From the NCBI GenBank assembly GCA_900299395.1, contig OMJO01000012.1, forward strand, positions 623 to 64,622: a DNA stretch of 64,000 nucleotides. Reading direction: 5' to 3'. The position numbers and the translations under genes are program-made. This stretch comes from a bacterium. GTDB lineage: Bacteria > Patescibacteriota > Saccharimonadia > Saccharimonadales > OMJO01. The notes beneath the pieces were generated by a model. It had not been told where the DNA came from, did not search any database, and was given only the letters and a program-made list of their open reading frames with translations. Below, one piece after another: positions 1-64,000 of this stretch. Numbering within the stretch: position 1 is the stretch's first letter; each line of letters begins with the position of its first letter.

Positions 1-143
1 TACCCGATGGTGAAGTTTTTGTCTGCGGCGACAACCGCACTAACTCTCTTGATTCGCGTTATTTTGGGACTGTCCCGAGTTCTGATATTGTCGGGAAATT
101 ATCCTTCCGCATTTTCCCCATCAATAAAGCTGGCGGATTCTAG
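1..143 (+). CDS. lepB: signal peptidase I, C-terminal fragment (gene begins upstream of the window)
   Basis: Frame 3 reads ...PDGEVFVCGDNRTNSLDSRYFGTVPSSDIVGKLSFRIFPINKAGGF*. GDNRxxSxDSRxxG is the conserved C-terminal box of type I signal peptidases. Stop TAG at 141-143. Confidence 0.7.
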   Translation, partial: PDGEVFVCGDNRTNSLDSRYFGTVPSSDIVGKLSFRIFPINKAGGF

Positions 144-145
144 CT

Positions 146-1012
146 TTAGAGCTTACCAAGCTCATCTATTAATCTCTCTAACTCTTCGTCAGACTTGAAA
201 TGTAGCTCAATCTTTCCGCCCTTTGCCGTTCTTTTTATGGTCACTCTGGTTTTCAGGCGCTTGGCTACAGACTTAGTCTCTTCTGTTTCTGCCGCCATCT
301 GCTTCTTTACTACCGCCGTATCAACAATGCCGCGCTTTTGTGTCTGCACAAATTGTTCTGCCTGCCGAACCGACCAACCCTCTTTGATGATGTTATCTAG
401 CAGTGCCCTCTGTTTGGTGGACTGTCCTTTAAGTGCCAGTACCGCACGAGCATGTCCTTCAGTTATTTTCCCATCCTGCAATGCAACTCTCGCTTCTTCA
501 GGTAGCTGCAAAAGTCGCACAATGTTATTTATAGTGGTCGCCGCTTTGCCTAACCGTACTGCGATATCGTTATAACTCATATTAAATTGTTGGTGCAATC
601 GCTCAATCGAGATCGCTTGCTCGAGTGGCGAAAGATCAACACGCTGCACGTTTTCGATAAGAGATATTTCTAACTGCTCCAGCTCTTTTTCCTCCCTGAC
701 GATTGCTGGTACCTTAGTAAGCCCAGCTATTTGTGAGGCACGCCATCTCCGTTCACCCGCAACAAGTAGATAATTACCGTCCTTCCCTGGCGTAACTATG
801 AGTGGCTGGAGTATACCGAATCTTTGAATAGATCGGCTAAGCTCTTCAAGTGCCTGAGTATCAAAATGTCTCCGAGGCTGTTCAGGATTTGGGTTGATGT
901 CTTTAATGAACAAATTTTGTACTCGTTCACTTTTATCTACCAACAGCGACGAATCAAAGTTGTTCGGGATAAGAGAGTCCAGCCCCCTGCCTAGTCCTGA
1001 TGGTTTAGACAC
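146..1012 (-). CDS. parB: chromosome partitioning protein ParB/Spo0J
   Basis: 288 aa. N-terminal GLGRGLDSLIP, the ParB box motif LVAGERRWRA and an HTH segment. Overlaps parA by 8 nt. Confidence 0.9.
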   Translation of the reverse strand: MSKPSGLGRGLDSLIPNNFDSSLLVDKSERVQNLFIKDINPNPEQPRRHFDTQALEELSRSIQRFGILQPLIVTPGKDGNYLLVAGERRWRASQIAGLTKVPAIVREEKELEQLEISLIENVQRVDLSPLEQAISIERLHQQFNMSYNDIAVRLGKAATTINNIVRLLQLPEEARVALQDGKITEGHARAVLALKGQSTKQRALLDNIIKEGWSVRQAEQFVQTQKRGIVDTAVVKKQMAAETEETKSVAKRLKTRVTIKRTAKGGKIELHFKSDEELERLIDELGKL

Positions 1013-1760
1013 GTTTGAGTACCTCCTTGGTTAACTGTTTATACGCCCTCGCCCCTTTTGACCACTTATCATGTTCAGCTATTGGTTTCCCATGACTTGG
1101 AGCTTCCGCAAGTCGAATATTTCTTGGTATAACTGCCTCAAAAACCTTATTCCCAAAATGCTTCTTTAGCTCGTTATGCACTTGTGATGATAAGCTCGTC
1201 CTGCTGTCATACATAGTTACTACGACCCCTAAAATCTCAAGTTCTGGATTCACATTTTGTTTCACTGTCTGGAAAACTTCCAGTAATTGGCCGAGTCCTT
1301 CGAGCGCATAGTATTCAGCCTGAACTGGTATAAGTAATAGATCTGCAGCTGCTAAGGCGTTTACCGTAAGAAGACCCAAGGCCGGCGGACAGTCAATAAT
1401 AATAATGTCGTGGTCAAAAGCCTGAAGGCTATGCTTGAGCATTGACTCTCTTTTTTCCTTTTCAACAAGTTCAACTTCAGCAGTAGCAAGCGCAGCATTT
1501 GTGGGGAGTATGCTCAAATGTGGAACGTCTGTTTCCAGCAGAACCCTTTCAGCACCCATGCGCCCCATGAGTACGTCATAAACACCGCCTTCTATCCGAT
1601 GTTTATCAATACCGAGTCCGCTCGTTGCATTACCCTGCGGATCAAAATCAACGAGGAGTACACGCTTGCCCGCTTTTGCAAGATACGCAGCAACATTAAT
1701 AGCGGTAGTAGTTTTACCTACCCCGCCCTTTTGGTTGAGAACTGCTATAATCCGTTTCAC
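1005..1760 (-). CDS. parA: chromosome partitioning ATPase ParA/Soj
   Basis: 251 aa. Deviant Walker A NQKGGVGKTTTAINVA, followed by DFDPQGNAT. GTG start. Confidence 0.9.
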   Translation of the reverse strand: MKRIIAVLNQKGGVGKTTTAINVAAYLAKAGKRVLLVDFDPQGNATSGLGIDKHRIEGGVYDVLMGRMGAERVLLETDVPHLSILPTNAALATAEVELVEKEKRESMLKHSLQAFDHDIIIIDCPPALGLLTVNALAAADLLLIPVQAEYYALEGLGQLLEVFQTVKQNVNPELEILGVVVTMYDSRTSLSSQVHNELKKHFGNKVFEAVIPRNIRLAEAPSHGKPIAEHDKWSKGARAYKQLTKEVLKRV

Positions 1761-1908
1761 GTTTTACTGATACCCCTGACGTTCTTATGTATAGATTACC
1801 ATTTTGACTATCAAAGGTAAACGTTGCTAAATGTAGTGTTTCACCCTCGCCTAAAGACGGACATAGACATACCTATACGTCCGCAACACTACGTCGCACA
1901 ATACTAGC

Positions 1909-4900
1909 TTATCTCTGAACAATGTGGTAGCTAAATGTGTACGTCTTCGATGCTGTCAGCGCATTGTACGAATTCAGGTCAAAGGTTGTAGTCGTAGACG
2001 TGTAGTAATACTGTGGGAAGTTTGATGAAGCGGGCACCGTATTTGGTGTAATAGCAATGGTTGGTGCCGAAACATACGCAACTGCAAATGTGACGGTTGC
2101 CTGCGCACCTGCTGCCGGTGTTGTACCAGTGTTAATGGTGATCAACCCAGCCGTGTCATTACCATTAATAGTGACTGTACAGCCAGTGCCACAGTTGGCG
2201 TTTAGTGCAACCGTGGTTGTCCCGCTGGCATTCGCAGACAAGATATGTCCAGCAGCTTTAAGTGTACCGTTGAATGTTGCGTCGCTATTAACGGTTAACG
2301 CACCCCCGGCTGCCGCTGAACCAATAGTCACATTAATGGTAGATCCCGCCAAACCGGCATTACCAATGTTGATATTTAGTGTCTTGCCACTGGCAACTGC
2401 GCCAGTACCAATATTGATAGTCTGATTCTGCGTAGACTGACCTATGGTAATCGTGCCCGTGCCTGTCGTGGTGCCAAGCGTCAGGGCGCCGGTGGTTGTA
2501 TTAGCTGAAAGCAAGGCGGTACCAGCAGTGCTTTGTACCACGAAGGCCGTTGATGAGTCTGCCGAGACAACGACCGTATTGTCACTCGCTGCGGTTAATC
2601 CGTTACTTACCAAGTTACCTGCCTCGTCTAATGTCAGGTGAGACGAACCACTGTTAAGGTTTAAAGTTGTGAAGTACACGCTACGGAACTGCGTCGAAAC
2701 ATTACCCAAGTCAACACCAGACAATGCTGTACCCGCACCAGAACAACTTGCATCAGAACATTTTACCGTTCGTAAGTTGGCGCTTGTATTGTCGTAGTAG
2801 CTAATAAATGGCTGCCCGTCACTTGGCAAGACAATTGATGTGTACTGACCTACATCATTGGTTGTGTCGATGCTTGCAGCGGAACCACTCGTACATGTTG
2901 AGTTACTGCACTGGTAAACCTTCAGATCACCATTTGTAAGGTCATAGTAGCTTATGACCGGTTGACCACTTGTGCCAACGACCACCGAAGTATAATAACC
3001 AACAGAACCAGTTGAGTCTAGGGTTGTTTTTGTAGCACTTGTACAGGTAGTGTTACTACACTTCGCTATTCGTAAGTTACCGTTTTGAGCGTCGTAGTAG
3101 CTTATGACTGGCTTGTCATCACTTGGGATTGCCACAGAGTTATACTTTCCAATTATCGAAGATGAGTTGTCGATAGTCGTAGTCGTATTACCGCTAGCAC
3201 AAGTTTTAGTACCACAGCTTACAGCAAGGAGATCGCCATTAGTGGAGTTGTACACCGAGAGGAATGGCAGGCCAGAGCTATCTACTTTAATGGCATGTTC
3301 AAGCCCTGATGCTACCGATAATGTGGTAGTGTTACCACTATTACAAGCCGTATTACCACATTTGATGATATCGATGCCCCCATAGCCATAAGATATGACA
3401 GGTAAACCATCTGAGCCAATAGCTATGTCTTGATAGCCCTTCCCGTGGAGAGAGTCGATCGCTACCGGCGACGAGTTACCACTTGAGCAAGCGGCGTTTC
3501 CACATCGTACGATATACAAGATATCATTATTGTTGTTACCACTGTCTGTTGAGTATACAACGTATGGTTTACCTGTTGGGTCCACTGCAATCGAGCCAGA
3601 CAAGAAGTTAGAAGCTGGCGTCGTCAGGCCAGATGCAATTGTCGTTTTGGTAGAACTGCTACAGGTAGCGTTACTACACTTCGCCACTTTTATAGCGTTA
3701 TTAGTTACATCCGTGTAAACAATTATCGGTAAGCCGTCAGAACCTATTGCAGTTTTAGTATATTGGCCGACGGTGCCCGTGGTATCTATATTAGTAAACG
3801 TGTTTGTCGTACTTGCCTGACTTGGCGCAAAGCCTGGTCGAATAACATTGTTGGCCGTATCAGCAACCAGCAAGGTGGTAGAACCGGCAGCATTCTGAAT
3901 TTGGAAGGCAGTTGTACTCGTTCCCTGCAGATTTAGCACACCTGCGCTTGTGCCAGTATTAGAGTTTGTCATCTGATACTGGAAGCCGTTGATTGAACTT
4001 GTTGAAGTTTCGGCAGAAGTTGGGTTCTTGGCTAAGAAGCTACCACTAAGCCCACCGCCAATGGCATTGACACAGTTTGCCGAAGCCGCCGTAGTACATA
4101 TGGTCCCCGTCTCTGCTGGTAGGGTTAGCGTAAAGTTACTTGCCGTAGAAGTAGGTGCAATGGTTATTGTGCCACCACCAGTGGTACCAAAGGCCAGCTG
4201 AGAACTTGCTGTTCCCGCCTGACCAATAACAACTTTCGAGTTAACAGTATCCACGTTGAGGATCTGCGTACCTGACGCATTTTGTACCTGGAAGGCGGTA
4301 GATGTGTCAGCAGTTGGTGCTACAGTACCATCACCAGTAATACCAGTATCATCAAAGGTGGTAGCAGCTGTTGTACCAATTAAACCTGTCGTGGCCGGAC
4401 TTGTTGCAACCGCAGTTCGATAGATCTTGTAGCTAACGGCACCACTGACTGTACTCCAGGTAATACGTTGATAGTTTGCCGTAGTCAGCGTCGCAGCACC
4501 ATTGGCGCTTGTTGTAGTACCTTGGCTAGATGCAGCCGTGGTAGCACCACTGGCGGTGACTGCTACTACTTTGTATCCCCAGGTAGATGCACCGGTTGTA
4601 CCGACGGTCGTAACTGTCGGTGTGCCTGGTGTTGCAAGGTTTGCAATAGTAAGACCACCCTGCAAGCTACCAGCTACACTCAAATTATTAGCTCGCAGAT
4701 TACCCTGCACCCACGCGTTACCCGCTACGCCAAGATCCGCGGCAGTTTGGATAGACCCGGCAGCATCGAAACCGCCTTGGACGCTAGCTGACCCGCTGAA
4801 AACGGTGTTGCCACTGACCTGCAAGCCACCAAGCTCGGCAGTGCCAGCCTCAAGAGACTGCGTATATGTACCGCCCATGTCATATATCTGCAGCAAGTTT

Positions 4901-7900
4901 GCACTAGCAGATGGGACATAGGCGTAGCGGCCATTAAGGACAATCGCGTACGGAATACTGCCCGTCGTTATTGTCCCGCCACTGAGTAACGTAGGATTTG
5001 CCGGGTTACTGACATCATATATGGTGATTGTATTTGAAGTCGCATTTGCCACATATGCATAGCGACCCTGTACGGTTAGACCTCGTGGGTTCGTTCCGGT
5101 ATTCACCGACCCAACAACGAGTGGCGTCGCAGGATTCGATACATCAATGACCTGCATAGTGCTGGAGGTAAAGTTAGTAACATACGCGTAGCGTCCCTGG
5201 ATGGCAACCCTATACGGTGTAGCTCCAACCGTTACGGTGCCTAACAGCGACGGGCTTGCGGCAGTTGCAATGTCGTAGATTTGCATAGTACTCGTGCCGG
5301 TATTCACAACATATGCATATCGTCCGGCAACATTTAAGCCAATAGGTGAACTTCCCGTACCCGTAGATATAACTCCTACGGCTATTGGGCTAGCCGGGTT
5401 AGAAATGTCGTAGACCTGGAGTGTATTGGAGGTTGTGCTAGACACATATGCGTAACGCCCCTGCACAGCTAATCCACGTGGGGCAGTACCCACCGCAACT
5501 GATCCAGACAATGATGGAGTTGAAGGCTTACTGATATCAAATACCTGTAAGGTGTTTGATGTTTGATTGATGACGTAGGCATATTTATCTGCAACACTCA
5601 CTGCGGTAGGTGTGGTGCCGGTAGAAACACTACCAACTACTGCAGGATTGCTAGGACTACTCACATCTATCACCTGTAGTGTTGCGCTCGTCTGGTTGGT
5701 TACGTACGCATACCTGCCCTGAACTGCTACGGCGTTCGGGAACGACCCAGTCGCAACAGTGGCTGCCGCACTAGACGGGGTCGTACCACTAACATACAAC
5801 TGACCTGTTGGCGTACCATTGCCCCCAATCACCAACTGCAATGCAGAATTCGAGTTGTTTGCGCTTGTGTATGCCGAGTTACTGCTCGGTGGTGATGTGG
5901 ACCCAGCCGTTATACTCCCCACATCTGTAAAAGAGTTTGTCTGCACAGTAGTCAGGTAGACTTCTGTACCAGTTGCTGTACTTCTATAGACTTTATACGC
6001 AACAGCGCCAGAAACTGCACTCCAACTAACATCAATTGTCTTTAAGGTAGTATCTGTCGCCACTGATGTCTCCGTAGACGCCGCACTCTCTCCACCCGTC
6101 CCATCTATGGCCGTGATTTTGTAGTAATATGTCGTGCTTGCAGTAAGGTTGCCCCCGGCAGTAATAGATGCACCGTTACCCGTATAACCTGTATCGTTAA
6201 ATGTCGTACCTGTTGTCGTTCCAACCAAACCGATAGTACTACCACCGACTGTTCTATATATCTTGTAGTAAAGTACCGATCCCGAGGAAGGTGTAAAGGC
6301 TGTCCACGAAAGTGCATTATAGTTAGTACTGCTGAGCGTCGCATTACCTGTTGCGGTTGTGCCCGCAGCAGATGCGGCAGAGTTACCAATTGTGCCTACC
6401 GCCTCAATGATATAGCTGTAGCTCGTTGCACCTGTCGTGCCTGTGGGTGTTACGGTTGGCGTTGCGTTCTGACTTGGTTTAGTGGCAGTTGGCGTAGGGG
6501 TCGTTACCGCGCTAAGTGCAGAGAATAAGTTTATCCTATTATTGGTACTGTCAACATTCATCAGTGAAGCACTGCTGGAGTTTTGGATTGCAAACTGACT
6601 TGTTGAGTTTGTGCTGTTGCGGAATAGGTTTGCATACGTAGACTGAAGACCATAGCCAGTTACACTGGTCCTAGTCCCAATGTTTACGGCGTTGTTTGCT
6701 GAGTCAACACTTAGTACGTAGTTGTTAGTGGTCGTATCAATAACCGTAAATGCCGTCGATGAAGGAGACTGAACAGATACGTTGTTACTGGAATCCGAAC
6801 TAAGGGCGTTACTGGTAAATTTGCCCGAGGAATCAAGGTACAAATGCATCCCCGATTGCCCACTATTTATTTGAACTACATTGATATTAGCAAATGGATA
6901 GTTCCCGCCAAGGCTTACCCCGCCACTCCAGCTAGAGGTTGAGGCGGCATAACAGGTGTAATCAACACAGTTAAGGACGCCCATCCAGTCATTACTTCCG
7001 GTACTTGTACCAGCATAAAAGGCAATAGATGGGAAGCCAAGGTTATTAATAATAGGTGTGCCCTGTTGACCACCATTCGATTTTGCAGATAAAAACTCTG
7101 TTTGGGTGTTTGCCAACGAACCAGTCGTTGCAGGGTCACAAGATTGACTTCCACAATGATAGATACCTACACCGCCAGCACCAGTATTATCCTTATACAC
7201 AAATACTGGCAACTGGTCACCACCAATCATACCATCTAGATTACTAGTTGCCACCTGGCCAACTGGACCGGCAATTTTAGGCGTGTTATAGGTAGCACAA
7301 CTCGCAACCTTACACTTCACAATAAAGAGTTGATTGTTACTAGCAACCGCGCCAATAATCGGCAGTCCATCACCACCAATCATTATTACTGGTTTGATCA
7401 GGTCGTACGTGCCACCCAACGTTGCATAGTACGAGATGAGTGTATTGGTGTGTGAAGTACAGTTAGCATCATTACATTTTGAGATGAACAGGCCGTCTTT
7501 CCCGTTAGCGCCGTTTGTGTTGTTCTGAGCCGAAACCAAAATTGGATATTGATCTGATGGAGTAATCGCCACCGAAATCTGTCCAGTTAGTGAATGATTA
7601 TTGAGCTCCGGCTCACTCGATGTCCAGGGCTGCACGCTGGTAGATGTCCTGCAAGTGTCGGCATTATTGCCTGTGTTGTTGGTGCAGCGAATCAGTTGAG
7701 GTCTGTTGTTAGTACTTGAGATATTGATAATGAGCGGCATCTGGTTAGGCCCCATAATCATATCCATATTACCGCCTGGAGTAGTAGTCGAGGCCAAAAC
7801 AGTAAACGAGTTACCCGCTGTACAGTCGTACGAGCCACAGTTCCATGCAACAAGTTTGTTCGGGGTCACACTGTTGTCTTTGAACACTATCACCGGCAAA

Positions 7901-10900
7901 CCGTTATTGGTCCCACCCGTCGCGGTTACAACACCAGTCGTGCTCACTTGAGTATAGGTGGGGATGTTTGAGGTACTCAACGTATCTATTTGTGATCCTG
8001 TAGTACTACAGTCCGTCTTATTGCACTTAGTGACCACCAACCAGTTACTGGGTCCGTTTGTCGCTACAGCAACCACCACCGGTAAGCCATCGTTAGGGAA
8101 CACCTGGCTAAAGGCCCCGTTATTCATACTAAGTGTAGGGAATTTTTGATATTGGAAGTAACTTGCACCTTTTGTGGGCTGCACAACAACAGGACTAGCA
8201 GCAGCCTGAAGCACTCCGTTGTAACCATACTGAGAAGAGTTATCGATCGTATTAAGCTGTATGAGATTAGCGCCAGAAGCACTTTGTAGTATAAACGCCC
8301 CCGCGTTGTCAGTTTGCGCGCGAAAGGCAACATCACCCATGACCTGCATCCCATTGCGTATTGAAACTCCCTGCAAAAAGTCAGACTGTCCTGTAACACT
8401 GAAGCGGCCTACGATATTAGTATTGCCAGCTGTCAGACTACCGCCTAGCCCATTATCATTCATGTTCTGACCAGACACTCCCACGAGATCAAGAGAAGCG
8501 CCCACCTTAATTCGTGCCGTAGACGTATATTGAGTTGTACTGACTGCACTGCTTGTGTAACCGCCAAGGACATACATGTAGCCGTTAGCAGCTGCATAAC
8601 CAAAGTTTGAAACACTGTTTGTGAGTGCGTTGGTGGAAGTAGTAAAACTGGCCGATCCAACGCTACCATTTGAATTGAATGGCGCATAGTAAACAGTGTT
8701 ATTACCCGATGTAGCAGAGCTACCGCCACCAAAAACGTACAGATTGCCACTTAGTGCAGCAAGACCATGGTATGCCCTCCCAGCTGGAAGAGAAACCGCG
8801 TTGGTTGACCAACTACCTATTGTGCCATCATCATTAACTGTTGCGTAATAGATGCTTGTTTGTGCAGCGCCTGATGTATTCAGTCCACCTACGTAGTAAA
8901 TACGACCATTGGCATATATTGCCCTTCCGCCAACCAAACCAGCACCCACAGGTAGCGTGTTCGAGGAAGCGGTGAACGAGCCGATGGTGCCATCTGGGTA
9001 GATTTTAGCGTATTGGACAACTGTAGTTCCGGTAGAAGCTGCGGGGGTCTGGGTTGCACAACTGTTACTAGCACAGGTGCTCCCCCCAAGAATATAAATG
9101 TAGCCCTTTGCAGTTATAACTGAACCTCCTGCAACCGCGGTGTTAAGCCGGTATGAAGTGGTGTACCAAGATGTTATATCACCGTTGCTTCCAAGTTTAC
9201 CAATCTTTGTCGAGTAGCTTGGTGTATACGGGCCAGTGCCGCTAGTATCATCAAAGCCACCGCTAATATATACATAGTTTCCGAATGATGCAGCTCCAGG
9301 ATAATATGCTCTACTACCATATAATGACAAGCTAGCTGAAGTGTTCGACCAGGTACCAATTGTCCCGTTTGCCTGTAGCGTAGCAAATGATACTATCGAA
9401 TCGTCCGACCCACTTACTCCCCCGACAGAATATATGTATGGGCCACTTACAAATGTGCTCGAACCATAGCGTGTCTGCAATAATGCCTGTGTAGTTGCCC
9501 AGGCCTGGGTCTCCGCATATCCTGCGCCGTTCACGGTAAGCACTGCGTTCGACGTGTCTAGATTAAATAACTGAGCACCGCTGGAATTCTGTATTTGGAA
9601 TCCATTTGCACCATTTGCCGGCTGTATCAAAACACCACTGGTTCCGGCCTTAATCGTGGTTTGCGATGTCCCGATAGATGAACCGATATTAACCGTTGTG
9701 CTCGAACTAGCGGTGGTGTTGTTGCCGATGTTGATTGTTTGCGCAACTGCGCCTGTCGTGTTACCGATTTGCACAGTGGAAGCGATCCCGGTATTGCCTA
9801 AACTCACAGCTGCACCACTGGTATTTACAAGCAAGTAGTTGTTGCCGGCTGCATTTTGTATCTGGAAGGCGGTGGTTGAATCAGTACTATTTTTTGCTAA
9901 TACGGCGCCGGTAGCACTAACACCAAGAACGCTGGTGCCGCTGCTGTTTTGTACTTCAAAGACGTTGGCAGTACTCTGATTTGTCTGTGCTTTGGCGATA
10001 AGTGTTGCGACGGTATTGAGGTTCGAGGTGTCTGTTGTTTGGAAGAAACCCGAGGCATTAGAGGCACTCTGTCCAAGTACACCATAGCCACCACCACCAA
10101 CACCCTTTACACCACCACCGACACCAGCATACTGCGTACCAATCACTCCGTACGAACTACTGTTCGAGGTTGTACCAACAATAGCGTTACCACTCAAGTT
10201 AGTTGCGTTCGTCGTACCGCCCTGTGTATCTACGTTGAATATAGTAGTCCCGCCCGCATTGTTTATATTAAACGCTGCTGAGGAATCTGCAGAATTTTGC
10301 GATGTTACGGCACCCGTCGCCCCTATTCGGAACATGTTTGAAGCACTGGAGTTTTGTACCTGGAAGATGTCTGCCGTTTGTCCAGAGGCACCACGTATCA
10401 AGCCGCCCACATACCCAATGTTTGCACTCTGGATTGCGAAGTTACCGTTTGTCTGGATGCCATTGCCGTTTTGGATGTAATTACCTGAACCACTCGATGC
10501 CGAACAACCACTAAGACTACACACGACATTACCATTTATTCTGAGCGATCCCGAGTTGTCCAAGTTCACATCCCCGTTAACATCCAGGGCATAACCAGTT
10601 GGGTATTGGTTTATTCCAACCCGCTTATTGACAGTATCTACAACTAGAACGTGACTTGTACCTGCAGAATCATTAACGCTAAAGGCACTTGTTGAGTCTG
10701 ATGAATTTTGCAAAGTAAGAGCGCCTGTTGCGGAAACTCCAAAGAGATTTGCACCCGCACTGTTCCGTAGATTCAACAGGTCTGCCGTCTGCCCGACTGC
10801 ACCCTTTATGACTCCACCTACATACGTTGCATTTGCAGACTGTATCGAGAAGTTGGCGTTCGACTGAACACCAGTTGTGTTCTGTATGAAATTATTTGCA

Positions 10901-12588
10901 CTACTGCTTGTTCCAACACAACCGTCAATGGTACAAATTACGGTACCACCTATCCTAAGCGCCGAACTTGCCTCAATATTGGCATCACCGTTGATGTCTA
11001 ACTTGTAGTTAGGGACTATCCCTATACCTATTCGATTGTTCACAGTATCCGCAGTGAACAAATTTGATGTTCCCGCAGCATCTTGAATCTGGAAGGCTGT
11101 TGTAGAGTTGGAAGAGTTTTGTGCCAAAACTGAACCCGTTGCACCCACAGCTAAAACGTTTGTCCCATTGGATACTTGTAGGTTCAAAAGGTTAGCGGTC
11201 TGCCCGACAGCACCACGTATGAGACCAGCAACGTATCCGGCGTTGGCACTCTGAATCGCAAAGTTGGCGTTCGACTGAACACCAGTTGAGTTCTGTATGT
11301 AAAACCCGCTGGACCCGCTGGCTGCACAACCAGAAGCAGTACAAATAACAGCCCCGCCGATACGCAAAGCACTAGTACCGACTATGTTCACATCGCCATT
11401 TACGTCCAGTTTGTACGATGGGTTCGAATACCCAATACCAATGCGCTGATTAGTGGTATCAACATTGAGCACCGACGTCCCTGATGCGTTTTGAACTTGG
11501 AATCCAGTCGTGGAGTTAGTCCCAGTTCGGAAGGCACTTACCCCGTTGCCACCGACCGTAAATAGCGCTGAGCCATTGTAGTCCTGTGCTTCAATCAAAC
11601 TACCTGTTTGTGCAAATTCACCTTGGATAACAATACCCTTATTGGTTGAAGTGTTCGTTGCTACCAGCAGTTGGGCAGCGTTATCCACTGTAGTTGGTAC
11701 ATTTATGGCAAGTTTATTGTCTGAGCTTGTGTTATTAATACCGATGTTGCCAGTGGCCGTGATGGTCATTCGAGCAGTGTTGTTGGTCAAGAAGTTGAGG
11801 CTATTGGCGTCTGTTGTGCCAAGGTTTGCTGCGGTTGCAAAGGCGTTGCCGCCTTGTAAAAAGGCATTGCCACTTCCGCTGGCACACGATGCAAAACTAA
11901 GAGTTCCGGCACCATCTGTCGTTAGACACTGGTTGGCACTCCCTGTGTTTGAAGGCAGCGTGAAGGTACTTGACCCGCCGTTGGCTCCTTGTAGAATTGT
12001 GCCGCCAATCTTCAAAACACTTGTCAATGTCATGCCAGTAAACTGTGGTGATGCAGTTTTTGACAAATCTTGTGGCAGCGCTAAAGCGTTGGCGCCAATC
12101 AGATTCAGAACATCCTGAGTTGAAAGTGTACTTCCTGTCGTGGCGACCGTCTGATAGCCCTCACCGTTATAAAATCGCAATTCTCGAGTGGCAGAATCGA
12201 CATACAGCTGACCTAAGATGGCGGTTGTGGGCTGGCCGGTTGGGTTGATTACCAACCCTTGGTTTGTCTCGAGCACCCCATTGATAACTACTTTATCGGT
12301 ATTGTCGACCTTTAGTGGCGTGGCCACATCGGACAAGCTTCCAAGATCGACGTCTTGTGATTTAGTTGTAGCACCACTCTTTCCAGAGGTAGACTTCTTT
12401 CCTACTACGCTGCGAAGCAGCAATAAACCGATGATAAGGCTGAGAATAAAGGCAACTACAATAATAACCCACTTCCAGGGGATACGCCTCCGAGGTGGTT
12501 TAACAGGGGCGGGCTGGGTGGTGGAAGTTTGTACCGTTGGTGGTGCGTCTAGCGCAACAAATTCGTTGCGCCACTGCTGTTCTTCCAT
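1909..12588 (-). CDS. giant (3,559 aa) membrane-anchored modular surface protein; candidate adhesin
   Basis: Uninterrupted 10,680-nt ORF. Short Pro/Arg-rich N-terminus and a single TM helix WKWVIIVVAFILSLIIGLLLL (aa 38-58). The rest is Thr/Ser/Gly/Asn/Ala-rich and built from the repeat arrays listed separately, plus three FN3-like modules (YKIYR / YKVYR / YKIYR strands). Confidence 0.85.
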   Translation of the reverse strand: MEEQQWRNEFVALDAPPTVQTSTTQPAPVKPPRRRIPWKWVIIVVAFILSLIIGLLLLRSVVGKKSTSGKSGATTKSQDVDLGSLSDVATPLKVDNTDKVVINGVLETNQGLVINPTGQPTTAILGQLYVDSATRELRFYNGEGYQTVATTGSTLSTQDVLNLIGANALALPQDLSKTASPQFTGMTLTSVLKIGGTILQGANGGSSTFTLPSNTGSANQCLTTDGAGTLSFASCASGSGNAFLQGGNAFATAANLGTTDANSLNFLTNNTARMTITATGNIGINNTSSDNKLAINVPTTVDNAAQLLVATNTSTNKGIVIQGEFAQTGSLIEAQDYNGSALFTVGGNGVSAFRTGTNSTTGFQVQNASGTSVLNVDTTNQRIGIGYSNPSYKLDVNGDVNIVGTSALRIGGAVICTASGCAASGSSGFYIQNSTGVQSNANFAIQSANAGYVAGLIRGAVGQTANLLNLQVSNGTNVLAVGATGSVLAQNSSNSTTAFQIQDAAGTSNLFTADTVNNRIGIGIVPNYKLDINGDANIEASSALRIGGTVICTIDGCVGTSSSANNFIQNTTGVQSNANFSIQSANATYVGGVIKGAVGQTADLLNLRNSAGANLFGVSATGALTLQNSSDSTSAFSVNDSAGTSHVLVVDTVNKRVGINQYPTGYALDVNGDVNLDNSGSLRINGNVVCSLSGCSASSGSGNYIQNGNGIQTNGNFAIQSANIGYVGGLIRGASGQTADIFQVQNSSASNMFRIGATGAVTSQNSADSSAAFNINNAGGTTIFNVDTQGGTTNATNLSGNAIVGTTSNSSSYGVIGTQYAGVGGGVKGVGGGGYGVLGQSASNASGFFQTTDTSNLNTVATLIAKAQTNQSTANVFEVQNSSGTSVLGVSATGAVLAKNSTDSTTAFQIQNAAGNNYLLVNTSGAAVSLGNTGIASTVQIGNTTGAVAQTINIGNNTTASSSTTVNIGSSIGTSQTTIKAGTSGVLIQPANGANGFQIQNSSGAQLFNLDTSNAVLTVNGAGYAETQAWATTQALLQTRYGSSTFVSGPYIYSVGGVSGSDDSIVSFATLQANGTIGTWSNTSASLSLYGSRAYYPGAASFGNYVYISGGFDDTSGTGPYTPSYSTKIGKLGSNGDITSWYTTSYRLNTAVAGGSVITAKGYIYILGGSTCASNSCATQTPAASTGTTVVQYAKIYPDGTIGSFTASSNTLPVGAGLVGGRAIYANGRIYYVGGLNTSGAAQTSIYYATVNDDGTIGSWSTNAVSLPAGRAYHGLAALSGNLYVFGGGSSATSGNNTVYYAPFNSNGSVGSASFTTSTNALTNSVSNFGYAAANGYMYVLGGYTSSAVSTTQYTSTARIKVGASLDLVGVSGQNMNDNGLGGSLTAGNTNIVGRFSVTGQSDFLQGVSIRNGMQVMGDVAFRAQTDNAGAFILQSASGANLIQLNTIDNSSQYGYNGVLQAAASPVVVQPTKGASYFQYQKFPTLSMNNGAFSQVFPNDGLPVVVAVATNGPSNWLVVTKCNKTDCSTTGSQIDTLSTSNIPTYTQVSTTGVVTATGGTNNGLPVIVFKDNSVTPNKLVAWNCGSYDCTAGNSFTVLASTTTPGGNMDMIMGPNQMPLIINISSTNNRPQLIRCTNNTGNNADTCRTSTSVQPWTSSEPELNNHSLTGQISVAITPSDQYPILVSAQNNTNGANGKDGLFISKCNDANCTSHTNTLISYYATLGGTYDLIKPVIMIGGDGLPIIGAVASNNQLFIVKCKVASCATYNTPKIAGPVGQVATSNLDGMIGGDQLPVFVYKDNTGAGGVGIYHCGSQSCDPATTGSLANTQTEFLSAKSNGGQQGTPIINNLGFPSIAFYAGTSTGSNDWMGVLNCVDYTCYAASTSSWSGGVSLGGNYPFANINVVQINSGQSGMHLYLDSSGKFTSNALSSDSSNNVSVQSPSSTAFTVIDTTTNNYVLSVDSANNAVNIGTRTSVTGYGLQSTYANLFRNSTNSTSQFAIQNSSSASLMNVDSTNNRINLFSALSAVTTPTPTATKPSQNATPTVTPTGTTGATSYSYIIEAVGTIGNSAASAAGTTATGNATLSSTNYNALSWTAFTPSSGSVLYYKIYRTVGGSTIGLVGTTTGTTFNDTGYTGNGASITAGGNLTASTTYYYKITAIDGTGGESAASTETSVATDTTLKTIDVSWSAVSGAVAYKVYRSTATGTEVYLTTVQTNSFTDVGSITAGSTSPPSSNSAYTSANNSNSALQLVIGGNGTPTGQLYVSGTTPSSAAATVATGSFPNAVAVQGRYAYVTNQTSATLQVIDVSSPSNPAVVGSVSTGTTPTAVSVADKYAYVINQTSNTLQVFDISKPSTPSLSGSVAVGTAPRGLAVQGRYAYVSSTTSNTLQVYDISNPASPIAVGVISTGTGSSPIGLNVAGRYAYVVNTGTSTMQIYDIATAASPSLLGTVTVGATPYRVAIQGRYAYVTNFTSSTMQVIDVSNPATPLVVGSVNTGTNPRGLTVQGRYAYVANATSNTITIYDVSNPANPTLLSGGTITTGSIPYAIVLNGRYAYVPSASANLLQIYDMGGTYTQSLEAGTAELGGLQVSGNTVFSGSASVQGGFDAAGSIQTAADLGVAGNAWVQGNLRANNLSVAGSLQGGLTIANLATPGTPTVTTVGTTGASTWGYKVVAVTASGATTAASSQGTTTSANGAATLTTANYQRITWSTVSGAVSYKIYRTAVATSPATTGLIGTTAATTFDDTGITGDGTVAPTADTSTAFQVQNASGTQILNVDTVNSKVVIGQAGTASSQLAFGTTGGGTITIAPTSTASNFTLTLPAETGTICTTAASANCVNAIGGGLSGSFLAKNPTSAETSTSSINGFQYQMTNSNTGTSAGVLNLQGTSTTAFQIQNAAGSTTLLVADTANNVIRPGFAPSQASTTNTFTNIDTTGTVGQYTKTAIGSDGLPIIVYTDVTNNAIKVAKCSNATCSSSTKTTIASGLTTPASNFLSGSIAVDPTGKPYVVYSTDSGNNNNDILYIVRCGNAACSSGNSSPVAIDSLHGKGYQDIAIGSDGLPVISYGYGGIDIIKCGNTACNSGNTTTLSVASGLEHAIKVDSSGLPFLSVYNSTNGDLLAVSCGTKTCASGNTTTTIDNSSSIIGKYNSVAIPSDDKPVISYYDAQNGNLRIAKCSNTTCTSATKTTLDSTGSVGYYTSVVVGTSGQPVISYYDLTNGDLKVYQCSNSTCTSGSAASIDTTNDVGQYTSIVLPSDGQPFISYYDNTSANLRTVKCSDASCSGAGTALSGVDLGNVSTQFRSVYFTTLNLNSGSSHLTLDEAGNLVSNGLTAASDNTVVVSADSSTAFVVQSTAGTALLSANTTTGALTLGTTTGTGTITIGQSTQNQTINIGTGAVASGKTLNINIGNAGLAGSTINVTIGSAAAGGALTVNSDATFNGTLKAAGHILSANASGTTTVALNANCGTGCTVTINGNDTAGLITINTGTTPAAGAQATVTFAVAYVSAPTIAITPNTVPASSNFPQYYYTSTTTTFDLNSYNALTASKTYTFSYHIVQR
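2721..3786 (-). repeat. coding repeat array B: 7 x ~50-aa units, each with a C-x4-C pair (predicted 7-bladed propeller)
   Basis: aa ~2935-3290. The units contain VAKCSNATC, IVRCGNAAC, IIKCGNTAC, AVSCGTKTC, IAKCSNTTC, VYQCSNSTC and TVKCSDASC. Each is preceded by DGLP/SGQP-[IV]ISYYD-like strands. Confidence 0.6.
4881..5736 (-). repeat. coding repeat array: 7 x ~41-aa LVIVD-type repeats (beta-propeller)
   Basis: aa ~2285-2570. Seven units of the form G[RK]YAYV.N..S.TLQV[IFY]D[IV]S.P..P..VG.V.TG..P..[LV]. This matches the LVIVD repeat signature. Confidence 0.65.
6936..8106 (-). repeat. coding repeat array A: 7 more divergent units with paired Cys (C-x4-10-C)
   Basis: aa ~1495-1885. The units contain VVTKCNKTDC, VAWNCGSYDC, LIRCTNNTGNNADTC, FISKCNDANC, FIVKCKVASC, IYHCGSQSC and VLNCVDYTC. 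They are interleaved with GLPV/GLPI strands. Confidence 0.55.
8511..9471 (-). repeat. coding repeat array: 6 Kelch-like blades
   Basis: aa ~1040-1360. Six units carry the double-Gly strand (YIYSVGG, YVYISGG, YIYILGG, RIYYVGG, NLYVFGG, YMYVLGG), each followed by a ...DGTIGSW...-type strand. Confidence 0.6.
10190..11511 (-). repeat. coding tandem repeat: ~3.2 copies of a ~137-aa (~411-nt) unit
   Basis: aa ~360-800. Unit: TTxFQ[VI]Q[ND]AxGTSxLxVDTxNxR[IV]GIG...YKLD[VI]NGD[VA]N...LRIGGxVICTxxGC...[FY]IQNxxGVQSNANF[AS]IQSAN..YV[AG]G[LV]I[RK]GAVGQTA[ND]LLNL. Copies start near aa 360, 496, 633 and 769 (the last is partial). Confidence 0.65.
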
Positions 12589-12700
12589 TTGATTTTTTGT
12601 ATGTATCTTGGTGCTTTTTTATTTTGGTCTGCACCTCTGGAAATTATACCTGCCTATATATGACAAGCACAACCAGTTTTCCACAGCTTTTGCACGTTTT

Positions 12701-13546
12701 TTACAGAAGTAGTATGACGTAGGCCAACGCGAGCCCCATGGCAGTGATTACGACAGACAATAATGAGGCTCGCAATAAACTATTCACGATGCTATCCCTC
12801 GATAATGGATTACGCCCAAGTGAGATGAAACTACCCTTGATAGAGCCGTTCAAAATCAGGCCCGCAAGGGCAAATGTACTGACCGCGATAACACTAGATG
12901 CTACTAATTTGAGGGGGCTCGTTGGTTTACCTGTTAGCTTTTGCCCTACTGTAGCGAGAATATTACTTTGGGCGGAGGCCTTTTTGTCACTTCGGTCATT
13001 GAGCAGTAACTTGGCGGTTATCCTTCCCACAACAACGCTCTTTTTAGACCCATCAGGCATAGATACTTCAACTTTCTTGGTATTTGTTGAGCTTTTAGTG
13101 AATTTTTCCCCTGCTGCTGCAACTACTTTTTTTGTTGAAGCCTCATCACTTATTTTGGTGGCAATTCCCGATAATGGGGAGATAACAAGTTGGTCACCTG
13201 GACTGATGTCACCATTTAAATCAGTCACCAGTAGTGAGGTATCACCACTGACAGCTACACGAATAATACTACCAGCAGGTTGAAGATCAATGAGCGCATC
13301 TTTGGCGGCAGCCGAAACTCCTATAAGGGATCCCTCGTTTTCGTACGTTGTCTTCTCAACAGTATCACTACTTCCTTTCGCCAAACTCACAATTGCCCCC
13401 GTGGGCATAGCAATATTTGTTTTAAAGCCCTGCGTTACTGCACCAGCAAACACAATCCCGTCAGCGGAAACAACTGCGAGAAACACAATAACAGATAGCA
13501 CGACAGATACTGTTCGTTTCAACGCCCTACTCTTGTACCTCCCCAT
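12701..13546 (-). CDS. membrane protein, unknown function (N-terminal anchor, extracytoplasmic domain, C-terminal helical hairpin)
   Basis: 281 aa. N-terminal TM segment VSVVLSVIVFLAVV and two C-terminal hydrophobic helices joined by SLGRNPLSRDS. I recognised no catalytic motif. Confidence 0.55.
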   Translation of the reverse strand: MGRYKSRALKRTVSVVLSVIVFLAVVSADGIVFAGAVTQGFKTNIAMPTGAIVSLAKGSSDTVEKTTYENEGSLIGVSAAAKDALIDLQPAGSIIRVAVSGDTSLLVTDLNGDISPGDQLVISPLSGIATKISDEASTKKVVAAAGEKFTKSSTNTKKVEVSMPDGSKKSVVVGRITAKLLLNDRSDKKASAQSNILATVGQKLTGKPTSPLKLVASSVIAVSTFALAGLILNGSIKGSFISLGRNPLSRDSIVNSLLRASLLSVVITAMGLALAYVILLL

Positions 13547-13595
13547 TAGATCAACATTCTTATGCTATTCTAACACCGTACTATCACTAGTAAAA

Positions 13596-13627
13596 GAAAA
13601 ACGGACCTCTCGGTCCGTTAGTTTTTT
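13596..13627. terminator. rho-independent terminator (bidirectional), downstream of rplU
   Basis: Stem aacggacc / ggtccgtt (13600-13607 / 13612-13619), loop tctc, flanked by an A-run and a T-run. Confidence 0.65.
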
Positions 13628-13642
13628 GAATGGCTATATCTG

Positions 13643-13951
13643 TTAACTGATCTTTTTGATAGTTATGTGGGCATGACGCTGGCGATGTCCACGGACTTTT
13701 CGAACACGTTTCTTTGACTTGTATCGGATTGCGGTGACCTTGTCTGCCTTAACGTCAGGTTCGTTCACATCAGCAGTCACAGTAGACCCGCTCACAGTTG
13801 GCGCTCCCACCGTAACCTTACCGTCTATGATGGTAAGAAGCGGCTCAAAGGAAACTGTCTTTTTGTCGTCTGCAAGTAGTTCAACAGCAATACTGTCGCC
13901 TTCTTGTACGACATATTGCTTTCCACCAGTTGTAATAACAGCTTTGTTCAT
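13643..13951 (-). CDS. rplU: 50S ribosomal protein L21
   Basis: 102 aa. MNKAVITTGGKQYVVQEGD...KVTAIRYKSKKRVRKVRGHRQ is typical of L21. Confidence 0.9.
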   Translation of the reverse strand: MNKAVITTGGKQYVVQEGDSIAVELLADDKKTVSFEPLLTIIDGKVTVGAPTVSGSTVTADVNEPDVKADKVTAIRYKSKKRVRKVRGHRQRHAHITIKKIS

Positions 13952-14020
13952 GGGTATGTATTTACACCTTCGATTTTGTTACCGACGAATTTTAACAGAG
14001 ATGATTGAATCTGTAAAGTG

Positions 14021-16900
14021 TTACTTTTCTGCTTTCTCAAGGCTAATGTCCAGCATCGAGCCATCGACTTTAGCACTTGTATTATATTTGTACTCACCTT
14101 TTGTATTGAGAGATACCGCGAGCGTTTCTTGCTTAATTTCTGTTTCAAATTTCACAACGACATTAGCCACTTTTTTGTCCGTTGTAGAAATTAACAGTTT
14201 AATTCTGTCGTCGACTTGCAGTTGAGCTTCCTTGCGAGCGTTTTGAACTAGTCTTACGATTTCACGCATTATTCCTTCTTCCCGCAATGTAGGAGTAATG
14301 TTTTTATCTAGCGAAACAGCGTCTCCCCACTCGACGTTTTTAACATTTAGCTCTTCTACGATTACCTCTTTGTACTCATCAGGTACCTTGGGAACTGTGG
14401 CGGTGGCAAGCGGTTGACGCACCTTAATGCCTGCTTTTGCTCTTTGAGCGAGTCCTTCAGTAATACTATCTCTGGTTTTTCGCATATCCTCTACAAGCAG
14501 CTCGTTAATGTGGCCAACCTCAGGCCAGTCGCGAAGGTGCACTGATTCTTCGCCCGTAAGCTTCATATAAAGCTCTTCAGCCATAAATGGAGCAAAAGGT
14601 GCTAAAACATGCGTTAGATTAACTAAAACGTAATGTAGGGCCTTATACGCGTTCTGCTTGTCCTTATTGTCGCCACTCTTCCAGAAGCGTCGACGTGAGC
14701 GGCGAACATACCAGTTACTTGCATCGTCAATAAAGGGGAGGATTGGCTTTATGGCATTCGGTAAGTCATATTTTTCCATGTGCTGTTCTACCTCTTGGAT
14801 TAACTGGTGAACCCTCGAAATAATCCAGATATCCAGTGGATTTTCAAAGGACCCACAGGGGTCATCCATGCTTCCATCCCACTCCCAGCCATCCACCTCT
14901 GCATACAGCGTAAAGAAGTCGTACATGTTCCATACCATGCTCAATTTTCTCTGAACATCTGCGACATCTTTGTCTACCAGAGAGAAATCCTCTCCATTCA
15001 AAACTGGCGAACTTAAAAGTAGGAACCGTAGCGCATCAGCAGAATACTGGTCCATGAGTTCGTTTGGATCGGTATAATTTCCAAAGCTTTTACTCATCTT
15101 CCTACCGTCGTTACCAGCCAAAGTTCCTGTAACAATGACATTGTTAAAGGAATTCTTGCCGAATAGACCCGTACTAACAGCGTGCAGATAATAAAACCAT
15201 GCCCTCACCTGTCCTACGTATTCGGCAATAAAGTCCCCTGGGAAATTTTCTTCAAACTTCTCAACATTCTCGAACGGGTAGTGGAACTGTGCGAATGGCA
15301 TGCTGCCACTTTCAAACCAACAATCCAACACCTTATCAATGCGCTTGTATGTTACGCCATCCATAGTGAAGGTTACATCGTCTACCCATGGTCGGTGATA
15401 GTCTTCAAGCTCCACCCCCGACAACTCTTTGAGTTCGGCGTAGCTACCCACAACTTTAATGTGCTCCGTGCCTTCCTGATCAACACCTTTCCAGACGGGC
15501 ATAGCCGTTGCCCAAAAGCGATCGCGGCTAAGATTCCAGTCGGGGGCAGACTGAACTGTTTTAGCAAACCTACCCTGCTTTATATGTGGTGGGAACCAAT
15601 TAATATCACTGTTCTGCTCCAGCATTTCTTGACGCTGACCTTCAATATCCATAAACCAGCTAGGATGTGCGCGGTAAATCAGCTTCGTGCCACAACGGTG
15701 ACAGTGAGGATAGCTGTGCCGATAGTAGTGTATACGCCAGACCTTCCCCTGCACTAACAGGGTTTTGGCTATTTCCTTATCGACGTCCCAGACTTGCTTT
15801 CCCTTCCAATCACTTTCTGTCAGTATACCGCTGTCATCGATAACAGACACAACGGGGAATTTCTCTTGCTTCGCCAATTGATAGTCTTCTTCACCATAAG
15901 CAGGCGCTTGAGAAACAATGCCCGTGCCTTCTTCCAGGCTTACAAAATCAGCATGATGGACACGGTGAGCACCTTTACCCCAATCTTTGTAAAATGGTTC
16001 GTACTTTTTGCCTACGAGTTCGGCGCCTTTAAATTCTCGAACTGTTTCATATTCGACAGGTTGATTCTTTTCATTGCGTAAAGCGCTCTCTAGTAGTTCT
16101 TTTGCGACAATCAAGTGTTCATCATCTGCAGTAACCTCTACGTAGGTGGCGTCCTTATCGACAGCTAGGCCAGTGTTAGCCAGCAGCGTCCATGGAACAG
16201 TGGTCCAAACGAGAAGAAAACTATTTGTGCCTGTTAGCCGAAACTTGGCATAGACTGAAGGGTCAGTATCTTCTTGATAGCTGTTATCCATGGCCACTTC
16301 TGCCTTACTAATAGGAGTGGCGTCTCGCACACAATACATGAGGACTTTCTCACCCTCATAGATCTTGCCCGCATCGTAGAGCTGCTTAAAGGCCCACCAG
16401 ACACTTTCCATGTAGTCTTTATCCATGGTTTTATAGGCACCCTTGAAGTCAACCCATCGACCAATCCGGTCAATAGTGTCTTCCCATTCGCTACCTGTCT
16501 GAACCATGTTGGCACGGCAGGTGGTAATGTACTCCTTGAGACTTATCTTGGTACCAATGTCGCGCTTATCATGAATGCCCAGCTTCTTTTCGGTAAATAC
16601 CTCTGCAGGTAATCCGTGACAGTCCCAGCCCCATACCCGCTCAACCCGCTTACCCTTCATGGCCCAAAAACGAGGAACCGCATCCTTAACAATGCTACTC
16701 AGTAAAGTCCCATGGTGTGGTACACCCGTTATAAACGGTGGACCATCGTAAAAAACATATGCGTTCTTCTTTGGTCGATTCTCGACCGATTTTTCAAACG
16801 TCTTGTGTTCTTTCCAATAGCGAACGAGGTCTTTCTCATATTCGAGAGCTGACCGACGTGTTCCTGATTTGTACTTCATTGGGTGTCTCCTTTGTTGCAA
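14021..16900 (-). CDS. ileS: isoleucyl-tRNA synthetase (type 2 / eukaryote-like form)
   Basis: 959 aa. The HIGH-region variant PPFITGVPHHGTLL, WDCHGLPAE and KMSKS (GRKMSKSFGNY). The upstream T-box leader carries an AUC specifier candidate. Confidence 0.9.
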   Translation of the reverse strand: MQQRRHPMKYKSGTRRSALEYEKDLVRYWKEHKTFEKSVENRPKKNAYVFYDGPPFITGVPHHGTLLSSIVKDAVPRFWAMKGKRVERVWGWDCHGLPAEVFTEKKLGIHDKRDIGTKISLKEYITTCRANMVQTGSEWEDTIDRIGRWVDFKGAYKTMDKDYMESVWWAFKQLYDAGKIYEGEKVLMYCVRDATPISKAEVAMDNSYQEDTDPSVYAKFRLTGTNSFLLVWTTVPWTLLANTGLAVDKDATYVEVTADDEHLIVAKELLESALRNEKNQPVEYETVREFKGAELVGKKYEPFYKDWGKGAHRVHHADFVSLEEGTGIVSQAPAYGEEDYQLAKQEKFPVVSVIDDSGILTESDWKGKQVWDVDKEIAKTLLVQGKVWRIHYYRHSYPHCHRCGTKLIYRAHPSWFMDIEGQRQEMLEQNSDINWFPPHIKQGRFAKTVQSAPDWNLSRDRFWATAMPVWKGVDQEGTEHIKVVGSYAELKELSGVELEDYHRPWVDDVTFTMDGVTYKRIDKVLDCWFESGSMPFAQFHYPFENVEKFEENFPGDFIAEYVGQVRAWFYYLHAVSTGLFGKNSFNNVIVTGTLAGNDGRKMSKSFGNYTDPNELMDQYSADALRFLLLSSPVLNGEDFSLVDKDVADVQRKLSMVWNMYDFFTLYAEVDGWEWDGSMDDPCGSFENPLDIWIISRVHQLIQEVEQHMEKYDLPNAIKPILPFIDDASNWYVRRSRRRFWKSGDNKDKQNAYKALHYVLVNLTHVLAPFAPFMAEELYMKLTGEESVHLRDWPEVGHINELLVEDMRKTRDSITEGLAQRAKAGIKVRQPLATATVPKVPDEYKEVIVEELNVKNVEWGDAVSLDKNITPTLREEGIMREIVRLVQNARKEAQLQVDDRIKLLISTTDKKVANVVVKFETEIKQETLAVSLNTKGEYKYNTSAKVDGSMLDISLEKAEK

Positions 16901-17075
16901 TAAAAATAGCCCCTGCTGACGCAGGAGCTCTGAGAATCAGGGCGGTACCATCCTGCTTGGGACTTAATTTGTGGGTGATAACGGACCCTGCCGGCGAGAT
17001 CTACTCTCTATTACTAGATTTCTGCTCACTCCTCACGGTTGATAGCCGCTCAAACGGATTTCCCAAATTGTTACT
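16901..17075 (-). promoter_or_regulatory. T-box leader (tRNA-sensing transcription attenuator) of ileS
   Basis: On the minus strand: AGTA..AGAGAG (AG box), CCGTTA (F box) and the T-box core GGATGGTACCGCC (rc of 16940-16953). Then a 9-bp terminator stem agctcctgc/gcaggggct followed by attttta (16901-16929). AUC-A specifier candidate at rc of 17041-17043. Confidence 0.75.
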
Positions 17076-17080
17076 CACTC

Positions 17081-17109
17081 ATTGTAGTCTATCGTCGTGA
17101 ATCTCGCAA
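17081..17109 (-). promoter_or_regulatory. candidate sigma70-type promoter for the T-box/ileS transcript
   Basis: Minus strand TTGCGA (17104-17109), 17-nt spacer, TACAAT (17081-17086). Confidence 0.5.
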
Positions 17110-17113
17110 CGAG

Positions 17114-17374
17114 TTAACGATACCCGTCAACTTCATTCATGGTAGGTAGTGGTAGACCCTCCCAATGTTTTACTAGCACATGGTCGTCTTCTTTGACGGC
17201 AAGAATGGCTGGATACCGCTCTACTCCATACAAAGTGGCCATCGCCGCTCCATCCCGAGTCTCCAAGCTTACCGCTTTAATAGGTGTTCCCTTGATGTGC
17301 TCAAAGTCATGCACGAACTCCTCGACTATTCGGGCATGCTCAGAATTCGGATGATAAACGGCATACAGCTTCAT
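17114..17374 (-). CDS. thioredoxin/glutaredoxin-fold protein lacking the CxxC motif
   Basis: 86 aa with no Cys at all. The layout is NrdH/Grx-like: MKLYAVYHP-NSEH where CxxC would sit, and RYPAILAV where the cis-Pro strand sits. Confidence 0.45.
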   Translation of the reverse strand: MKLYAVYHPNSEHARIVEEFVHDFEHIKGTPIKAVSLETRDGAAMATLYGVERYPAILAVKEDDHVLVKHWEGLPLPTMNEVDGYR

Positions 17375-17409
17375 ATTCGTTAGTGTAGCATAAGGGCTTT
17401 ACTCGCATT

Positions 17410-17438
17410 AAAAAAAGGGGCGTCTCGCCCCTTTTTTA
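17410..17438. terminator. rho-independent terminator (bidirectional), downstream of nrdJ
   Basis: Stem ggggcg / cgcccc (17417-17422 / 17426-17431), loop tct, A7 upstream and T6 downstream. Confidence 0.7.
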
Positions 17439-17455
17439 GCCGTCTTAGCGTGTTC

Positions 17456-20236
17456 CTACGAACAGCCTGTCGTGCTGCCGCAACTGAGACAGACATAACA
17501 GCTTCCTGCTCGTTGGGTCTGGTTCCCACAGTTAAAGCAGAGTGGTGCTGCCGCATCCGCTACCGTTTTACTATCCTTTGAGGCTTTTGCCTGAGTCTCA
17601 ACGCTTGTTGCCACTGAAGGCTGAGCAACCTTAGCTTCCGCTACTACAGGCTTTGACTGCTCTTTTGGAAGCTCTTCTTCAAGCAAGCTCGCTTGCTCAG
17701 ATGGCATGTCGTCTATTGAAGCTAGCCCTAGCTCAAGACGATCATCGAAGCTTAAGTAGTTCAAGGCAAGTCGGCGGAACATGTAGTCAACCAAAGATGA
17801 TGCCGTACGAATGTCTGGATCATCAGTTATACCTGACGGCGCAAACGACATGCTCGTGAATGACTTCACGTAGTCTTTAAGCGGCACACCAAACTGCAAA
17901 CCATGACTCACACTGATAGCAAAGGCATCCATAACCCCTCGGAGCGTGGACCCTTGCTTCGCTATATTCAGGAAGACCTCACCAGGAGTACCATCATCGT
18001 ACTCGCCTACCGTCACATACCCGTGACTATCTGCTACCTTGAAAGAGAATGTCTTTGCGGTACGAACTTTAGGAAGTTCACGACGAACAGCACCCTTGAC
18101 GACAATCTTATCTTCGAGAATGTCGGCTATCTTTGGCTCTTCCTTTTCGGCTCCATCCTTCTTGGCCATTGAAAGGGGTTGCGCAACCTTACAGTTGTCT
18201 CGATAAATCGCTACTGCCTTCAACCCTAGCTTCCATGACTCAATGTGGAGCTGCTCTACATCCTCTACTGTTACATCCTCGGGCATATTCACCGTCTTAC
18301 TGATAGCACCAGAAATGAAAGGTTGTACTGCTGACATCATTTTTACATGTCCCATGTAGTGAATAAAGTTGTCCCCCATGGAGCACGCGAAGACTGCTTC
18401 ATGTTCTTTCTTGAGGTGAGGTGCACCAATTATAGTTTTTTCTACATCAATGTACTTCACGATATCATCGATCTCTGACTTGCTATAGCCGAGTGCTTTA
18501 AGTGCACGTGGTACGGTCTGGTTTACGATACTCATGGTGCCACCACCAACAAGCTTCTTAACTTTTACAAGACCAAGATCTGGCTCAATACCTGTCGTGT
18601 CACAATCCATCATGAGGCCGATTGTTCCAGTAGGTGCCAAAACACTTGCTTGAGAGTTTCGTACTCCGTAAAGTTCACCAAGTTCGACTGCTTCATCCCA
18701 AGCTGTTGCAGCAGCACTTAGTAATTCTTCAGAGACCAGGCTGGCATCAATGTTTGACACCTCTCCACGGTGCATCTTGAGAACGTTGAGCATTCCCTGG
18801 CGATCTTTGTGGAAACCCGCAAAAGGACCAACTCGACGCGCCAAGCGTGCGCTCGTAGCATACGCGTGACCAGTCATAAGGGCCGTAATGGCTGCAGCCT
18901 GCGCGCGACCCTCATCTGAATCATATGGTAAGCCCTGGGCCATCAAGAGGGCTCCCAGATTGGCATATCCTATGCCAAGCTCACGATACGCCTTGGCATT
19001 CTTTGTGATGTTTTCGGTTGGGTATTCACTGTATCCAACGAGGATTTCTTGAGCAGTAAAGATAAGCTCAACGGTGTGCTTGAAGGCTTCGATATCAAAG
19101 GTATTGTCCTCACGAAGGTACTTCAGTAAGTTAATTGATGCGAGGTTACACGCAGAGTTATCGAGGTGCATATACTCACTACACGGATTACTCGCGTTAA
19201 TACGGCCTGCATTAGGCGCCGTGTGCCACTTGTTGATAGTCGTATCGAATTGCATACCCGGATCCGCACATTCCCATGCAGCCTCGGCAACCTGTCGAAA
19301 CAGATCACGAGCCTTAACTGTTTTTACAGGTTTACCGTTCGTAACTGCCTTGAGGTTCCAGTTTTCATCATTTTCGACTGCTTGCATGAATTCATCTGTA
19401 ACACGTACTGAGTTATTGGCATTCTGGTACTGCACCGAGAAGCCATCTTTTCCATCAAGCGTCATGTCAAAACCGGCTTGTTCAAGAACACGTGCCTTGC
19501 GCTCTTCAATAGCCTTTGCCCAGATAAACTCTTCAACATCTGGGTGATCAACATTCAGGATAACCATCTTTGCTGCCCGTCGGGTTTTTCCGCCACTCTT
19601 TATCGCACCAGCTGAAGCATCCGCACCACGCATGAAACTCAGGGGTCCTGAAGCCGTTCCAGCGCTCTTGCCAAGTTTCTCAACTGACGAACGAATGGTA
19701 CTCAGGTTGAGCCCAGCACCAGAACCGCCCTTAAAGATCATTCCTTCTTCTTTGTACCAGTTTAGGATGGACGGCATAGTGTCTTCTACGGCCAAAATAA
19801 AGCAAGCACTCGCTTGTTGAGATCGACTGGGTGCACCGATGTTAAACCATACTGGTGAATTGAAAGCTGCTCGTTGAGTAGCCAAAATATACTTTAGCTC
19901 TTCCTTGAAATCAGTTGCTTCCGCCTCTGATTCAAAGTATCCCTCCTGGAGACCTTGTCGAGTCACCGTATCTACAACCCGGTCAATGAGGTGCTTCAAA
20001 GAACTCTCTCGCTCGGCAGTACCGGGGGTACCGGTGAAGTATTTCTGGGCCACGATATTAATAGCATTTAGTGACCAGCCCTCGGGAAACTCTACTCCGA
20101 GTTGCTCAAACACAGGCTTACCTGTCATTGGATTCATGATAACTGAGTCACGCTTGACCCATTTGAGCTGGTCGTAACCCTTAGATTTTGCGGGCGTTAG
20201 CAGCCGCCTGTGCCCCAGGATTGTTGTTTGTCCCAT
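17456..20236 (-). CDS. nrdJ: adenosylcobalamin-dependent (class II) ribonucleotide reductase
   Basis: 926 aa. The active-site stretch NPCSEYMHLDNSACNLASINL and a C-terminal Cys-rich tail CFNCGNQTQRAGSCYVCLSCGSTTGCS, which is typical of class II RNRs. Confidence 0.9.
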   Translation of the reverse strand: MGQTTILGHRRLLTPAKSKGYDQLKWVKRDSVIMNPMTGKPVFEQLGVEFPEGWSLNAINIVAQKYFTGTPGTAERESSLKHLIDRVVDTVTRQGLQEGYFESEAEATDFKEELKYILATQRAAFNSPVWFNIGAPSRSQQASACFILAVEDTMPSILNWYKEEGMIFKGGSGAGLNLSTIRSSVEKLGKSAGTASGPLSFMRGADASAGAIKSGGKTRRAAKMVILNVDHPDVEEFIWAKAIEERKARVLEQAGFDMTLDGKDGFSVQYQNANNSVRVTDEFMQAVENDENWNLKAVTNGKPVKTVKARDLFRQVAEAAWECADPGMQFDTTINKWHTAPNAGRINASNPCSEYMHLDNSACNLASINLLKYLREDNTFDIEAFKHTVELIFTAQEILVGYSEYPTENITKNAKAYRELGIGYANLGALLMAQGLPYDSDEGRAQAAAITALMTGHAYATSARLARRVGPFAGFHKDRQGMLNVLKMHRGEVSNIDASLVSEELLSAAATAWDEAVELGELYGVRNSQASVLAPTGTIGLMMDCDTTGIEPDLGLVKVKKLVGGGTMSIVNQTVPRALKALGYSKSEIDDIVKYIDVEKTIIGAPHLKKEHEAVFACSMGDNFIHYMGHVKMMSAVQPFISGAISKTVNMPEDVTVEDVEQLHIESWKLGLKAVAIYRDNCKVAQPLSMAKKDGAEKEEPKIADILEDKIVVKGAVRRELPKVRTAKTFSFKVADSHGYVTVGEYDDGTPGEVFLNIAKQGSTLRGVMDAFAISVSHGLQFGVPLKDYVKSFTSMSFAPSGITDDPDIRTASSLVDYMFRRLALNYLSFDDRLELGLASIDDMPSEQASLLEEELPKEQSKPVVAEAKVAQPSVATSVETQAKASKDSKTVADAAAPLCFNCGNQTQRAGSCYVCLSCGSTTGCS

Positions 20237-20396
20237 AATAGTACCCTCACTTGTAGTTATTATATTTATTGTTTTTGTTTAGAGTCGCGCTTCACCTCCC
20301 AGTTCGGCGCTTGGCTCCCCCCGAGCTTCAACACTCTGTGCTTTAGTATCATACCGCACGAGTTGTCTAAACCCCAAGGGCAGCCGTCAAAAGGCT

Positions 20397-20873
20397 CTAT
20401 ATTTTGACGGTGTCTGAGCTTTTACGCTCACGAATCTGTAGGAGCTCGCGCTCGAAGCCTGCAATGTCCTTGAAGCGTCTATAAACACTTGCAAATCTAA
20501 CATATGCAACTTCGTTAAGTGCTGCGAGGCGATCCATCACCATATCACCAATCTTGGCCGAAGCAACTTCATCATCTCCACAAGCCTGAAGCTGTTGCTC
20601 GATATCTGCGACGACTCGTTGCAGCTGCAAATTGGTGACCGGTGTTTTTTCACATGCCCGGTACAAACCTGCCAGTAATTTATCACGCTCAAAGAGCTCA
20701 CGCGTACCATTATTCTTTACTACTACCACTTGGGGTCTTTCCAACCTTTCGTATGTAGTAAAACGATGCTGGCAACTCATGCACTCACGGCGGCGGCGGA
20801 TAGCCTCACCGTCAGTCACGTCACGCGATTCAATCACCTTGGTCTCACCTTTATGGCATTGGCTGCATTTCAT
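20397..20873 (-). CDS. nrdR: transcriptional repressor NrdR
   Basis: Zinc ribbon MKCSQCHKGETKVIESRD...RRRECMSCQHRFTTYE plus an ATP-cone. I chose the start at the internal ATG 20873 because the SD GGAAGGGG lies just upstream. The ORF-track start at 20903 adds 10 aa. Confidence 0.9.
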   Translation of the reverse strand: MKCSQCHKGETKVIESRDVTDGEAIRRRRECMSCQHRFTTYERLERPQVVVVKNNGTRELFERDKLLAGLYRACEKTPVTNLQLQRVVADIEQQLQACGDDEVASAKIGDMVMDRLAALNEVAYVRFASVYRRFKDIAGFERELLQIRERKSSDTVKI

Positions 20874-20975
20874 GTGCACCCCTTCCTTGGTCAACTCCGA
20901 CACACTACATTAGCTACTTAGTTTATGCAGCCCGTTCCGTAGTGTTCCGGAAATTTGTTCAGTTTGAACGTACGG

Positions 20976-21007
20976 ACCCCATATATACTGAATACTACAT
21001 ATAGCGT
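20976..21007 (-). promoter_or_regulatory. two adjacent NrdR-box-like palindromes
   Basis: Minus strand ACGCTATATGTAGTAT (about 13/16 to acaCwAtATaTwGtgt) and TCAGTATATATGGGGT (about 12/16). They lie immediately downstream of the candidate nrdR promoter. Confidence 0.4.
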
Positions 21008-21018
21008 CTATACGGCTT

Positions 21019-21047
21019 ATGATAACTCTACTTATAGCGTTTTGCAA
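21019..21047 (-). promoter_or_regulatory. candidate promoter of nrdR(-nrdJ)
   Basis: Minus strand TTGCAA (21042-21047), 17-nt spacer, TATCAT (21019-21024). Confidence 0.5.
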
Positions 21048-21069
21048 TAAAATAACGCTGTATTATTTA

Positions 21070-22353
21070 CTAGGATTTTTTATGCTTATCGTCGTCTTTT
21101 TGCTTGCGAGATTTGAGTCGACGAAGGAATGACGGTTTTTCAAGCTCATCGTCTTCAGCTGAGGTAACCTTATCGCCAACCTCATCCTTCACTTCAGGGC
21201 CATGGGGTTGATCGTCGTTAGTAGCGTCCTCTGTAGCATCAAGCGTCCAGATATTTGGCATGGGCCTGTCATTATGGAAGTCACTGTGGTCTTGTGTGCT
21301 TTCGGGTAGATCCATGTCCATGTCTTCAATTTTGGAAGGTGTATCATCCACCAATGGGCTCTGCTGATGTGGTTGATTTTTAGGTCGATTTGCATAGTAA
21401 GCGTCGTCAAACCCTGTGGCTACCACCGTTATAATGATCTCACCCTGTAATTCAGGATTAATCGTGGCTCCAAAAATGATGTTTGCCTCTGGATCAGCGG
21501 CTGTCGTGATGGCTTCAGCGGCTGTATTGATCTCATGCATAGACATGTCATGGCCACCAATAACGTTGAAGAGGATACCTCGCGCTCCATCAATAGATAC
21601 TTCTAATAGAGGTGACTCGATCGCCTGCTGAGCTGCCTGTAGTGCCCGGTTATCGCCACTGGCACGGCCGATACCCATTAATGCAGAACCTGCGTCCTTC
21701 ATAACTGTTTTTACGTCAGCGAAGTCCAGGTTAATCAAGCCATGAACAGTGATGAGATCTGAAATCCCCTGAACACCTTGTCGAAGCACATCATCAGCCA
21801 CCTTGAATGCCTCAAGAAGTGGTGTTTGACGGTCTATAGTTTGTAGCAGTCGATCGTTTGGAATGATAATTAGAGTGTCTACACTCTTACGAAGGTTATC
21901 GATTGCGTCCTCGGCATTTCTACGTCGTTTCTCTCCTTCAAATGCAAAGGGTTTTGTTGCAAAACCTACAACCAAAGCGTCCGCTTCCTTCGCTGCTTTG
22001 GCGACAATGTGACCGGCACCACTCCCCGTACCACCACCGGCACCAATAGTGACAAATACCATGTCTGCGCCATCAACGGCTTTTTTGATTTCATCTATGG
22101 AGTCCTCGGCGGCCTTCTGCCCAACAGACGGATTAGCGCCCGCGCCAAGTCCTCGAGTTGTTTCACTACCAATATGAATTTTAGTTTTTGCTTTAGAGTG
22201 GTGAAGTGCTTGGGCGTCAGTATTAACAGCTATAAACTCGACCCCTTCAATGCCAGCCTCTACCATACGATTAACAGCGGCCCCACCGGCACCACCAACA
22301 CCGACAACTTTTATCCGCGCAAACGTTTCTATAGCTGGTGCTACCTGTGGCAT
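21070..22353 (-). CDS. ftsZ: cell division GTPase FtsZ
   Basis: 427 aa. GGGTGSGA tubulin signature, NTDAQAL, and an acidic/basic disordered C-terminal tail. Confidence 0.95.
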
Positions 22354-22432
22354 CTTCTACTCCATCCCTTCCTTACAGATGTTATAGCAGGAGTATACCC
22401 TATCTGTTCGGATGGTTCAAATGGCTGAACAG

Positions 22433-23671
22433 CTATGCCTTCTTGCCACTTATTTTCTTAAGAAGTCCTTCGACCAGACGAAAAGCGCCCTGGTTTGGCT
22501 GACCCATCTGTGGGTGCGAAGAAGGAACGAGCAGCATATCGAGGAGCATAAGCCCTACTGTCGTACTATAACTGGGGTCATTTACCGTATCTATCAGACC
22601 GCCCAATGACTGCAAATTTCCAACGCGCGCTGCTAGCTGGAGTTTCTCTTTCGCGAAATCTGCAATACCTGGCAAATTAGCCGTCCCGCCCACTATGACT
22701 ACGCCCCCTGGCAATTTACGAGACTTTTGAATCTTGCGTAGCTCACGATCAACAAGTTCGAATAGCTCTTCAACGCGCGCCTCAGTGATCATGCGCACTT
22801 CCTCGGCATCAAACTGGTGCATCTTACCTTCATATTGGACTGCGTAGCGGCTTTTGTGAGCCGCGTCCGATAATGTAGCGTGCTGCGTTTTTACTAGCTC
22901 AGCAATATCTAAATCGGTCTTGAGGCCAATAGCTAAATCATTGGTTATATTGATCCCTCCTACCGGCAGAACTGCCACGTGCTGGATCTCTCCATCTTCG
23001 ACCACGACGATGTTAGTTGTTCCTGCACCAATATCCAGCAATAAGGTTCCTGATTCCTTCTGTTGTCTATTCAGAACCGCCTCAGCCGCGGCCAAGCTGG
23101 CAACCGTATGGTTTGTAGCGCGAATACCTGCTTTTTCAAGTACCATGTCTAAACTTTTTAGGTTGGGGGTTGCTGCGGTTACTATATGGGTGTCTACCTC
23201 AAGACGAACCCCATGCATACCAACTGGATCTTTAATATTGTCTTGTCCGTCTAGCCTGTAATTCTTAGCAAAAACTTGAATAATCTCTCTGTTCGCTGGC
23301 AACTGAATAATGGTGGCTGCTTCTTCAACACGCAACCGATCGTCATCTGTTATCTCCCGATTGGCGGCACTTATTGCGATAACACCTCGGGAATTAATAC
23401 CTGTGATATGTGAGCCGTTAATGTTAACGGTAGCCTGGATAATCTGCACACCCGACACGCGCTCTGCCTCAGTTAGTGCTTTAGTAATCGCATCGGCAAC
23501 GTCATCAGCATGTACTACTATCCCTTTTCTCATACCCATGTTAGGTGCCGACCCATGCCCAATTATAGACATCTGCCCCCCTTCGGTTGATTCCATGATG
23601 CCAATAACGCACCGAACGGTGCTGGTCCCTATATCAAGGCCAACGTAGTGTGTTTGCGATTGTTCGCGCAT
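22433..23671 (-). CDS. ftsA: cell division protein FtsA
   Basis: 412 aa. Actin-like ATPase motifs VGLDIGTSTVR and LLDIGAGTTNIVV. Sits immediately upstream of ftsZ. Confidence 0.9.
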   Translation of the reverse strand: MREQSQTHYVGLDIGTSTVRCVIGIMESTEGGQMSIIGHGSAPNMGMRKGIVVHADDVADAITKALTEAERVSGVQIIQATVNINGSHITGINSRGVIAISAANREITDDDRLRVEEAATIIQLPANREIIQVFAKNYRLDGQDNIKDPVGMHGVRLEVDTHIVTAATPNLKSLDMVLEKAGIRATNHTVASLAAAEAVLNRQQKESGTLLLDIGAGTTNIVVVEDGEIQHVAVLPVGGINITNDLAIGLKTDLDIAELVKTQHATLSDAAHKSRYAVQYEGKMHQFDAEEVRMITEARVEELFELVDRELRKIQKSRKLPGGVVIVGGTANLPGIADFAKEKLQLAARVGNLQSLGGLIDTVNDPSYSTTVGLMLLDMLLVPSSHPQMGQPNQGAFRLVEGLLKKISGKKA

Positions 23672-23708
23672 GCAGGAAGTATAGCGCTTATCCTAAGAGG
23701 TTCGCAAG

Positions 23709-24458
23709 TTAGGCCTGTGTCAAGACCTCGCAGCCATTCGCTGTAACTAGTACCGAGTGCTCAAACTGAGCGGAGAGGCTTCCATCGGCCGTCCATAATG
23801 TCCACCCGTCGTGATCCCCCACAATTTCTTCATGGCCCAGATTTGCTATAGGTTCTATGGCTATGGTCATGCCGGCGCGAAGTACAGGGCCAGTACCCTT
23901 AGAACCATAGTTTGGGATCTCGGGATCCTCATGTAGTTCATAACCAACGCCATGGCCAACAAGTTCCCGAACTATTCCCAACTTATGTCTTTTGAGTACA
24001 TCTTCAATGGCTGCAGACACATCTCCAACACGACAACCGTCCTTCACCACATCAAGTGCAGCCTGCAACGCACGCTCGGTGCCTTGCAGTAACCGTTGCT
24101 GGTCAGCCGTCGGCTTTTCACCCACGCAGAAAGTAATACCACCATCCGTAATCATGCCTTTGTGCTTTACGCCAAAGTCAAGATTAACGATATCACCTGG
24201 TTGCAGGGGCTTATCGGTGGGAATACTGTGCTGTACTTGGCTATTAACAGAGATACATATGACGTCTGGGTAGCCCTGATAGCCCAAAAAGGCTGGCTCA
24301 CCGCCCAAAGCGCGCAACTCCTGTCGGGCTCGACGGGCTAAATCTTTAGGTGTTACGCCCGGCAACGTTTCTTTCCGGAGGATAGTTAGTACTGTCGCCA
24401 ACATTGCTCCGCCCTCCCGCATCGCTTGAATTTGCGGATCAGTCTTAACTCGAATCAC
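23709..24458 (-). CDS. map: methionine aminopeptidase type I
   Basis: 249 aa. The metal ligands sit in the typical DIVNLDFG, HGVG and FTIEP-like (TIAIEP) contexts. Confidence 0.93.
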   Translation of the reverse strand: MIRVKTDPQIQAMREGGAMLATVLTILRKETLPGVTPKDLARRARQELRALGGEPAFLGYQGYPDVICISVNSQVQHSIPTDKPLQPGDIVNLDFGVKHKGMITDGGITFCVGEKPTADQQRLLQGTERALQAALDVVKDGCRVGDVSAAIEDVLKRHKLGIVRELVGHGVGYELHEDPEIPNYGSKGTGPVLRAGMTIAIEPIANLGHEEIVGDHDGWTLWTADGSLSAQFEHSVLVTANGCEVLTQA

Positions 24459-24460
24459 GG

Positions 24461-24997
24461 CTATACCGTCCTAATAGCTTCTTTAATTGCAAGATGTACT
24501 GCTTCGGGTTCTTGCTCCCCATCAATATCTATAACCCGCAACCCTGCATCTCTGAAGTGCTTGAGAAGTGGCAGTGTTGTCTCTTGGTATTCTTTGAATC
24601 GCTTTGCAATGGCACCATCATGATCGTCCTGACGACCGCGAGCAAGCAAACGTTCCCTGACAACTTCCTCTGAAGCTTTTACGTTGAGGACTGCCGTCAG
24701 CTTGAGCTGACCATGTTTGACTTGATTAATAAGCCAGTCAGCTTGTGCTTCGGTACGGGGAAACCCGTCCAATACAAATTCGTTATCTGTATCGACAATG
24801 TTGAATATTTTTCGAACGAGCCCAATAATTTGCTGGTCGTCTAGTAATTTGCCATTGCGCATATCTTTACGAACCTGCCCAGACACCAACATTCGCAAGA
24901 ACTCTCCAGTTGAAAGCCACGGAAGGCCCATCTCATCAGCGAGTAGTTTGCCCTGCATACTCTTGCCAGCGCCAGCCACCCCCATAAATATAATCAT
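24461..24997 (-). CDS. adk: adenylate kinase (short-lid form)
   Basis: 178 aa. P-loop GVAGAGKS, LSTGEFLR and DGFPRT motifs. The adk-map adjacency is conserved. Confidence 0.8.
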   Translation of the reverse strand: MIIFMGVAGAGKSMQGKLLADEMGLPWLSTGEFLRMLVSGQVRKDMRNGKLLDDQQIIGLVRKIFNIVDTDNEFVLDGFPRTEAQADWLINQVKHGQLKLTAVLNVKASEEVVRERLLARGRQDDHDGAIAKRFKEYQETTLPLLKHFRDAGLRVIDIDGEQEPEAVHLAIKEAIRTV

Positions 24998-24998
24998 C

Positions 24999-25451
24999 TT
25001 ACGCTATCCTCTCTTTAATCAAGGCCGCGATACGTGAGCCGTCAGCCCGCCCAGCCGTTTGCTGCTTTACTTCACCAATAATTTTACCCATTGTCTGACT
25101 ACTAACCGGGCCGCTTTTGGCAATGACTGTATCAATAAGCGTCGTGAGCTCAGTGTCATCCATTTGTTTAGGAAGATACTGTTCAATAATCTTCTTCTCG
25201 GTCAGTTCTGCCTGCTGCTTTTCTGCATTACCGCCCTGGGCGTACAAATCAGCACTTTCCTGGCGCTTTTTTGCCTCACGGGTGAATACTTCGATCACTT
25301 CCTGGTCTGGCAGTCCAGTTTCTCGCTTATTTTGCGCAACTTCTACATACAGAATGGCGCTCTTAAGACCCCTTAGTGTAGTAACCAGGTCTTTTTTGCC
25401 TGAGAGTAGTGCTTGTTTCAGGTCTTGATCAATTTGCTGCTTGATGGACAT
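24999..25451 (-). CDS. GatB/YqeY domain protein
   Basis: 150 aa. A typical YqeY-like sequence: IKQQIDQDLKQALLSGKKD...LRGLKSAI...YLPKQM... Confidence 0.8.
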   Translation of the reverse strand: MSIKQQIDQDLKQALLSGKKDLVTTLRGLKSAILYVEVAQNKRETGLPDQEVIEVFTREAKKRQESADLYAQGGNAEKQQAELTEKKIIEQYLPKQMDDTELTTLIDTVIAKSGPVSSQTMGKIIGEVKQQTAGRADGSRIAALIKERIA

Positions 25452-25461
25452 CTGAGATGTA

Positions 25462-25674
25462 TTACTGACCGAGCTTGATTTTTTTGAGCTTCACATTCTT
25501 TCGGTCACGTCGAATGATAGCCTTGAGGCGACGCTCACGCTTGCTTGTAGGCTTCTCAAAATACTGATGCTGCTTAGCTGTTGCGATAACGCCAGACTGT
25601 TGAACTTTGCGGCTAAAACGACGCACCAGGCTCTCGAGAGATTCTTTTGAATCTTTACGGGTAACTTGTATCAT
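25462..25674 (-). CDS. rpsU: 30S ribosomal protein S21
   Basis: 70 aa, basic. ESLESLVRRFSRKVQQSGV...YFEKPTSKRERRLKA. Confidence 0.9.
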   Translation of the reverse strand: MIQVTRKDSKESLESLVRRFSRKVQQSGVIATAKQHQYFEKPTSKRERRLKAIIRRDRKNVKLKKIKLGQ

Positions 25675-25713
25675 GGCGTCATTGTACGATAACAGAGGGT
25701 ATTCTGCAATACT

Positions 25714-26004
25714 CTAAGAGGTAATTTGTTTTTTTTGATTAGTGCGCTGTGATTTCAGGACAATGCTCTGCAGCTCTTTGAAGATAGCAAAATGCTTATT
25801 TGTATGATAGATCTTGGTATTCCCCTGTCGCTCTGAGATAAGAAAACCAATTTTTTCAAGACGTTTGAGCTCTCGTTGAATGTTACCGGCGTCCTCCTTA
25901 ATGAGTTTTGCCAGCCCGCGTACGTGCGTTTTGAAGTCAGGGTACTTCGCGTATACAACGATAATCTTTCTACGAACTCGGGATGTAATAAAAACGTCTA
26001 ACAT
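25714..26004 (-). CDS. small winged-helix (ArsR-like) transcription regulator
   Basis: 96 aa. A wHTH-like segment HVRGLAKLIKEDAGNIQRELKRLEKIGFLISERQGN. Divergent from priA. Confidence 0.5.
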   Translation of the reverse strand: MLDVFITSRVRRKIIVVYAKYPDFKTHVRGLAKLIKEDAGNIQRELKRLEKIGFLISERQGNTKIYHTNKHFAIFKELQSIVLKSQRTNQKKQITS

Positions 26005-26095
26005 AAGCCTTTTATTGTTATTCGAACAACGTAAAGTATACGGTAGGTCAATCCTGTTTTCAACATCTTTTTGTGAAGACGCCTATAATAGTGGC

Positions 26096-28036
26096 ATGTA
26101 CTACCGAGTTTTGGTTGCATCACAGAGGTATCATAAACCCGAGGCGCTCACCTATGAATCAGGGGAAACACTGCATACCGGAGACGTTATTAGTGTGCCC
26201 CTGCAGCAGCAGAATGTTGTAGGTGTTGTATTAGATAGTACAACCAAGCCTCGTTTTTCAGTTAAGCCCGTCACAACCATATTGCACCCGTCAGCAATTG
26301 ATCGCCAGCACCTGGAGCTACTTTTGTGGCTACAACAGTACTACCCTGGCCCCAGTGGTATAACCACTGGGCTTTTCTTGCCCTCCTTCTTGTTGGGTAG
26401 CAGTAAGCAAATCCCCGACAATGACACCAAACTGTCTAGTTCTAGCATGTTCCCTGGTGCGCCTCCGCTAACTGCAGAACAACAGAAAGCCATTGCAACA
26501 ATTCAGAAATCCGCTGGCCACAGTGTCCTTCTACATGGTTTAACAGGTAGCGGGAAGACGCGTGTTTACACAGAGTTAGCCGACACTGCCACAGCAAAAG
26601 GTCAGAGTGTTGTGGTGATGACACCAGAAATTGGTCTTACACCCCAACTTACTAAAAGTTTTGAGCAGCTTGGTAAAGCTATATCTGTCTTGCATTCAGG
26701 CATGACACCAAAAGAAAGACGGCAAATCTGGCATACTATCGCAGCATGCCGTGAGCCACAGATTATTATTGGACCACGATCTGCCTTGTTTGCCCCCGTA
26801 AAGAACGTTGGTCTCATTATCATTGACGAGATGCATGACACTTCCTACAAACAAGAACAATCTCCGCACTATTCCACACCACGTGTCGCCGCGAGATTAG
26901 CGCAGCTGTACGACGCCAAACTGGTGCTGGGGAGCGCAACCCCGCCCGTTGCCGACTATTATCTGTTCGAAGTACGAAAACTACCGATAGTAACTATGCA
27001 AAAGTCGGCCATAAAAAATACTCATCCGATTCAGACTGATGTGGTTGATCTCAAAGATCGAACCCTCTTCACAAGCTCGCCGTGGATTAGCAAACCACTG
27101 CTGCAAGCTATTGAGGGCGCACTACAAAGAAAGGAACAGAGTCTCATATTCCTCAATCGTCGCGGTACGGCTCGAGTTATCCTGTGTCAAAACTGCGGAT
27201 GGCAAGCACTATGCCCTCGATGTGATTTACCGCTCACGTATCATGCAGACACCCATAAGGCCATCTGTCACACGTGTGGTTACTCACAGTCTAGCCCCAC
27301 AAACTGCCCAGTCTGTCAGTCCACAGACATCCTCTTTAAAAGCGCAGGAACAAAGAGTATCGCCAGTGAATTGGCCAGACTCTTCCCATCGGCAAAAATT
27401 AAACGATTCGATAGTGACCTCAAAAAAACAGAACGTCTTGATCAGAATTACCAAGAAATACTAACTGGTGGGGCAGATATCCTTGTAGGTACCCAAATGC
27501 TTGGGAAAGGGCTCGATTTGCCAAAACTTGCCGTCGTGGGCGTGGTACTCGCCGACACAACTCTCAACTTCCCCGACTTTACTGCAGAGGAACGCACATT
27601 TCAGGCTCTCATCCAGGTCCTAGGTCGCGTTGGGCGCGGCCACACAGAAAGTAGCGTCATAGTCCAAACCCATCACCCTAAGTCCCTTCTAATCAACTAC
27701 GCAATGACGAATAACTATCGTGCATTCTATGAAGAACAGTTACGAGAGCGACAAAAGTTTCACTTTCCTCCGTACTACCATCTTTTGAAATTAAGCTGTA
27801 CACGTAAAACTAAGGTCTCGGCGCAGCGAGCAGCACAGGCTCTTGCCGAGCAACTGCAACTAAAGAGTCACGACACTGAGATTATCGGTCCTTCTCCTGC
27901 ATTTATCGAAAAAGGTGTGAGTGGTTACACATGGCAAATAGTTATCAAGGCTCGTAAGCGAGCAGATTTACTACGCATCATCAAAGTTCTACCCTCAAAC
28001 TGGCACTATGATCTTGACCCATCCCATCTGTTGTAG
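26096..28036 (+). CDS. priA: primosomal protein N' (PriA helicase)
   Basis: Walker A GLTGSGKTRVY, DEMHD, and a Cys-rich zinc insert CQNCGWQALCPRCDLPLTYH...CHTCGY...CPVCQS. I chose the start at ATG 26096 (MYYRVLVA...). The ORF-track start 25880 overlaps the divergent regulator gene. Confidence 0.9.
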   Translation: MYYRVLVASQRYHKPEALTYESGETLHTGDVISVPLQQQNVVGVVLDSTTKPRFSVKPVTTILHPSAIDRQHLELLLWLQQYYPGPSGITTGLFLPSFLLGSSKQIPDNDTKLSSSSMFPGAPPLTAEQQKAIATIQKSAGHSVLLHGLTGSGKTRVYTELADTATAKGQSVVVMTPEIGLTPQLTKSFEQLGKAISVLHSGMTPKERRQIWHTIAACREPQIIIGPRSALFAPVKNVGLIIIDEMHDTSYKQEQSPHYSTPRVAARLAQLYDAKLVLGSATPPVADYYLFEVRKLPIVTMQKSAIKNTHPIQTDVVDLKDRTLFTSSPWISKPLLQAIEGALQRKEQSLIFLNRRGTARVILCQNCGWQALCPRCDLPLTYHADTHKAICHTCGYSQSSPTNCPVCQSTDILFKSAGTKSIASELARLFPSAKIKRFDSDLKKTERLDQNYQEILTGGADILVGTQMLGKGLDLPKLAVVGVVLADTTLNFPDFTAEERTFQALIQVLGRVGRGHTESSVIVQTHHPKSLLINYAMTNNYRAFYEEQLRERQKFHFPPYYHLLKLSCTRKTKVSAQRAAQALAEQLQLKSHDTEIIGPSPAFIEKGVSGYTWQIVIKARKRADLLRIIKVLPSNWHYDLDPSHLL

Positions 28037-28082
28037 AGTTTGATGATAGAAGAACTTCAGATATACTCACTACTAATTAGCT

Positions 28083-28646
28083 ATGAAAAAAGAAGACATT
28101 ATCACCCTCCCCCATAAAAGCTTGCGCCAGCGTTCAATACGCATTGGGATTATCACAGATGATATATTAAAACTTATAACAGATATGAAGTCTGCGATGC
28201 TTGACTGGGAAGCTGCGCGAGATCACGAAATTACTGTTGGGTTGGCAGCTGTGCAAGTCAACAAACTACTGCGAATCTTCATTATTAGAGACAAGCCTGA
28301 CCACAGCGCGTTTGCCGTGTTTATTAACCCGGAGATAACGAAATACGAGGGCAAGCTCATCGAGGATTACGAAGGATGTTTGAGCATCAAAGATATCTAC
28401 GGGCTGGTTCCCCGGTACGAAAAAGTCCGAGTACGGGCAATGGGTGTCGACGGAAAAATATTCACTGTAAAAGCGAGCGGTGATATAGCCCGTATCTTGC
28501 AACATGAGACTGACCATACCAACGGTGTTGTTTTCATTGACCATATCAAAGATACCCCCGATGCCTTCTATCAGTTAACCGAAAAAGGTAACTTGCATAA
28601 ACTAGACTATGAAAAAGACATCCGAAACAATCGTATTCTTTGGTAG
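28083..28646 (+). CDS. def: peptide deformylase
   Basis: 187 aa. Motifs GLAAVQV, EGCLS and HETDH. Confidence 0.93.
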   Translation: MKKEDIITLPHKSLRQRSIRIGIITDDILKLITDMKSAMLDWEAARDHEITVGLAAVQVNKLLRIFIIRDKPDHSAFAVFINPEITKYEGKLIEDYEGCLSIKDIYGLVPRYEKVRVRAMGVDGKIFTVKASGDIARILQHETDHTNGVVFIDHIKDTPDAFYQLTEKGNLHKLDYEKDIRNNRILW

Positions 28647-29520
28647 TGGCCCCGTTGCCGCCGCCTCCTTGGGCCATCTCTCTGAGGTTTTCTCTATAGA
28701 AGCAGTGATTACAAAAGCCCGGGCAGCACACCACCGTGTTGCCGCCCCTGTTGAGATTTTAGCTTCTACTAAGGATCTACCGCTATTGTTTGCGAATACC
28801 CGACAAGAACTCGACGAACTTCTTGAGAAGACCAACTTGAAAAGCAGAGTCGGCGTTATTGTGGATTTCGGCGTTATTGTTTCACAAGGTGCAATCGACC
28901 ATTTTGAACTGGGCATCATAAATAGTCACTTCAGCTTACTCCCAGAATGGCGTGGTGCGGATCCCATCACCTTTGCAGTACTGAGTGGCCAGCCCAAGAC
29001 TGGCGTAAGTCTGATGCTTATAGAGCCCACCCTAGATACTGGGAAAATCCTTACTCAGAAGAGCTTGCCTATCACCCCTAAAGATACAACACCCACATTG
29101 ACAGATAAGCTTATTAACCTGAGTAATCTGCTTCTGGCGGAATACTTACCTCAATATCTAGAGGGTAGTGTAAAACCACGCTCACAGCCCCATCCAGACC
29201 GTGCAACATACTCACGGAAGCTAACTAAAGAAGATGGCACCATCAACTGGGATAAAAGCGCTGCCGAGCTGGAGCGCGAGATTCGCGCGTATGCCGAATG
29301 GCCGCGCAGTCGGACAATGCTAGATAACAAAGAGGTCATCGTCGTAGCTGCGCACGTAGTGCCCGGCAATAATGATAAGCCTGGAGCTATTAGCATTGAT
29401 GAGAAGCGCTCAAAAATCACCGTTGCAACTGGTAAAGACTCTTTGCAGATAGACATACTACAACCCGCCGGCAAGAAAGCAATGACGGCTCAAGCCTTTT
29501 TGCTTGGAAATCTGAAATAG
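28609..29520 (+). CDS. fmt: methionyl-tRNA formyltransferase
   Basis: 303 aa. NSHFSLLPEWRGADPI motif. Overlaps def by 38 nt, and def-fmt synteny is conserved. Confidence 0.9.
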   Translation: MKKTSETIVFFGSGPVAAASLGHLSEVFSIEAVITKARAAHHRVAAPVEILASTKDLPLLFANTRQELDELLEKTNLKSRVGVIVDFGVIVSQGAIDHFELGIINSHFSLLPEWRGADPITFAVLSGQPKTGVSLMLIEPTLDTGKILTQKSLPITPKDTTPTLTDKLINLSNLLLAEYLPQYLEGSVKPRSQPHPDRATYSRKLTKEDGTINWDKSAAELEREIRAYAEWPRSRTMLDNKEVIVVAAHVVPGNNDKPGAISIDEKRSKITVATGKDSLQIDILQPAGKKAMTAQAFLLGNLK

Positions 29521-29522
29521 GC

Positions 29523-29840
29523 CTACTGTTCTTGGCTAGCTGCGAGTATCTGTGGAGCTGCCTGTTTTATCTCTGCTTTAAGTTTTTCAAGCTGATCAGC
29601 AACCACCTGCTTATAGTCTGGAAAGTTTGTTTCAAGCCACTTTAGAGCACCAGGCTCGTCATTCTTATCGATGAACGCTTCGAATTCATCGAGCTGCTGA
29701 TTCGACATCTGCTCCGCCAAGCGCATACCTACCCTCATTTCGAGTGTTTCATAGATGTGAGCTAGCATTTTGTTTTTATCAGCCACAGGCAATTCACCTA
29801 ATCCGAGATCCTCTAACAATGCATTATCGAGTTTAAACAT
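29523..29840 (-). CDS. hypothetical small acidic helical protein
   Basis: 105 aa. A clean ORF with an SD-like AGAGGAAG upstream. I recognised no motif. Confidence 0.5.
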   Translation of the reverse strand: MFKLDNALLEDLGLGELPVADKNKMLAHIYETLEMRVGMRLAEQMSNQQLDEFEAFIDKNDEPGALKWLETNFPDYKQVVADQLEKLKAEIKQAAPQILAASQEQ

Positions 29841-29901
29841 GCTGTACTTCCTCTTGTGTTCTGTTTATTCTACCAGATAGTCCCATTATGAGCATACACC
29901 T

Positions 29902-31323
29902 CTACCCCACTACCCTATACGCAATCAGACCAAGCACAATTAACACAATAGCTGACCAAAACCCCCACCTGACAGCACTCGCATAGAGTTCCCCCGTTTG
30001 ATGAGGTTTTGTTTGCGCTGCCAGTTTTTCTGCCAATTCCCTGTTCGTCTGTTGTAGCGAAGGCTGCAGCTGCTCGGCATACTTCTGATACGTACTTGGC
30101 ATAATGGCACCAATTGGCACTGGGCTAGAGGTAACTGAATCACTATCTTTGATCTCGTGTCTCTGTTCAAATCGTTTTTCAATCGGTTCACCGTGCTCCG
30201 CTGCCTCAACAACACGTTCTAGCACCTGCTCACTTGGACGCTCCTTTTCGACCGTAGTTTTTACTGTTTGCGTATCTTGTTCCTGTGCTGGCACAGCTTT
30301 CTCTACTTGTTTTTCAATACCTGCGGCGGAGTTCTCGGAAGTACTGCGAGTTTCTCGCGTAACCGTATCAATCTGACGGTCCGCAACAGGAGTTCGTTCT
30401 GCGATTTTCTCAGATTGAAGCACTGCTGGGGTATCAGGGATGGCGCGTTTAACTTCTTTTTTCAGTTCCTCAACGGTACGCTCCTGTCTTTTTTTGATCT
30501 GGTGCTTCAGTTTACGCGTCTGATCTTCGCGCTTTTCATCGGCGCGTCTCTGTACATCACGCTCGCGAATACGCTCTTCTGCAAGCCGTGCAGGAGTAGG
30601 CGTTAACTCGCTCACTTCTCGGTGTTGCATATCTTCATAGTGCAAGATAGGCGTAACCATCTCAGTAGCTGATACGGGAAATTGTCTATTATCGACAGAT
30701 CCAAGTGGAGGCAAATCTTCTGTGGGACCTTCCCAGCGGGGAGGTATAATCGGAGCGACTTCTTGCTGTTCATGTGTCACCTGAAGAAAAGGTAATGGCT
30801 CTTCATCGTCGTGAGAAATAATAGTCTCCCCGTGATAACCCCCATCACTCTGGTCATCATGAGACGTTTCAGAAGTGCTATTTTGTTCATGCTGGGTTTC
30901 GTACACAAGGTCAGACTCTCTACTGTCAGGAGGTTCAGGCGCAACCGACTCTACTTCTCGATGCTCGGGCATCCCCGTAGAATCTTCTAGGCCCCGTTCA
31001 GAATTTTCATCAAAACCCAGAAACTGATCAAGTGAAGCAGTTTCTACCGGCAATTCGGTATCATTGCCCTGCTGTTCGATGAGTTCGGCACTTGCAATGC
31101 TACCGAACAACTTCCCCCATAGTCGACGGAAGCGACCTGTAGACGGATCTTTTTCTAGAGTAGTATCACCCTCTTTTTTACGGGCTTCATCTTTCTCTAG
31201 TTTCTCTGTTCCAAGAAGCTCGTGCAGACGATCTTGAAATGAAACCAAAAAACCCTGCTTTCGCTCGATAGCTGGTGAACTCTTTTCCTCGTTATTGGTA
31301 ACGGGTGGTCGACTTTCTTCCAT
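29902..31323 (-). CDS. tail-anchored, highly charged low-complexity protein
   Basis: 473 aa, E/R/K/Q/T-rich. A single C-terminal TM segment WGFWSAIVLIVLGLIAY. Starts 24 nt after the infB stop on the same strand. Confidence 0.55.
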   Translation of the reverse strand: MEESRPPVTNNEEKSSPAIERKQGFLVSFQDRLHELLGTEKLEKDEARKKEGDTTLEKDPSTGRFRRLWGKLFGSIASAELIEQQGNDTELPVETASLDQFLGFDENSERGLEDSTGMPEHREVESVAPEPPDSRESDLVYETQHEQNSTSETSHDDQSDGGYHGETIISHDDEEPLPFLQVTHEQQEVAPIIPPRWEGPTEDLPPLGSVDNRQFPVSATEMVTPILHYEDMQHREVSELTPTPARLAEERIRERDVQRRADEKREDQTRKLKHQIKKRQERTVEELKKEVKRAIPDTPAVLQSEKIAERTPVADRQIDTVTRETRSTSENSAAGIEKQVEKAVPAQEQDTQTVKTTVEKERPSEQVLERVVEAAEHGEPIEKRFEQRHEIKDSDSVTSSPVPIGAIMPSTYQKYAEQLQPSLQQTNRELAEKLAAQTKPHQTGELYASAVRWGFWSAIVLIVLGLIAYRVVG

Positions 31324-31347
31324 TGTGGGCCTCCTCTGGTCAGGAGT

Positions 31348-33105
31348 CTATAGTGAGCGCTCTACAACCTCACGTTTTATTAGTTCCAGCCTGTCATCTA
31401 CCTGTAGATCAAGCTTAGATTCAGTCTTAAGCGACATCCCACACATCTCGCCCTCAACCACCTCTTTCGTATCCTGTGGACCACGCTTCAAATTAGTGAC
31501 TTCTACCTCGGCAATTTGCTCATTACCCCGCATCACTTTGGCAAGAGCTGGAACTGTTAACTTGCCTTTGGTCACCTCGCCACCACAGATAACTTCTGAT
31601 TTAGTTGTCTTAAACACCCCTTTTACGACTAAACGACCGAGTTCGGTTTCGACCACCTCTGGTGCCAGCAACTTACTCATCTCAGTTTTAGCATCATCTA
31701 GTAACTCATAAATAACATGATAGAGTCGGATACTAACTTTATCTCTGCTTGCCGACTGTTTAATGCTTGCCGGTAGTGTCACGTTAAAACCGTACACAAT
31801 GGCTTTACTAGTGTGCGCCATATGAACATCATTCTCTGTAATCGCGCCAACACCTGAACCGACGACTCGTACAGCCACTTCTTCGGTATCAAGCGCTTTC
31901 AAACTGTCCACTACAGAAGTCAATGAACCTTGCACATCTGCCTTTACGATAACATTGAGCTCACTCAATTTATTTGTTCGGTTAATCATTCGGATAAGCT
32001 CGGTACTATTGATGTTTAATTTACTACCCGACTGTTGCTTATTGGCCTGCGAAGCAGCTTGATTACGGGCTGTTTTTTCATCTTTAACCGCGCCGAACTC
32101 GTCCCCGAACTCCGGTAGAGACTTGAACCCGGTTAGTACTACTGGCGTAGAGGGCAAAGCCTCTTTCAATTTCTTGCCATCAGTTGATTCTAGGTTTCGA
32201 ATACGTGCGTATGTTGTACCAGCTACAATGAAATCCCCAGCTTTCAGGCGACCAGCTTCTACTAACGCAATCGCCACAGGCCCTCGCCCTTGCTCCATGT
32301 GAGCCTCAATGACAAGTCCCGCCGCAGGTACGTCTACATCTGCACGCAGGTCCTCGACATCAGCAACGAGTAAAATCATCTCTAGAAGTTCAGGTATTCC
32401 TTTACCTGTTTTCGCGGAAACCTCAACCACGACCGTGTCCCCACCCCATTCTTCAACCAGAAGATCATGCTCAGACAGTTGCTGCTTAATCCTGTTAACG
32501 TCGGCACCTTCTTTGTCGATCTTGTTAACGGCGACTATCATCTTGACCCCCGCTTTGCGGGCAAAACGAATTGCCTCAATAGTTTGCGGCTTGATGCCAT
32601 CATCTGCAGCAATCACAATAATCACCACATCAGTCAGCTGTGCTCCATGCTCACGGAGCGCTGCAAACGCTTCGTGTCCAGGGGTATCAAGAAAAGTAAT
32701 CAAACGCTCGCCGCTTTTTACCTGATACGCCGAGATATGCTGTGTGATACCACCAGCCTCGCCTTTAACAACGGCCGAGCCTCGTATTGCATCCAACAGG
32801 CTAGTCTTGCCATGATCAACATGCCCCATCACGGCTACTACTGGTGGACGGGTCGCAGCCTTATCGCTTGCCGCGTGTTTAACCCGGGATGAGACAACGA
32901 GCTGCTCGTCTTTCTTCTGTAGCTCTGTGTCCAAACCAAGTTCACCGACAATAATCTGAGCGGTATCAAAATCAATACGCTCGTTTACGGTAGCCATGAC
33001 CCCGTTTTTCATTAGCTCAGCAATCAAACGGGTAACTGGTATCATCAATTTCTCGGCTAGGTCACCGACAGTGATTGAGCCTTCGATTTCGATGGTTGTA
33101 GCCAT
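31348..33105 (-). CDS. infB: translation initiation factor IF-2 (short N-terminus)
   Basis: 585 aa. G domain [22 protein letters not shown] and NKID. Confidence 0.95.
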
Positions 33106-33149
33106 GATGATACGTCCTTTCCCGCAGATTGCTGCGCTTAATTCTCGAT

Positions 33150-34217
33150 CTACTTGGCGTCTTTGAGGCTCAACGCAATCTTACGTCCCTCGGTATCGAT
33201 GTCAAGAACCTTGAACTTCTTTTTTTCGTTTAGTTGGAAAATCTTCTCAGGGTCAACACCTTCGTCGTCGCTCATTTCTGATACATGAACAAGCGCCTCA
33301 ACTGCTGAACTTAGCTGCACAAACGCACCAAACGGAGTGATGCGGGTTACTTTACCCTCTACGATGTCACCCTTCTTGAAGGCTTTTACTTCTTGTAGCC
33401 ATGGGTCTTCGCTCATCTGCTTCAAGCTAAGGCTCAAGCGGTCTTTATCGATGGCGATTATCTTGGCTTTTACGGTTTGACCTGTTTTGACGTAGTCACG
33501 AGGGTCTTCGACACGTTCCCAAGAAATTTCAGAGATGTGAATAAGGCCTTCAATTCCGTCAACGTTTACAAACGCGCCAAAATCAATAACCCCAGTTACA
33601 ACGCCTTCGACCTCATCGCCCACCTTGAGTTCAGAGAAGCGTGCCTGCATGTCGTCTTTAACTGCTTCCTTCTCAGAGAAGATAAGCTTATTGTCCTTGC
33701 GGCTGACGTCCAAAATACGAACGCGTAGAACCTTATTTACTAGCTGATTGAGCTTCTGCAGGATTTCATCCTTATCAGCGCCCGAAACGCGCGGATAGTG
33801 CCCTGCTGCGAGCTGTGAAACGGGCAAGAAACCACGGATTCCTTCAAGCTCAACGAGCAAACCACCACGGTTGGCGTCATACGGAGTAATCTCCACTATT
33901 TCCTGACTATCGAATAACCGTTGTAGCTCGTCCCAACCTCGGTCTTTGGCTGCACGACGCATACTCAGTAGTGCGTATCCTTCGTCCATTTCAGGATCCA
34001 CAACGCTTGTGACAACTGCTTGCCCTTCTTCGAGCTGTTGACCGTGCCCAATCTCGCGACGCATCACGACACCGACACCCCTGGCTCCAAGGTCAATCCA
34101 GATCTCGTGCTTTCGCACAGAACTGACAACGCCTTCGACAACGTCTCCTGCTTTTAATTGTTGAATGTCACTGCTGGCCAATAAATCGTCCATAGTAACA
34201 GTAGTACTTTTTGACAT
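33150..34217 (-). CDS. rpsA: 30S ribosomal protein S1 (four S1 domains)
   Basis: 355 aa. Four repeats of the G.VV.G.V..I..FGAFV.L...EGL.H.SE type. Strong SD GGAGG. Confidence 0.85.
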   Translation of the reverse strand: MSKSTTVTMDDLLASSDIQQLKAGDVVEGVVSSVRKHEIWIDLGARGVGVVMRREIGHGQQLEEGQAVVTSVVDPEMDEGYALLSMRRAAKDRGWDELQRLFDSQEIVEITPYDANRGGLLVELEGIRGFLPVSQLAAGHYPRVSGADKDEILQKLNQLVNKVLRVRILDVSRKDNKLIFSEKEAVKDDMQARFSELKVGDEVEGVVTGVIDFGAFVNVDGIEGLIHISEISWERVEDPRDYVKTGQTVKAKIIAIDKDRLSLSLKQMSEDPWLQEVKAFKKGDIVEGKVTRITPFGAFVQLSSAVEALVHVSEMSDDEGVDPEKIFQLNEKKKFKVLDIDTEGRKIALSLKDAK

Positions 34218-34321
34218 GTTAATTCATGCCTCCTTCTGATGTATTCCTCGAAGCAGCTAAGCAAACTGCTTGTATGGTTAGCTGCATTATATCTGTTATT
34301 TCCCTGGAGGTCAAAGGGTTA

Positions 34322-35167
34322 ATGGTTCGGTCTTATGCTACACTAAATGTTATGATTGGGGCTGTCGATATTGGGGGAACAAAGACGCTTATTGCCGCCT
34401 TTAACGGCAAGGGCGAGATATTGGAGCAGCGCAAGTTTGCGACTCCCCAAAACTACGAAGAATTTCTACACGTTTTACAGGAAAATGTTGCACAACTTAC
34501 TACAAAAGACTTTTTGCGGGCTGCTGTGGCAGTACCTGGTCGCCTCGATCGCACCACTGGTATAGCGCTTGGCTACGGTACTCTGCACTGGGGTCGTGCC
34601 ACTATTGAAGCCGATACTGAAAAAATTCTTGGCTGCCCTGTCCGTATCGAAAACGATGCAAAACTGGCAGGGTTGTATGAAGGACGACAACTCAAGCAAT
34701 ACAAAGACGTTTTATACGTCACGATCGGAACAGGAATTAGCTGTGCACTTATCACAAATGGTAATATTAATGACAGCTTAGCCGATAGTGAAGGTGGCCA
34801 AATACTTGTTGATTATCGCGGCTCCATGCGCCAGTGGGAAGATGTTGTTTCTGGTCGTGCAATTGTTGAACGGTTTCAAAAGCGCGCCAGCGATATCAAT
34901 GATGCCCACACGTGGAAAATTATTGCGCATGATCTAGGCTTGGGATTAATTGACCTCATATCAGTCATTCAACCTGACATCATCGTTATGGGGGGCGGCG
35001 TTAATACCAACTTTGAAAAATATATTGGACATCTGGAAAAAGAACTCAAAAAATACGAAACCCCTTTGGTACCTATACCTCCAATCCACTGCGCGACCAA
35101 GCCAGAAGAAGCCGTCATTTATGGCTGTTATGAACTCGCGAAGGATCCATATGGACGAGCTCATTGA
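34322..35167 (+). CDS. ROK-family sugar kinase (glucokinase-like)
   Basis: GAVDIGGTKTLIA, ENDAKLAGL, and GTGISCALI...GG motifs. Start is either ATG 34322 (GGAGG 11 nt upstream) or ATG 34352. The ORF-track start 34226 abuts the rpsA start. Confidence 0.75.
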   Translation: MVRSYATLNVMIGAVDIGGTKTLIAAFNGKGEILEQRKFATPQNYEEFLHVLQENVAQLTTKDFLRAAVAVPGRLDRTTGIALGYGTLHWGRATIEADTEKILGCPVRIENDAKLAGLYEGRQLKQYKDVLYVTIGTGISCALITNGNINDSLADSEGGQILVDYRGSMRQWEDVVSGRAIVERFQKRASDINDAHTWKIIAHDLGLGLIDLISVIQPDIIVMGGGVNTNFEKYIGHLEKELKKYETPLVPIPPIHCATKPEEAVIYGCYELAKDPYGRAH

Positions 35168-35663
35168 TAAATTAAAAGATATCATACCTGGTATAAAGTT
35201 TGATAAAAGTGAGTCGTTCTGTTGGTCGCCTGCCAGTAGAACTATTACGTATACCGATTCGCCTAGTTCTGATAAAGAAAGTGCGTGGTCACTTCTGCAT
35301 GAAGCTGGTCATGCCCTTCTGTCTCACCAAGACTACGACTCAGACATCCAACTGGTTCTCCTTGAAGTCGCTGCATGGGAAAAGGCCAAGAGTATAGGAA
35401 GCTCGGTAGGTATTACAATTGAGGAAGATCACATCCAAGACTGTCTGGACACCTACCGGGATTGGTTACACCAGAGAAGCACCTGCCCGCGGTGCGGCGT
35501 TGTCAGTCTTCAAGTAAATGCAGAACAGTACACGTGCCACAACTGCACCTGTGTCTGGGTTGTTTCAAGTGCGCGCTTCTGTAGGCCATACCGAAGAATG
35601 GCTACCATACAAACAAAAAAGTCGCTGAGTGAGCCTAAAACTCTTTCAGCGACCTTTTCGTAG
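35151..35663 (+). CDS. putative zinc metallopeptidase (HExxH) with a C-terminal zinc ribbon
   Basis: 170 aa starting at MDELIDKL. Has HEAGHALLSH and CPRCG-x15-CHNC. Overlaps the ROK gene end by 17 nt. SD-like AAGGA 5 nt upstream. Confidence 0.6.
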   Translation: MDELIDKLKDIIPGIKFDKSESFCWSPASRTITYTDSPSSDKESAWSLLHEAGHALLSHQDYDSDIQLVLLEVAAWEKAKSIGSSVGITIEEDHIQDCLDTYRDWLHQRSTCPRCGVVSLQVNAEQYTCHNCTCVWVVSSARFCRPYRRMATIQTKKSLSEPKTLSATFS

Positions 35664-35672
35664 TGAAGTCTG

Positions 35673-35870
35673 TTAAACAGTCTTCTTAGTGCGGCGAGAG
35701 ATACGTCCACCCTTGGCGCCAGCAACACGAGCGAGCTCACGGTTGGCATAAAAACCACCGGTACGGCCCTTCTTGCCACCCATTGCGCCGATGCGAGCGT
35801 AAAAATCTGCACCGTACTTCTTCTTGTTGGTTGTAGCGGCAGCCTTGCCGCCAGGTACTGTTCCAGCCAT
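35673..35870 (-). CDS. KGG-repeat general stress protein (YciG/GsiB-like)
   Basis: 65 aa from MAGTVPGGK... with repeated GGKKG/GAKGG motifs. SD GGGAGG upstream of ATG 35870. Confidence 0.7.
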   Translation of the reverse strand: MAGTVPGGKAAATTNKKKYGADFYARIGAMGGKKGRTGGFYANRELARVAGAKGGRISRRTKKTV

Positions 35871-36004
35871 GTTTTGGCCTCCCTTATCCTTACTACCTTC
35901 TCGAGCGGATACAAAAAGAGTTCTCCTTTGCAGGAAAACCCTCATGTATTCTTTCGAATATGCTTATGATACCACTACATAACCATTATGTCAACAGTCT
36001 CCAC

Positions 36005-37522
36005 CTAGAAACTGAACTGCAGAGCGGGCTTGTTTTGAGTCTCAGAGCTAGCGTAGCCACCCACATCGCCACTATTACTCTTCAGACCGATACTATAGAC
36101 GCCGTCCTTGGTAATCCAGGTTGGGTCAAGCGTGATCGTTACCCATTGCCCCGACTTTATGGCCCCAGCCCGACCTAACACAACACTGCTTATTGCGGGC
36201 GCATTGTTCCACGTAACTATACTGTCTGTCCAGTCGTTATTGTCGACCCTGTAAACTGTACCGCCATCAGCACTGGCGTCGGTTGCATATAACCTGAGAC
36301 TTACGGTCTTGGGCGCAGCTTTAAGACCAGAAACTTTGAATTTAAGGTAGCTGTTGCGGTTAAATTGCGTACCGCAACTCTTGGCGCAGCCTGTAATATT
36401 ACTTACACGCAGTCGATTGAGTGTATCAAAATTCTTACTGACGTAATTGCTGCCGTCTTTTACCATTGCGTCGTCAGACGGCACTACCGTTATGGGCGAT
36501 AGCTGGTTTAGGGTACTGACAGTTACTGAGCTTGTTGCAGTTACCCCTGTTGCATCAAACGCTTTGGCGACAATGGTATGCTGCCCATCGGCAAATGTCT
36601 TACTATCGATAATCGTCCCATATGGGCTGATGTTTGCCTGGCCTACCATTGTTGCATCGACGTAGAACTCAACCCGGTTGATACCTGTCACCGAAGATGC
36701 ATTGGCCGTAATACCGGCTATACCGGTCAGCGTCGCGTTATTCACTGGACTCGTAAGAGAAACTGTCGGTGGGTTCGCGACGTTTACAGTAGCCGAACTA
36801 GAGTTAGCCGCATTGCCAGATGTGTCGTAAGCACGAGCCGTTATCACGTAAGACTGGTTACTAAATGCAGCGGTATCCCATGAATACGAGTATGGTGACG
36901 TTGTATCACTGCCGAGAAGAGTCAGCCCTGCGTAAAATTCAACTTTGCCGATTCCTCTTGCATCAGTTGCATTTGCCGTCAGGTTAACAGTGACGGTTAC
37001 GGTGCCCCCGACAGGGCTAGTCAAGCTAACAGTTGGTGGTGTCGTATCCGCCAAACAGTTACTGCCATCGCCTGTCGGCACACATGCAGTATCTGTTACA
37101 AGGAGCACCTTATCGACACTAACATCTGGCTCCCGCCCGTTTACTACTACCGAATATGTGCCAGCCGAGAGAGCGAGGTCAACTTTGCTAGTGGTAGTCC
37201 CATTTTTGTAATCTACCCACGTCCAGCTATTTGCCGAAATAGCGGTATTGTCACCCACGACAATACCACAATAGCCAGATCCTACATCGACAGTCACCGA
37301 ATTGTTAGTCGTGTCTGGGGCATTCAAACGAACCCACAAACGATAGGTACCAGTTGCCGGAACACTGACGCTGCTAACAGTGCTAGCACCATAGGAGGTT
37401 GTTGGCGCAGCGCAGGCGGCGCGGGCAGACCTGCCCGACAGTAGTACAAATACAAATAAACCCACGGACATAACCGCAGCGGCATAAAAACGTATCGAAC
37501 TTCTTTGTCTGGCTTTTGGCAT
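36005..37522 (-). CDS. secreted protein: N-terminal CBM-like domain, two Ig-like domains, C-terminal DNRLRE/CBM96-like domain
   Basis: Signal anchor MPKARQRSSIRFYAAAVMSVGLFVFVLL...ARA. Two PPTVSLTSPV...VEFY...YSWDT / VEFYVD Ig-like repeats. The C-terminus has SYLKFKVSGL...VTWNNAP. I chose the start at ATG 37522. Confidence 0.7.
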   Translation of the reverse strand: MPKARQRSSIRFYAAAVMSVGLFVFVLLSGRSARAACAAPTTSYGASTVSSVSVPATGTYRLWVRLNAPDTTNNSVTVDVGSGYCGIVVGDNTAISANSWTWVDYKNGTTTSKVDLALSAGTYSVVVNGREPDVSVDKVLLVTDTACVPTGDGSNCLADTTPPTVSLTSPVGGTVTVTVNLTANATDARGIGKVEFYAGLTLLGSDTTSPYSYSWDTAAFSNQSYVITARAYDTSGNAANSSSATVNVANPPTVSLTSPVNNATLTGIAGITANASSVTGINRVEFYVDATMVGQANISPYGTIIDSKTFADGQHTIVAKAFDATGVTATSSVTVSTLNQLSPITVVPSDDAMVKDGSNYVSKNFDTLNRLRVSNITGCAKSCGTQFNRNSYLKFKVSGLKAAPKTVSLRLYATDASADGGTVYRVDNNDWTDSIVTWNNAPAISSVVLGRAGAIKSGQWVTITLDPTWITKDGVYSIGLKSNSGDVGGYASSETQNKPALQFSF

Positions 37523-37619
37523 ACTGCTTATTCTTACTCTTACAGCGTAGCCTCTCGTAAATAGGCTGTCAAACCAAAAGAGCCCTGTCATAACACAAAA
37601 CTGGGCTATACTGAGTAGC

Positions 37620-37981
37620 ATGCAGAAACGTACGATGGACATTGGTAGCGTGGATGAATTTATTGCTGGTTATCCCCCAGCCGTGCAGGATATCTTGCAA
37701 AAAGTCCGCACTACTATCAGAAAATCCGCCCCTGACGCACAAGAGCGAATTTCGTACGGTATACCCACCTACACGCAAGGACGTAACCTAGTCCACTTCT
37801 CTGGTTATGAAAAACACCTGGGCTTCTACCCAGGTGCCCAAGCTATCGCTGACTTTGCCCCTGAACTGAAAAATACGAGACATCAAAGGGTACCGTACGC
37901 TTCCCACTAGATAAGCCGATCCCCTACGATCTCATCGATAAAATTACTCGTTACCGAGTCCAAGCCGAGCAAAATAGATAA
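37620..37981 (+). pseudogene. DUF1801/YdhG-like gene interrupted by a 1-nt frameshift in an A5 run
   Basis: Frame 1 ends ...FAPELKNTRHQRVPYASH* at 37910. Shifting by one A at 37869-37873 gives ...LKKYETSKGTVRFPLDKPIPYDLIDKITRYRVQAEQNR* (stop 37979-37981), the expected family C-terminus. Confidence 0.7.
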
Positions 37982-37984
37982 TTT

Positions 37985-38188
37985 TTAGAGATGTAGTAAG
38001 CCTAATACGTGATGCACGACGTAGGCTGGCCAGACGCAGGCTTTGAGGAAACCTACAATGACGCCCCAAAAGCCGCTCGCCTGTTCAACGAAGTACACGA
38101 CAGCCCCAATCCAGGCTGCAAAAAACACAAATTCGGACATACCGCCGCTGTTCGTGACCTTAACTACTTTGTCTACATGCTTAACCAT
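37985..38188 (-). CDS. small two-TM membrane protein
   Basis: 67 aa. Strong SD AAGGAGG 5 nt upstream of ATG 38188. Two hydrophobic helices. Confidence 0.65.
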   Translation of the reverse strand: MVKHVDKVVKVTNSGGMSEFVFFAAWIGAVVYFVEQASGFWGVIVGFLKACVWPAYVVHHVLGLLHL

Positions 38189-38225
38189 CGCATCCTCCTT
38201 GTTATACCTTTATTGTACGCCACAA

Positions 38226-38402
38226 TTACAACTTTGGTTTTGAAGACAAGTGATACCCGCCACAAACTGTGCATTTGTAGACGCGTGAAGGGCCTCTGTG
38301 GGCTTTTCCGGGGTTGATCCGTTTCAGAGCCGCTTGGGCTTCGACGTCGTTGTTAAAACGCCGCTTACGCTTGCAGTTTAGTTTTTCAGCTTCGCTCGCC
38401 AT
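38226..38402 (-). CDS. small (58 aa) basic Cys-containing protein, below the ORF-track cutoff
   Basis: Translates to MASEAEKLNCKRKRRFNNDVEAQAALKRINPGKAHRGPSRVYKCTVCGGYHLSSKPKL*. It has C-x31-C-x2-C followed by GGYHLSS. A TAGAAT box lies 6 nt upstream of the ATG, so the mRNA may be leaderless. Confidence 0.4.
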   Translation of the reverse strand: MASEAEKLNCKRKRRFNNDVEAQAALKRINPGKAHRGPSRVYKCTVCGGYHLSSKPKL

Positions 38403-38423
38403 AGGTACATTCTACTGTAAAAA

Positions 38424-38456
38424 GATAAAGGGAGTCCTAATTCGGACTCCCTTTAT
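38424..38456. terminator. rho-independent terminator after 5S rRNA
   Basis: Stem aagggagtcc / ggactccctt with a 6-nt loop. T-rich tail on the minus strand (tatcttttt). Confidence 0.7.
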
Positions 38457-38461
38457 ATAAT

Positions 38462-38573
38462 TTGGCACCGTGCTATTTTCCCAGGGGTGGACCCCAAGTA
38501 TTGTAACCGCAGAGAGGCTTAACTGCTGTGTTCGGCATGGGAACAGGTGTTTCCCTCTCGCCATGGGCACCAA
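38462..38573 (-). rRNA. rrf: 5S ribosomal RNA
   Basis: The minus strand reads ttggtgcccatggcgagagg...cccatgccgaacacagcagttaagc...ggtgccaa. The terminal helix closes and the conserved CCCAUGCCGAAC block is present. Confidence 0.9.
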
Positions 38574-38884
38574 TTTGGCACTTTTGCCGAGTTGACCTGC
38601 TAACGAGCAAAGCTCATTACTCCGTCAACTCTCTTGGGAAAATGCGGTGTCGACTACATTCGTCTTTTTCAGTCATCGTACATTAGTACGCTCCCTTCAA
38701 AAACTCACTGTCTCCTTGCACTTTCCTCAAGCAAAATTCCCAAATCGGGTTTATTGCCTGATTGATGTCCATGTTTCGCACGGATTTGAGATGTTAACAA
38801 ACGGTGTGTAACTATTCGTCACACCAATAACTAGTCAATGCACTTCTTCTCACAAGCCCTAAATGTTCTTGTGAGAAGACGTAA

Positions 38885-41970
<3,086 letters not shown>

Positions 41971-42388
41971 TTACGATTAGTAAATCGCCCCGTAGGGACC
42001 TGAAAGGTCCTGCAAGGGTGGTTTACTAGTGCAATTGACTAGTTATTGGCAAAACCAATAACCAAGCGCAGTCAAGCTGCGCCGATATGCAGTAAAACTG
42101 CATATGCCGTTTGTCTTATTTAACATTCACACTTCCATATAGTGTGAATATCATCTCAAATTTCTTCTAGTTGTTAAGTTACAAAACCCAAGGCATCCCA
42201 CAATGACAGATAACTATAACCCTGAGAGCTTGAGTTTACGCTAGAAGTTTTGTGCGACTTTTTCGCACGACCTCGTGCCTAAACTCAAGCAGCCAAGTCA
42301 GTATACGCGTTATAACAGAGGTAGTCAAGCCTATTACGCTGTAAAAGTTGCTACAATTTAACTGTTTAGAATTTTCGTGTTTTCAACT

Positions 42389-42465
42389 TGGTGGGGCTGG
42401 GAGGACTCGAACCACCGACCTCGTCATTATCAGTGACGCGCTCTAACCAGCTGAGCTACAGCCCC
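42389..42465 (-). tRNA. tRNA-Ile (anticodon GAU), CCA encoded
   Basis: 77-nt cloverleaf. Anticodon loop CTGATAA. Acceptor GGGGCTG/CAGCCCC, discriminator A, then CCA. Confidence 0.95.
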
Positions 42466-42475
42466 TCATCTTTCT

Positions 42476-42552
42476 TGGTGGAGCAACGGGGACTCGAACC
42501 CCGGACCCCCTGCTTGCAAAGCAGGTGCTCTAGCCAACTGAGCTATTGCCCC
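42476..42552 (-). tRNA. tRNA-Ala (anticodon UGC), CCA encoded
   Basis: 77-nt cloverleaf. Anticodon loop TTTGCAA. The G3:U70 identity pair is present in the acceptor GGGGCAA/TTGCTCC. Confidence 0.95.
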
Positions 42553-42568
42553 AAGCAAAGACCAGGCT

Positions 42569-42597
42569 ATTGTACATAAAACCCCTGTTATTGGCAA
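42569..42597 (-). promoter_or_regulatory. candidate internal promoter in front of tRNA-Ala/tRNA-Ile/23S/5S
   Basis: Minus strand TTGCCA (42592-42597), 17-nt spacer, TACAAT (42569-42574). It ends 16 nt upstream of the tRNA-Ala 5' end. Confidence 0.4.
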
Positions 42598-42603
42598 CTG
42601 TAT

Positions 42604-42637
42604 AAAAAATGAGCCCTCTCGCAAATGGGCTCATTTT
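42604..42637 (-). terminator. intrinsic-terminator-like hairpin inside the 16S-tRNA spacer
   Basis: Stem atgagccc / gggctcat (42609-42616 / 42627-42634), 10-nt loop, followed on the minus strand by a T-run. Confidence 0.45.
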
Positions 42638-42821
42638 TCGGCTTCTCGGCTCTTTTGGTCTGGGAAGAGCAACCCGGTGTTAAAAACTGAATAGTGCATT
42701 CAACGTCAATTCGTTAAAGGTGAACTCTTTCCTTAGCGATAACCGACGAGTTCAGACTCGGTCATCAAGGATCGCCTAGCTCGAGTGATCAATTGAGTCA
42801 CTCGGCTCATTTACTCCCTAG

Positions 42822-44287
<1,466 letters not shown>

Positions 44288-44517
44288 AAAAAAGAATCTG
44301 TCTTAGCATTCAGTCGAACAGATTACCGAAGTAATCAAATTACTGACTTTTGTACTTTCAAAACAGTTCAAATGAACTGACGTTGATCGTTCGCCTTGGT
44401 TGGCGAACGGTTAACGCTTTGACCAAAGGTCAAAACATTAACTTGCACTATTCAATTTTTAACGTTCGTTATCGATTTCGAGGACACTAATACATACCCC
44501 ACGAAATGACTCCGACT

Positions 44518-44546
44518 ATCGTACCTCTTATATACACCTTAGTCAA
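44518..44546 (-). promoter_or_regulatory. candidate rRNA operon promoter
   Basis: Minus strand TTGACT (44541-44546), 17-nt spacer, TACGAT (44518-44523). Preceded by an A/T-rich UP-like stretch. Confidence 0.55.
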
Positions 44547-44590
44547 GCGTTTTATATACCGTTTATGTTTTTACAACGATTATGTGCAGT

Positions 44591-47176
44591 TTAATCTGTT
44601 TTTTTGGTAGTTTTCTTCTCTTCAGGCTTCTCGTCGGCCACCGGCTCTTCGTCTTCGGCATCATCTGTCTTTTCTACTAGTGCCAATGAGGCGACTGTAT
44701 CACCATCGTTCAGGCGCATAATACGTACGCCCTGGGTTGCACGACCGAGTTCTGGAATATCTTTGAGGCCGAGGCGAATAGTCTGGCCATGGGTCGAGAT
44801 AATGATGATCTCGTGCGCATCATCCTTCAGGGTCTTTACGCCCATGAGGTTCCCTGTCTTGCTGTTAACAACCGCGGAACGGATACCAACACCACCACGA
44901 GCATGAGCCGTGAACTGCGCAATCTTAGTACGCTTACCGTAGCCATACTGGCTAATAACGAAGATACTGGAGCCCTCTTCGACCATGTCCATACCGATAA
45001 CTTCGTCACCGGCACGGAGACGAATACCGCGCACTCCTCGAGAGACACGACCCATCGGACGCGCATCTTTCTCATGGAAACGAATGGCCTGGCCCTGCGA
45101 GGTAGAGATAACCACTTCGTTGTTGCCGTCGGTCATGCGAATCCACTTCAGCTCGTCACCATCGTCAAGATTGATAGCAATAAGACCGCTCTGTCGCACG
45201 TTCTGGTACTGCTCAAACGGCGTTTTCTTCACGACACCCCGCTTGGTACACATGAGCAAATTACCGCCGTTAGACTGCTTGCTAACGTTAATAACCGAAC
45301 TAACGGTTTCTTCTGGCTGCAATTGTAGAAGGTTCACGATGGCAACACCCTTGGCATTCAAGCCCACAGCTGGCACTTCATAGGTCTTCAGGCGGAATAC
45401 CCGACCCTTGTTGGTAAAGAATAGGAGGAAGTCGTGTGTGCTAGCGTAGACTACGTGCTCAATAACGTCTTCTTCCCTGGTCGCCATGCCGCGCTTACCC
45501 TTACCGCCACGACCTTGACGCTTGTAGTCGGCAATCGGGCTCCGTTTGATGTAATTGGCTGAGGTAAGCGTAACGACAACTTGCTCATCTGGCACAAAGT
45601 CTTCGTCGCTCATTTTGCCCAACTCTTGTGGCACTACTTTGGTGCGACGTTCGTCGCCAAATTGCTTTTTCATTTCGAGTAACTCGGTCTTGATGATCTT
45701 GAGAATCTTCTTTTCGTCGGCCAAGATGGCTTCGAGCTCACCGATGAGTTTAAGTAGTTCGGCCAGTTCATCCTCAATCTTCTTGCGCTCCAGACCAGCA
45801 AGTGTACGCAACTGCATGGCCAAGATAGCTTTTGCCTGGATCTCGGTCAGCTTAAACTTCTTCATGAGGTTCACTTGGGCTTCATCGGTGGTTTGGCTTG
45901 AACGAATGGTCGCAATCACTTCGTCGATGTGATCGAGCGCAGTCTTCAGCCCTTCTAAGATATGTGCACGCTCTTTCGCTTTTCGCAGCTCATATTCGGT
46001 ACGACGACGAACAACAACCTGACGATGCTTGATGTATTCCTGCAAGATATCCTGCAAGCCAAGCACACGTGGCTGGATACCATCTACCAGCGCCAGCATG
46101 TTGTAGTGCACCGTCATCTGTAGTGGCGTCAGCTTGTACAGGTGGTTCAATAGCTTCTTTGGGTAGGCATCTTTCTTGAGGTCAATCACCAGTCGAACAT
46201 TACCGCGGGCGCTCTCATCACGTAGGTCGCTAATACCAGAGATCTTCTTGTCTTTATATAAGTCAGCTATCTTCTCGAGAAGTCCAGCCTTGTTTACACC
46301 ATAAGGAATCTCGGTAATAACAATGCGCTGTTTGCCCTTCACCCCTTCTTCAATCATGGCTACACCACGGACAACAACGCCACCACGACCAGTTGCGAAC
46401 GCAGTGCGGATAGATTCTTTACCGTAAACGATACCGCCGGTTGGGAAATCAGGCCCCTGTACATGCTCGAGCAAATCATCCAATGTGGATTCTGGCTTAT
46501 CAATAAGTGTGACTGTTGCGTCGATAATTTCTGAAACGTTGTGCGTTGGGATATTGGTGGCCATACCAACGGCGATACCAATCTGTCCATTCAATAGTAA
46601 GTTTGGCAACTTAGCGGGCAGTACTTCTGGCTCCTGCTCGGACCCATCATAGTTTTCGCGGAATGGCACTGTTTCTTTGTCGATGTCTTCAAGTAAAGCT
46701 GCGCCAGCTTTGGCCATGCGAGCCTCTGTATAACGCTGAGCGGCTGGCGGGTCGCCATCCATAGAACCAAAGTTACCCTGACCGTCCACTAGCAGGTAAC
46801 GAGTAGACCAATCTTGTGCCAAACGCACCATAGCGTCATAGATGGCAACGTCACCGTGCGGGTGGTATTTACCCATGACGTCACCGGTAATACGAGCACT
46901 TTTAACAAATTTTGACCCGGGTTTCCACCCGTTTTTGTCCATAGAATACAAAATACGGCGGTGCACCGGCTTCAGGCCGTCGCGAACATCTGGTAAGGCA
47001 CGCGAGACAATAACGCTCATGGAGTAACGAAGGTAGCTATCCTCCATGACGTTCTCAACAGTACGTGACTCAACTAGTCCTACATCTTTTACATGTACGG
47101 GATCCGAGGTGATAATCTCGAGATCTTTCTGCTCTGGCGCTTCGTTTTCGATTGGGGTGTTATTCTCGTCGTTCAT
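44591..47176 (-). CDS. gyrA: DNA gyrase subunit A
   Basis: 861 aa. [16 protein letters not shown] and the active-site region [11 protein letters not shown]-terminal beta-pinwheel repeats and an acidic tail. Confidence 0.97.
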
Positions 47177-47179
47177 ATC

Positions 47180-49165
<1,986 letters not shown>

Positions 49166-49187
49166 TTAGTTTTCTCACTTACAAACT

Positions 49188-49216
49188 ATTATAGTGGAAT
49201 TATCCACTCCGTACAA
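49188..49216 (-). promoter_or_regulatory. candidate gyrB promoter with a palindromic operator / DnaA-box-like element in the spacer
   Basis: Minus strand TTGTAC (49211-49216), 17-nt spacer, TATAAT (49188-49193). The spacer contains AGTGGATAATTCCACT (6-4-6 inverted repeat). GTGGATAA is the reverse complement of TTATCCAC. Confidence 0.45.
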
Positions 49217-49285
49217 CTTCGAAAGCTTGTTATTGGAGGGTGTTTCATGATTGAATAAGCATTAGCAGTAAGAGGGCGTGTGGCA

Positions 49286-50848
49286 ATGTTCAAGAAACTT
49301 CTCAGTAACCTACCTTTCAACCCTAGTCTGATAAACCAGGTTAGTTTTTACGCCAAGCGCGTCCACAACGAAAGTACGGTTCGCAAAACTGGCCTTATAA
49401 TGCTAGTTTTGGCTATGTTTGTGCAACTTTTCGCTGTTATTTCCCCGCCTCAAGCATCAGTTTCTGCCAGCCCGGACAATGACCTTATTAATGGTGGCTT
49501 CGCAAACCGCGATCAAGCAGTACTTCACTGTCTTAATAATAATGAGGACTACATCAAGATTCTGGCCCACTACAACATCACCTGCACTGACGTCGCCAAT
49601 GCCGCAACAGTCACCTTGCGATCAACAGATTACAACCGAAACCTCTACTCTATGGGTCGAAAGCCTTACGGTCTGGCCGGCGAGCAGCCCGTGAATATCG
49701 AGGGAGCGAACGGTGGACGCACCTGGCTTCGCTATCTGTGGGGGTGGGACAAAAACGGTGTCAGCACTTACCAGGCTTTGTCGGGCACTAATAAAGACGG
49801 GCTTCGCTTCTTTATCCTCTATAACTGCGGGAACTTGGTGTTCATCGGTATACCACCAGTTAACCCACCTCCACCGCCTCCACCACCAACTGAGCTAAGC
49901 TGCACCAATCTGGGGATGAGTGTTACGGACGGGTCTCGCGTACGTCTTGGTTCAAAGGTATCGCTCAGAGGTCAAGCTAGTGGCAAAAACATTCGGTTTG
50001 GGCAAACTGTTAGCATGTCATATGAATACGTCAACACAGCCAATGGCAAAGTTGTTGGCAAAGCGTCGACGGGTACTATTGGATTTGTGAACGGGGTGGC
50101 AAATGATCCTGCTTCACATGTGTTCACTGCAAATACCGCTGGGCAATATGTATTTAAACTGACGGTATACGACGGCAGCAAAGTCGTAAAAGGTAGTGCG
50201 GCCGGCGACTGCGTAAAGCGCATTACTGTGCAGAAAGCGTGTGATGAATCTTCAAGCATCAAGAACATCGACGAGTGTATCGATATACATAAAAAAGCCC
50301 GCAATATTACGCAGAACATAGCCGATGCAAATGGCACGACCGCCAAGCCTGGTGATGTCATCGAGTACACCCTCATTGCTGAAAACACCGCGAATGTTGA
50401 AATACCTAAGTTTGTCGTCCAAGAAAACGTCAGTGATATCCTCGATTACGCCGATATAACTGACTTCGGTGGCGGTAAACTTACCAAAGGCAACCTACTT
50501 ACCTGGCCCGCTACTTCAATCAAGGCTAAGTCGAAGTTAACAAAGGTATTCAAGGTAAAAGTTAAGAACCCTCTTCCTTCTACCCCTCGTTCAACGTCCG
50601 ACCCTGGGCACTTCGATATGACGATGACCAATGTGTACGGTGATACAGTGACCATTAAGCTTCCTCCTCCGATCACGAAGCAAACAGAAATTGTCACCCA
50701 GTCCCTTCCAAACACGGGTCCTGGTGAAACCTTAGCTGCGGGCTTTGGTGTGACCGCAATCGTTGGCTACTTCTTTGCGCGCAGTAGGTTGATGGCCAAA
50801 GAGTTAGATGTGGTTCGCAAAGAATATACAACGAGTGGGGGTTACTAG
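49286..50848 (+). CDS. LPXTG-anchored cell-surface protein with a poly-Pro linker and a DUF11-like repeat domain
   Basis: N-terminal signal anchor. A PPVNPPPPPPPPTE linker. TAKPGDVIEYTLIAENTANV, a DUF11-like strand. The C-terminal sorting signal is LPNTG, then a hydrophobic stretch, then RSR. The ATG at 49286 has AGAGGG 7 nt upstream. The ORF track starts at GTG 49280. Confidence 0.8.
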   Translation: MFKKLLSNLPFNPSLINQVSFYAKRVHNESTVRKTGLIMLVLAMFVQLFAVISPPQASVSASPDNDLINGGFANRDQAVLHCLNNNEDYIKILAHYNITCTDVANAATVTLRSTDYNRNLYSMGRKPYGLAGEQPVNIEGANGGRTWLRYLWGWDKNGVSTYQALSGTNKDGLRFFILYNCGNLVFIGIPPVNPPPPPPPPTELSCTNLGMSVTDGSRVRLGSKVSLRGQASGKNIRFGQTVSMSYEYVNTANGKVVGKASTGTIGFVNGVANDPASHVFTANTAGQYVFKLTVYDGSKVVKGSAAGDCVKRITVQKACDESSSIKNIDECIDIHKKARNITQNIADANGTTAKPGDVIEYTLIAENTANVEIPKFVVQENVSDILDYADITDFGGGKLTKGNLLTWPATSIKAKSKLTKVFKVKVKNPLPSTPRSTSDPGHFDMTMTNVYGDTVTIKLPPPITKQTEIVTQSLPNTGPGETLAAGFGVTAIVGYFFARSRLMAKELDVVRKEYTTSGGY

Positions 50849-50850
50849 AA

Positions 50851-51420
50851 ATGAGCGAGAAATTAAGTCAGAGCCCAGAAACCTCATCTGAGATTATCGA
50901 CACTTCAGTGGAAACAGCTAAAAATGCAGAACGCCTCCAAGACGCAGCCGAAAAATCTCAAGAAGTTGATAAATCGACTGTTGAGCAACTGCGTCATGAC
51001 ATCAAGGAAAAAGCCATCAGCGGCAAAGAAGTTACTGTTGGAGAAAAGCACGAATCTGGTGGTAGTAGCTCTGGCGTTACCAAACAACTAAAATCACAGT
51101 CATACCAGAAAACATTACAGCATATCAGGACGCAACTAAGTAAACCGCAGCGAGCTTTTAGTAAAGTAATCCACCAACCTGCTGTCGAAAAAATGAGCGC
51201 CATAGGTGCGCAGACGGCCGCTCGGCCTTCGGGAATCCTTGGTGGTGCAACCTTTGCACTTTTGGGGAGCTTGGCGCTACTGATTGTCTCTAAGCGTCTT
51301 GGCTTTAGTTATAACTACTTGGCCTTTTTTGGGCTGTTTTTAGGCGGCTTTGCCGTTGGCTTGATACTTGAGCTACTTTTCCGTCTAGTACGCCCCAATA
51401 GGGCTAAAAACGCTAAATAG
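50851..51420 (+). CDS. membrane protein (charged N-terminal half, two C-terminal TM helices)
   Basis: 189 aa. Starts 3 nt after the LPXTG gene stop. TM segments GGATFALLGSLALLIV and LAFFGLFLGGFAVGLILELLF. Confidence 0.55.
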   Translation: MSEKLSQSPETSSEIIDTSVETAKNAERLQDAAEKSQEVDKSTVEQLRHDIKEKAISGKEVTVGEKHESGGSSSGVTKQLKSQSYQKTLQHIRTQLSKPQRAFSKVIHQPAVEKMSAIGAQTAARPSGILGGATFALLGSLALLIVSKRLGFSYNYLAFFGLFLGGFAVGLILELLFRLVRPNRAKNAK

Positions 51421-51433
51421 CGCGATCTTTCCG

Positions 51434-54292
51434 CTACTCCTGCGAGGCGTTTGAGTCGTGCATGGTGCCGTCACGATCGATATAGATTGTATTACCATCG
51501 TCTGGCTGTGGTTGTTCAGCTTTCTTTTGACCTTCTGGTGCAGTAGTGCCGTCTTGGCCTGGGGCAGACTGTAGCGTGCCGCCAGGTGCTACGGTAACGT
51601 CACCTTGCTGTGCAGTTGATACTTGAGGCGTGGGGTTTGCGAATGGGTTGGGTGGGTTGCCCACCTGAGCGTTGGGTCTAGATGGTACAGCCCCAGCACT
51701 TGGTGTAGCAGTACGACGCTTAGCCAACCACTCATCTAAGAAAGATGACCCCGTGCTGCTAGCGGGTGCTGGGCGAGCCGCGCCCCCAAGGGGACTACCA
51801 CCTGGTGTAGGATTTGAACTGAAGCTGCTCCTCGGCTCTTCTTGAGTCGCAAGGCGTGCGAATATCTCTTGCTCAACCTTTGCACGAGGTCTCCCGTACT
51901 TCGCTGCCGAAAGCTGTCGGAGTGCTTGTGCAAGCTCGGCGTTTGGCGTCCCTAATGGCGGTAACGTCGACATACTAAATGGCTGAGTTGGGACTCCCCC
52001 AACAAGCGTACGAGTAATCGTATTGTAGTTCGGCACTCGCAGTAAGTCCTCACCATCAAAAGTTGGCTGAAAATACTTCACCAATGAATCTACGTCGTTC
52101 TGACCCACACGAAACGCCACAATGGTACCCATGTTACCAAAGACAGCGTCGCGAATTTCATCGGTCAGCTGTGTCGTAAACTGGTTGGCAACGATTAGGT
52201 TCAAGTGGTATTTTCGGGCTTCGGACATAATTGTTGCAAAGGAGTCAGTAGAGAAATTCTGAAACTCATCGACATACAGGCTGAAATCTTCTCTCTGGTC
52301 CTCCGGCACGCTTGCTCGGCTCATGGCAGCAGCCTGGAATTTCATTACAAAAATCATACCCAACAGCTTTGAATTGAGCTCCCCGGTGCGCCCCTTACTG
52401 AGGTTAACGAGCAGGATCTTCTTGTTGTCCATGATTTCTCGCAAATCGAACGAACTCTTGGTCTGGCCAATAATATTGCGCATCATTTCGTTACTGAGAA
52501 ATGCTCCAAACTTACTGACAAACCAACCTAGTACCTCACTTTTGTGATAGTCACTGGTTTGCGCCATTTCCTTATTCCAAAAGTCCAGTACTGTTTGATC
52601 TGTGACGTGCTTGAGCTTCTGGCGAGCGTAGCGGTTATCGGTAAATACTTTGGGGATGTCTATAAAGGTTGCGCCATCGGGGTCACTCATTAATGTAAGT
52701 GCTGCATTTCTAAACCAGTGCTCATAACGAGGGCCAATAATACCCTGGTGCTGTGGGTCATACAGTTTATACAGCATGTTAATAGCTTCCTGGATAAGAA
52801 AGTCTTTCTGCTCGGGCGTATGGAACTCAAATAAGTTAAGCCCCATCGGATACTCCATATCTGCCGGCGAGAAGTAAATAACGTCTTCCGTGCGTTCTTT
52901 TGGCACCATGGCCAATAGCCTATCGACGGTATCGCCGTGTGGGTCAACAAAGGCAAAGCCGTCACCATTTAACATGTCCTGTAGGGCGAGATTTTCTAAG
53001 AAGTTGGATTTACCAACACCAGTCTGACCAACTGCATACATGTGACGACGCCTGTCCTCGAGTGTTAGGCGTATGGGCTTCTTTACGCCGCGGAAGATGT
53101 TGTACCCCAATAGCAGGCCATCCTCTGGGATGTTTCGTGGGCCATCAACCTGTTTTGAAGCTTGGCGCTCTAGCTGGCTGGTTGGAATATTGCCTTGGTC
53201 TGGGAAGTGGAACAGTGTCGCGAGCTCAACAGAGTTCAGGATGCTCTGTTTATTCTCCTGCGGGAAAAATCGCAGTATATATGCAGTTACGAAACGCTCG
53301 ATATCTTTGGCTGGCGTATACTTAAAGCCGTTTTTGCCAGGTGCATCGAACAACGCAAAAGTGGCAACAACATTATTAAGAATTGCTTGTGCGCGCTGAG
53401 AAATATTAGAAGATGCCACCACGCGTATCAGGACTTCAAAGCCTGGGTGGCGTGTCTTTGCATCTATTGCATCGAGTACACCCTGTTCATGACTGGAGAG
53501 ATTCGCTCCCGGGGAAGCTGCAGCTTCTGACTTACTTTTATCTTCCGGAGGCTTTACAAAAGCCACAAACACTTGTCGTAACCACCAAAACGTCTTATCG
53601 GGACCTTTTTTACTTTCTTTACCTTTACGTTTTTTACTGGCTACAGCATGCGCTTCTTTGCGCCAGTCTGGGCTCGCCGGTCTGATAAGAATTTGTATGC
53701 CTACCCCGTCATCTTTCTCTAACGACGAGAGGGCATTGAGTAATGATTGCATGGCATCACGCTTGAGCTCCTGATAGGTTTCGATGGGATATGCATAATG
53801 TTCCTTCAGGGTAAGCTCACCGCCAATGGTGCCACTAATTTTCCCAACGGGGCTAAAAATATTGTGTTCAGCCACCTCCTCCATGCGTGCCGTTGGATAC
53901 GCACTTACGACCGCCTGCTTAACCACCTCGACCAATGCCACTGGCACAGCCGCATAGAACTGCACGATGCCGTTCGTCCCTACTATTTCAAAAGCGAAAT
54001 GCCGCTGGCCATAAAATTTACTCTTAAACCCCTTCTGTAACGTACTGGCTATGATGCCATATAAGATTTCTGCCTTTGAGATGTTCTCATCAAGCACATC
54101 CCGAACATCCCGATTTCCTACTTCTGTATCAGAACTGGTTGGCGGTAAGTGGATCAATAGTGGAACCATCTTGAGCCCGCGTTCAAAATTTTTCTGTTCG
54201 CGGAATATTTTACGAACCTGCATGAAGATTAATGGCGAAGCAGCCCCCGCCAACACTGCGAATATCCCCAAAATAACAATAAAGGATCCCAT
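51434..54292 (-). CDS. VirD4/TraG/TraD-type coupling-protein-like P-loop ATPase with a large unknown N-terminal domain
   Basis: 952 aa. N-terminal TM helix. Walker A GQTGVGKSNF followed by FAFVDPHGD. Walker B LYVDEFQNF. RKYHLNLIVANQFTTQL resembles the TraG/TraD C-terminal motif. The last ~170 aa form a Pro/Gly/Ser/Ala-rich tail. Confidence 0.7.
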   Translation of the reverse strand: MGSFIVILGIFAVLAGAASPLIFMQVRKIFREQKNFERGLKMVPLLIHLPPTSSDTEVGNRDVRDVLDENISKAEILYGIIASTLQKGFKSKFYGQRHFAFEIVGTNGIVQFYAAVPVALVEVVKQAVVSAYPTARMEEVAEHNIFSPVGKISGTIGGELTLKEHYAYPIETYQELKRDAMQSLLNALSSLEKDDGVGIQILIRPASPDWRKEAHAVASKKRKGKESKKGPDKTFWWLRQVFVAFVKPPEDKSKSEAAASPGANLSSHEQGVLDAIDAKTRHPGFEVLIRVVASSNISQRAQAILNNVVATFALFDAPGKNGFKYTPAKDIERFVTAYILRFFPQENKQSILNSVELATLFHFPDQGNIPTSQLERQASKQVDGPRNIPEDGLLLGYNIFRGVKKPIRLTLEDRRRHMYAVGQTGVGKSNFLENLALQDMLNGDGFAFVDPHGDTVDRLLAMVPKERTEDVIYFSPADMEYPMGLNLFEFHTPEQKDFLIQEAINMLYKLYDPQHQGIIGPRYEHWFRNAALTLMSDPDGATFIDIPKVFTDNRYARQKLKHVTDQTVLDFWNKEMAQTSDYHKSEVLGWFVSKFGAFLSNEMMRNIIGQTKSSFDLREIMDNKKILLVNLSKGRTGELNSKLLGMIFVMKFQAAAMSRASVPEDQREDFSLYVDEFQNFSTDSFATIMSEARKYHLNLIVANQFTTQLTDEIRDAVFGNMGTIVAFRVGQNDVDSLVKYFQPTFDGEDLLRVPNYNTITRTLVGGVPTQPFSMSTLPPLGTPNAELAQALRQLSAAKYGRPRAKVEQEIFARLATQEEPRSSFSSNPTPGGSPLGGAARPAPASSTGSSFLDEWLAKRRTATPSAGAVPSRPNAQVGNPPNPFANPTPQVSTAQQGDVTVAPGGTLQSAPGQDGTTAPEGQKKAEQPQPDDGNTIYIDRDGTMHDSNASQE

Positions 54293-54293
54293 A

Positions 54294-54761
54294 CTACTCG
54301 CTTACTTTTATGTCCTTATTGAACCGCTTCTTAACATAATCGGCCTTGAAAACACCCATCTCACGATTTTGTGCTCGCGGATCATCCTTAGTTCTCGCAA
54401 CAATATCCTTTGCTTTCTGCACCCACTCCTTCTCAATGAGATCGGTGTCATCAGCGATTGCTGGAACCCCTGCCACGTGTCCAATCTGACGCCGTACGCT
54501 AACACCATCACTATTAGTGGAAGTCGCTGGCGCAGTGTGAGCACCATTCTGCCCTACTGCCATTGGGTTGCCCTGTGCTGCTTGTGGTAACTCAACAGCC
54601 TGTGCACCGGTAATTTCGGTAGTCCCTACTAACTGTACTGATTCATGGGCACCCCCAGAACCAACCTCAGGGGCCGGCAGTTCAGTCGGAGGAAGCATTT
54701 CGTGGGACTCTTGATTATTCTGTATCATTCTAGTCATAAGTATATCAGAACTTGTGGGCAA
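54294..54761 (-). CDS. hypothetical protein, translationally coupled to the ATPase gene
   Basis: 155 aa. Its stop TAG lies 1 nt before the ATPase ATG. The N-terminal half is low-complexity and the C-terminal ~60 aa are charged. The start is uncertain: TTG 54761, ATG 54737 or ATG 54728. Confidence 0.5.
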   Translation of the reverse strand: MPTSSDILMTRMIQNNQESHEMLPPTELPAPEVGSGGAHESVQLVGTTEITGAQAVELPQAAQGNPMAVGQNGAHTAPATSTNSDGVSVRRQIGHVAGVPAIADDTDLIEKEWVQKAKDIVARTKDDPRAQNREMGVFKADYVKKRFNKDIKVSE

Positions 54762-54773
54762 AAACAGAGGTAA

Positions 54774-55118
54774 TTAGTTGATAAAGTCAGCTTTTGCGAC
54801 ATAAAAGCCCGTTGCACAGACGAGAGCAACAACGACCACTACGTCTTTAGAGTTCAGTTGATGGATGGACTGGAACATAAGTAATAGCGTTGGCATTGTG
54901 GCGACTACTCCTGACGCAATAACTTTCCGCTTTCTTGTCACACGAAAACGCGCCAACACATACCATTTGATTACCACGTATACCAGGGAGAATAATACAA
55001 GAAATGGCACTATCAGCAGTGGTAGTGGTAGCCGACCTGGATCAGTAAGCGCAAGAAACAGTATAAGTACACCTGTTAGCACTATAGTGATAACGTTTTG
55101 TTTATACAGACGAGTCAT
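54774..55118 (-). CDS. small three-TM membrane protein, first gene of the ATPase operon
   Basis: 114 aa from MTRLYKQNVITIVLTGVLILFLAL... I chose ATG 55118 because an extended -10 box TGGTATCAT (55125-55133) lies 6 nt upstream. The ORF-track start 55271 adds 51 unlikely residues. Confidence 0.5.
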   Translation of the reverse strand: MTRLYKQNVITIVLTGVLILFLALTDPGRLPLPLLIVPFLVLFSLVYVVIKWYVLARFRVTRKRKVIASGVVATMPTLLLMFQSIHQLNSKDVVVVVALVCATGFYVAKADFIN

Positions 55119-55124
55119 GCTTTG

Positions 55125-55133
55125 ATGATACCA
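55125..55133 (-). promoter_or_regulatory. extended -10 element (TGnTATCAT) 6 nt upstream of the operon start codon
   Basis: The minus strand reads cTGGTATCATcaaagcATG. There is no SD, which implies a leaderless transcript. Confidence 0.4.
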
Positions 55134-55855
55134 GTTTTTCGAATAAAAAATGCACTCTAACAGTAGTGTGCATCTTAGCATGGTGCCTAGACGGCAAATC
55201 CGCTCAAAAAAATTATTGTATAGCGCTTGCCGTCCGTGGCTTTGACTGACCGCTCGTCTTGCTTTTGGCAAGTTGAGCGATATCGACTTTTAGTCGTTTG
55301 GTAAGTTTTTGTTTTCGACTTACTCCCAAAAATGTACTATTTTTTGCGTAAAATGTCAACCACTTATTATTGTCGCAATAACAATACTAAGGTGTTTTGT
55401 ATCTGACGTGCTTATTTATTACCTATATTAATTCGTTGTTATAAAAACATGAATAAAATCATTATTTACTTATACAAACTAACTATCTGCACCACCTTGG
55501 CTGACTAAACGACTCTGGAGCGCATAGATAGTCTACGTACGCACTTATAATGCCTAAGACATCGTAAAATGTAACGATTATGCAACTCATCAATTTGTAA
55601 AAGTACGCTTATAGTGATGAGTATGCCGACTGTCTTTTATTCTGCACTACGCTTCAACTAATGGGTTAGATCCTGCCAGGGACAAAGACGCGGCTCTGGC
55701 TGGAATGAAAAACGGATCACAGATAGATAAAATGCCCTGTCAACCTTCCTGAATTCGTCATACGGTACATGCTGTTACACGGCAGTAGGACCGGACTAGC
55801 TTCTGAGTTATACACAGGATCCAAAAAAAATAACCCAAAAATAAACACAAACGTG

Positions 55856-55884
55856 TTGACAGTAAAAAACAGAGTGTCTACTAT
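55856..55884 (+). promoter_or_regulatory. near-consensus promoter of the candidate small RNA
   Basis: TTGACA (55856-55861), 17-nt spacer, TACTAT (55879-55884). Confidence 0.5.
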
Positions 55885-55890
55885 ATGTTT

Positions 55891-56056
55891 AGCACTTGAA
55901 TAAAAAAAGTGCTCAAAAACAAAAAGACACCTGTAACAACGGCTTCTCGCAAGCCGTTGTTCCTTGAAAAAAGGGACAACAAAAACTCAACACTCAAAGC
56001 CTTAAAAATAAATCAAAATCAAAATAACCCGCAGAAAAATTGCGGGTTATTTTATT
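55891..56056 (+). ncRNA. candidate ~165-nt small RNA (unknown family), bounded by a promoter and a terminator
   Basis: Hairpins at 55891-55913 (7 bp), 55935-55961 (11 bp, aacaacggctt/aagccgttgtt) and 55961-55976. Then a CA/A-rich single-stranded tract. Then a terminator ataacccgca/tgcgggttat (56023-56050) followed by ttttatttg. Confidence 0.4.
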
Positions 56057-56076
56057 TGTCGTACAATACGAATATC

Positions 56077-56397
56077 GTGAGAACGGTTAGAAGCGTTGCC
56101 GAATACGGGACTGGTGGGCTTCTTGTTGATGTTGAGTGCCACTTGAGTAATAGCCTCCCTGGAATCACCATAGTTGGATTTGCAAATAAAGCCGTGGATG
56201 AAGCGAAAGACCGTGTCAGAAGTGCTTTTGCGGCTAGCAACCTGTCATTACCTCGCAAAAAGATAACTATTAACCTCGCTCCTGCAGATCTCCCAAAGGA
56301 CAGTACTAGCTTTGACTTGGGTGGCAGCGATACCATAGATACGGCGCACATCAGTGAAGCACTCCAGTACCGAAAAGTTACGCCCGTTACAATATAA
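56077..56397 (+). pseudogene. comM: comM/yifB (Mg-chelatase-like competence ATPase) remnant with the central AAA+ module deleted
   Basis: The 106-aa reading frame joins the ComM N-terminal domain (LLVDVECHLSNSLPGITIVGFANKAVDEAKDRVRSAF...KKITINLAPADLPKDSTSFDL) directly to the extreme C-terminus (GSDTIDTAHISEALQYRKV). Full-length ComM is about 500 aa. Confidence 0.6.
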
Positions 56398-56401
56398 TGC
56401 T

Positions 56402-56430
56402 TGACCCCTGTTAGTATGTCTGTTACAATG
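56402..56430 (+). promoter_or_regulatory. candidate promoter of infC-rpmI-rplT
   Basis: TTGACC (56402-56407), 17-nt spacer, TACAAT (56425-56430). Confidence 0.55.
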
Positions 56431-56469
56431 CGTACCAAGCCGCTAAAGTAAATTAAGGAGTGGAGTCTT

Positions 56470-57000
56470 ATCAATAAGTTCACCCGCCTGAATGGGGCTA
56501 TTCGGGCACCTCAGCTACGCGTCATTGACGAGGATGGTTCACAACTCGGCGTTTTACCGCGCAACGAGGCCCTCGAACTGGCTAAGCAACGAGAGCTGGA
56601 CTTGGTAGAGATCTCCCCCAATGCTGACCCACCAGTCGCCAAGATTGTTGACTGGGGAAAGTACAATTATCAGCGGACCAAGCAGCTTCAAAAGACTAAG
56701 AAGAATGCTAAGAATCTCGAGGTAAAGCAAATGCGTTTTGGCCTCAAGATTGGCGATCACGACTTGGACGTAAAACTCCGCAAGGTCACAAACTTTTTAG
56801 AAGCTGGACATAAAGTTAAAATTACTGTGTTCTATCGGGGCCGCGAGCTAGCCCACAAAGACTTAGGTTTTAAGCTTGCGGAACGAGTTATCGAGAGCTT
56901 TGGCGACAAAATTTTTGTTGACCAAAACCCTCAACTTGCCGGTAAGCAGTTAAGTTTTGTCATAAGGAGCAATAACCATGCCAAAGCTAAAGACGCATAG
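56470..57000 (+). CDS. infC: translation initiation factor IF-3, non-canonical AUC start
   Basis: Reading from ATC 56470 gives INKFTRLNGAIRAPQLRVIDEDGSQLGV...LDLVEISPNADPPVAKIVDWGKYNY... This is a full-length IF-3 N-terminus. SD AAGGAG at 56454-56459 and an in-frame TAA at 56449. There is no ATG/GTG/TTG start until 56602, which would remove the N-domain. Confidence 0.85.
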   Translation: MNKFTRLNGAIRAPQLRVIDEDGSQLGVLPRNEALELAKQRELDLVEISPNADPPVAKIVDWGKYNYQRTKQLQKTKKNAKNLEVKQMRFGLKIGDHDLDVKLRKVTNFLEAGHKVKITVFYRGRELAHKDLGFKLAERVIESFGDKIFVDQNPQLAGKQLSFVIRSNNHAKAKDA

Positions 57001-57172
57001 TGGCACTAAGGACCGCGTACGAATTACCAAAAAAGGTAAGGTTTTGCATGGCCACGCAACATCAAATCACTTCCTACAGAAGAAGAGTGCTTCTCGTAAG
57101 CGCCGATTTGCCGTTGCCGGCTCTATGACTGGTAAAAGTGCCAAGAACATTAAACTGAAACTAGGAGCCTAG
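56978..57172 (+). CDS. rpmI: 50S ribosomal protein L35
   Basis: 64 aa. [22 protein letters not shown]... Confidence 0.9.
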
Positions 57173-57174
57173 GG

Positions 57175-57519
57175 ATGAGAGTTAAACGAGGCGTTACCGC
57201 ACACCAACGCCACCAAAAAATCCGTAAAGCAACCAAGGGTATGACCCGCGGTAATCGATCAAGCATTAAGCGTGGTAAACAAACCGTAACCAAGGCTTTA
57301 CAGTATGCATATCGCGATCGCCGCAACAAAAAGCGCACATTCCGACAGTTATGGAACGCTCGTATCAATGCTGCAGCTCGTATTAACGGCACGACATACA
57401 GTCGTCTCATTGCCGGGCTGAAGAAGGCTAACGTCACTCTTGACCGCAAGGTCTTGGCTGAGTTGGCTGTCAACGAGCCAGCCACCTTTACTGCCATAGT
57501 GAAAGCTGCCAAGAAATAA
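57175..57519 (+). CDS. rplT: 50S ribosomal protein L20
   Basis: 114 aa. [22 protein letters not shown]...[25 protein letters not shown]. Confidence 0.95.
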
Positions 57520-57536
57520 TCTTTCTTTGAAGATAT

Positions 57537-57567
57537 TAAAAAACCGCTCATATCGAGCGGTTTTTTA
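57537..57567. terminator. bidirectional rho-independent terminator between rplT and rnpB
   Basis: aaaaaaccgctc-atat-cgagcggtttttt. Confidence 0.7.
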
Positions 57568-57569
57568 GT

Positions 57570-57909
57570 GCTAGATTATCCGTAAGCCGGGTTCTGTTTT
57601 AGCTAACCATCTATCTAGTTGGCCGATTACTCGACAAATCAAGCGGATTGACGATGTGCTCTGGCGGGAAACCTTTGTGAGTACATCTCCTTGCAGCAGA
57701 CAGGGTTTACCATTCTCGTCAGTCACCTGACAAGATTGTGGGCTCTTACCCCACTCGTTTCACCCTTACCTAGACAAGCTAGGCGGTATCGTTTCTGTGG
57801 CACTTTCCCTAAGGTTACCCTCGGTTGCCGTTAGCAACTGTCTTTCCCTACGCTGCCCGGACTTTCCTCCTGTCCGTATCCGAACAGGCGGTTAGCCGAT
57901 AACCTAGCA
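57570..57909 (-). ncRNA. rnpB: RNase P RNA (bacterial type A)
   Basis: The minus strand contains GAGGAAAGTCCGGGC (P4 5' strand) and ACAGAACCCGGCTTA (P4 3' strand). The P1 pairing ctaggttatc/gataatctag closes the molecule. Confidence 0.9.
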
Positions 57910-57926
57910 AAATATATTATACCATT

Positions 57927-58586
57927 TTAAGCTTGAGCGTCTAGTGCCGCGTTGACAAGACTATCTGCCAGTTTGTTGAGCTTTCTTGGAACGTGCGTAT
58001 ACGTAACCCTTCGAAACTTCCCAGCCTGTGTTTTGATAGCACTATGGATGGGCCACAAATCTTTATTGCGAACTTTGTAGATTCCTTTCATCTGATTTAT
58101 GACCAGCAAGCTATCCATAAATACTGAGACCTCTCGTGCACCCATATCGTACGCCTTCTCTAGTCCTAACTTGAGTGCTGTGTACTCTGCTTGATTATTG
58201 GTAGCTGTTCCTAGATAAACTCCTTCGCCAAAGATTTGCTTATCATCCATCGTTAGTACCGCATAACCAGATGCTGAAGGCCCTGGATTTCCCCGCGATC
58301 CACCATCGGCAAACATTTTTACCATCTCCGGAGCCTTACCCGTATCTTGTTTGCCACCGAGCAAATCATCAATTGCATCCGCCAGTACTGTGTCTTTATC
58401 TGTCACCTTGCTCCCCTCCTCATGTGTTGAAAGCCAAATATCCACTGTATTCCAAATATTTTGCCACCTTGGGTGGTGTTGCTGCTCTTCGGCCAGCCTG
58501 GCCACTTTTGTCATAAAGGCAAATGCTTCTCTGAAGTCTTTGAAAACAAATTGCTTATACAGTTCGCCGTTCTTTTCTTGCCACAT
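57927..58586 (-). CDS. fusion protein: pterin-4a-carbinolamine dehydratase (DCoH)-like domain + RNase HI domain
   Basis: aa 1-75 read W..K....L.KQFVFKDFREAFAFMTKVARLAEEQQHHPRWQNIWNTVDIWLSTHE, which is the PCD signature. aa ~90-219 carry the RNase H DEDD residues, in the contexts FADGGSRGNPG, NNQAEYTAL, FMDSLLV and NKLADSL. Confidence 0.75.
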   Translation of the reverse strand: MWQEKNGELYKQFVFKDFREAFAFMTKVARLAEEQQHHPRWQNIWNTVDIWLSTHEEGSKVTDKDTVLADAIDDLLGGKQDTGKAPEMVKMFADGGSRGNPGPSASGYAVLTMDDKQIFGEGVYLGTATNNQAEYTALKLGLEKAYDMGAREVSVFMDSLLVINQMKGIYKVRNKDLWPIHSAIKTQAGKFRRVTYTHVPRKLNKLADSLVNAALDAQA

Positions 58587-58601
58587 TCCTACATCTTAGC
58601 A

Positions 58602-58678
58602 TGGTCAGGGTGAGAGGACTCGAACCTCCGATCTCCAGACCCCCAGCCTGGCGCTTTAGCCAACTAAGCTACACCCTG
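58602..58678 (-). tRNA. tRNA-Pro (anticodon GGG), CCA encoded
   Basis: 77-nt cloverleaf. Anticodon loop CTGGGGG with G37. C1:G72 is typical of bacterial tRNA-Pro. Confidence 0.9.
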
Positions 58679-58851
58679 TAACTGCCCACATTGAAGCATA
58701 AAGAAAGCCGGAAGGCCAACATGACAACCTGGAAGCTAATCCCAGGTGGGTGCCCGCACGGCAAGACCGCAATCTTGCAACGAATATTGAGCTCCCGAAT
58801 GATATTTATTCAGATTATCATTTGGTTGGCCTTAATCCCAGCCTACCACTA

Positions 58852-59484
58852 TTATAGCGGATACATTGGGCCTAGGAGAAGATGTAAGATGTGACTATTG
58901 AGAAAAGTTATGACCGGACCGATAACGGGTACTAACACTATAAAGAACAGCAATATTGCCATGAAACCCATGGATTCTATACGGTACATCACTTCCTGAA
59001 CAGGTTCTGGTGCTAACGCATACAGCAGGCGCGACCCATCCAAGGGCGGAAAAGGAATCATGTTAAACACGAAGAATGCGACGTTCACCATGACAAAGAT
59101 GGCAAGAATGTTGAATATGATTGTCGGCATATTCAGCCCGCGCAAAAATACTGCGCCGATGGCCGCTAAGATTAGGTTGGTTACCGGCCCAGCAATGCCG
59201 ATAAGAGCTGCCCCGAAATCATCAAACTTAACCCTATCAGGATTAAACGGCACTGGTTTTGCGGCAAAAATGGGCGGGAGCCCCATCGCAATCAGTAAAA
59301 CTGGCAATAACAGTGTCGTCGAAATGTCTATATGCTTTAGGGGGTTAAGGGATAGTCGCCCCATATCTCGTGCCGTTGTATCGCCGAGCCAGTGCGAGGT
59401 AAAAGCATGCATTGCCTCATGAACGGCCATAGAGATAAATATAATTGGGATGATGATGAGCAGGTCGCTTGCTGATAATTGCAT
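58852..59484 (-). CDS. site-2 protease family (M50) membrane metalloprotease
   Basis: 210 aa, polytopic. HEAMHAFTSH (HExxH) and FNMIPFPPLDGSRLL (the NxxPxxxLDG motif). Confidence 0.8.
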   Translation of the reverse strand: MQLSASDLLIIIPIIFISMAVHEAMHAFTSHWLGDTTARDMGRLSLNPLKHIDISTTLLLPVLLIAMGLPPIFAAKPVPFNPDRVKFDDFGAALIGIAGPVTNLILAAIGAVFLRGLNMPTIIFNILAIFVMVNVAFFVFNMIPFPPLDGSRLLYALAPEPVQEVMYRIESMGFMAILLFFIVLVPVIGPVITFLNSHILHLLLGPMYPL

Positions 59485-59510
59485 ACCCAGACAGTATACC
59501 AGTCAGACGG

Positions 59511-59539
59511 TTGACTTATAAGAGAAAAACACCTATAAT
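59511..59539 (+). promoter_or_regulatory. near-consensus promoter of rpmB
   Basis: TTGACT (59511-59516), 17-nt spacer, TATAAT (59534-59539). The ATG follows 11 nt later and there is no SD. Confidence 0.6.
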
Positions 59540-59550
59540 CAGCCCCTGTT

Positions 59551-59742
59551 ATGCAGAAATGTGAGATTACTGGCAAAGGCAAACAATACGGCTCCAACGT
59601 AAGCTTCTCTCAGAGGCACACCAAAAAAGTTTGGAAGCCTAATTTGCAAATGAAAACCGTTATGGTGGATGGCAAGAAAGTACAGATGAAAGTCAGTACG
59701 CAGGCTATTCGTACCCTCAAGAAAAAAGGCTTACTCGCGTAA
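59551..59742 (+). CDS. rpmB: 50S ribosomal protein L28
   Basis: 63 aa. MQKCEITGKGKQYGSNVSFSQRHTKKVWKPNLQ... Confidence 0.9.
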   Translation: MQKCEITGKGKQYGSNVSFSQRHTKKVWKPNLQMKTVMVDGKKVQMKVSTQAIRTLKKKGLLA

Positions 59743-59763
59743 ACCCTTTCTTTCCGTTAGTCA

Positions 59764-59788
59764 AAGCCTCCCCCCGGAGGCTTTTTTG
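59764..59788 (+). terminator. rho-independent terminator of rpmB
   Basis: aagcctcc-cccc-ggaggctt followed by tttttg. Confidence 0.7.
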
Positions 59789-60421
59789 TTAGGATTGGTT
59801 TTCTAGGACGATCAGCTGGCTAACATCTCCTAAGTCACCAGACTTAGCTTTTAGTTTAGCCACCGTTTCTTTCGGTTCCATTGCAAGGCCTTTAATGGCT
59901 TCTTCGAGTGGCTGCTGTGGCACCTCGTAATTAACACTCTTTTCAGCATAGTGTGTTGGTACAACAACTTTAGGTTCTATCTTCTTTATAAGTTTAAGCG
60001 CCCCAATGCTGTCCAACGTGTAGCCATTACCACCTACAGGAATCAGAAGGACATCTACCGTACCAAGTGCCTCTAATTGTTTATCGTTGAGCTCGGGATA
60101 GATATGGCCAACAACCGCGACCCTCAGGTCATCTGTTACGATCTTGAACATGGTGGCCGTTAATGCCCCTTCTTCATCCATATGAGCACGAGCAGCGATC
60201 CCCTGGATAGAAACCCCAGATACCTCGTATTCACCGGGCGTAGCAATTGTAATCTTTGTGTCGACCTTGAGCAGTGCGACAATTCCGCTTGTTGCGAGCG
60301 CTATGTCGCCAGACTTGGTGATACTTTTTAAGCCAAGCGCAGCAAGATTATCATCTACCACCACAACGGCGTTTTTGGTCTCTAATCGAACGCAGTTCGC
60401 CCCATAATACTGAATATCCAC
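59789..60421 (-). CDS. metallo-beta-lactamase-fold protein (UPF0173-like; no HxHxDH motif seen)
   Basis: 210 aa. The layout MDIQYYGANCVRLE...VDVLLIPVGGNGYTL...VVPTHY resembles the Lactamase_B_3-type hydrolase family. GTG start. Confidence 0.6.
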   Translation of the reverse strand: MDIQYYGANCVRLETKNAVVVVDDNLAALGLKSITKSGDIALATSGIVALLKVDTKITIATPGEYEVSGVSIQGIAARAHMDEEGALTATMFKIVTDDLRVAVVGHIYPELNDKQLEALGTVDVLLIPVGGNGYTLDSIGALKLIKKIEPKVVVPTHYAEKSVNYEVPQQPLEEAIKGLAMEPKETVAKLKAKSGDLGDVSQLIVLENQS

Positions 60422-60424
60422 GAG

Positions 60425-61042
60425 CTACTCCTTCTCTTTTTTGTCAGTACTAGCCGCAACTTCACCCAATAGATGATGCTTATCGATTAGTATCTGTTTT
60501 TTAGACAATAATACATCTGACAGAAAACGGTCATTTACCTGCCGTCGATAGGTAAATTCGCTGAGTGGCATTACCGCGTAGCGGAGTTCCTTACCCTCTT
60601 GCTTCTCAAGTTCCTCAATAAAATGATTCAGTTTAGTCTGATTTACGTCGCCGACTATTAAGATGTCGACAGGACTTGCTTCGTCTCTAGTGAATTGGCC
60701 AGTATATATGGCTAATTCAACATTACCCAAGGATTTTATACCCGTTGCTTCACTCTTAGCCGTAGGCGCTTTCTCTGCCGGTAAAACACCTTTGCCAAAA
60801 ATGGCTGCCAAAGAACTATAGTGCTCGTACGACTGGTTGACCTCGTAGTACAGACGATTGTTGTTAGTGTCGGATGAAATAATACCTATGCTCAGGAGAT
60901 TAGCTAACTCGCGTCTCACTGAGTTGATCTGCTCATCTATTTTTCGAGTTATCTCACGCACATAGAACGACCGATTGGGATTACTATAGAACAGCTGCAG
61001 TAACTTTACCCTTGTTTTTGACCCAAACAATTGTTCAATCAT
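60425..61042 (-). CDS. winged-helix transcription regulator with a C-terminal domain of unknown function
   Basis: 205 aa. The N-terminus LFGSKTRVKLLQLFYSNPNRSFYVREITRKIDEQINSVRRELANLLSIGII resembles an ArsR-like wHTH. Confidence 0.5.
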   Translation of the reverse strand: MIEQLFGSKTRVKLLQLFYSNPNRSFYVREITRKIDEQINSVRRELANLLSIGIISSDTNNNRLYYEVNQSYEHYSSLAAIFGKGVLPAEKAPTAKSEATGIKSLGNVELAIYTGQFTRDEASPVDILIVGDVNQTKLNHFIEELEKQEGKELRYAVMPLSEFTYRRQVNDRFLSDVLLSKKQILIDKHHLLGEVAASTDKKEKE

Positions 61043-61079
61043 GTATGCATTGTATCAGAAAACGGTACGGCCATCACTT

Positions 61080-61850
61080 CTATTTGTTCAAAAACGTTGT
61101 CACAAGCGCAACGGCCTTACGGGGGTTATCCACCCACTGAATATATTTATTACGTTTGAACCAGGTCCGCTGGCGTTTTGCGAGGTTAAGGTCATTTTTT
61201 ACAAATAACTCGGCCGCTTCATCCAACGTCAAATCTCCCCGCACATACGCAGAAATAGCACGGTAGCCTGGGGCCTGCAGAGCCCGACACTCTACCCCAT
61301 AGGTACCAACTAAATTTTTTACCTCTTCGATTAAGCCTACTTTTATCATGCCATTAACCCTCTTCATGACCCTCTGTTTTAGGACATCCCGCTCTGTCTG
61401 CAGCCCAATGATCAGTGTGTTTGGCCGTACTTGTTTTTTTGTTACAGCGACACTCCTGTCGAGATGACGAGGGTTTTGTGCGTCACGTTTTGCGTTTCTA
61501 GGAGAAAAGCTATAGTCAAACAACAATGCATCAACATACAGCCCCGTCCCTCCCACGACTATAGGAAGTTTACCTTTGCTGGAAATTCTAGATATTGCTT
61601 CGTTTGCTTGCTGCTTAAAGTCTGCCGCAGAGAATGATCCGTCTGGCTCTACGACATCGAGGAGATGGTGCGGTATTTTACTTTGCTCCTCCAGCGATGG
61701 TTTTGCCGTTCCTATATCCATACCCTTATAAACAGTTCGTGAATCAGCGCAAATGATCTCTCCATTAAATCGTTCTGCTATATCGAGTGCTAGGGCACTC
61801 TTACCCGAAGCTGTTTCACCGACTATAAAAACTACTTTTGTGGTGCCCAT
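61080..61850 (-). CDS. miaA: tRNA dimethylallyltransferase (short form)
   Basis: 256 aa. P-loop GETASGKSALA, ADSRTVYKGMDIGTAKPS, and HHLLDV. Confidence 0.88.
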   Translation of the reverse strand: MGTTKVVFIVGETASGKSALALDIAERFNGEIICADSRTVYKGMDIGTAKPSLEEQSKIPHHLLDVVEPDGSFSAADFKQQANEAISRISSKGKLPIVVGGTGLYVDALLFDYSFSPRNAKRDAQNPRHLDRSVAVTKKQVRPNTLIIGLQTERDVLKQRVMKRVNGMIKVGLIEEVKNLVGTYGVECRALQAPGYRAISAYVRGDLTLDEAAELFVKNDLNLAKRQRTWFKRNKYIQWVDNPRKAVALVTTFLNK

Positions 61851-62152
61851 AGCAATTTCTCTACCTCAACCTCGTAGTCCGGACCCACCTGCACACCTTC
61901 CTGCTCTAAGGCCCGCTGGTGGCCTGCCTTGCCACCAGGGAAACCGCTGGCCAGTCCTCCCTGCTTGTTCACCACTCTCTGCCATGGCAAATCGGCTGGA
62001 CCCGTGTGCGCAATTTGTCCCACTTCCCACGCAGCCCATGCCGCGCCGGCCAGTGCGGCCAATTGCCCATATGTCATAACTCGACCCACGGGTATTTGAG
62101 CTACGAGCGCATAAACTCTTTTCTTGAAATCCGCATCAACTCTAGACACCAA
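61832..62152 (-). CDS. alkyltransferase-like protein (MGMT DNA-binding domain with the active-site Cys replaced by Trp)
   Basis: 106 aa. IPVGRVMTYGQLAALAG matches the MGMT helix-turn-helix. PWQRVV sits where MGMT has PCHRV. Confidence 0.65.
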   Translation of the reverse strand: MVSRVDADFKKRVYALVAQIPVGRVMTYGQLAALAGAAWAAWEVGQIAHTGPADLPWQRVVNKQGGLASGFPGGKAGHQRALEQEGVQVGPDYEVEVEKLLWAPQK

Positions 62153-62744
62153 AGTACTCCGCTACAGCCTGCCAGTCCTTTACGCGAGTGATGCCTTCAG
62201 ATAAATTGTCGTTTCGGTTCCACCCGTAGTTACCAAACAATAAAGCGGTCACACCAGCATCATGGGCTGCTAGGCAATGTTCGAGGTTGTCATCAATCAA
62301 ATAGCCTGCGCCAATTTCCTGACAAATTCGAGCCTTATTGGCACTAGAGTCACTGCCCCAAACGGGCACAAACTTAACATCATGAAAAACGCTGGGGAAA
62401 TGCTGGTTCAGCCACTGGTGTGTTTCATCTGCATGTTCCAACTTTCGAGCTGTCACAATTATCAAACGGTACTGCTGTTCGAGCTTAGCAATAACACGGG
62501 TCGCCTGCGGGAGTGTTTTTTGTTTCAAATGGCCCCCGTTTTTGATGTAGCTGTCAAACATCCGACGCCCTTCTTTATCATCAACGCCCCAAACAGTTTC
62601 CCAATAACTCCAGTATGGGGCGATAATGTCGTAGTGTTTGGCACTATGATTCAGATCAAATTCAGTGTTTATGAACTCGCGCACCGTTCCTAGGTTGTCG
62701 CCCAAAACGTCGTCCAAATCAACAGCTATAACCTGCTTACTCAT
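62142..62744 (-). CDS. HAD-superfamily 5'(3')-deoxyribonucleotidase-like hydrolase
   Basis: 200 aa. HAD motif I VIAVDLDDVL, and a later IDDN motif. Confidence 0.6.
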   Translation of the reverse strand: MSKQVIAVDLDDVLGDNLGTVREFINTEFDLNHSAKHYDIIAPYWSYWETVWGVDDKEGRRMFDSYIKNGGHLKQKTLPQATRVIAKLEQQYRLIIVTARKLEHADETHQWLNQHFPSVFHDVKFVPVWGSDSSANKARICQEIGAGYLIDDNLEHCLAAHDAGVTALLFGNYGWNRNDNLSEGITRVKDWQAVAEYFGV

Positions 62745-62750
62745 GGCATT

Positions 62751-64000
62751 TTAGAATGAGCTCTTTGTCACCCGCCCTTTTGCCTCGTTAACAACTGTCT
62801 GCAAGAACTCGGCAACTGGCACGGTCGTGTGTTTGTCCGTTACAGTCATATCCTTGCGCACACGGGGACGGAGCTCCCCTGTTTTCACCTCTTCAGGGCC
62901 AACTACTAACGTATAGGGGATTTTACTCACTTCTGCCGTACGTATTTTCTTGCCGACAGACTCGTTGGCGTTGTCGATAGTAACTCGCAACCCGAGGGCA
63001 CGGGCTTGCTCGCACAACTTTTGGGCATAAGCTACGGTTGAATCTTCCTGATTTAACGTCAGAATTCGTACTTGCTCTGGAGCGAGCCAAACCGGGAAAC
63101 GACCAGCAGTATGTTCAATGTATACGCTCAAAAATCGCTCTACAGATCCGAGGAGTGCACAATGGATCATCACCGGCTGTTTCTTGTTGCCATTATCAGC
63201 AATATACTCCAGCTTAAACCGCTCTGGCTGCACAAAATCAAGCTGTACTGTTGCCACTTGGTGCTCCCGTCCAATCGCGTCGGTAGCCATAAAGTCAATT
63301 TTTGGTCCGTAAAAAGCCGCTTCACCCTCTTCTTCAAAATACTCTATCTTATTAGCGATAACCGCCTGCTTCAACTGTTTCTGCGCACTCGCCCAGAGCT
63401 TCTCTGAGCCCAAATACGCATCACTGTCATCTCGATACGACAATCGAACACGCAAACGCATACCAACGGTTGTATACAGCTCATGGGCAGCCACAAGCAA
63501 GTTATTGATTTCGTGCTCTATCTGATCATCACGACAGAAAACATGGCTGTCGTCCTGCGTTATCGAGCGAACACGACTGAGACCACCTAACTCCCCCGTC
63601 TTTTCATCACGGTAGACTGTCGTTGTTTCCAGGTAGCGAACTGGCAAGTCGCGGTAGCTCCTCTGTTGGCTTGCATAAATACGCGTGTGATGCGGGCAGT
63701 TCATGGGCTTCAGTACAAGCTCATCACTTGTCTCTTGGCTCTTAACCAAGAAAAGTTCGTCGCCAAACTTTGCCCAATGCCCCGAAGCCTCGTAGAGATC
63801 TTTCTTGGTCATGTGCGGTACCCAGACCTTCTCAAATCCATAACGCTGCCTAAGTTCGTTCGAGAAAGCAGCCAGCTCATCACGCAACACAGTGCCGCGT
63901 GGCGTAAATAACGGCAGCCCGCTCCCAACCATGTCAGAAAAAACAAATAGGTCCAGCTCTTGGCCCAGCTTGCGGTGATCACGTGCCTTGGCCTCTTCGA
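62751..64000 (-). CDS. thrS: threonyl-tRNA synthetase, C-terminal ~415 aa (gene continues past the window end)
   Basis: The reading frame is open to position 64000 (...EEAKARDHRKLGQELDLFVFSDMVGSGLPLFTPRG...). Class II motifs are present, including the motif 2 arm-like TGELGGLSRVRSITQDDSH, plus a C-terminal anticodon-binding domain. Confidence 0.93.
   Translation of the reverse strand, partial: EEAKARDHRKLGQELDLFVFSDMVGSGLPLFTPRGTVLRDELAAFSNELRQRYGFEKVWVPHMTKKDLYEASGHWAKFGDELFLVKSQETSDELVLKPMNCPHHTRIYASQQRSYRDLPVRYLETTTVYRDEKTGELGGLSRVRSITQDDSHVFCRDDQIEHEINNLLVAAHELYTTVGMRLRVRLSYRDDSDAYLGSEKLWASAQKQLKQAVIANKIEYFEEEGEAAFYGPKIDFMATDAIGREHQVATVQLDFVQPERFKLEYIADNGNKKQPVMIHCALLGSVERFLSVYIEHTAGRFPVWLAPEQVRILTLNQEDSTVAYAQKLCEQARALGLRVTIDNANESVGKKIRTAEVSKIPYTLVVGPEEVKTGELRPRVRKDMTVTDKHTTVPVAEFLQTVVNEAKGRVTKSSF

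What the first reader, a model, noticed from the sequence alone, without database searches (positions are those of the whole stretch)
1909..12588. A 10.7-kb gene encodes a 3,559-aa membrane-anchored protein built from four different beta-propeller arrays
One uninterrupted ORF takes up about 17% of this otherwise housekeeping window. The predicted topology is a short cytoplasmic Pro/Arg stub, one TM helix (aa 38-58), and about 3,500 extracellular residues. Reading outward from the membrane I see 137-aa tandem units, a 6-blade Kelch-like array, a 7-unit Cys-pair array, two FN3-like modules, a 7-unit LVIVD array, a third FN3-like module, a second 7-unit Cys-pair array, and a lectin-like tip. In a reduced genome with little metabolism, investing this much DNA in a serial binding-domain fibre suggests a host- or partner-attachment structure. 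That function is inferred and no motif demonstrates it.
Basis: partly seen in the sequence, partly recalled or inferred. Interest (0 to 1): 0.8.

Follow-up and report, generated by a model that had tools for sequence, protein, structure and literature searches.

The report
Giant modular surface fibre of Saccharibacteria
A tiny parasitic-type bacterium (Saccharibacteria) spends 10.7 kb on one membrane-anchored protein: a string of four sugar-binding-type propellers ending in a tip domain also found on phage tail fibres, so it is most likely a fibre for grabbing another cell.

Summary
Window 1909-12588 (-) is one uninterrupted 3,559-aa ORF, and the identical protein occurs in two other assemblies. 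It has no near-identical DNA repeats that could cause assembly collapse. The genome is a Saccharibacterium (IleRS is 72-73% identical to Saccharimonadales MAGs).

- **Confirmed modules:** N-in signal-anchor helix, about 4 tandem 137-aa units, a 6-blade Kelch array, a 7-unit LVIVD array, and two 7-unit C-x4-C arrays.
- **C-x4-C array:** one array models confidently as a 7-bladed propeller (pLDDT 90.5). Its closest folds are the Photorhabdus PLL/PHL lectins. No Pfam or NCBIfam model covers it.
- **Weakly supported:** the "FN3" modules and the "H-type lectin" tip score below family thresholds.

New findings:
- The C-terminal 124-aa tip defines a large unannotated family. There are 5,368 50%-identity clusters, and in the best 150 the domain is always C-terminal. 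These proteins usually have an N-terminal TM helix and run 110-2,832 aa.
- The tip also ends tail-fibre-module proteins in phage contigs.
- The stalk is built from shuffled cassettes.
- The gene fills a variable slot between rplU and parAB that is empty in most relatives.

Best reading: a host- or partner-attachment fibre. This is inferred, not demonstrated. It is a new variant of a known kind.

The parts
1909..12588 (-). Whole gene: 3,559-aa giant surface protein, stop codon included
   Evidence: The identical protein is on two other assemblies.
12478..12588 (-). aa 1-37: cytoplasmic Pro/Arg-rich stub
   Evidence: Sequence. Basic residues RRR sit directly before the helix, in line with the positive-inside rule (inference).
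12415..12477 (-). aa 38-58: single TM helix, read as a signal anchor
   Evidence: The Kyte-Doolittle window at aa 35-64 averages 3.18. It is the only hydrophobic segment in the protein.
11734..12414 (-). aa 59-285: membrane-proximal region conserved in the family
   Evidence: 27-38% identity to the N-termini of other tip-family proteins such as P0192, P0143 and P0210, and of L026. No Pfam or PDB match.
10090..11733 (-). aa 286-833: tandem 137-aa units, 3 full and 1 partial, each with one C-x4-C pair and the junction motif
   Evidence: DNA family D1 has 411-nt spacing. Fold unknown: no Pfam, PHROG or PDB hit.
9469..10089 (-). aa 834-1040: degenerate stalk, Gly-rich with two more junction motifs
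8389..9468 (-). aa 1041-1400: six-blade Kelch propeller
   Evidence: Kelch_6 at 34.7 bits and Kelch_1 at 30.5 bits, both above cut-off. SAKe6 and KLHL22 PDB matches. Six Y-x-Y-x-x-G-G blades are visible in the sequence.
6934..8118 (-). aa 1491-1885: Cys-pair propeller 1, seven units
   Evidence: Seven Cys pairs. Matches the HMM built from alignment A1 at domain E=1.6e-25. 25-37% identical to array 2.
5854..6483 (-). aa 2036-2245: two FN3-like beta-sandwich modules after a Pro/Thr linker
   Evidence: fn3 E=0.012 at 16.2 bits, below cut-off, and GH85_C at 25.6 bits. PDB 3mpc 'Fn3-like' at E=0.022. Internal repeat with aa 2643-2745 at 45-50% identity.
4834..5853 (-). aa 2246-2585: seven-unit LVIVD propeller
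   Evidence: PF08309 at 109.8 bits against a 20.2 cut-off. Seven RYAYV units with a 43-aa period. YVTN and 6-phosphogluconolactonase-like hits.
4639..4833 (-). aa 2586-2650: bactofilin-like beta-helix spacer
   Evidence: PF04519 at 31.4 bits against a 27.9 cut-off on the segment.
4339..4638 (-). aa 2651-2750: third FN3-like module
   Evidence: 45-50% identical to aa 2043-2150. The whole FN3-LVIVD-helix-FN3 block is 49% identical to P0142.
2719..3813 (-). aa 2926-3290: Cys-pair propeller 2, seven blades
   Evidence: AF2 model me9e6a3cb58f6: pLDDT 90.5, pTM 0.89, 28 strands. Foldseek best matches are the PLL/PHL lectins at E about 1e-12 and TM 0.67-0.74.
2284..2718 (-). aa 3291-3435: junction motif plus a Gly/Thr-rich 'TITIGQST..INIG' repeat stalk
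   Evidence: Homologous repeats in P0128, P0129, P0132, P0134 and L070. Modelled at low confidence.
1912..2283 (-). aa 3436-3559: conserved C-terminal tip domain, a beta-sandwich. Invariant residues: H3448, G3476, D3478, G3481, G3488, G3494, F3501, P3515.
   Evidence: pLDDT 83-92 for this part of the model. 5,368 family clusters, with the domain C-terminal in all 150 listed. Phage homologues. Weak H_lectin signal. Invariant columns.
12701..13546 (-). 281-aa membrane protein directly upstream; possible partner, association only
   Evidence: No Pfam hit. Homologues accompany large surface-protein ORFs in 6 related loci. Promoter-like site at 13594-13567 with no terminator-like site before the giant gene (weak).

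Best explanation
The gene encodes a cell-surface fibre of a Saccharibacteria (TM7) bacterium.

**Proposed layout.**
- An uncleaved N-terminal signal-anchor helix holds the protein in the cytoplasmic membrane.
- About 3,500 Thr/Ser/Gly/Asn-rich residues project outward.
- From the membrane outward these are: a membrane-proximal stalk (a conserved N-terminal region, 137-aa units and beta-helical or FN3-like spacers), four non-catalytic beta-propellers, and a distal C-terminal beta-sandwich tip.
- The propellers are a 6-blade Kelch, a 7-blade LVIVD and two 7-blade disulfide-stapled lectin-like arrays.
- The tip is of the kind that ends phage tail-fibre-module proteins.

**Proposed mechanism (inferred).** The tip and the propellers bind surface glycans or proteins of another cell, most plausibly the bacterial host of this epibiont. 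They act multivalently, so the fibre works as an attachment and host-recognition device.

**Evolutionary setting.** The protein is the largest seen member of a big, unannotated Patescibacteria family. That family has a fixed anchor and a fixed tip, with ligand-binding cassettes swapped between them. The gene sits in a strain-variable slot between rplU and parAB.

**Shown:** ORF integrity, domain identities and folds, family membership, phage homology of the tip, and locus variability.

**Inferred:** topology, disulfides, binding, ligand and role in attachment.
For: - **Integrity:**
- **Taxon:** IleRS is 72-73% identical to Saccharimonadales MAGs.
- **Anchor:** one hydrophobic helix after a basic cluster. 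109 of 135 complete family members also have an N-terminal TM helix.
- **Binding-type, non-enzymatic domains:** LVIVD and Kelch. The Cys-pair array models as a 7-blade propeller nearest to the PLL/PHL lectins. No catalytic Pfam or NCBIfam family was found, and no Asp-box.
- **Tip family:** 5,368 clusters at E<=1e-3. In the best 150 the domain is always at the extreme C-terminus.
- **Tip in phages:** 38-39% identity to the C-termini of proteins in phage structural modules. L084's 1,683-aa protein lies directly after a tail-fibre J protein. L083's 873-aa protein lies between the major head and tape-measure genes. The best BFVD phage match has rmsd 2.1 A over 106 columns at E=2.7e-9.
- **Tip fold signal:** H_lectin is the most recurrent weak Pfam hit, and HPA and discoidin II appear among the weak Foldseek hits.
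- **Specificity-determinant behaviour:** the rplU-parAB slot is 200 bp or less in 18 of 33 relatives and 4.7-8.4 kb in 5. It is 11.9 kb here.
- **Mosaic relatives:** related large proteins share only the anchor, the tip and scattered cassettes.
- **Literature:** envelope proteins with lectin-like and FN3 domains are essential for epibiotic growth of Southlakia epibionticum (PMC10633639; PMC11665869).
Against: - There is no direct evidence of expression, surface exposure, oligomeric state or any ligand.
- The tip has no significant match to any solved structure (best E=0.029) or PDB sequence. 'Receptor-binding' is therefore inferred from its position in phage proteins.
- A C-terminal phage-fibre domain could instead be a folding or trimerisation module.
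- The fold resemblance of the propeller to the PLL lectins comes at 12-15% identity, and the binding residues were not examined.
- In cultured Saccharibacteria, host binding is experimentally attributed mainly to type IV pili (PMC9894109, PMC12206443).
- The slot is empty in most relatives, so the protein is not universally required.
Confidence: 0.6

Rival explanations
1. It is a structural envelope component rather than an adhesin: an S-layer-like or glycocalyx scaffold, or a spacer. On this reading it is a heavily glycosylated coat protein that shapes or protects the cell surface, or sets the distance to the host.
For: The composition is extremely Thr/Ser/Gly/Asn-rich: 49-67% T+S+G+N+A in every large module, with few charged residues. 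By general knowledge, LVIVD repeats are typical of archaeal and bacterial surface-layer-associated proteins. The protein has a long stalk and membrane anchoring.
Against: A core envelope component should be conserved. Here the slot is empty in 18 of 33 relatives, and the architecture is mosaic. The giant is a singleton at 90% identity with no close orthologue in GTDB representatives or JGI metagenomes. The phage-type distal tip and lectin-like propellers fit ligand binding better.
Confidence: 0.15
2. It is a surface binder for something other than a host cell: environmental polysaccharide or particles, biofilm matrix, self-aggregation, or a decoy or receptor in interactions with phages.
For: The same domain evidence applies as for the adhesin reading, and nothing identifies the ligand. 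The tip is shared with phages whose contigs have 53-65% GC against 47.6% here, so those phages may have different hosts. Another glycan-binding surface protein (Big_7+CBM96) is encoded in the window.
Against: By general knowledge and PMC12206443, all cultivated Saccharibacteria are obligate episymbionts. Strain-level variability and cassette shuffling are classic for partner-specific recognition.
Confidence: 0.15
3. It is an enzyme-bearing fibre: one or more propellers act as a glycoside hydrolase or sialidase-like catalyst that degrades host surface polysaccharide.
For: After the lectins, the next Foldseek matches of the Cys-pair propeller are sialidases and GH families, at E 1e-10 to 1e-8. 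Homologues carry precomputed BNR_4 (PF15892) hits.
Against: BNR_4 scores only 17.7 bits against a 27.3 cut-off on this protein. There is no Asp-box motif anywhere. TM-scores to sialidases are about 0.5, against 0.67-0.74 for the lectins. No catalytic family appears in Pfam or NCBIfam.
Confidence: 0.05
4. It is an assembly or annotation artefact: a chimeric or collapsed repeat region, or a pseudogene read as one ORF.
For: The sequence is metagenome-derived and repeat-rich. The two other assemblies may come from overlapping read sets, since their contig ends are nearly the same.
Against: The 10.7-kb frame is uninterrupted. The protein is identical in three assemblies. Internal DNA repeats are at most 86% identical over at most 125 nt. 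GC is uniform. The domain order is coherent, with complete 6-, 7-, 7- and 7-blade arrays. Large genes sit at the same position in relatives.
Confidence: 0.03

Closest known systems
Giant modular or fibrillar bacterial adhesins, e.g. Marinomonas primoryensis MpIBP (PMC5550230), Salmonella SiiE (PMC6272769) and Apilactobacillus Giant1-5 (PMC12863079)
   Same: A very large single polypeptide. It has a repetitive extender region followed by a cluster of ligand-binding modules towards the distal end. It is the largest gene of a small genome and varies between strains.
   Different: It is anchored by an N-terminal transmembrane helix rather than by T1SS retention, LPXTG or an autotransporter. The body is made of four beta-propellers rather than Ig-like or BIg repeats. 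Its distal tip is a phage-fibre-type domain.
Phage tail fibres and receptor-binding proteins
   Same: The C-terminal 124-aa domain is homologous at 38-39% identity to the C-terminus of proteins in phage tail and structural modules. The stalk contains beta-helical, Gly/Thr-rich repeats. The distal-end position matches that of receptor-binding tips.
   Different: It is a chromosomal gene between rplU and parAB with no phage genes nearby. It is membrane-anchored. Only the tip is shared with the phage proteins. No match was found in GenBank phage records.
PLL/PHL seven-bladed propeller lectins of Photorhabdus (PDB 6rg2, 5mxg and others)
   Same: They are the best structural match of the modelled Cys-pair array: 7 four-stranded blades, TM 0.67-0.74 and E about 1e-12.
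   Different: Identity is only 12-15%. The blade signature is different (DG-P-ISY-D...LK-C-x4-C). The array is embedded twice in a 3,559-aa chain. Sugar-binding residues were not tested.
Essential envelope 'adhesins' of Southlakia epibionticum: SEML1_0890, 0891 and 0315 (PMC10633639)
   Same: They come from the same phylum. They are envelope proteins with lectin-like and FN3 domains, proposed to target host glycans.
   Different: They carry different named domains (VCBS, dockerin). Whether they carry the anchor and tip of this family could not be checked, because the sequences were not at hand.
Short members of the same tip family, e.g. P0130, P0131 and P0133 (276-319 aa)
   Same: They share the plan of a cytoplasmic stub, one TM helix, a beta-helical stalk (bactofilin-like in P0131) and the C-terminal tip.
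   Different: They have no propellers or tandem units. The window protein is more than 10 times longer and is the longest member seen (the longest of the 150 listed is 2,832 aa).

Membership tests
LVIVD repeat (Pfam PF08309) | Profile match above the gathering score; tandem ~42-aa units | tested here: met
   109.8 bits against a 20.2 cut-off. Seven units with a 43-aa period.
Kelch repeat propeller (PF01344 / PF13964) | Profile match above the gathering score; 5-7 blades of about 50 aa with a GG doublet | tested here: met
   On aa 1041-1480, Kelch_6 scores 34.7 bits against a 25.3 cut-off and Kelch_1 scores 30.5 against 20.1. In the whole-protein scan both were below cut-off. The match to the 6-blade SAKe6 design spans aa 1051-1359. 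Six GG blades are visible in the sequence.
Fibronectin type III (PF00041) | Profile match above the gathering score; A-B-C-C'-E-F-G strand order | tested here: inconclusive
   E=0.012 at 16.2 bits against a cut-off of 25. PDB 'Fn3-like' 3mpc at E=0.022. The repeat unit begins with an F-G-like hairpin, so the order may be permuted. No structure was modelled.
H-type lectin (PF09458) | Profile match above the gathering score | tested here: not met
   The window tip scores 13 bits (E=0.12) against a cut-off of 24. The best homologue reaches E=2.7e-4. 6 of 10 members matched at E<=10 and 4 of 30 at E<=0.01.
H-type lectin (PF09458) | Structural similarity to HPA or discoidin | tested here: inconclusive
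   HPA and discoidin II appear only at E=0.2-0.6, with target-normalised TM 0.25-0.46. A BFVD 'H-type lectin domain' phage protein matches at probability 0.98 and E=0.067.
Phage tail-fibre C-terminal domain (unnamed; shared with L083 and L084 proteins and BFVD A0A6J5T5J5) | Significant sequence and structure similarity, at the C-terminus of a protein in a phage tail or structural module | tested here: met
   BLASTP 1.5e-12 and 3.3e-9 at 38-39% identity. Foldseek 2.7e-9 with rmsd 2.1 A. The neighbours are tail fibre J, major head and tape-measure genes.
Anchor-stalk-tip family of Patescibacteria (unnamed; defined here) | C-terminal tip domain at the extreme C-terminus plus an N-terminal TM helix | tested here: met
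   The tip profile finds 5,368 clusters, and the domain is terminal in the best 150. 109 of 135 complete members have a TM helix. The N-terminal region is shared at 27-38% identity. Named members come from Patescibacteria or Saccharimonadia.
PLL-family propeller lectins | Seven-bladed fold | tested here: met
   28 strands, TM 0.67-0.74.
PLL-family propeller lectins | Sequence homology and conserved sugar-binding pockets | not tested
   Identity in the structural alignment is only 12-15%. There is no sequence-level hit to the PLL lectins in the PDB search. Pocket residues were not compared.
Sialidase / BNR (PF15892 BNR_4, Asp-box) | Profile above cut-off; S-x-D-x-G-x-T-W Asp-boxes | tested here: not met
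   BNR_4 scores 17.7 bits against a 27.3 cut-off. No Asp-box is present.
DUF1936 (PF09151) | Profile above the gathering score | tested here: not met
   23 bits against a cut-off of 25, covering 14 residues around one C-x4-C. Many homologues carry the precomputed hit.
Bactofilin (PF04519) | Profile above the gathering score | tested here: met
   31.4 bits against a 27.9 cut-off on aa 2588-2649. This is read as a shared beta-helix fold in an extracellular stalk, not as a cytoskeletal function (inference).

The most novel reading that the evidence does not exclude
Patescibacteria carry a large, so far unnamed family of membrane-anchored 'cellular tail fibres'. These have a fixed N-terminal anchor, a fixed phage-type receptor-binding tip, and exchangeable lectin-propeller cassettes recombined at a conserved ~30-aa junction motif. 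On this reading the family sets the host range of the episymbiont much as receptor-binding proteins set phage host range. This 3,559-aa protein would be its most elaborate member.
Probability: 0.3. Interest if true: 0.8.

Novelty: new variant of a known kind. Interest (0 to 1): 0.55.

Why it matters
How ultrasmall Patescibacteria recognise and hold on to their hosts is largely open. Experiments so far point to type IV pili and a few poorly described 'adhesins'.

This locus gives a concrete, testable candidate class:
- thousands of unannotated proteins share one anchor and one phage-like tip;
- their length runs from about 110 to more than 3,500 residues;
- the ligand-binding cassettes between anchor and tip are shuffled;
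- the gene sits in a strain-variable chromosomal slot.

If the tip or the propellers bind host cell-wall glycans, tip and cassette typing could predict host range from metagenomes.

The Cys-stapled 7-blade propeller is also a widespread domain without a curated family model. It occurs in Legionella, Nitrospirae, Actinobacteria and others.

Tried and rejected
- A whole-protein homology search timed out.
- The genome contigs and metagenome-contig scans with aa 1000-2650 found no close relative. Domain order could therefore not be compared with a true orthologue. Only syntenic, mosaic relatives were available.
- Word-index searches with the C-terminal 269 aa and with the tip alone found few homologues. 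The exhaustive HMMER scan was needed to see the family.
- The tip profile against PDB sequences found nothing.
- Foldseek of the tip model against the PDB found nothing significant.
- tblastn of the window tip and of a phage tip against GenBank phage records found no match.
- PHROGs on the stalk, spacers, FN3-like modules, Cys-pair array 1 and C-terminal 269 aa found nothing useful.
- The 137-aa units and the N-terminal region have no Pfam or PDB hit.
- The sialidase reading was rejected: no Asp-box, and BNR_4 is below its cut-off.
- A prophage origin for the locus was rejected because the flanks are housekeeping genes.
- Recent horizontal transfer by composition is not indicated.
- Literature searches for LVIVD or DUF1936 together with Saccharibacteria returned nothing.
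Full report

The minus-strand ORF 1909..12588 starts with ATG and runs 3,559 codons without a stop. It occupies 16.7% of the window. An exact look-up finds the identical 3,559-aa product on two further assemblies, L001 (15,102 bp) and L002 (15,068 bp), with the same neighbours. The cluster record shows a third source contig of 68,297 bp.

Inside the gene the only DNA repeats are diverged. The 411-nt-spaced family is 64-78% identical over 125 nt, and the others are 44 nt or shorter at 86% identity or less. Repeat collapse or a chimeric join is therefore unlikely. Gene GC (48.1%) equals window GC (47.6%).

**2. Organism and setting**

The window carries an rRNA operon, RNase P RNA, parB, parA, rplU, ileS, class II RNR, nrdR, ftsZ, ftsA, priA, infB, rpsA, gyrA and gyrB.

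IleRS retrieves 80 loci from GTDB species representatives. Most are titled Saccharibacteria or Saccharimonadales MAGs, and the rest 'Patescibacteria group bacterium', 'uncultured bacterium' or 'bacterium'. The best identity is 72-73%. The source is therefore a Saccharibacterium (TM7, Patescibacteria) with no close species representative. A small, host-dependent genome follows from the taxon, not from anything tested here.

**3. Anatomy**

The protein is 13.7% Thr, 12.0% Ser, 11.6% Gly, 10.5% Ala and 8.7% Asn, with few charged residues. It has 42 Cys, 36 of them in 18 C-x4-C pairs.

The only hydrophobic segment is aa 35-64. It follows PPRRRIPWK, which indicates an N-in/C-out signal anchor by the positive-inside rule (inference).

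From the membrane outward:

| Residues | Module | Evidence |
|---|---|---|
| 59-285 | Region conserved in relatives | |
| 286-833 | Three full and one partial 137-aa units, 50-68% identical | |
| 834-1040 | Degenerate Gly-rich stalk | |
| 1041-1400 | Six-blade Kelch array | Kelch_6 34.7 bits and Kelch_1 30.5 bits, above cut-offs when the segment is scanned alone; designed 6-blade Kelch SAKe6 matched over aa 1051-1359 |
| 1491-1885 | Seven Cys-pair units | |
| 2036-2245 | Two FN3-like modules after a Pro/Thr linker | |
| 2246-2585 | Seven LVIVD units | PF08309 at 109.8 bits; 43-aa period |
| 2586-2650 | Bactofilin-like beta-helix | 31.4 bits against a 27.9 cut-off |
| 2651-2750 | Third FN3-like module | |
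| 2926-3290 | Second array of seven Cys-pair units | |
| 3291-3435 | Gly/Thr-rich repeat stalk | |
| 3436-3559 | 124-aa C-terminal tip domain | |

A ~30-aa motif, S-T-T-A-F-Q-[IV]-Q-N-x-x-G...L-x-V-D-T-x-N, recurs about 11 times. It sits in the 137-aa units and stalk and ahead of the Kelch, Cys-pair 1, FN3-like, Cys-pair 2 and tip modules. Its coding DNA is the only repeat conserved across the whole gene (family D2).

**4. The Cys-pair arrays**

No Pfam or NCBIfam model reaches threshold on them. DUF1936 scores 23 bits against 25, and BNR_4 scores 17.7 against 27.3.

Even so, a search with aa 2901-3559 found 932 homologues, all through the array. They come from Gammaproteobacteria including Legionella, Nitrospirae, Gemmatimonadetes, Actinobacteria, Dehalococcoidales and Patescibacteria. 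Many are ~740-aa proteins with about 14 repeats.

With a 22-sequence alignment (A1), AlphaFold2 gives pLDDT 90.5 and pTM 0.89, with 28 strands, i.e. seven four-stranded blades.

Foldseek against the PDB puts the Photorhabdus PLL/PHL seven-bladed lectins first, at E about 1e-12, TM 0.67-0.74 and 12-15% identity. Sialidases and glycoside hydrolases follow at TM about 0.5-0.65. There is no Asp-box anywhere in the protein.

Array 1 matches the HMM built from A1 at 1.6e-25.

I read these arrays as disulfide-stapled, lectin-type propellers. The fold is shown. The disulfides and sugar binding are inferred.

**5. The weakly supported labels**

- *FN3-like modules.* fn3 reaches only E=0.012 (16.2 bits against 25), and a PDB 'Fn3-like' protein reaches E=0.022. 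The repeat unit starts with an F-G-like hairpin followed by A-B-C-like strands, so the order may be permuted. 'FN3-like' is plausible but unproven.
- *Tip.* The tip has no Pfam hit above threshold. H_lectin scores E=0.12 on the window sequence. Among homologues it is the most recurrent weak hit: 6 of 10 members at E<=10, 4 of 30 at E<=0.01, and a best E of 2.7e-4.
- *Tip model.* The model is confident for the tip itself (pLDDT 83-92, an eight-strand beta-sandwich) but poor upstream. Against the PDB nothing is significant. The best hit is a phage tailspike at E=0.029, with pyocin fibres, HPA and discoidin II at E=0.1-0.6. A tip profile against PDB sequences finds nothing.

**6. What the tip really is**

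An exhaustive HMMER scan of 1.84 billion representatives with a six-sequence tip profile finds 5,368 clusters at E<=1e-3 and 1,815 at E<=1e-10. In all 150 listed, the domain ends at the last residue or the one before it. Their lengths run from 110 to 2,832 aa, with a mode near 300-350 aa.

Of the 135 listed proteins with a start Met, 109 have an N-terminal TM segment. Short members such as P0130, P0131 and P0133 consist of a cytoplasmic stub, a TM helix, a beta-helical stalk and the tip. The few named members are 'hypothetical protein' from Patescibacteria or Saccharimonadia.

The domain also occurs in phages.
- In BFVD, a 604-aa uncultured Caudovirales protein matches at E=2.7e-9, rmsd 2.1 A and 39% identity.
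- In IMG/VR, four contigs encode it.
- In L084 it ends a 1,683-aa protein encoded directly after a 'central tail fibre J / tail fibre' protein.
- In L083 it ends an 873-aa protein between the major head and tape-measure genes.
- Only the tip is shared with the giant, at 38-39% identity.
- These phage contigs are 53-65% GC.
- No GenBank phage record matches.

**7. A shuffled family in a variable slot**

Long family members share three things with the giant: the N-terminal ~290 residues (27-38% identity), the tip (36-71%), and scattered cassettes.
- One or two Cys-pair propellers occur in P0242, P0164, P0191, P0228, P0255 and P0262.
- A whole FN3-LVIVD-helix-FN3 block is 49% identical in P0142.
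- 137-aa-type units also recur.

In the Saccharimonadales loci the backbone RNR-ileS-rplU-[slot]-parA-parB is conserved. Among the 33 loci where both rplU and parA are visible, the gap sizes are as follows:

| Gap between rplU and parA | Loci |
|---|---|
| 200 bp or less | 18 |
| 0.2-1.4 kb | 9 |
| 2.1 kb | 1 |
| 4.7-8.4 kb | 5 |

In the window the gap is 11.9 kb.

About 20 loci carry a Thr-rich ORF of more than 1,000 aa, nearly all with an N-terminal TM segment, downstream of ileS. Architectures differ, and none of them has the Cys-pair arrays.

The closest in plan is L026 (2,823 aa). It shares the N-terminal region at 31%, the LVIVD array at 35% and the tip at 35%.

A 281-aa membrane protein without a Pfam hit lies upstream of the giant (12701-13546). 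Homologues accompany such genes in six loci.

The giant itself is a singleton at 90% identity. It has no close relative in GTDB representatives or JGI metagenome contigs.

**8. Mechanism**

The best-supported reading is a membrane-anchored fibre that presents several non-catalytic, lectin-type propellers and a phage-type distal tip to bind another cell's surface. In a Saccharibacterium that cell is most plausibly its bacterial host.

The shown and inferred steps are those listed under the best explanation. In brief, gene integrity, module identities, one propeller fold, tip family membership, phage homology and locus variability are shown. Topology, disulfides, oligomeric state, ligand and biological role are inferred.

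The literature gives context. Tn-seq in Southlakia epibionticum found envelope proteins with lectin-like VCBS, dockerin and FN3 domains to be essential, and proposed that they target host glycans (PMC10633639; PMC11665869). Host binding has been shown experimentally for type IV pili (PMC9894109, PMC12206443).

Rivals are an envelope or coat scaffold, binding to non-host ligands, an enzymatic propeller, and an assembly artefact. They are weighed in the rival section, and none fits the variability plus phage-type tip as well.

**9. Novelty and verdict**

Giant modular surface adhesins are a known kind, and Saccharibacterial 'adhesins' are anticipated in the literature. So this is not categorically new.

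Four things appear to be undescribed in the searched literature:
- the anchor-stalk-tip family as such;
- the tip's homology with phage fibre ends;
- the cassette shuffling at a conserved junction motif;
- the uncurated Cys-stapled propeller.

I rate it a new variant of a known kind, with interest 0.55. The more ambitious reading is that these are cellular tail fibres that set episymbiont host range. I give that about 0.3 probability.

Noticed in passing
window 12701-13546 (-): A 281-aa predicted membrane protein (N-terminal hydrophobic segment and hydrophobic segments near the C-terminus) with no Pfam hit lies directly upstream of the giant gene. Homologues at 25-43% identity sit beside large surface-protein ORFs in six related Saccharibacteria loci (L019, L025, L026, L029, L037, L039). 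A promoter-like site lies at 13594-13567, and no terminator-like site precedes the giant gene, so the two may be co-transcribed.
   Followed up: partly
window gene, aa 358, 494, 631, 768, 903, 994, 1418, 1990, 2761, 2891, 3342 (e.g. DNA 4277-4310, 9851-9884): A ~30-aa junction motif, 'STTAFQ[IV]QNxxG...LxVDTxN', recurs about 11 times, in the 137-aa units and ahead of the Kelch, Cys-pair, FN3-like and tip modules. Its coding DNA is the only repeat conserved along the whole gene, at up to 85% over 34 nt. It could be a structural linker or a recombination site for cassette exchange.
   Followed up: partly
window 5854-6483 and 4339-4638 (aa 2036-2245, 2651-2750): The FN3-like units begin with an F-G-like hairpin (YxYxVxAV..G.S..S). 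A-B-C-like strands follow (LxW..V.GA..YxIYR). The strand order therefore appears circularly permuted relative to Pfam fn3. No structure was modelled.
   Followed up: partly
P0001-P0120 (homologues of aa 2926-3290): The Cys-pair (C-x4-C) propeller repeat is widespread outside Patescibacteria, in Legionella quateirensis, other Gammaproteobacteria, Nitrospirae, Gemmatimonadetes and Actinobacteria. It often forms ~740-aa proteins with about 14 repeats. Only fragments are covered by Pfam DUF1936 and BNR_4.
   Followed up: partly
L083 5676-8297; L084 3339-8390; L085; L086 (IMG/VR contigs): Phage contigs of 53-65% GC encode proteins that end in the same tip domain. In L084 the gene lies directly after a tail-fibre J-like gene. 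Their hosts are unknown, and no GenBank phage record matches.
   Followed up: partly
window 36005-37642 (-): A 545-aa protein with Big_7 (bacterial Ig) and CBM96 carbohydrate-binding domains lies next to the rRNA operon. It is probably another surface glycan binder.
   Followed up: no
window 38880-41973 (-): The 23S rRNA match spans 3,094 nt for a 2,925-position model, so it contains about 170 nt of insertions. No intron family was reported at gathering thresholds.
   Followed up: no
window 29902-31323 (-), 49280-50848 (+), 51434-54292 (-): Three sizeable ORFs of 473, 522 and 952 aa have no Pfam family at E<=1e-5.
   Followed up: no
L003-L082, region between rplU and parA: The rplU-parAB junction is a variable slot across Saccharimonadales. 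It is empty (about 75-200 bp) in 18 of 33 loci. In others it is filled by one or two large TM-anchored Thr-rich proteins of differing architecture.
   Followed up: yes

Follow-up and report, generated by a model that had tools for sequence, protein, structure and literature searches.

Among described bacterial proteins, the closest counterparts of the domain analyzed here are seven-bladed beta-propeller lectins. The PLL/PHL lectins (PropLec7A, IPR007132; PDB 5c9l, 5mxg, 6rfz, 8q81-83) are secreted bacterial proteins that bind L-fucose or O-methylated sugars. Their seven blades are formed from tandem units of ~48-50 aa, and near-equivalent blades of this sort are a usual trait of multivalent propeller lectins (PMC11186620). 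In the PLL family, the sugar sites between blades rely on Trp (CH-pi) stacking, and the cysteines bridge monomers rather than providing one bridge per blade (PMC6943638). The CV39L/BP39L lectins (PropLec7C, IPR016285; NF052350, NF052349, NF052348; PDB 6gxs, 6gxr) are also seven-bladed; their ligands are L-fucose and mannose, and they have been connected with host recognition (PMC11186620). In the Saccharibacteria strain TM7x, deletion of PilX2, a heptabladed propeller resembling PLL, halves host binding, and a role as a lectin-like adhesin has been proposed for the protein (PMC11623550).

The domain considered here is encoded in a 64-kb stretch of DNA (the window) that carries markers of Saccharibacteria: its 16S rRNA gene contains, at 43411-43432, an exact match to the target of the TM7-905 probe, and its FtsZ shares 74-80% identity with FtsZ sequences annotated as Saccharimonadales or Saccharibacteria. 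The predicted model is, as in the PLL/PHL lectins, a seven-bladed propeller of ~50-aa W-motifs with near-equivalent blades, and these lectins are the best structural matches of both copies of the domain in the window. It differs from them in showing no detectable sequence homology to them (Pfam; phmmer and PDB profile searches, E<=10), in the absence of Trp from the canonical copy (0 in aa 2915-3310), and in being embedded in a giant anchored protein, whereas the PLL/PHL proteins are free lectins. No known family other than the CV39L/BP39L lectins gives a signal to these C-x4-C propellers at the sequence level, although both the window domains and their relatives fall short of the NF052350 and NF052348 cut-offs, and we know of no per-blade Cys pair in that family. 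PilX2 belongs to the same phylum, and its seven-bladed propeller, again similar to PLL, is carried by a surface appendage, but it is built from RCC1 repeats, which are a different sequence family, is fused to a pilin instead of a giant membrane-anchored protein, and has no C-x4-C repeat described.

The repeat array and its host protein

The region 2721-3786 of the window encodes aa 2935-3290 of a 3,559-aa protein on the minus strand (Table 1); coding on the plus strand was ruled out by its many stop codons. This region consists of seven units of 46-58 aa (about 50 aa), each bearing a C-x4-C (Cys 2971/2976, 3029/3034, 3077/3082, 3125/3130, 3177/3182, 3227/3232, and 3277/3282). Local alignments between units scored a mean of 84.7 (range 55-139), far above the 23.5 +/- 4.9 (maximum 46) of shuffled units, and mean identity between units was 40% (27-51%). 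Together with the presence of the motif in all seven units, these scores bear out the original prediction of seven ~50-aa C-x4-C repeats, of which two details stood only in part: Lys or Arg precedes the first Cys in five of the seven units but not in the others (K, R, K, S, K, Q, K), and the long consensus proposed at that time is a good fit to units 5-7 but a loose one to units 1-4. The same spacing had been noted elsewhere in the protein, where we confirmed it at Cys 416, 552, 690, and 1172, and the whole protein contains 17 C-x4-C motifs compared with 0.49 expected from its Cys content. The protein is otherwise rich in T, S, G, A, and N, all 42 of its Cys sit in local pairs, and an identical copy is present on three public metagenome contigs.

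TABLE 1 Features of the window discussed in the text (array units numbered from the N terminus)
Feature	Protein position	Window position	Strand	Basis or motif
Giant ORF	3,559 aa	1909..12588	(-)	Encloses repeat region
N-terminal membrane anchor	aa ~36-58	12415..12483	(-)	IPWKWVIIVVAFILSLIIGLLLL; direct sequence reading
Second, diverged seven-unit propeller	aa 1467-1900	6889..8190	(-)	BLASTP + AlphaFold2 + Foldseek
LVIVD-repeat propeller	aa ~2240-2600	4789..5871	(-)	Pfam PF08309, E 3.8e-32
Predicted seven-bladed beta-propeller, canonical copy	aa 2930-3282	2743..3801	(-)	AlphaFold2 model mbd3d500cd441
Repeat unit 1	aa 2935-2980	3649..3786	(-)	C-x4-C nt 3661-3678, CSNATC
Repeat unit 2	aa 2981-3038	3475..3648	(-)	C-x4-C nt 3487-3504, CGNAAC
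Repeat unit 3	aa 3039-3086	3331..3474	(-)	C-x4-C nt 3343-3360, CGNTAC
Repeat unit 4	aa 3087-3134	3187..3330	(-)	C-x4-C nt 3199-3216, CGTKTC
Repeat unit 5	aa 3135-3186	3031..3186	(-)	C-x4-C nt 3043-3060, CSNTTC
Repeat unit 6	aa 3187-3236	2881..3030	(-)	C-x4-C nt 2893-2910, CSNSTC
Repeat unit 7	aa 3237-3286	2731..2880	(-)	C-x4-C nt 2743-2760, CSDASC
16S rRNA gene		42822..44291	(-)	Rfam; Saccharibacteria (TM7)

Further toward the N terminus, the same protein contains another seven-unit array homologous to the first (aa ~1490-1880), which is absent from the original prediction. It aligns with the canonical copy across all seven units (BLASTP E 4e-16, 27% identity) and also contains one Cys pair per unit (1522/1527, 1584/1589, 1635/1646, 1705/1710, 1759/1764, 1812/1817, and 1874/1879), the third of which is spaced C-x10-C. 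A homologue search seeded with this copy returned only 2 matches and was therefore unusable alone for building an alignment. The LVIVD propeller is separate from the C-x4-C repeat and illustrates the multi-propeller, adhesin-like architecture of the protein, in which Pfam also detects a weak Kelch-like region outside aa 2915-3310.

N-terminal of the membrane anchor is the sequence KPPRRR, which, by the positive-inside rule, would place the N terminus inside the cell and the remainder of the giant protein outside. The homologues also point to an extracellular location for the propellers: a hydrophobic segment occurs at the N terminus of 86 of 101 full-length homologues, the one from Legionella waltersii has a Sec-type signal peptide, and partner domains include PKD, DUF11, Laminin_G_3, and SLH.

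Predicted fold and structural neighbors

For the canonical copy, AlphaFold2 with a 99-sequence alignment predicted 28 strands (7 x 4) with a mean pLDDT of 89.7 and a pTM of 0.88, and for the second copy the values were lower (pLDDT 72.8, pTM 0.79). The suggestion that the array folds as a seven-bladed propeller is thus supported by the predicted model, and the leading Foldseek matches are themselves seven-bladed propellers. Each ~50-aa unit would provide three strands of one blade (consensus YTSIAIG, LPVISYYD, and DLKVAxC), the T-rich strand that follows the unit (TITTVD) would be the fourth and outermost strand of the same blade, and the last blade is probably completed by the strand at the N terminus of the domain (aa 2930-2935).

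In Foldseek searches of the PDB, the top 15 matches of the canonical copy were Photorhabdus PLL/PHL lectins, and so were all of the top 22 for the second copy. These lectins (best E 4e-13, TM 0.62-0.78 for both copies) ranked above six-bladed sialidases, GH145 hydrolases, and the CV39L lectin, the CV39L/BP39L family reaching E ~3e-9 and TM up to 0.64; TM-scores of 0.6-0.7 at 13-16% identity could arise between compact seven-bladed propellers without a common function. Among viral structures in BFVD, the matches were generic propellers in phage fiber-like proteins and nothing more specific.

A large family without a named model

The repeat had been described as one that could not be assigned to a named family, and this holds: no Pfam or NCBIfam model reaches its own cut-off on the canonical region, and phmmer, profile, and consensus-unit searches of the PDB found no sequence relative, returning only chance matches such as LolA (8cgm). 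On aa 2915-3310, there was no Pfam match at E<=1 to WD40, Kelch, RCC1, FG-GAP, NHL, YVTN/LVIVD, PQQ, TolB, or DUF346 repeats, PHROGs gave no meaningful match, and literature searches on the motif strings, on DUF1936/PF09151, and on C-x4-C with "propeller" found nothing relevant.

Sequence relatives of the domain are nevertheless abundant, the closest matching at E 6e-156 across 98% of the query. Counted as representatives of 50%-identity clusters, the family comprises 14,720, 9,533, and 3,503 members at E<=1e-3, 1e-10, and 1e-30, respectively, which, judged from these sequence searches, places it among the larger unannotated families. It occurs in CPR bacteria, Nitrospirota, Actinomycetota, cultured Legionella, and archaea, and thus a restriction to particular lineages, which the original prediction had proposed to check, does not apply. 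The family unit consensus, TTVDxxGxVGxYTSIAIGxDGLPVISYYDxTNGDLKVA[HK]C[G]N..C, is matched by the seven units of the window domain and is highly conserved from phylum to phylum (L 98%, G 87%, Y 86%, D 85%, K 85%). Weak matches to the NCBIfam models CV39L_fam_lectin (9/33 family members, best E 7.4e-9) and beta_propeller_lectin (8/33, best E 1.4e-7) lie far below the cut-offs of 350 and 200 bits for these models (a bit score of 29 was given for one match) and may be inflated by the repeats. Neither propeller copy in the window matches the NCBIfam lectin models at E<=0.1.

The cysteine pairs

One Cys pair per blade had been predicted, and it is clear from the family alignment that the pair is nearly invariant. 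Both Cys are present in blades 1-6 in 97-99 of the 99 aligned homologues, whereas in blade 7 the pair is complete in 76, absent in 16, and represented by one Cys in 2. Among 2,380 family units, C-x4-C is present in 2,043, two Cys with a different spacing in 32, a single Cys in about 16, and no Cys in 245. The cysteines are thus present as pairs or absent altogether, with the losses concentrated in the last unit, where there is no downstream fourth strand to be stapled. The motif would sit in the loop between strands 3 and 4, on the outer rim, where, in the extracellular setting, a disulfide within the loop would staple each blade's outer hairpin. The original prediction had left the choice between a disulfide and a metal site undecided; on this indirect evidence, to which the local pairing of all 42 Cys of the protein adds, we infer that each C-x4-C is most likely a disulfide. 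No Dsb- or VKOR-like gene is present in the 64-kb window, which is too small a sample to speak for the whole genome. Heme attachment (CxxCH or C-x4-CH) was ruled out, as the second Cys is never followed by His.

It seems improbable to us that each C-x4-C is instead half of a Zn or Fe site, resembling a zinc ribbon or the Zn domain of PyrI, the regulatory chain of aspartate carbamoyltransferase, and completed by a nearby His, an adjacent blade, or a second propeller. The motif NGDLKVxxCxNxxC does match Pfam DUF1936 (PF09151, profile positions 17-30 of 34), PyrI_C (PF02748), AZUL, and Metallothio_6, with DUF1936 and PyrI_C sharing a beta-hairpin followed by C-x4-C and the local pattern K-V-x-x-C-x-N-x-x-C, and one homologue has been auto-named "aspartate carbamoyltransferase regulatory subunit" by JGI. 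The summed DUF1936 score exceeds the cut-off in homologues (30-46 versus 25 bits), but these matches span only 14 of 34 profile positions, no individual stretch is significant, and the window protein itself reaches 22.6 bits. Likewise, the residue before the first Cys is His in 50% of family units, but never in the window array. Zinc-ribbon-type knuckles need four ligands, whereas the window units offer two Cys per blade with no second knuckle, and other spacings (x2 to x11) are tolerated in the 32 units mentioned above. The C-x4-C would, in addition, sit in an extracellular propeller blade, and structural thiolate-metal sites are unusual in extracytoplasmic proteins. Finally, the loss of the pair from the terminal blade is a better fit to a hairpin staple than to a metal site.

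Function of the propeller

Taking these results together, we lean toward the reading that the propeller of this membrane-anchored surface protein, probably stapled by disulfides, is a multivalent lectin-like module, distantly related to the PLL/PHL and CV39L/BP39L lectins, the relationship being presumably distant and mainly at the level of the fold. Positioned close to the far end of a long adhesin, such a propeller would bind glycans on the host cell surface for the epibiont and would thereby have a putative role in host attachment. Since the domain has no Trp and the PLL sites depend on Trp stacking, any sugar site would have to be built differently. A tentative extension, which we consider possible but doubtful, is that the family constitutes a fourth, previously undescribed seven-bladed lectin family, bacterial and archaeal, with a Trp-free site formed by the D-S-x-G-x-V-G and D-x-T-N-G-D loops and one disulfide per blade, serving as a main host-glycan recognition module of epibiotic CPR bacteria and DPANN archaea and present also in Nitrospira, Legionella, and others.

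Two other functions have to be weighed against a lectin-like module. The propeller could be a rigid structural or protein-binding platform, one of four propellers in a protease-resistant surface fiber, which we regard as somewhat unlikely. Propellers are frequent protein-protein interaction platforms, and the LVIVD propeller, the weak Kelch-like region, and the second copy in the same protein would all suit such a fiber, as would the lack of PLL-type Trp sugar sites. However, the two loops named above are conserved across phyla in every blade, which is better explained by a functional site repeated in the blades than by a pure scaffold, and both the closest structures and the sole weak sequence links are lectins. 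There is, we believe, little chance that the domain is an enzyme, either a sialidase/GH145-type glycoside hydrolase or a lyase, acting on host cell-wall polysaccharide. Foldseek does match sialidases, the GH145 protein BT3686, and a rhamnose-glucuronate lyase (E 1e-10 to 1e-6), with four-stranded blades in common and a probability of 1.0 for sialidase and GH145 folds, and there are weak BNR_4 matches (E 8.8e-5 to 3.6e-3), all of them below cut-off. These Foldseek matches are nonetheless lower in TM-score (0.45-0.64), and some are six-bladed, as the sialidases are; in the sialidase/GH145 enzymes, the blades diverge from one another and there is just one active site, whereas the blades here are near-equivalent, with no blade-specific conserved residues that could form one. 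A regular-expression search found the Asp-box S-x-D-x-G-x-T-W in neither array, which, with the BNR_4 scores, rules out Asp-box/BNR membership, and none of the relatives scanned contains a catalytic domain. The propeller is probably nothing more exotic than a binding module.

This family is large, with no fewer than 14,720 clusters (50% identity) from numerous phyla of bacteria and archaea, cultured Legionella among them, and we found no curated model, structure, or paper for it. If the propeller is a lectin, it would represent a new sugar-recognition scaffold, provide an annotation for thousands of "hypothetical proteins," and be a candidate for host cell-wall recognition by Saccharibacteria and other ultrasmall epibionts; if it is purely structural, the gain is one of annotation only. 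The design of one disulfide per blade could also appeal to engineers of stable propeller scaffolds.

Clustering of the ORFs around 80 homologous loci detected no neighbor gene conserved across phyla that would favor any of these functions. The clusters that did recur consisted of the propeller genes themselves, their out-of-frame ORFs, and synteny internal to Nitrospira, such as that of glycine dehydrogenase.

A seven-unit repeat array with one cysteine pair per unit

The array lies on the minus strand within a giant open reading frame (see table of features), and the plus strand of the same interval contains stop codons throughout. The original prediction of seven repeats, each with a C-x4-C motif (first cysteines at residues 2971, 3029, 3077, 3125, 3177, 3227, and 3277; units of 46 to 58 residues), is borne out by unit-versus-unit local alignment scores (mean 84.7; 23.5 ± 4.9 for shuffled units), by pairwise identities of 27 to 51% (mean 40%), and by the 17 C-x4-C motifs in the giant protein against a chance expectation of 0.49; judged by sequence, the seven units are clearly related. 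The finer description held in part: lysine or arginine precedes the first cysteine in five units but not in the other two, and the long consensus proposed earlier fits units 5 to 7 much better than units 1 to 4. The family-wide unit consensus is TTVD-S-x-G-x-V-G-x-Y-T-S-I-A-I-G-x-D-G-L-P-V-I-S-Y-Y-D-x-T-N-G-D-L-K-V-A-[HK]-C-G-N-A-A-C-[ST], with 85 to 98% conservation at several positions.

An AlphaFold2 model of this canonical copy, based on an alignment of the window region and 98 homologues, has a mean pLDDT of 89.7, a pTM of 0.88, and 28 beta-strands that fall into seven sets of four, in keeping with the seven-bladed propeller proposed from the sequence, and we regard this predicted fold as almost certain. 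In every unit of the model, the fourth strand in chain order terminates at the first cysteine; the next strand begins three residues past the second cysteine. From the character of the strand sequences, YTSIAIG, with its small and hydrophobic residues, would be innermost and the threonine-rich TITTVD outermost, and the domain would begin with one additional strand. Each blade would therefore comprise three strands of one unit and the first strand of the following unit, the last blade being closed by the N-terminal strand, and C-x4-C would sit in the loop joining the third and fourth strands, at the outer rim of each blade.

Features of the window and of a Legionella homologue
Feature	Position (strand)	Residues	Description
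Giant ORF	1909..12588 (-)	3,559 aa	
Canonical array	2721-3786 (-)	aa 2935-3290	Seven units
Second copy	6889-8190 (-)	aa 1467-1900	Seven further units with a Cys pair; C-x10-C instead of C-x4-C in blade 3
LVIVD propeller		aa ~2250-2600	In giant protein
~136-aa modules	~10099-11721 (-)	aa ~290-830	Three, each with terminal ...LRIGG.V.C..[SD]GC; Cys 416/421, 552/557, 690/695; no Pfam or PHROG match
ORF	29902-31323 (-)	473 aa	No Pfam match at E<=1e-5
Big_7/CBM96 protein	36005-37642 (-)	545 aa	Big_7 Ig-like domains and CBM96 carbohydrate-binding module
23S rRNA match	38880-41973 (-)		3,094 nt; 2,925-position model
ORF	49280-50848 (+)	522 aa	No Pfam match at E<=1e-5
ORF	51434-54292 (-)	952 aa	No Pfam match at E<=1e-5
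RNase P RNA	57567-57907		Adjoins fusion ORF
Fusion ORF	57927-58586 (-)	219 aa	Pterin-4a-carbinolamine dehydratase and RNase H-like (RVT_3) domains
Legionella waltersii ATCC 51914 homologue	L077:2911-5187 (+)	758 aa	Signal peptide; about 14 units (two propellers)

The cysteine pairs and cellular location

In the 99-sequence alignment, both cysteines are kept in 97 to 99 sequences for blades 1 to 6, while in blade 7 the pair is complete in 76, absent from 16, and reduced to a single cysteine in 2. A unit HMM run on 265 family proteins gave 2,380 units, comprising 2,043 with C-x4-C, 32 with two cysteines at another spacing (x2 to x11), 245 with none, about 16 with one, and 44 unscored, their motif region being unaligned. 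The cysteine-free units are mostly a domain's last, where the chain would have no following outer strand to tie down. The giant protein begins with a hydrophobic anchor behind a basic stretch, which implies that its remainder lies outside the cell. This anchor, the hydrophobic N-terminal segment in 86 of 101 full-length homologues, the Sec-type signal peptide of the Legionella homologue, and the partner domains of the family (PKD, DUF11, Laminin_G_3, and SLH) together place the family proteins outside the cytoplasm. All 42 cysteines of the giant protein fall in local pairs 4 to 14 residues apart (221/235, 2831/2839, and 3466/3470 are examples elsewhere in the chain), which suggests a fully disulfide-bonded, extracellular protein.

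Because cysteines are gained and lost pairwise, with variable spacing, are lost where a staple would be pointless, and belong to extracytoplasmic proteins, a disulfide is favored, and each blade probably carries one that staples its outer hairpin. A metal knuckle formed by the same motif is improbable, as a metal site needs more ligands than two thiolates; a histidine precedes the first cysteine in half of the family units but in none of the seven here.

A large and widespread family

No Pfam or NCBIfam model reached its cut-off on the canonical region, so the view that the repeat falls outside named families stands, and no sequence relatives were found among PDB chains. The sole recurrent Pfam signal matched 14 residues (NGDLKVxxCxNxxC) to positions 17 to 30 of the 34 in DUF1936, scoring 22.6 bits for the window domain (cut-off, 25); homologues exceed the cut-off solely by summing seven weak pieces. 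Matches of the same kind to the PyrI_C, AZUL, and metallothionein models show a mere resemblance of cysteine-knuckle motifs, and DUF1936 membership was rejected.

At least 1,459 relatives turned up in a word-indexed search (best E 6e-156, query coverage 98%), and every one of them either is listed as hypothetical or carries an automatic name that is plainly wrong. Among 1.84 billion cluster representatives searched exhaustively, 14,720 proteins matched with E-values of 1e-3 or lower, a number that falls to 9,533 at a threshold of 1e-10 and to 3,503 at 1e-30; the matches range from stand-alone proteins of 350 to 600 residues to giants of 4,000 to 7,000. The 479 confirmed loci among GTDB species representatives include CPR groups (Peribacteria, Magasanikbacteria, Doudnabacteria, Uhrbacteria, and Saccharibacteria), other bacteria (Nitrospirota, Actinomycetota, Gammaproteobacteria, Omnitrophota, Myxococcales, Chloroflexi, and Acidobacteria), cultured Legionella (L. 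waltersii, L. brunensis, and L. quateirensis), and archaea (Woesearchaeota, Altiarchaeota, Thermoplasmatota, and Nitrosopumilus); such a spread shows that the repeat is not confined to one lineage, a restriction the original prediction had raised. Legionella waltersii offers a tractable cultured organism for tests of the family.

Directly after the last C-x4-C, 51 of ~265 family proteins end in C-x-[PN]-[YN]-[WF]-x-R-R-COOH (for example, FCLNNWSRR and FCVPYFRRR; carriers in family alignment A3 include homologues P0015, P0037, P0047, and P0110), and this conserved aromatic-basic tail may serve in sorting or anchoring. Another homologue, P0090, has a C-terminal match (aa 386-499, E 9e-20) to the NCBIfam putative surface-protein domain flexitail, which fits a cell-surface location.

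Relation to propeller lectins and possible function

Foldseek ranks 1 to 15 in the PDB for the canonical copy are the Photorhabdus lectins PLL, PLL2-5, and PHL (E 4e-13 to 1e-10, 13 to 16% identity, TM 0.62 to 0.68 by query length and 0.71 to 0.78 by target length), followed by sialidases, the GH145 hydrolase BT3686, and the lectin CV39L. PLL and PHL are seven-bladed propellers of ~50-residue units with several inter-blade sugar sites (PMC6943638), classed as PropLec7A, with CV39L and BP39L in PropLec7C (PMC11186620). The NCBIfam CV39L-family and beta propeller lectin models match 9 (best E 7.4e-9) and 8 (best E 1.4e-7) of 33 family members, far under their curated cut-offs, which hints at a faint sequence link; neither propeller domain of the window protein matches the NCBIfam lectin models. 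Tryptophan is required in the PLL sugar sites (PMC6943638), whereas the canonical domain contains none, so any sugar site would necessarily be of other construction. With no tryptophan and no lectin-model match, membership in the PLL or CV39L family was rejected.

The window contains a bacterial rRNA operon whose 16S gene carries an exact copy of the TM7-905 probe target, and its FtsZ shares 74 to 80% identity with proteins that bear the names Candidatus Saccharimonadales, Saccharibacteria, or Patescibacteria; the genome is therefore from Saccharibacteria (TM7). Cultured Saccharibacteria are epibionts on Actinomycetota, and in strain TM7x, the PLL-like heptabladed propeller PilX2, which differs from the window propeller in sequence family, contributes to host binding, with attachment modulated by host cell-wall glycans and free sugars (PMC11623550). 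Nearly identical blades that each carry conserved loop motifs are the hallmark of multivalent propeller lectins (PMC11186620). Given such blades and the PilX2 precedent, binding of a repeated surface ligand is thought the most likely function, although we put a lectin-like or adhesive role at only about an even chance. The propeller would be a rigid, disulfide-stapled module of seven near-equivalent blades that a long surface protein presents at a distance from the membrane. Its binding to the repeated ligand, probably a glycan of the host cell wall, would combine low affinity with high avidity. A purely structural or protein-binding propeller seems rather unlikely. Enzymatic propellers have divergent blades and a single active site, and despite the hydrolases among the structural matches, we give little credence to a glycosidase or lyase.

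The fold and the concept of a multivalent propeller adhesin are already known, and a literature search found nothing on this family. The novelty lies in a very large family that lacks a curated model, structure, or literature and has one conserved cysteine pair per blade and no tryptophan; it makes a good target for annotation and a lectin screen, although a specialist would find no surprise.

A second propeller and neighboring features

The giant ORF also holds a second propeller absent from the original prediction. BLASTP aligned all seven of its units with the canonical copy (E 4e-16, 27% identity), its AlphaFold2 model from a mixed alignment has a pLDDT of 72.8 and a pTM of 0.79, and its top 22 PDB matches in Foldseek are PLL/PHL lectins. 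As a query by itself in the word-indexed search it found two relatives only, which marks it as a fast-evolving version of the canonical domain. The giant protein further contains weak Kelch-like matches and extends about 270 residues beyond the canonical propeller to its C-terminus; the housekeeping genes parA, parB, ileS, nrd, ftsZ, and ftsA adjoin its ORF. The Big_7/CBM96 protein is likely a second surface protein in the window. Insertions are frequent in CPR rRNA genes, and the ~170 extra nucleotides of the 23S rRNA match may represent one.
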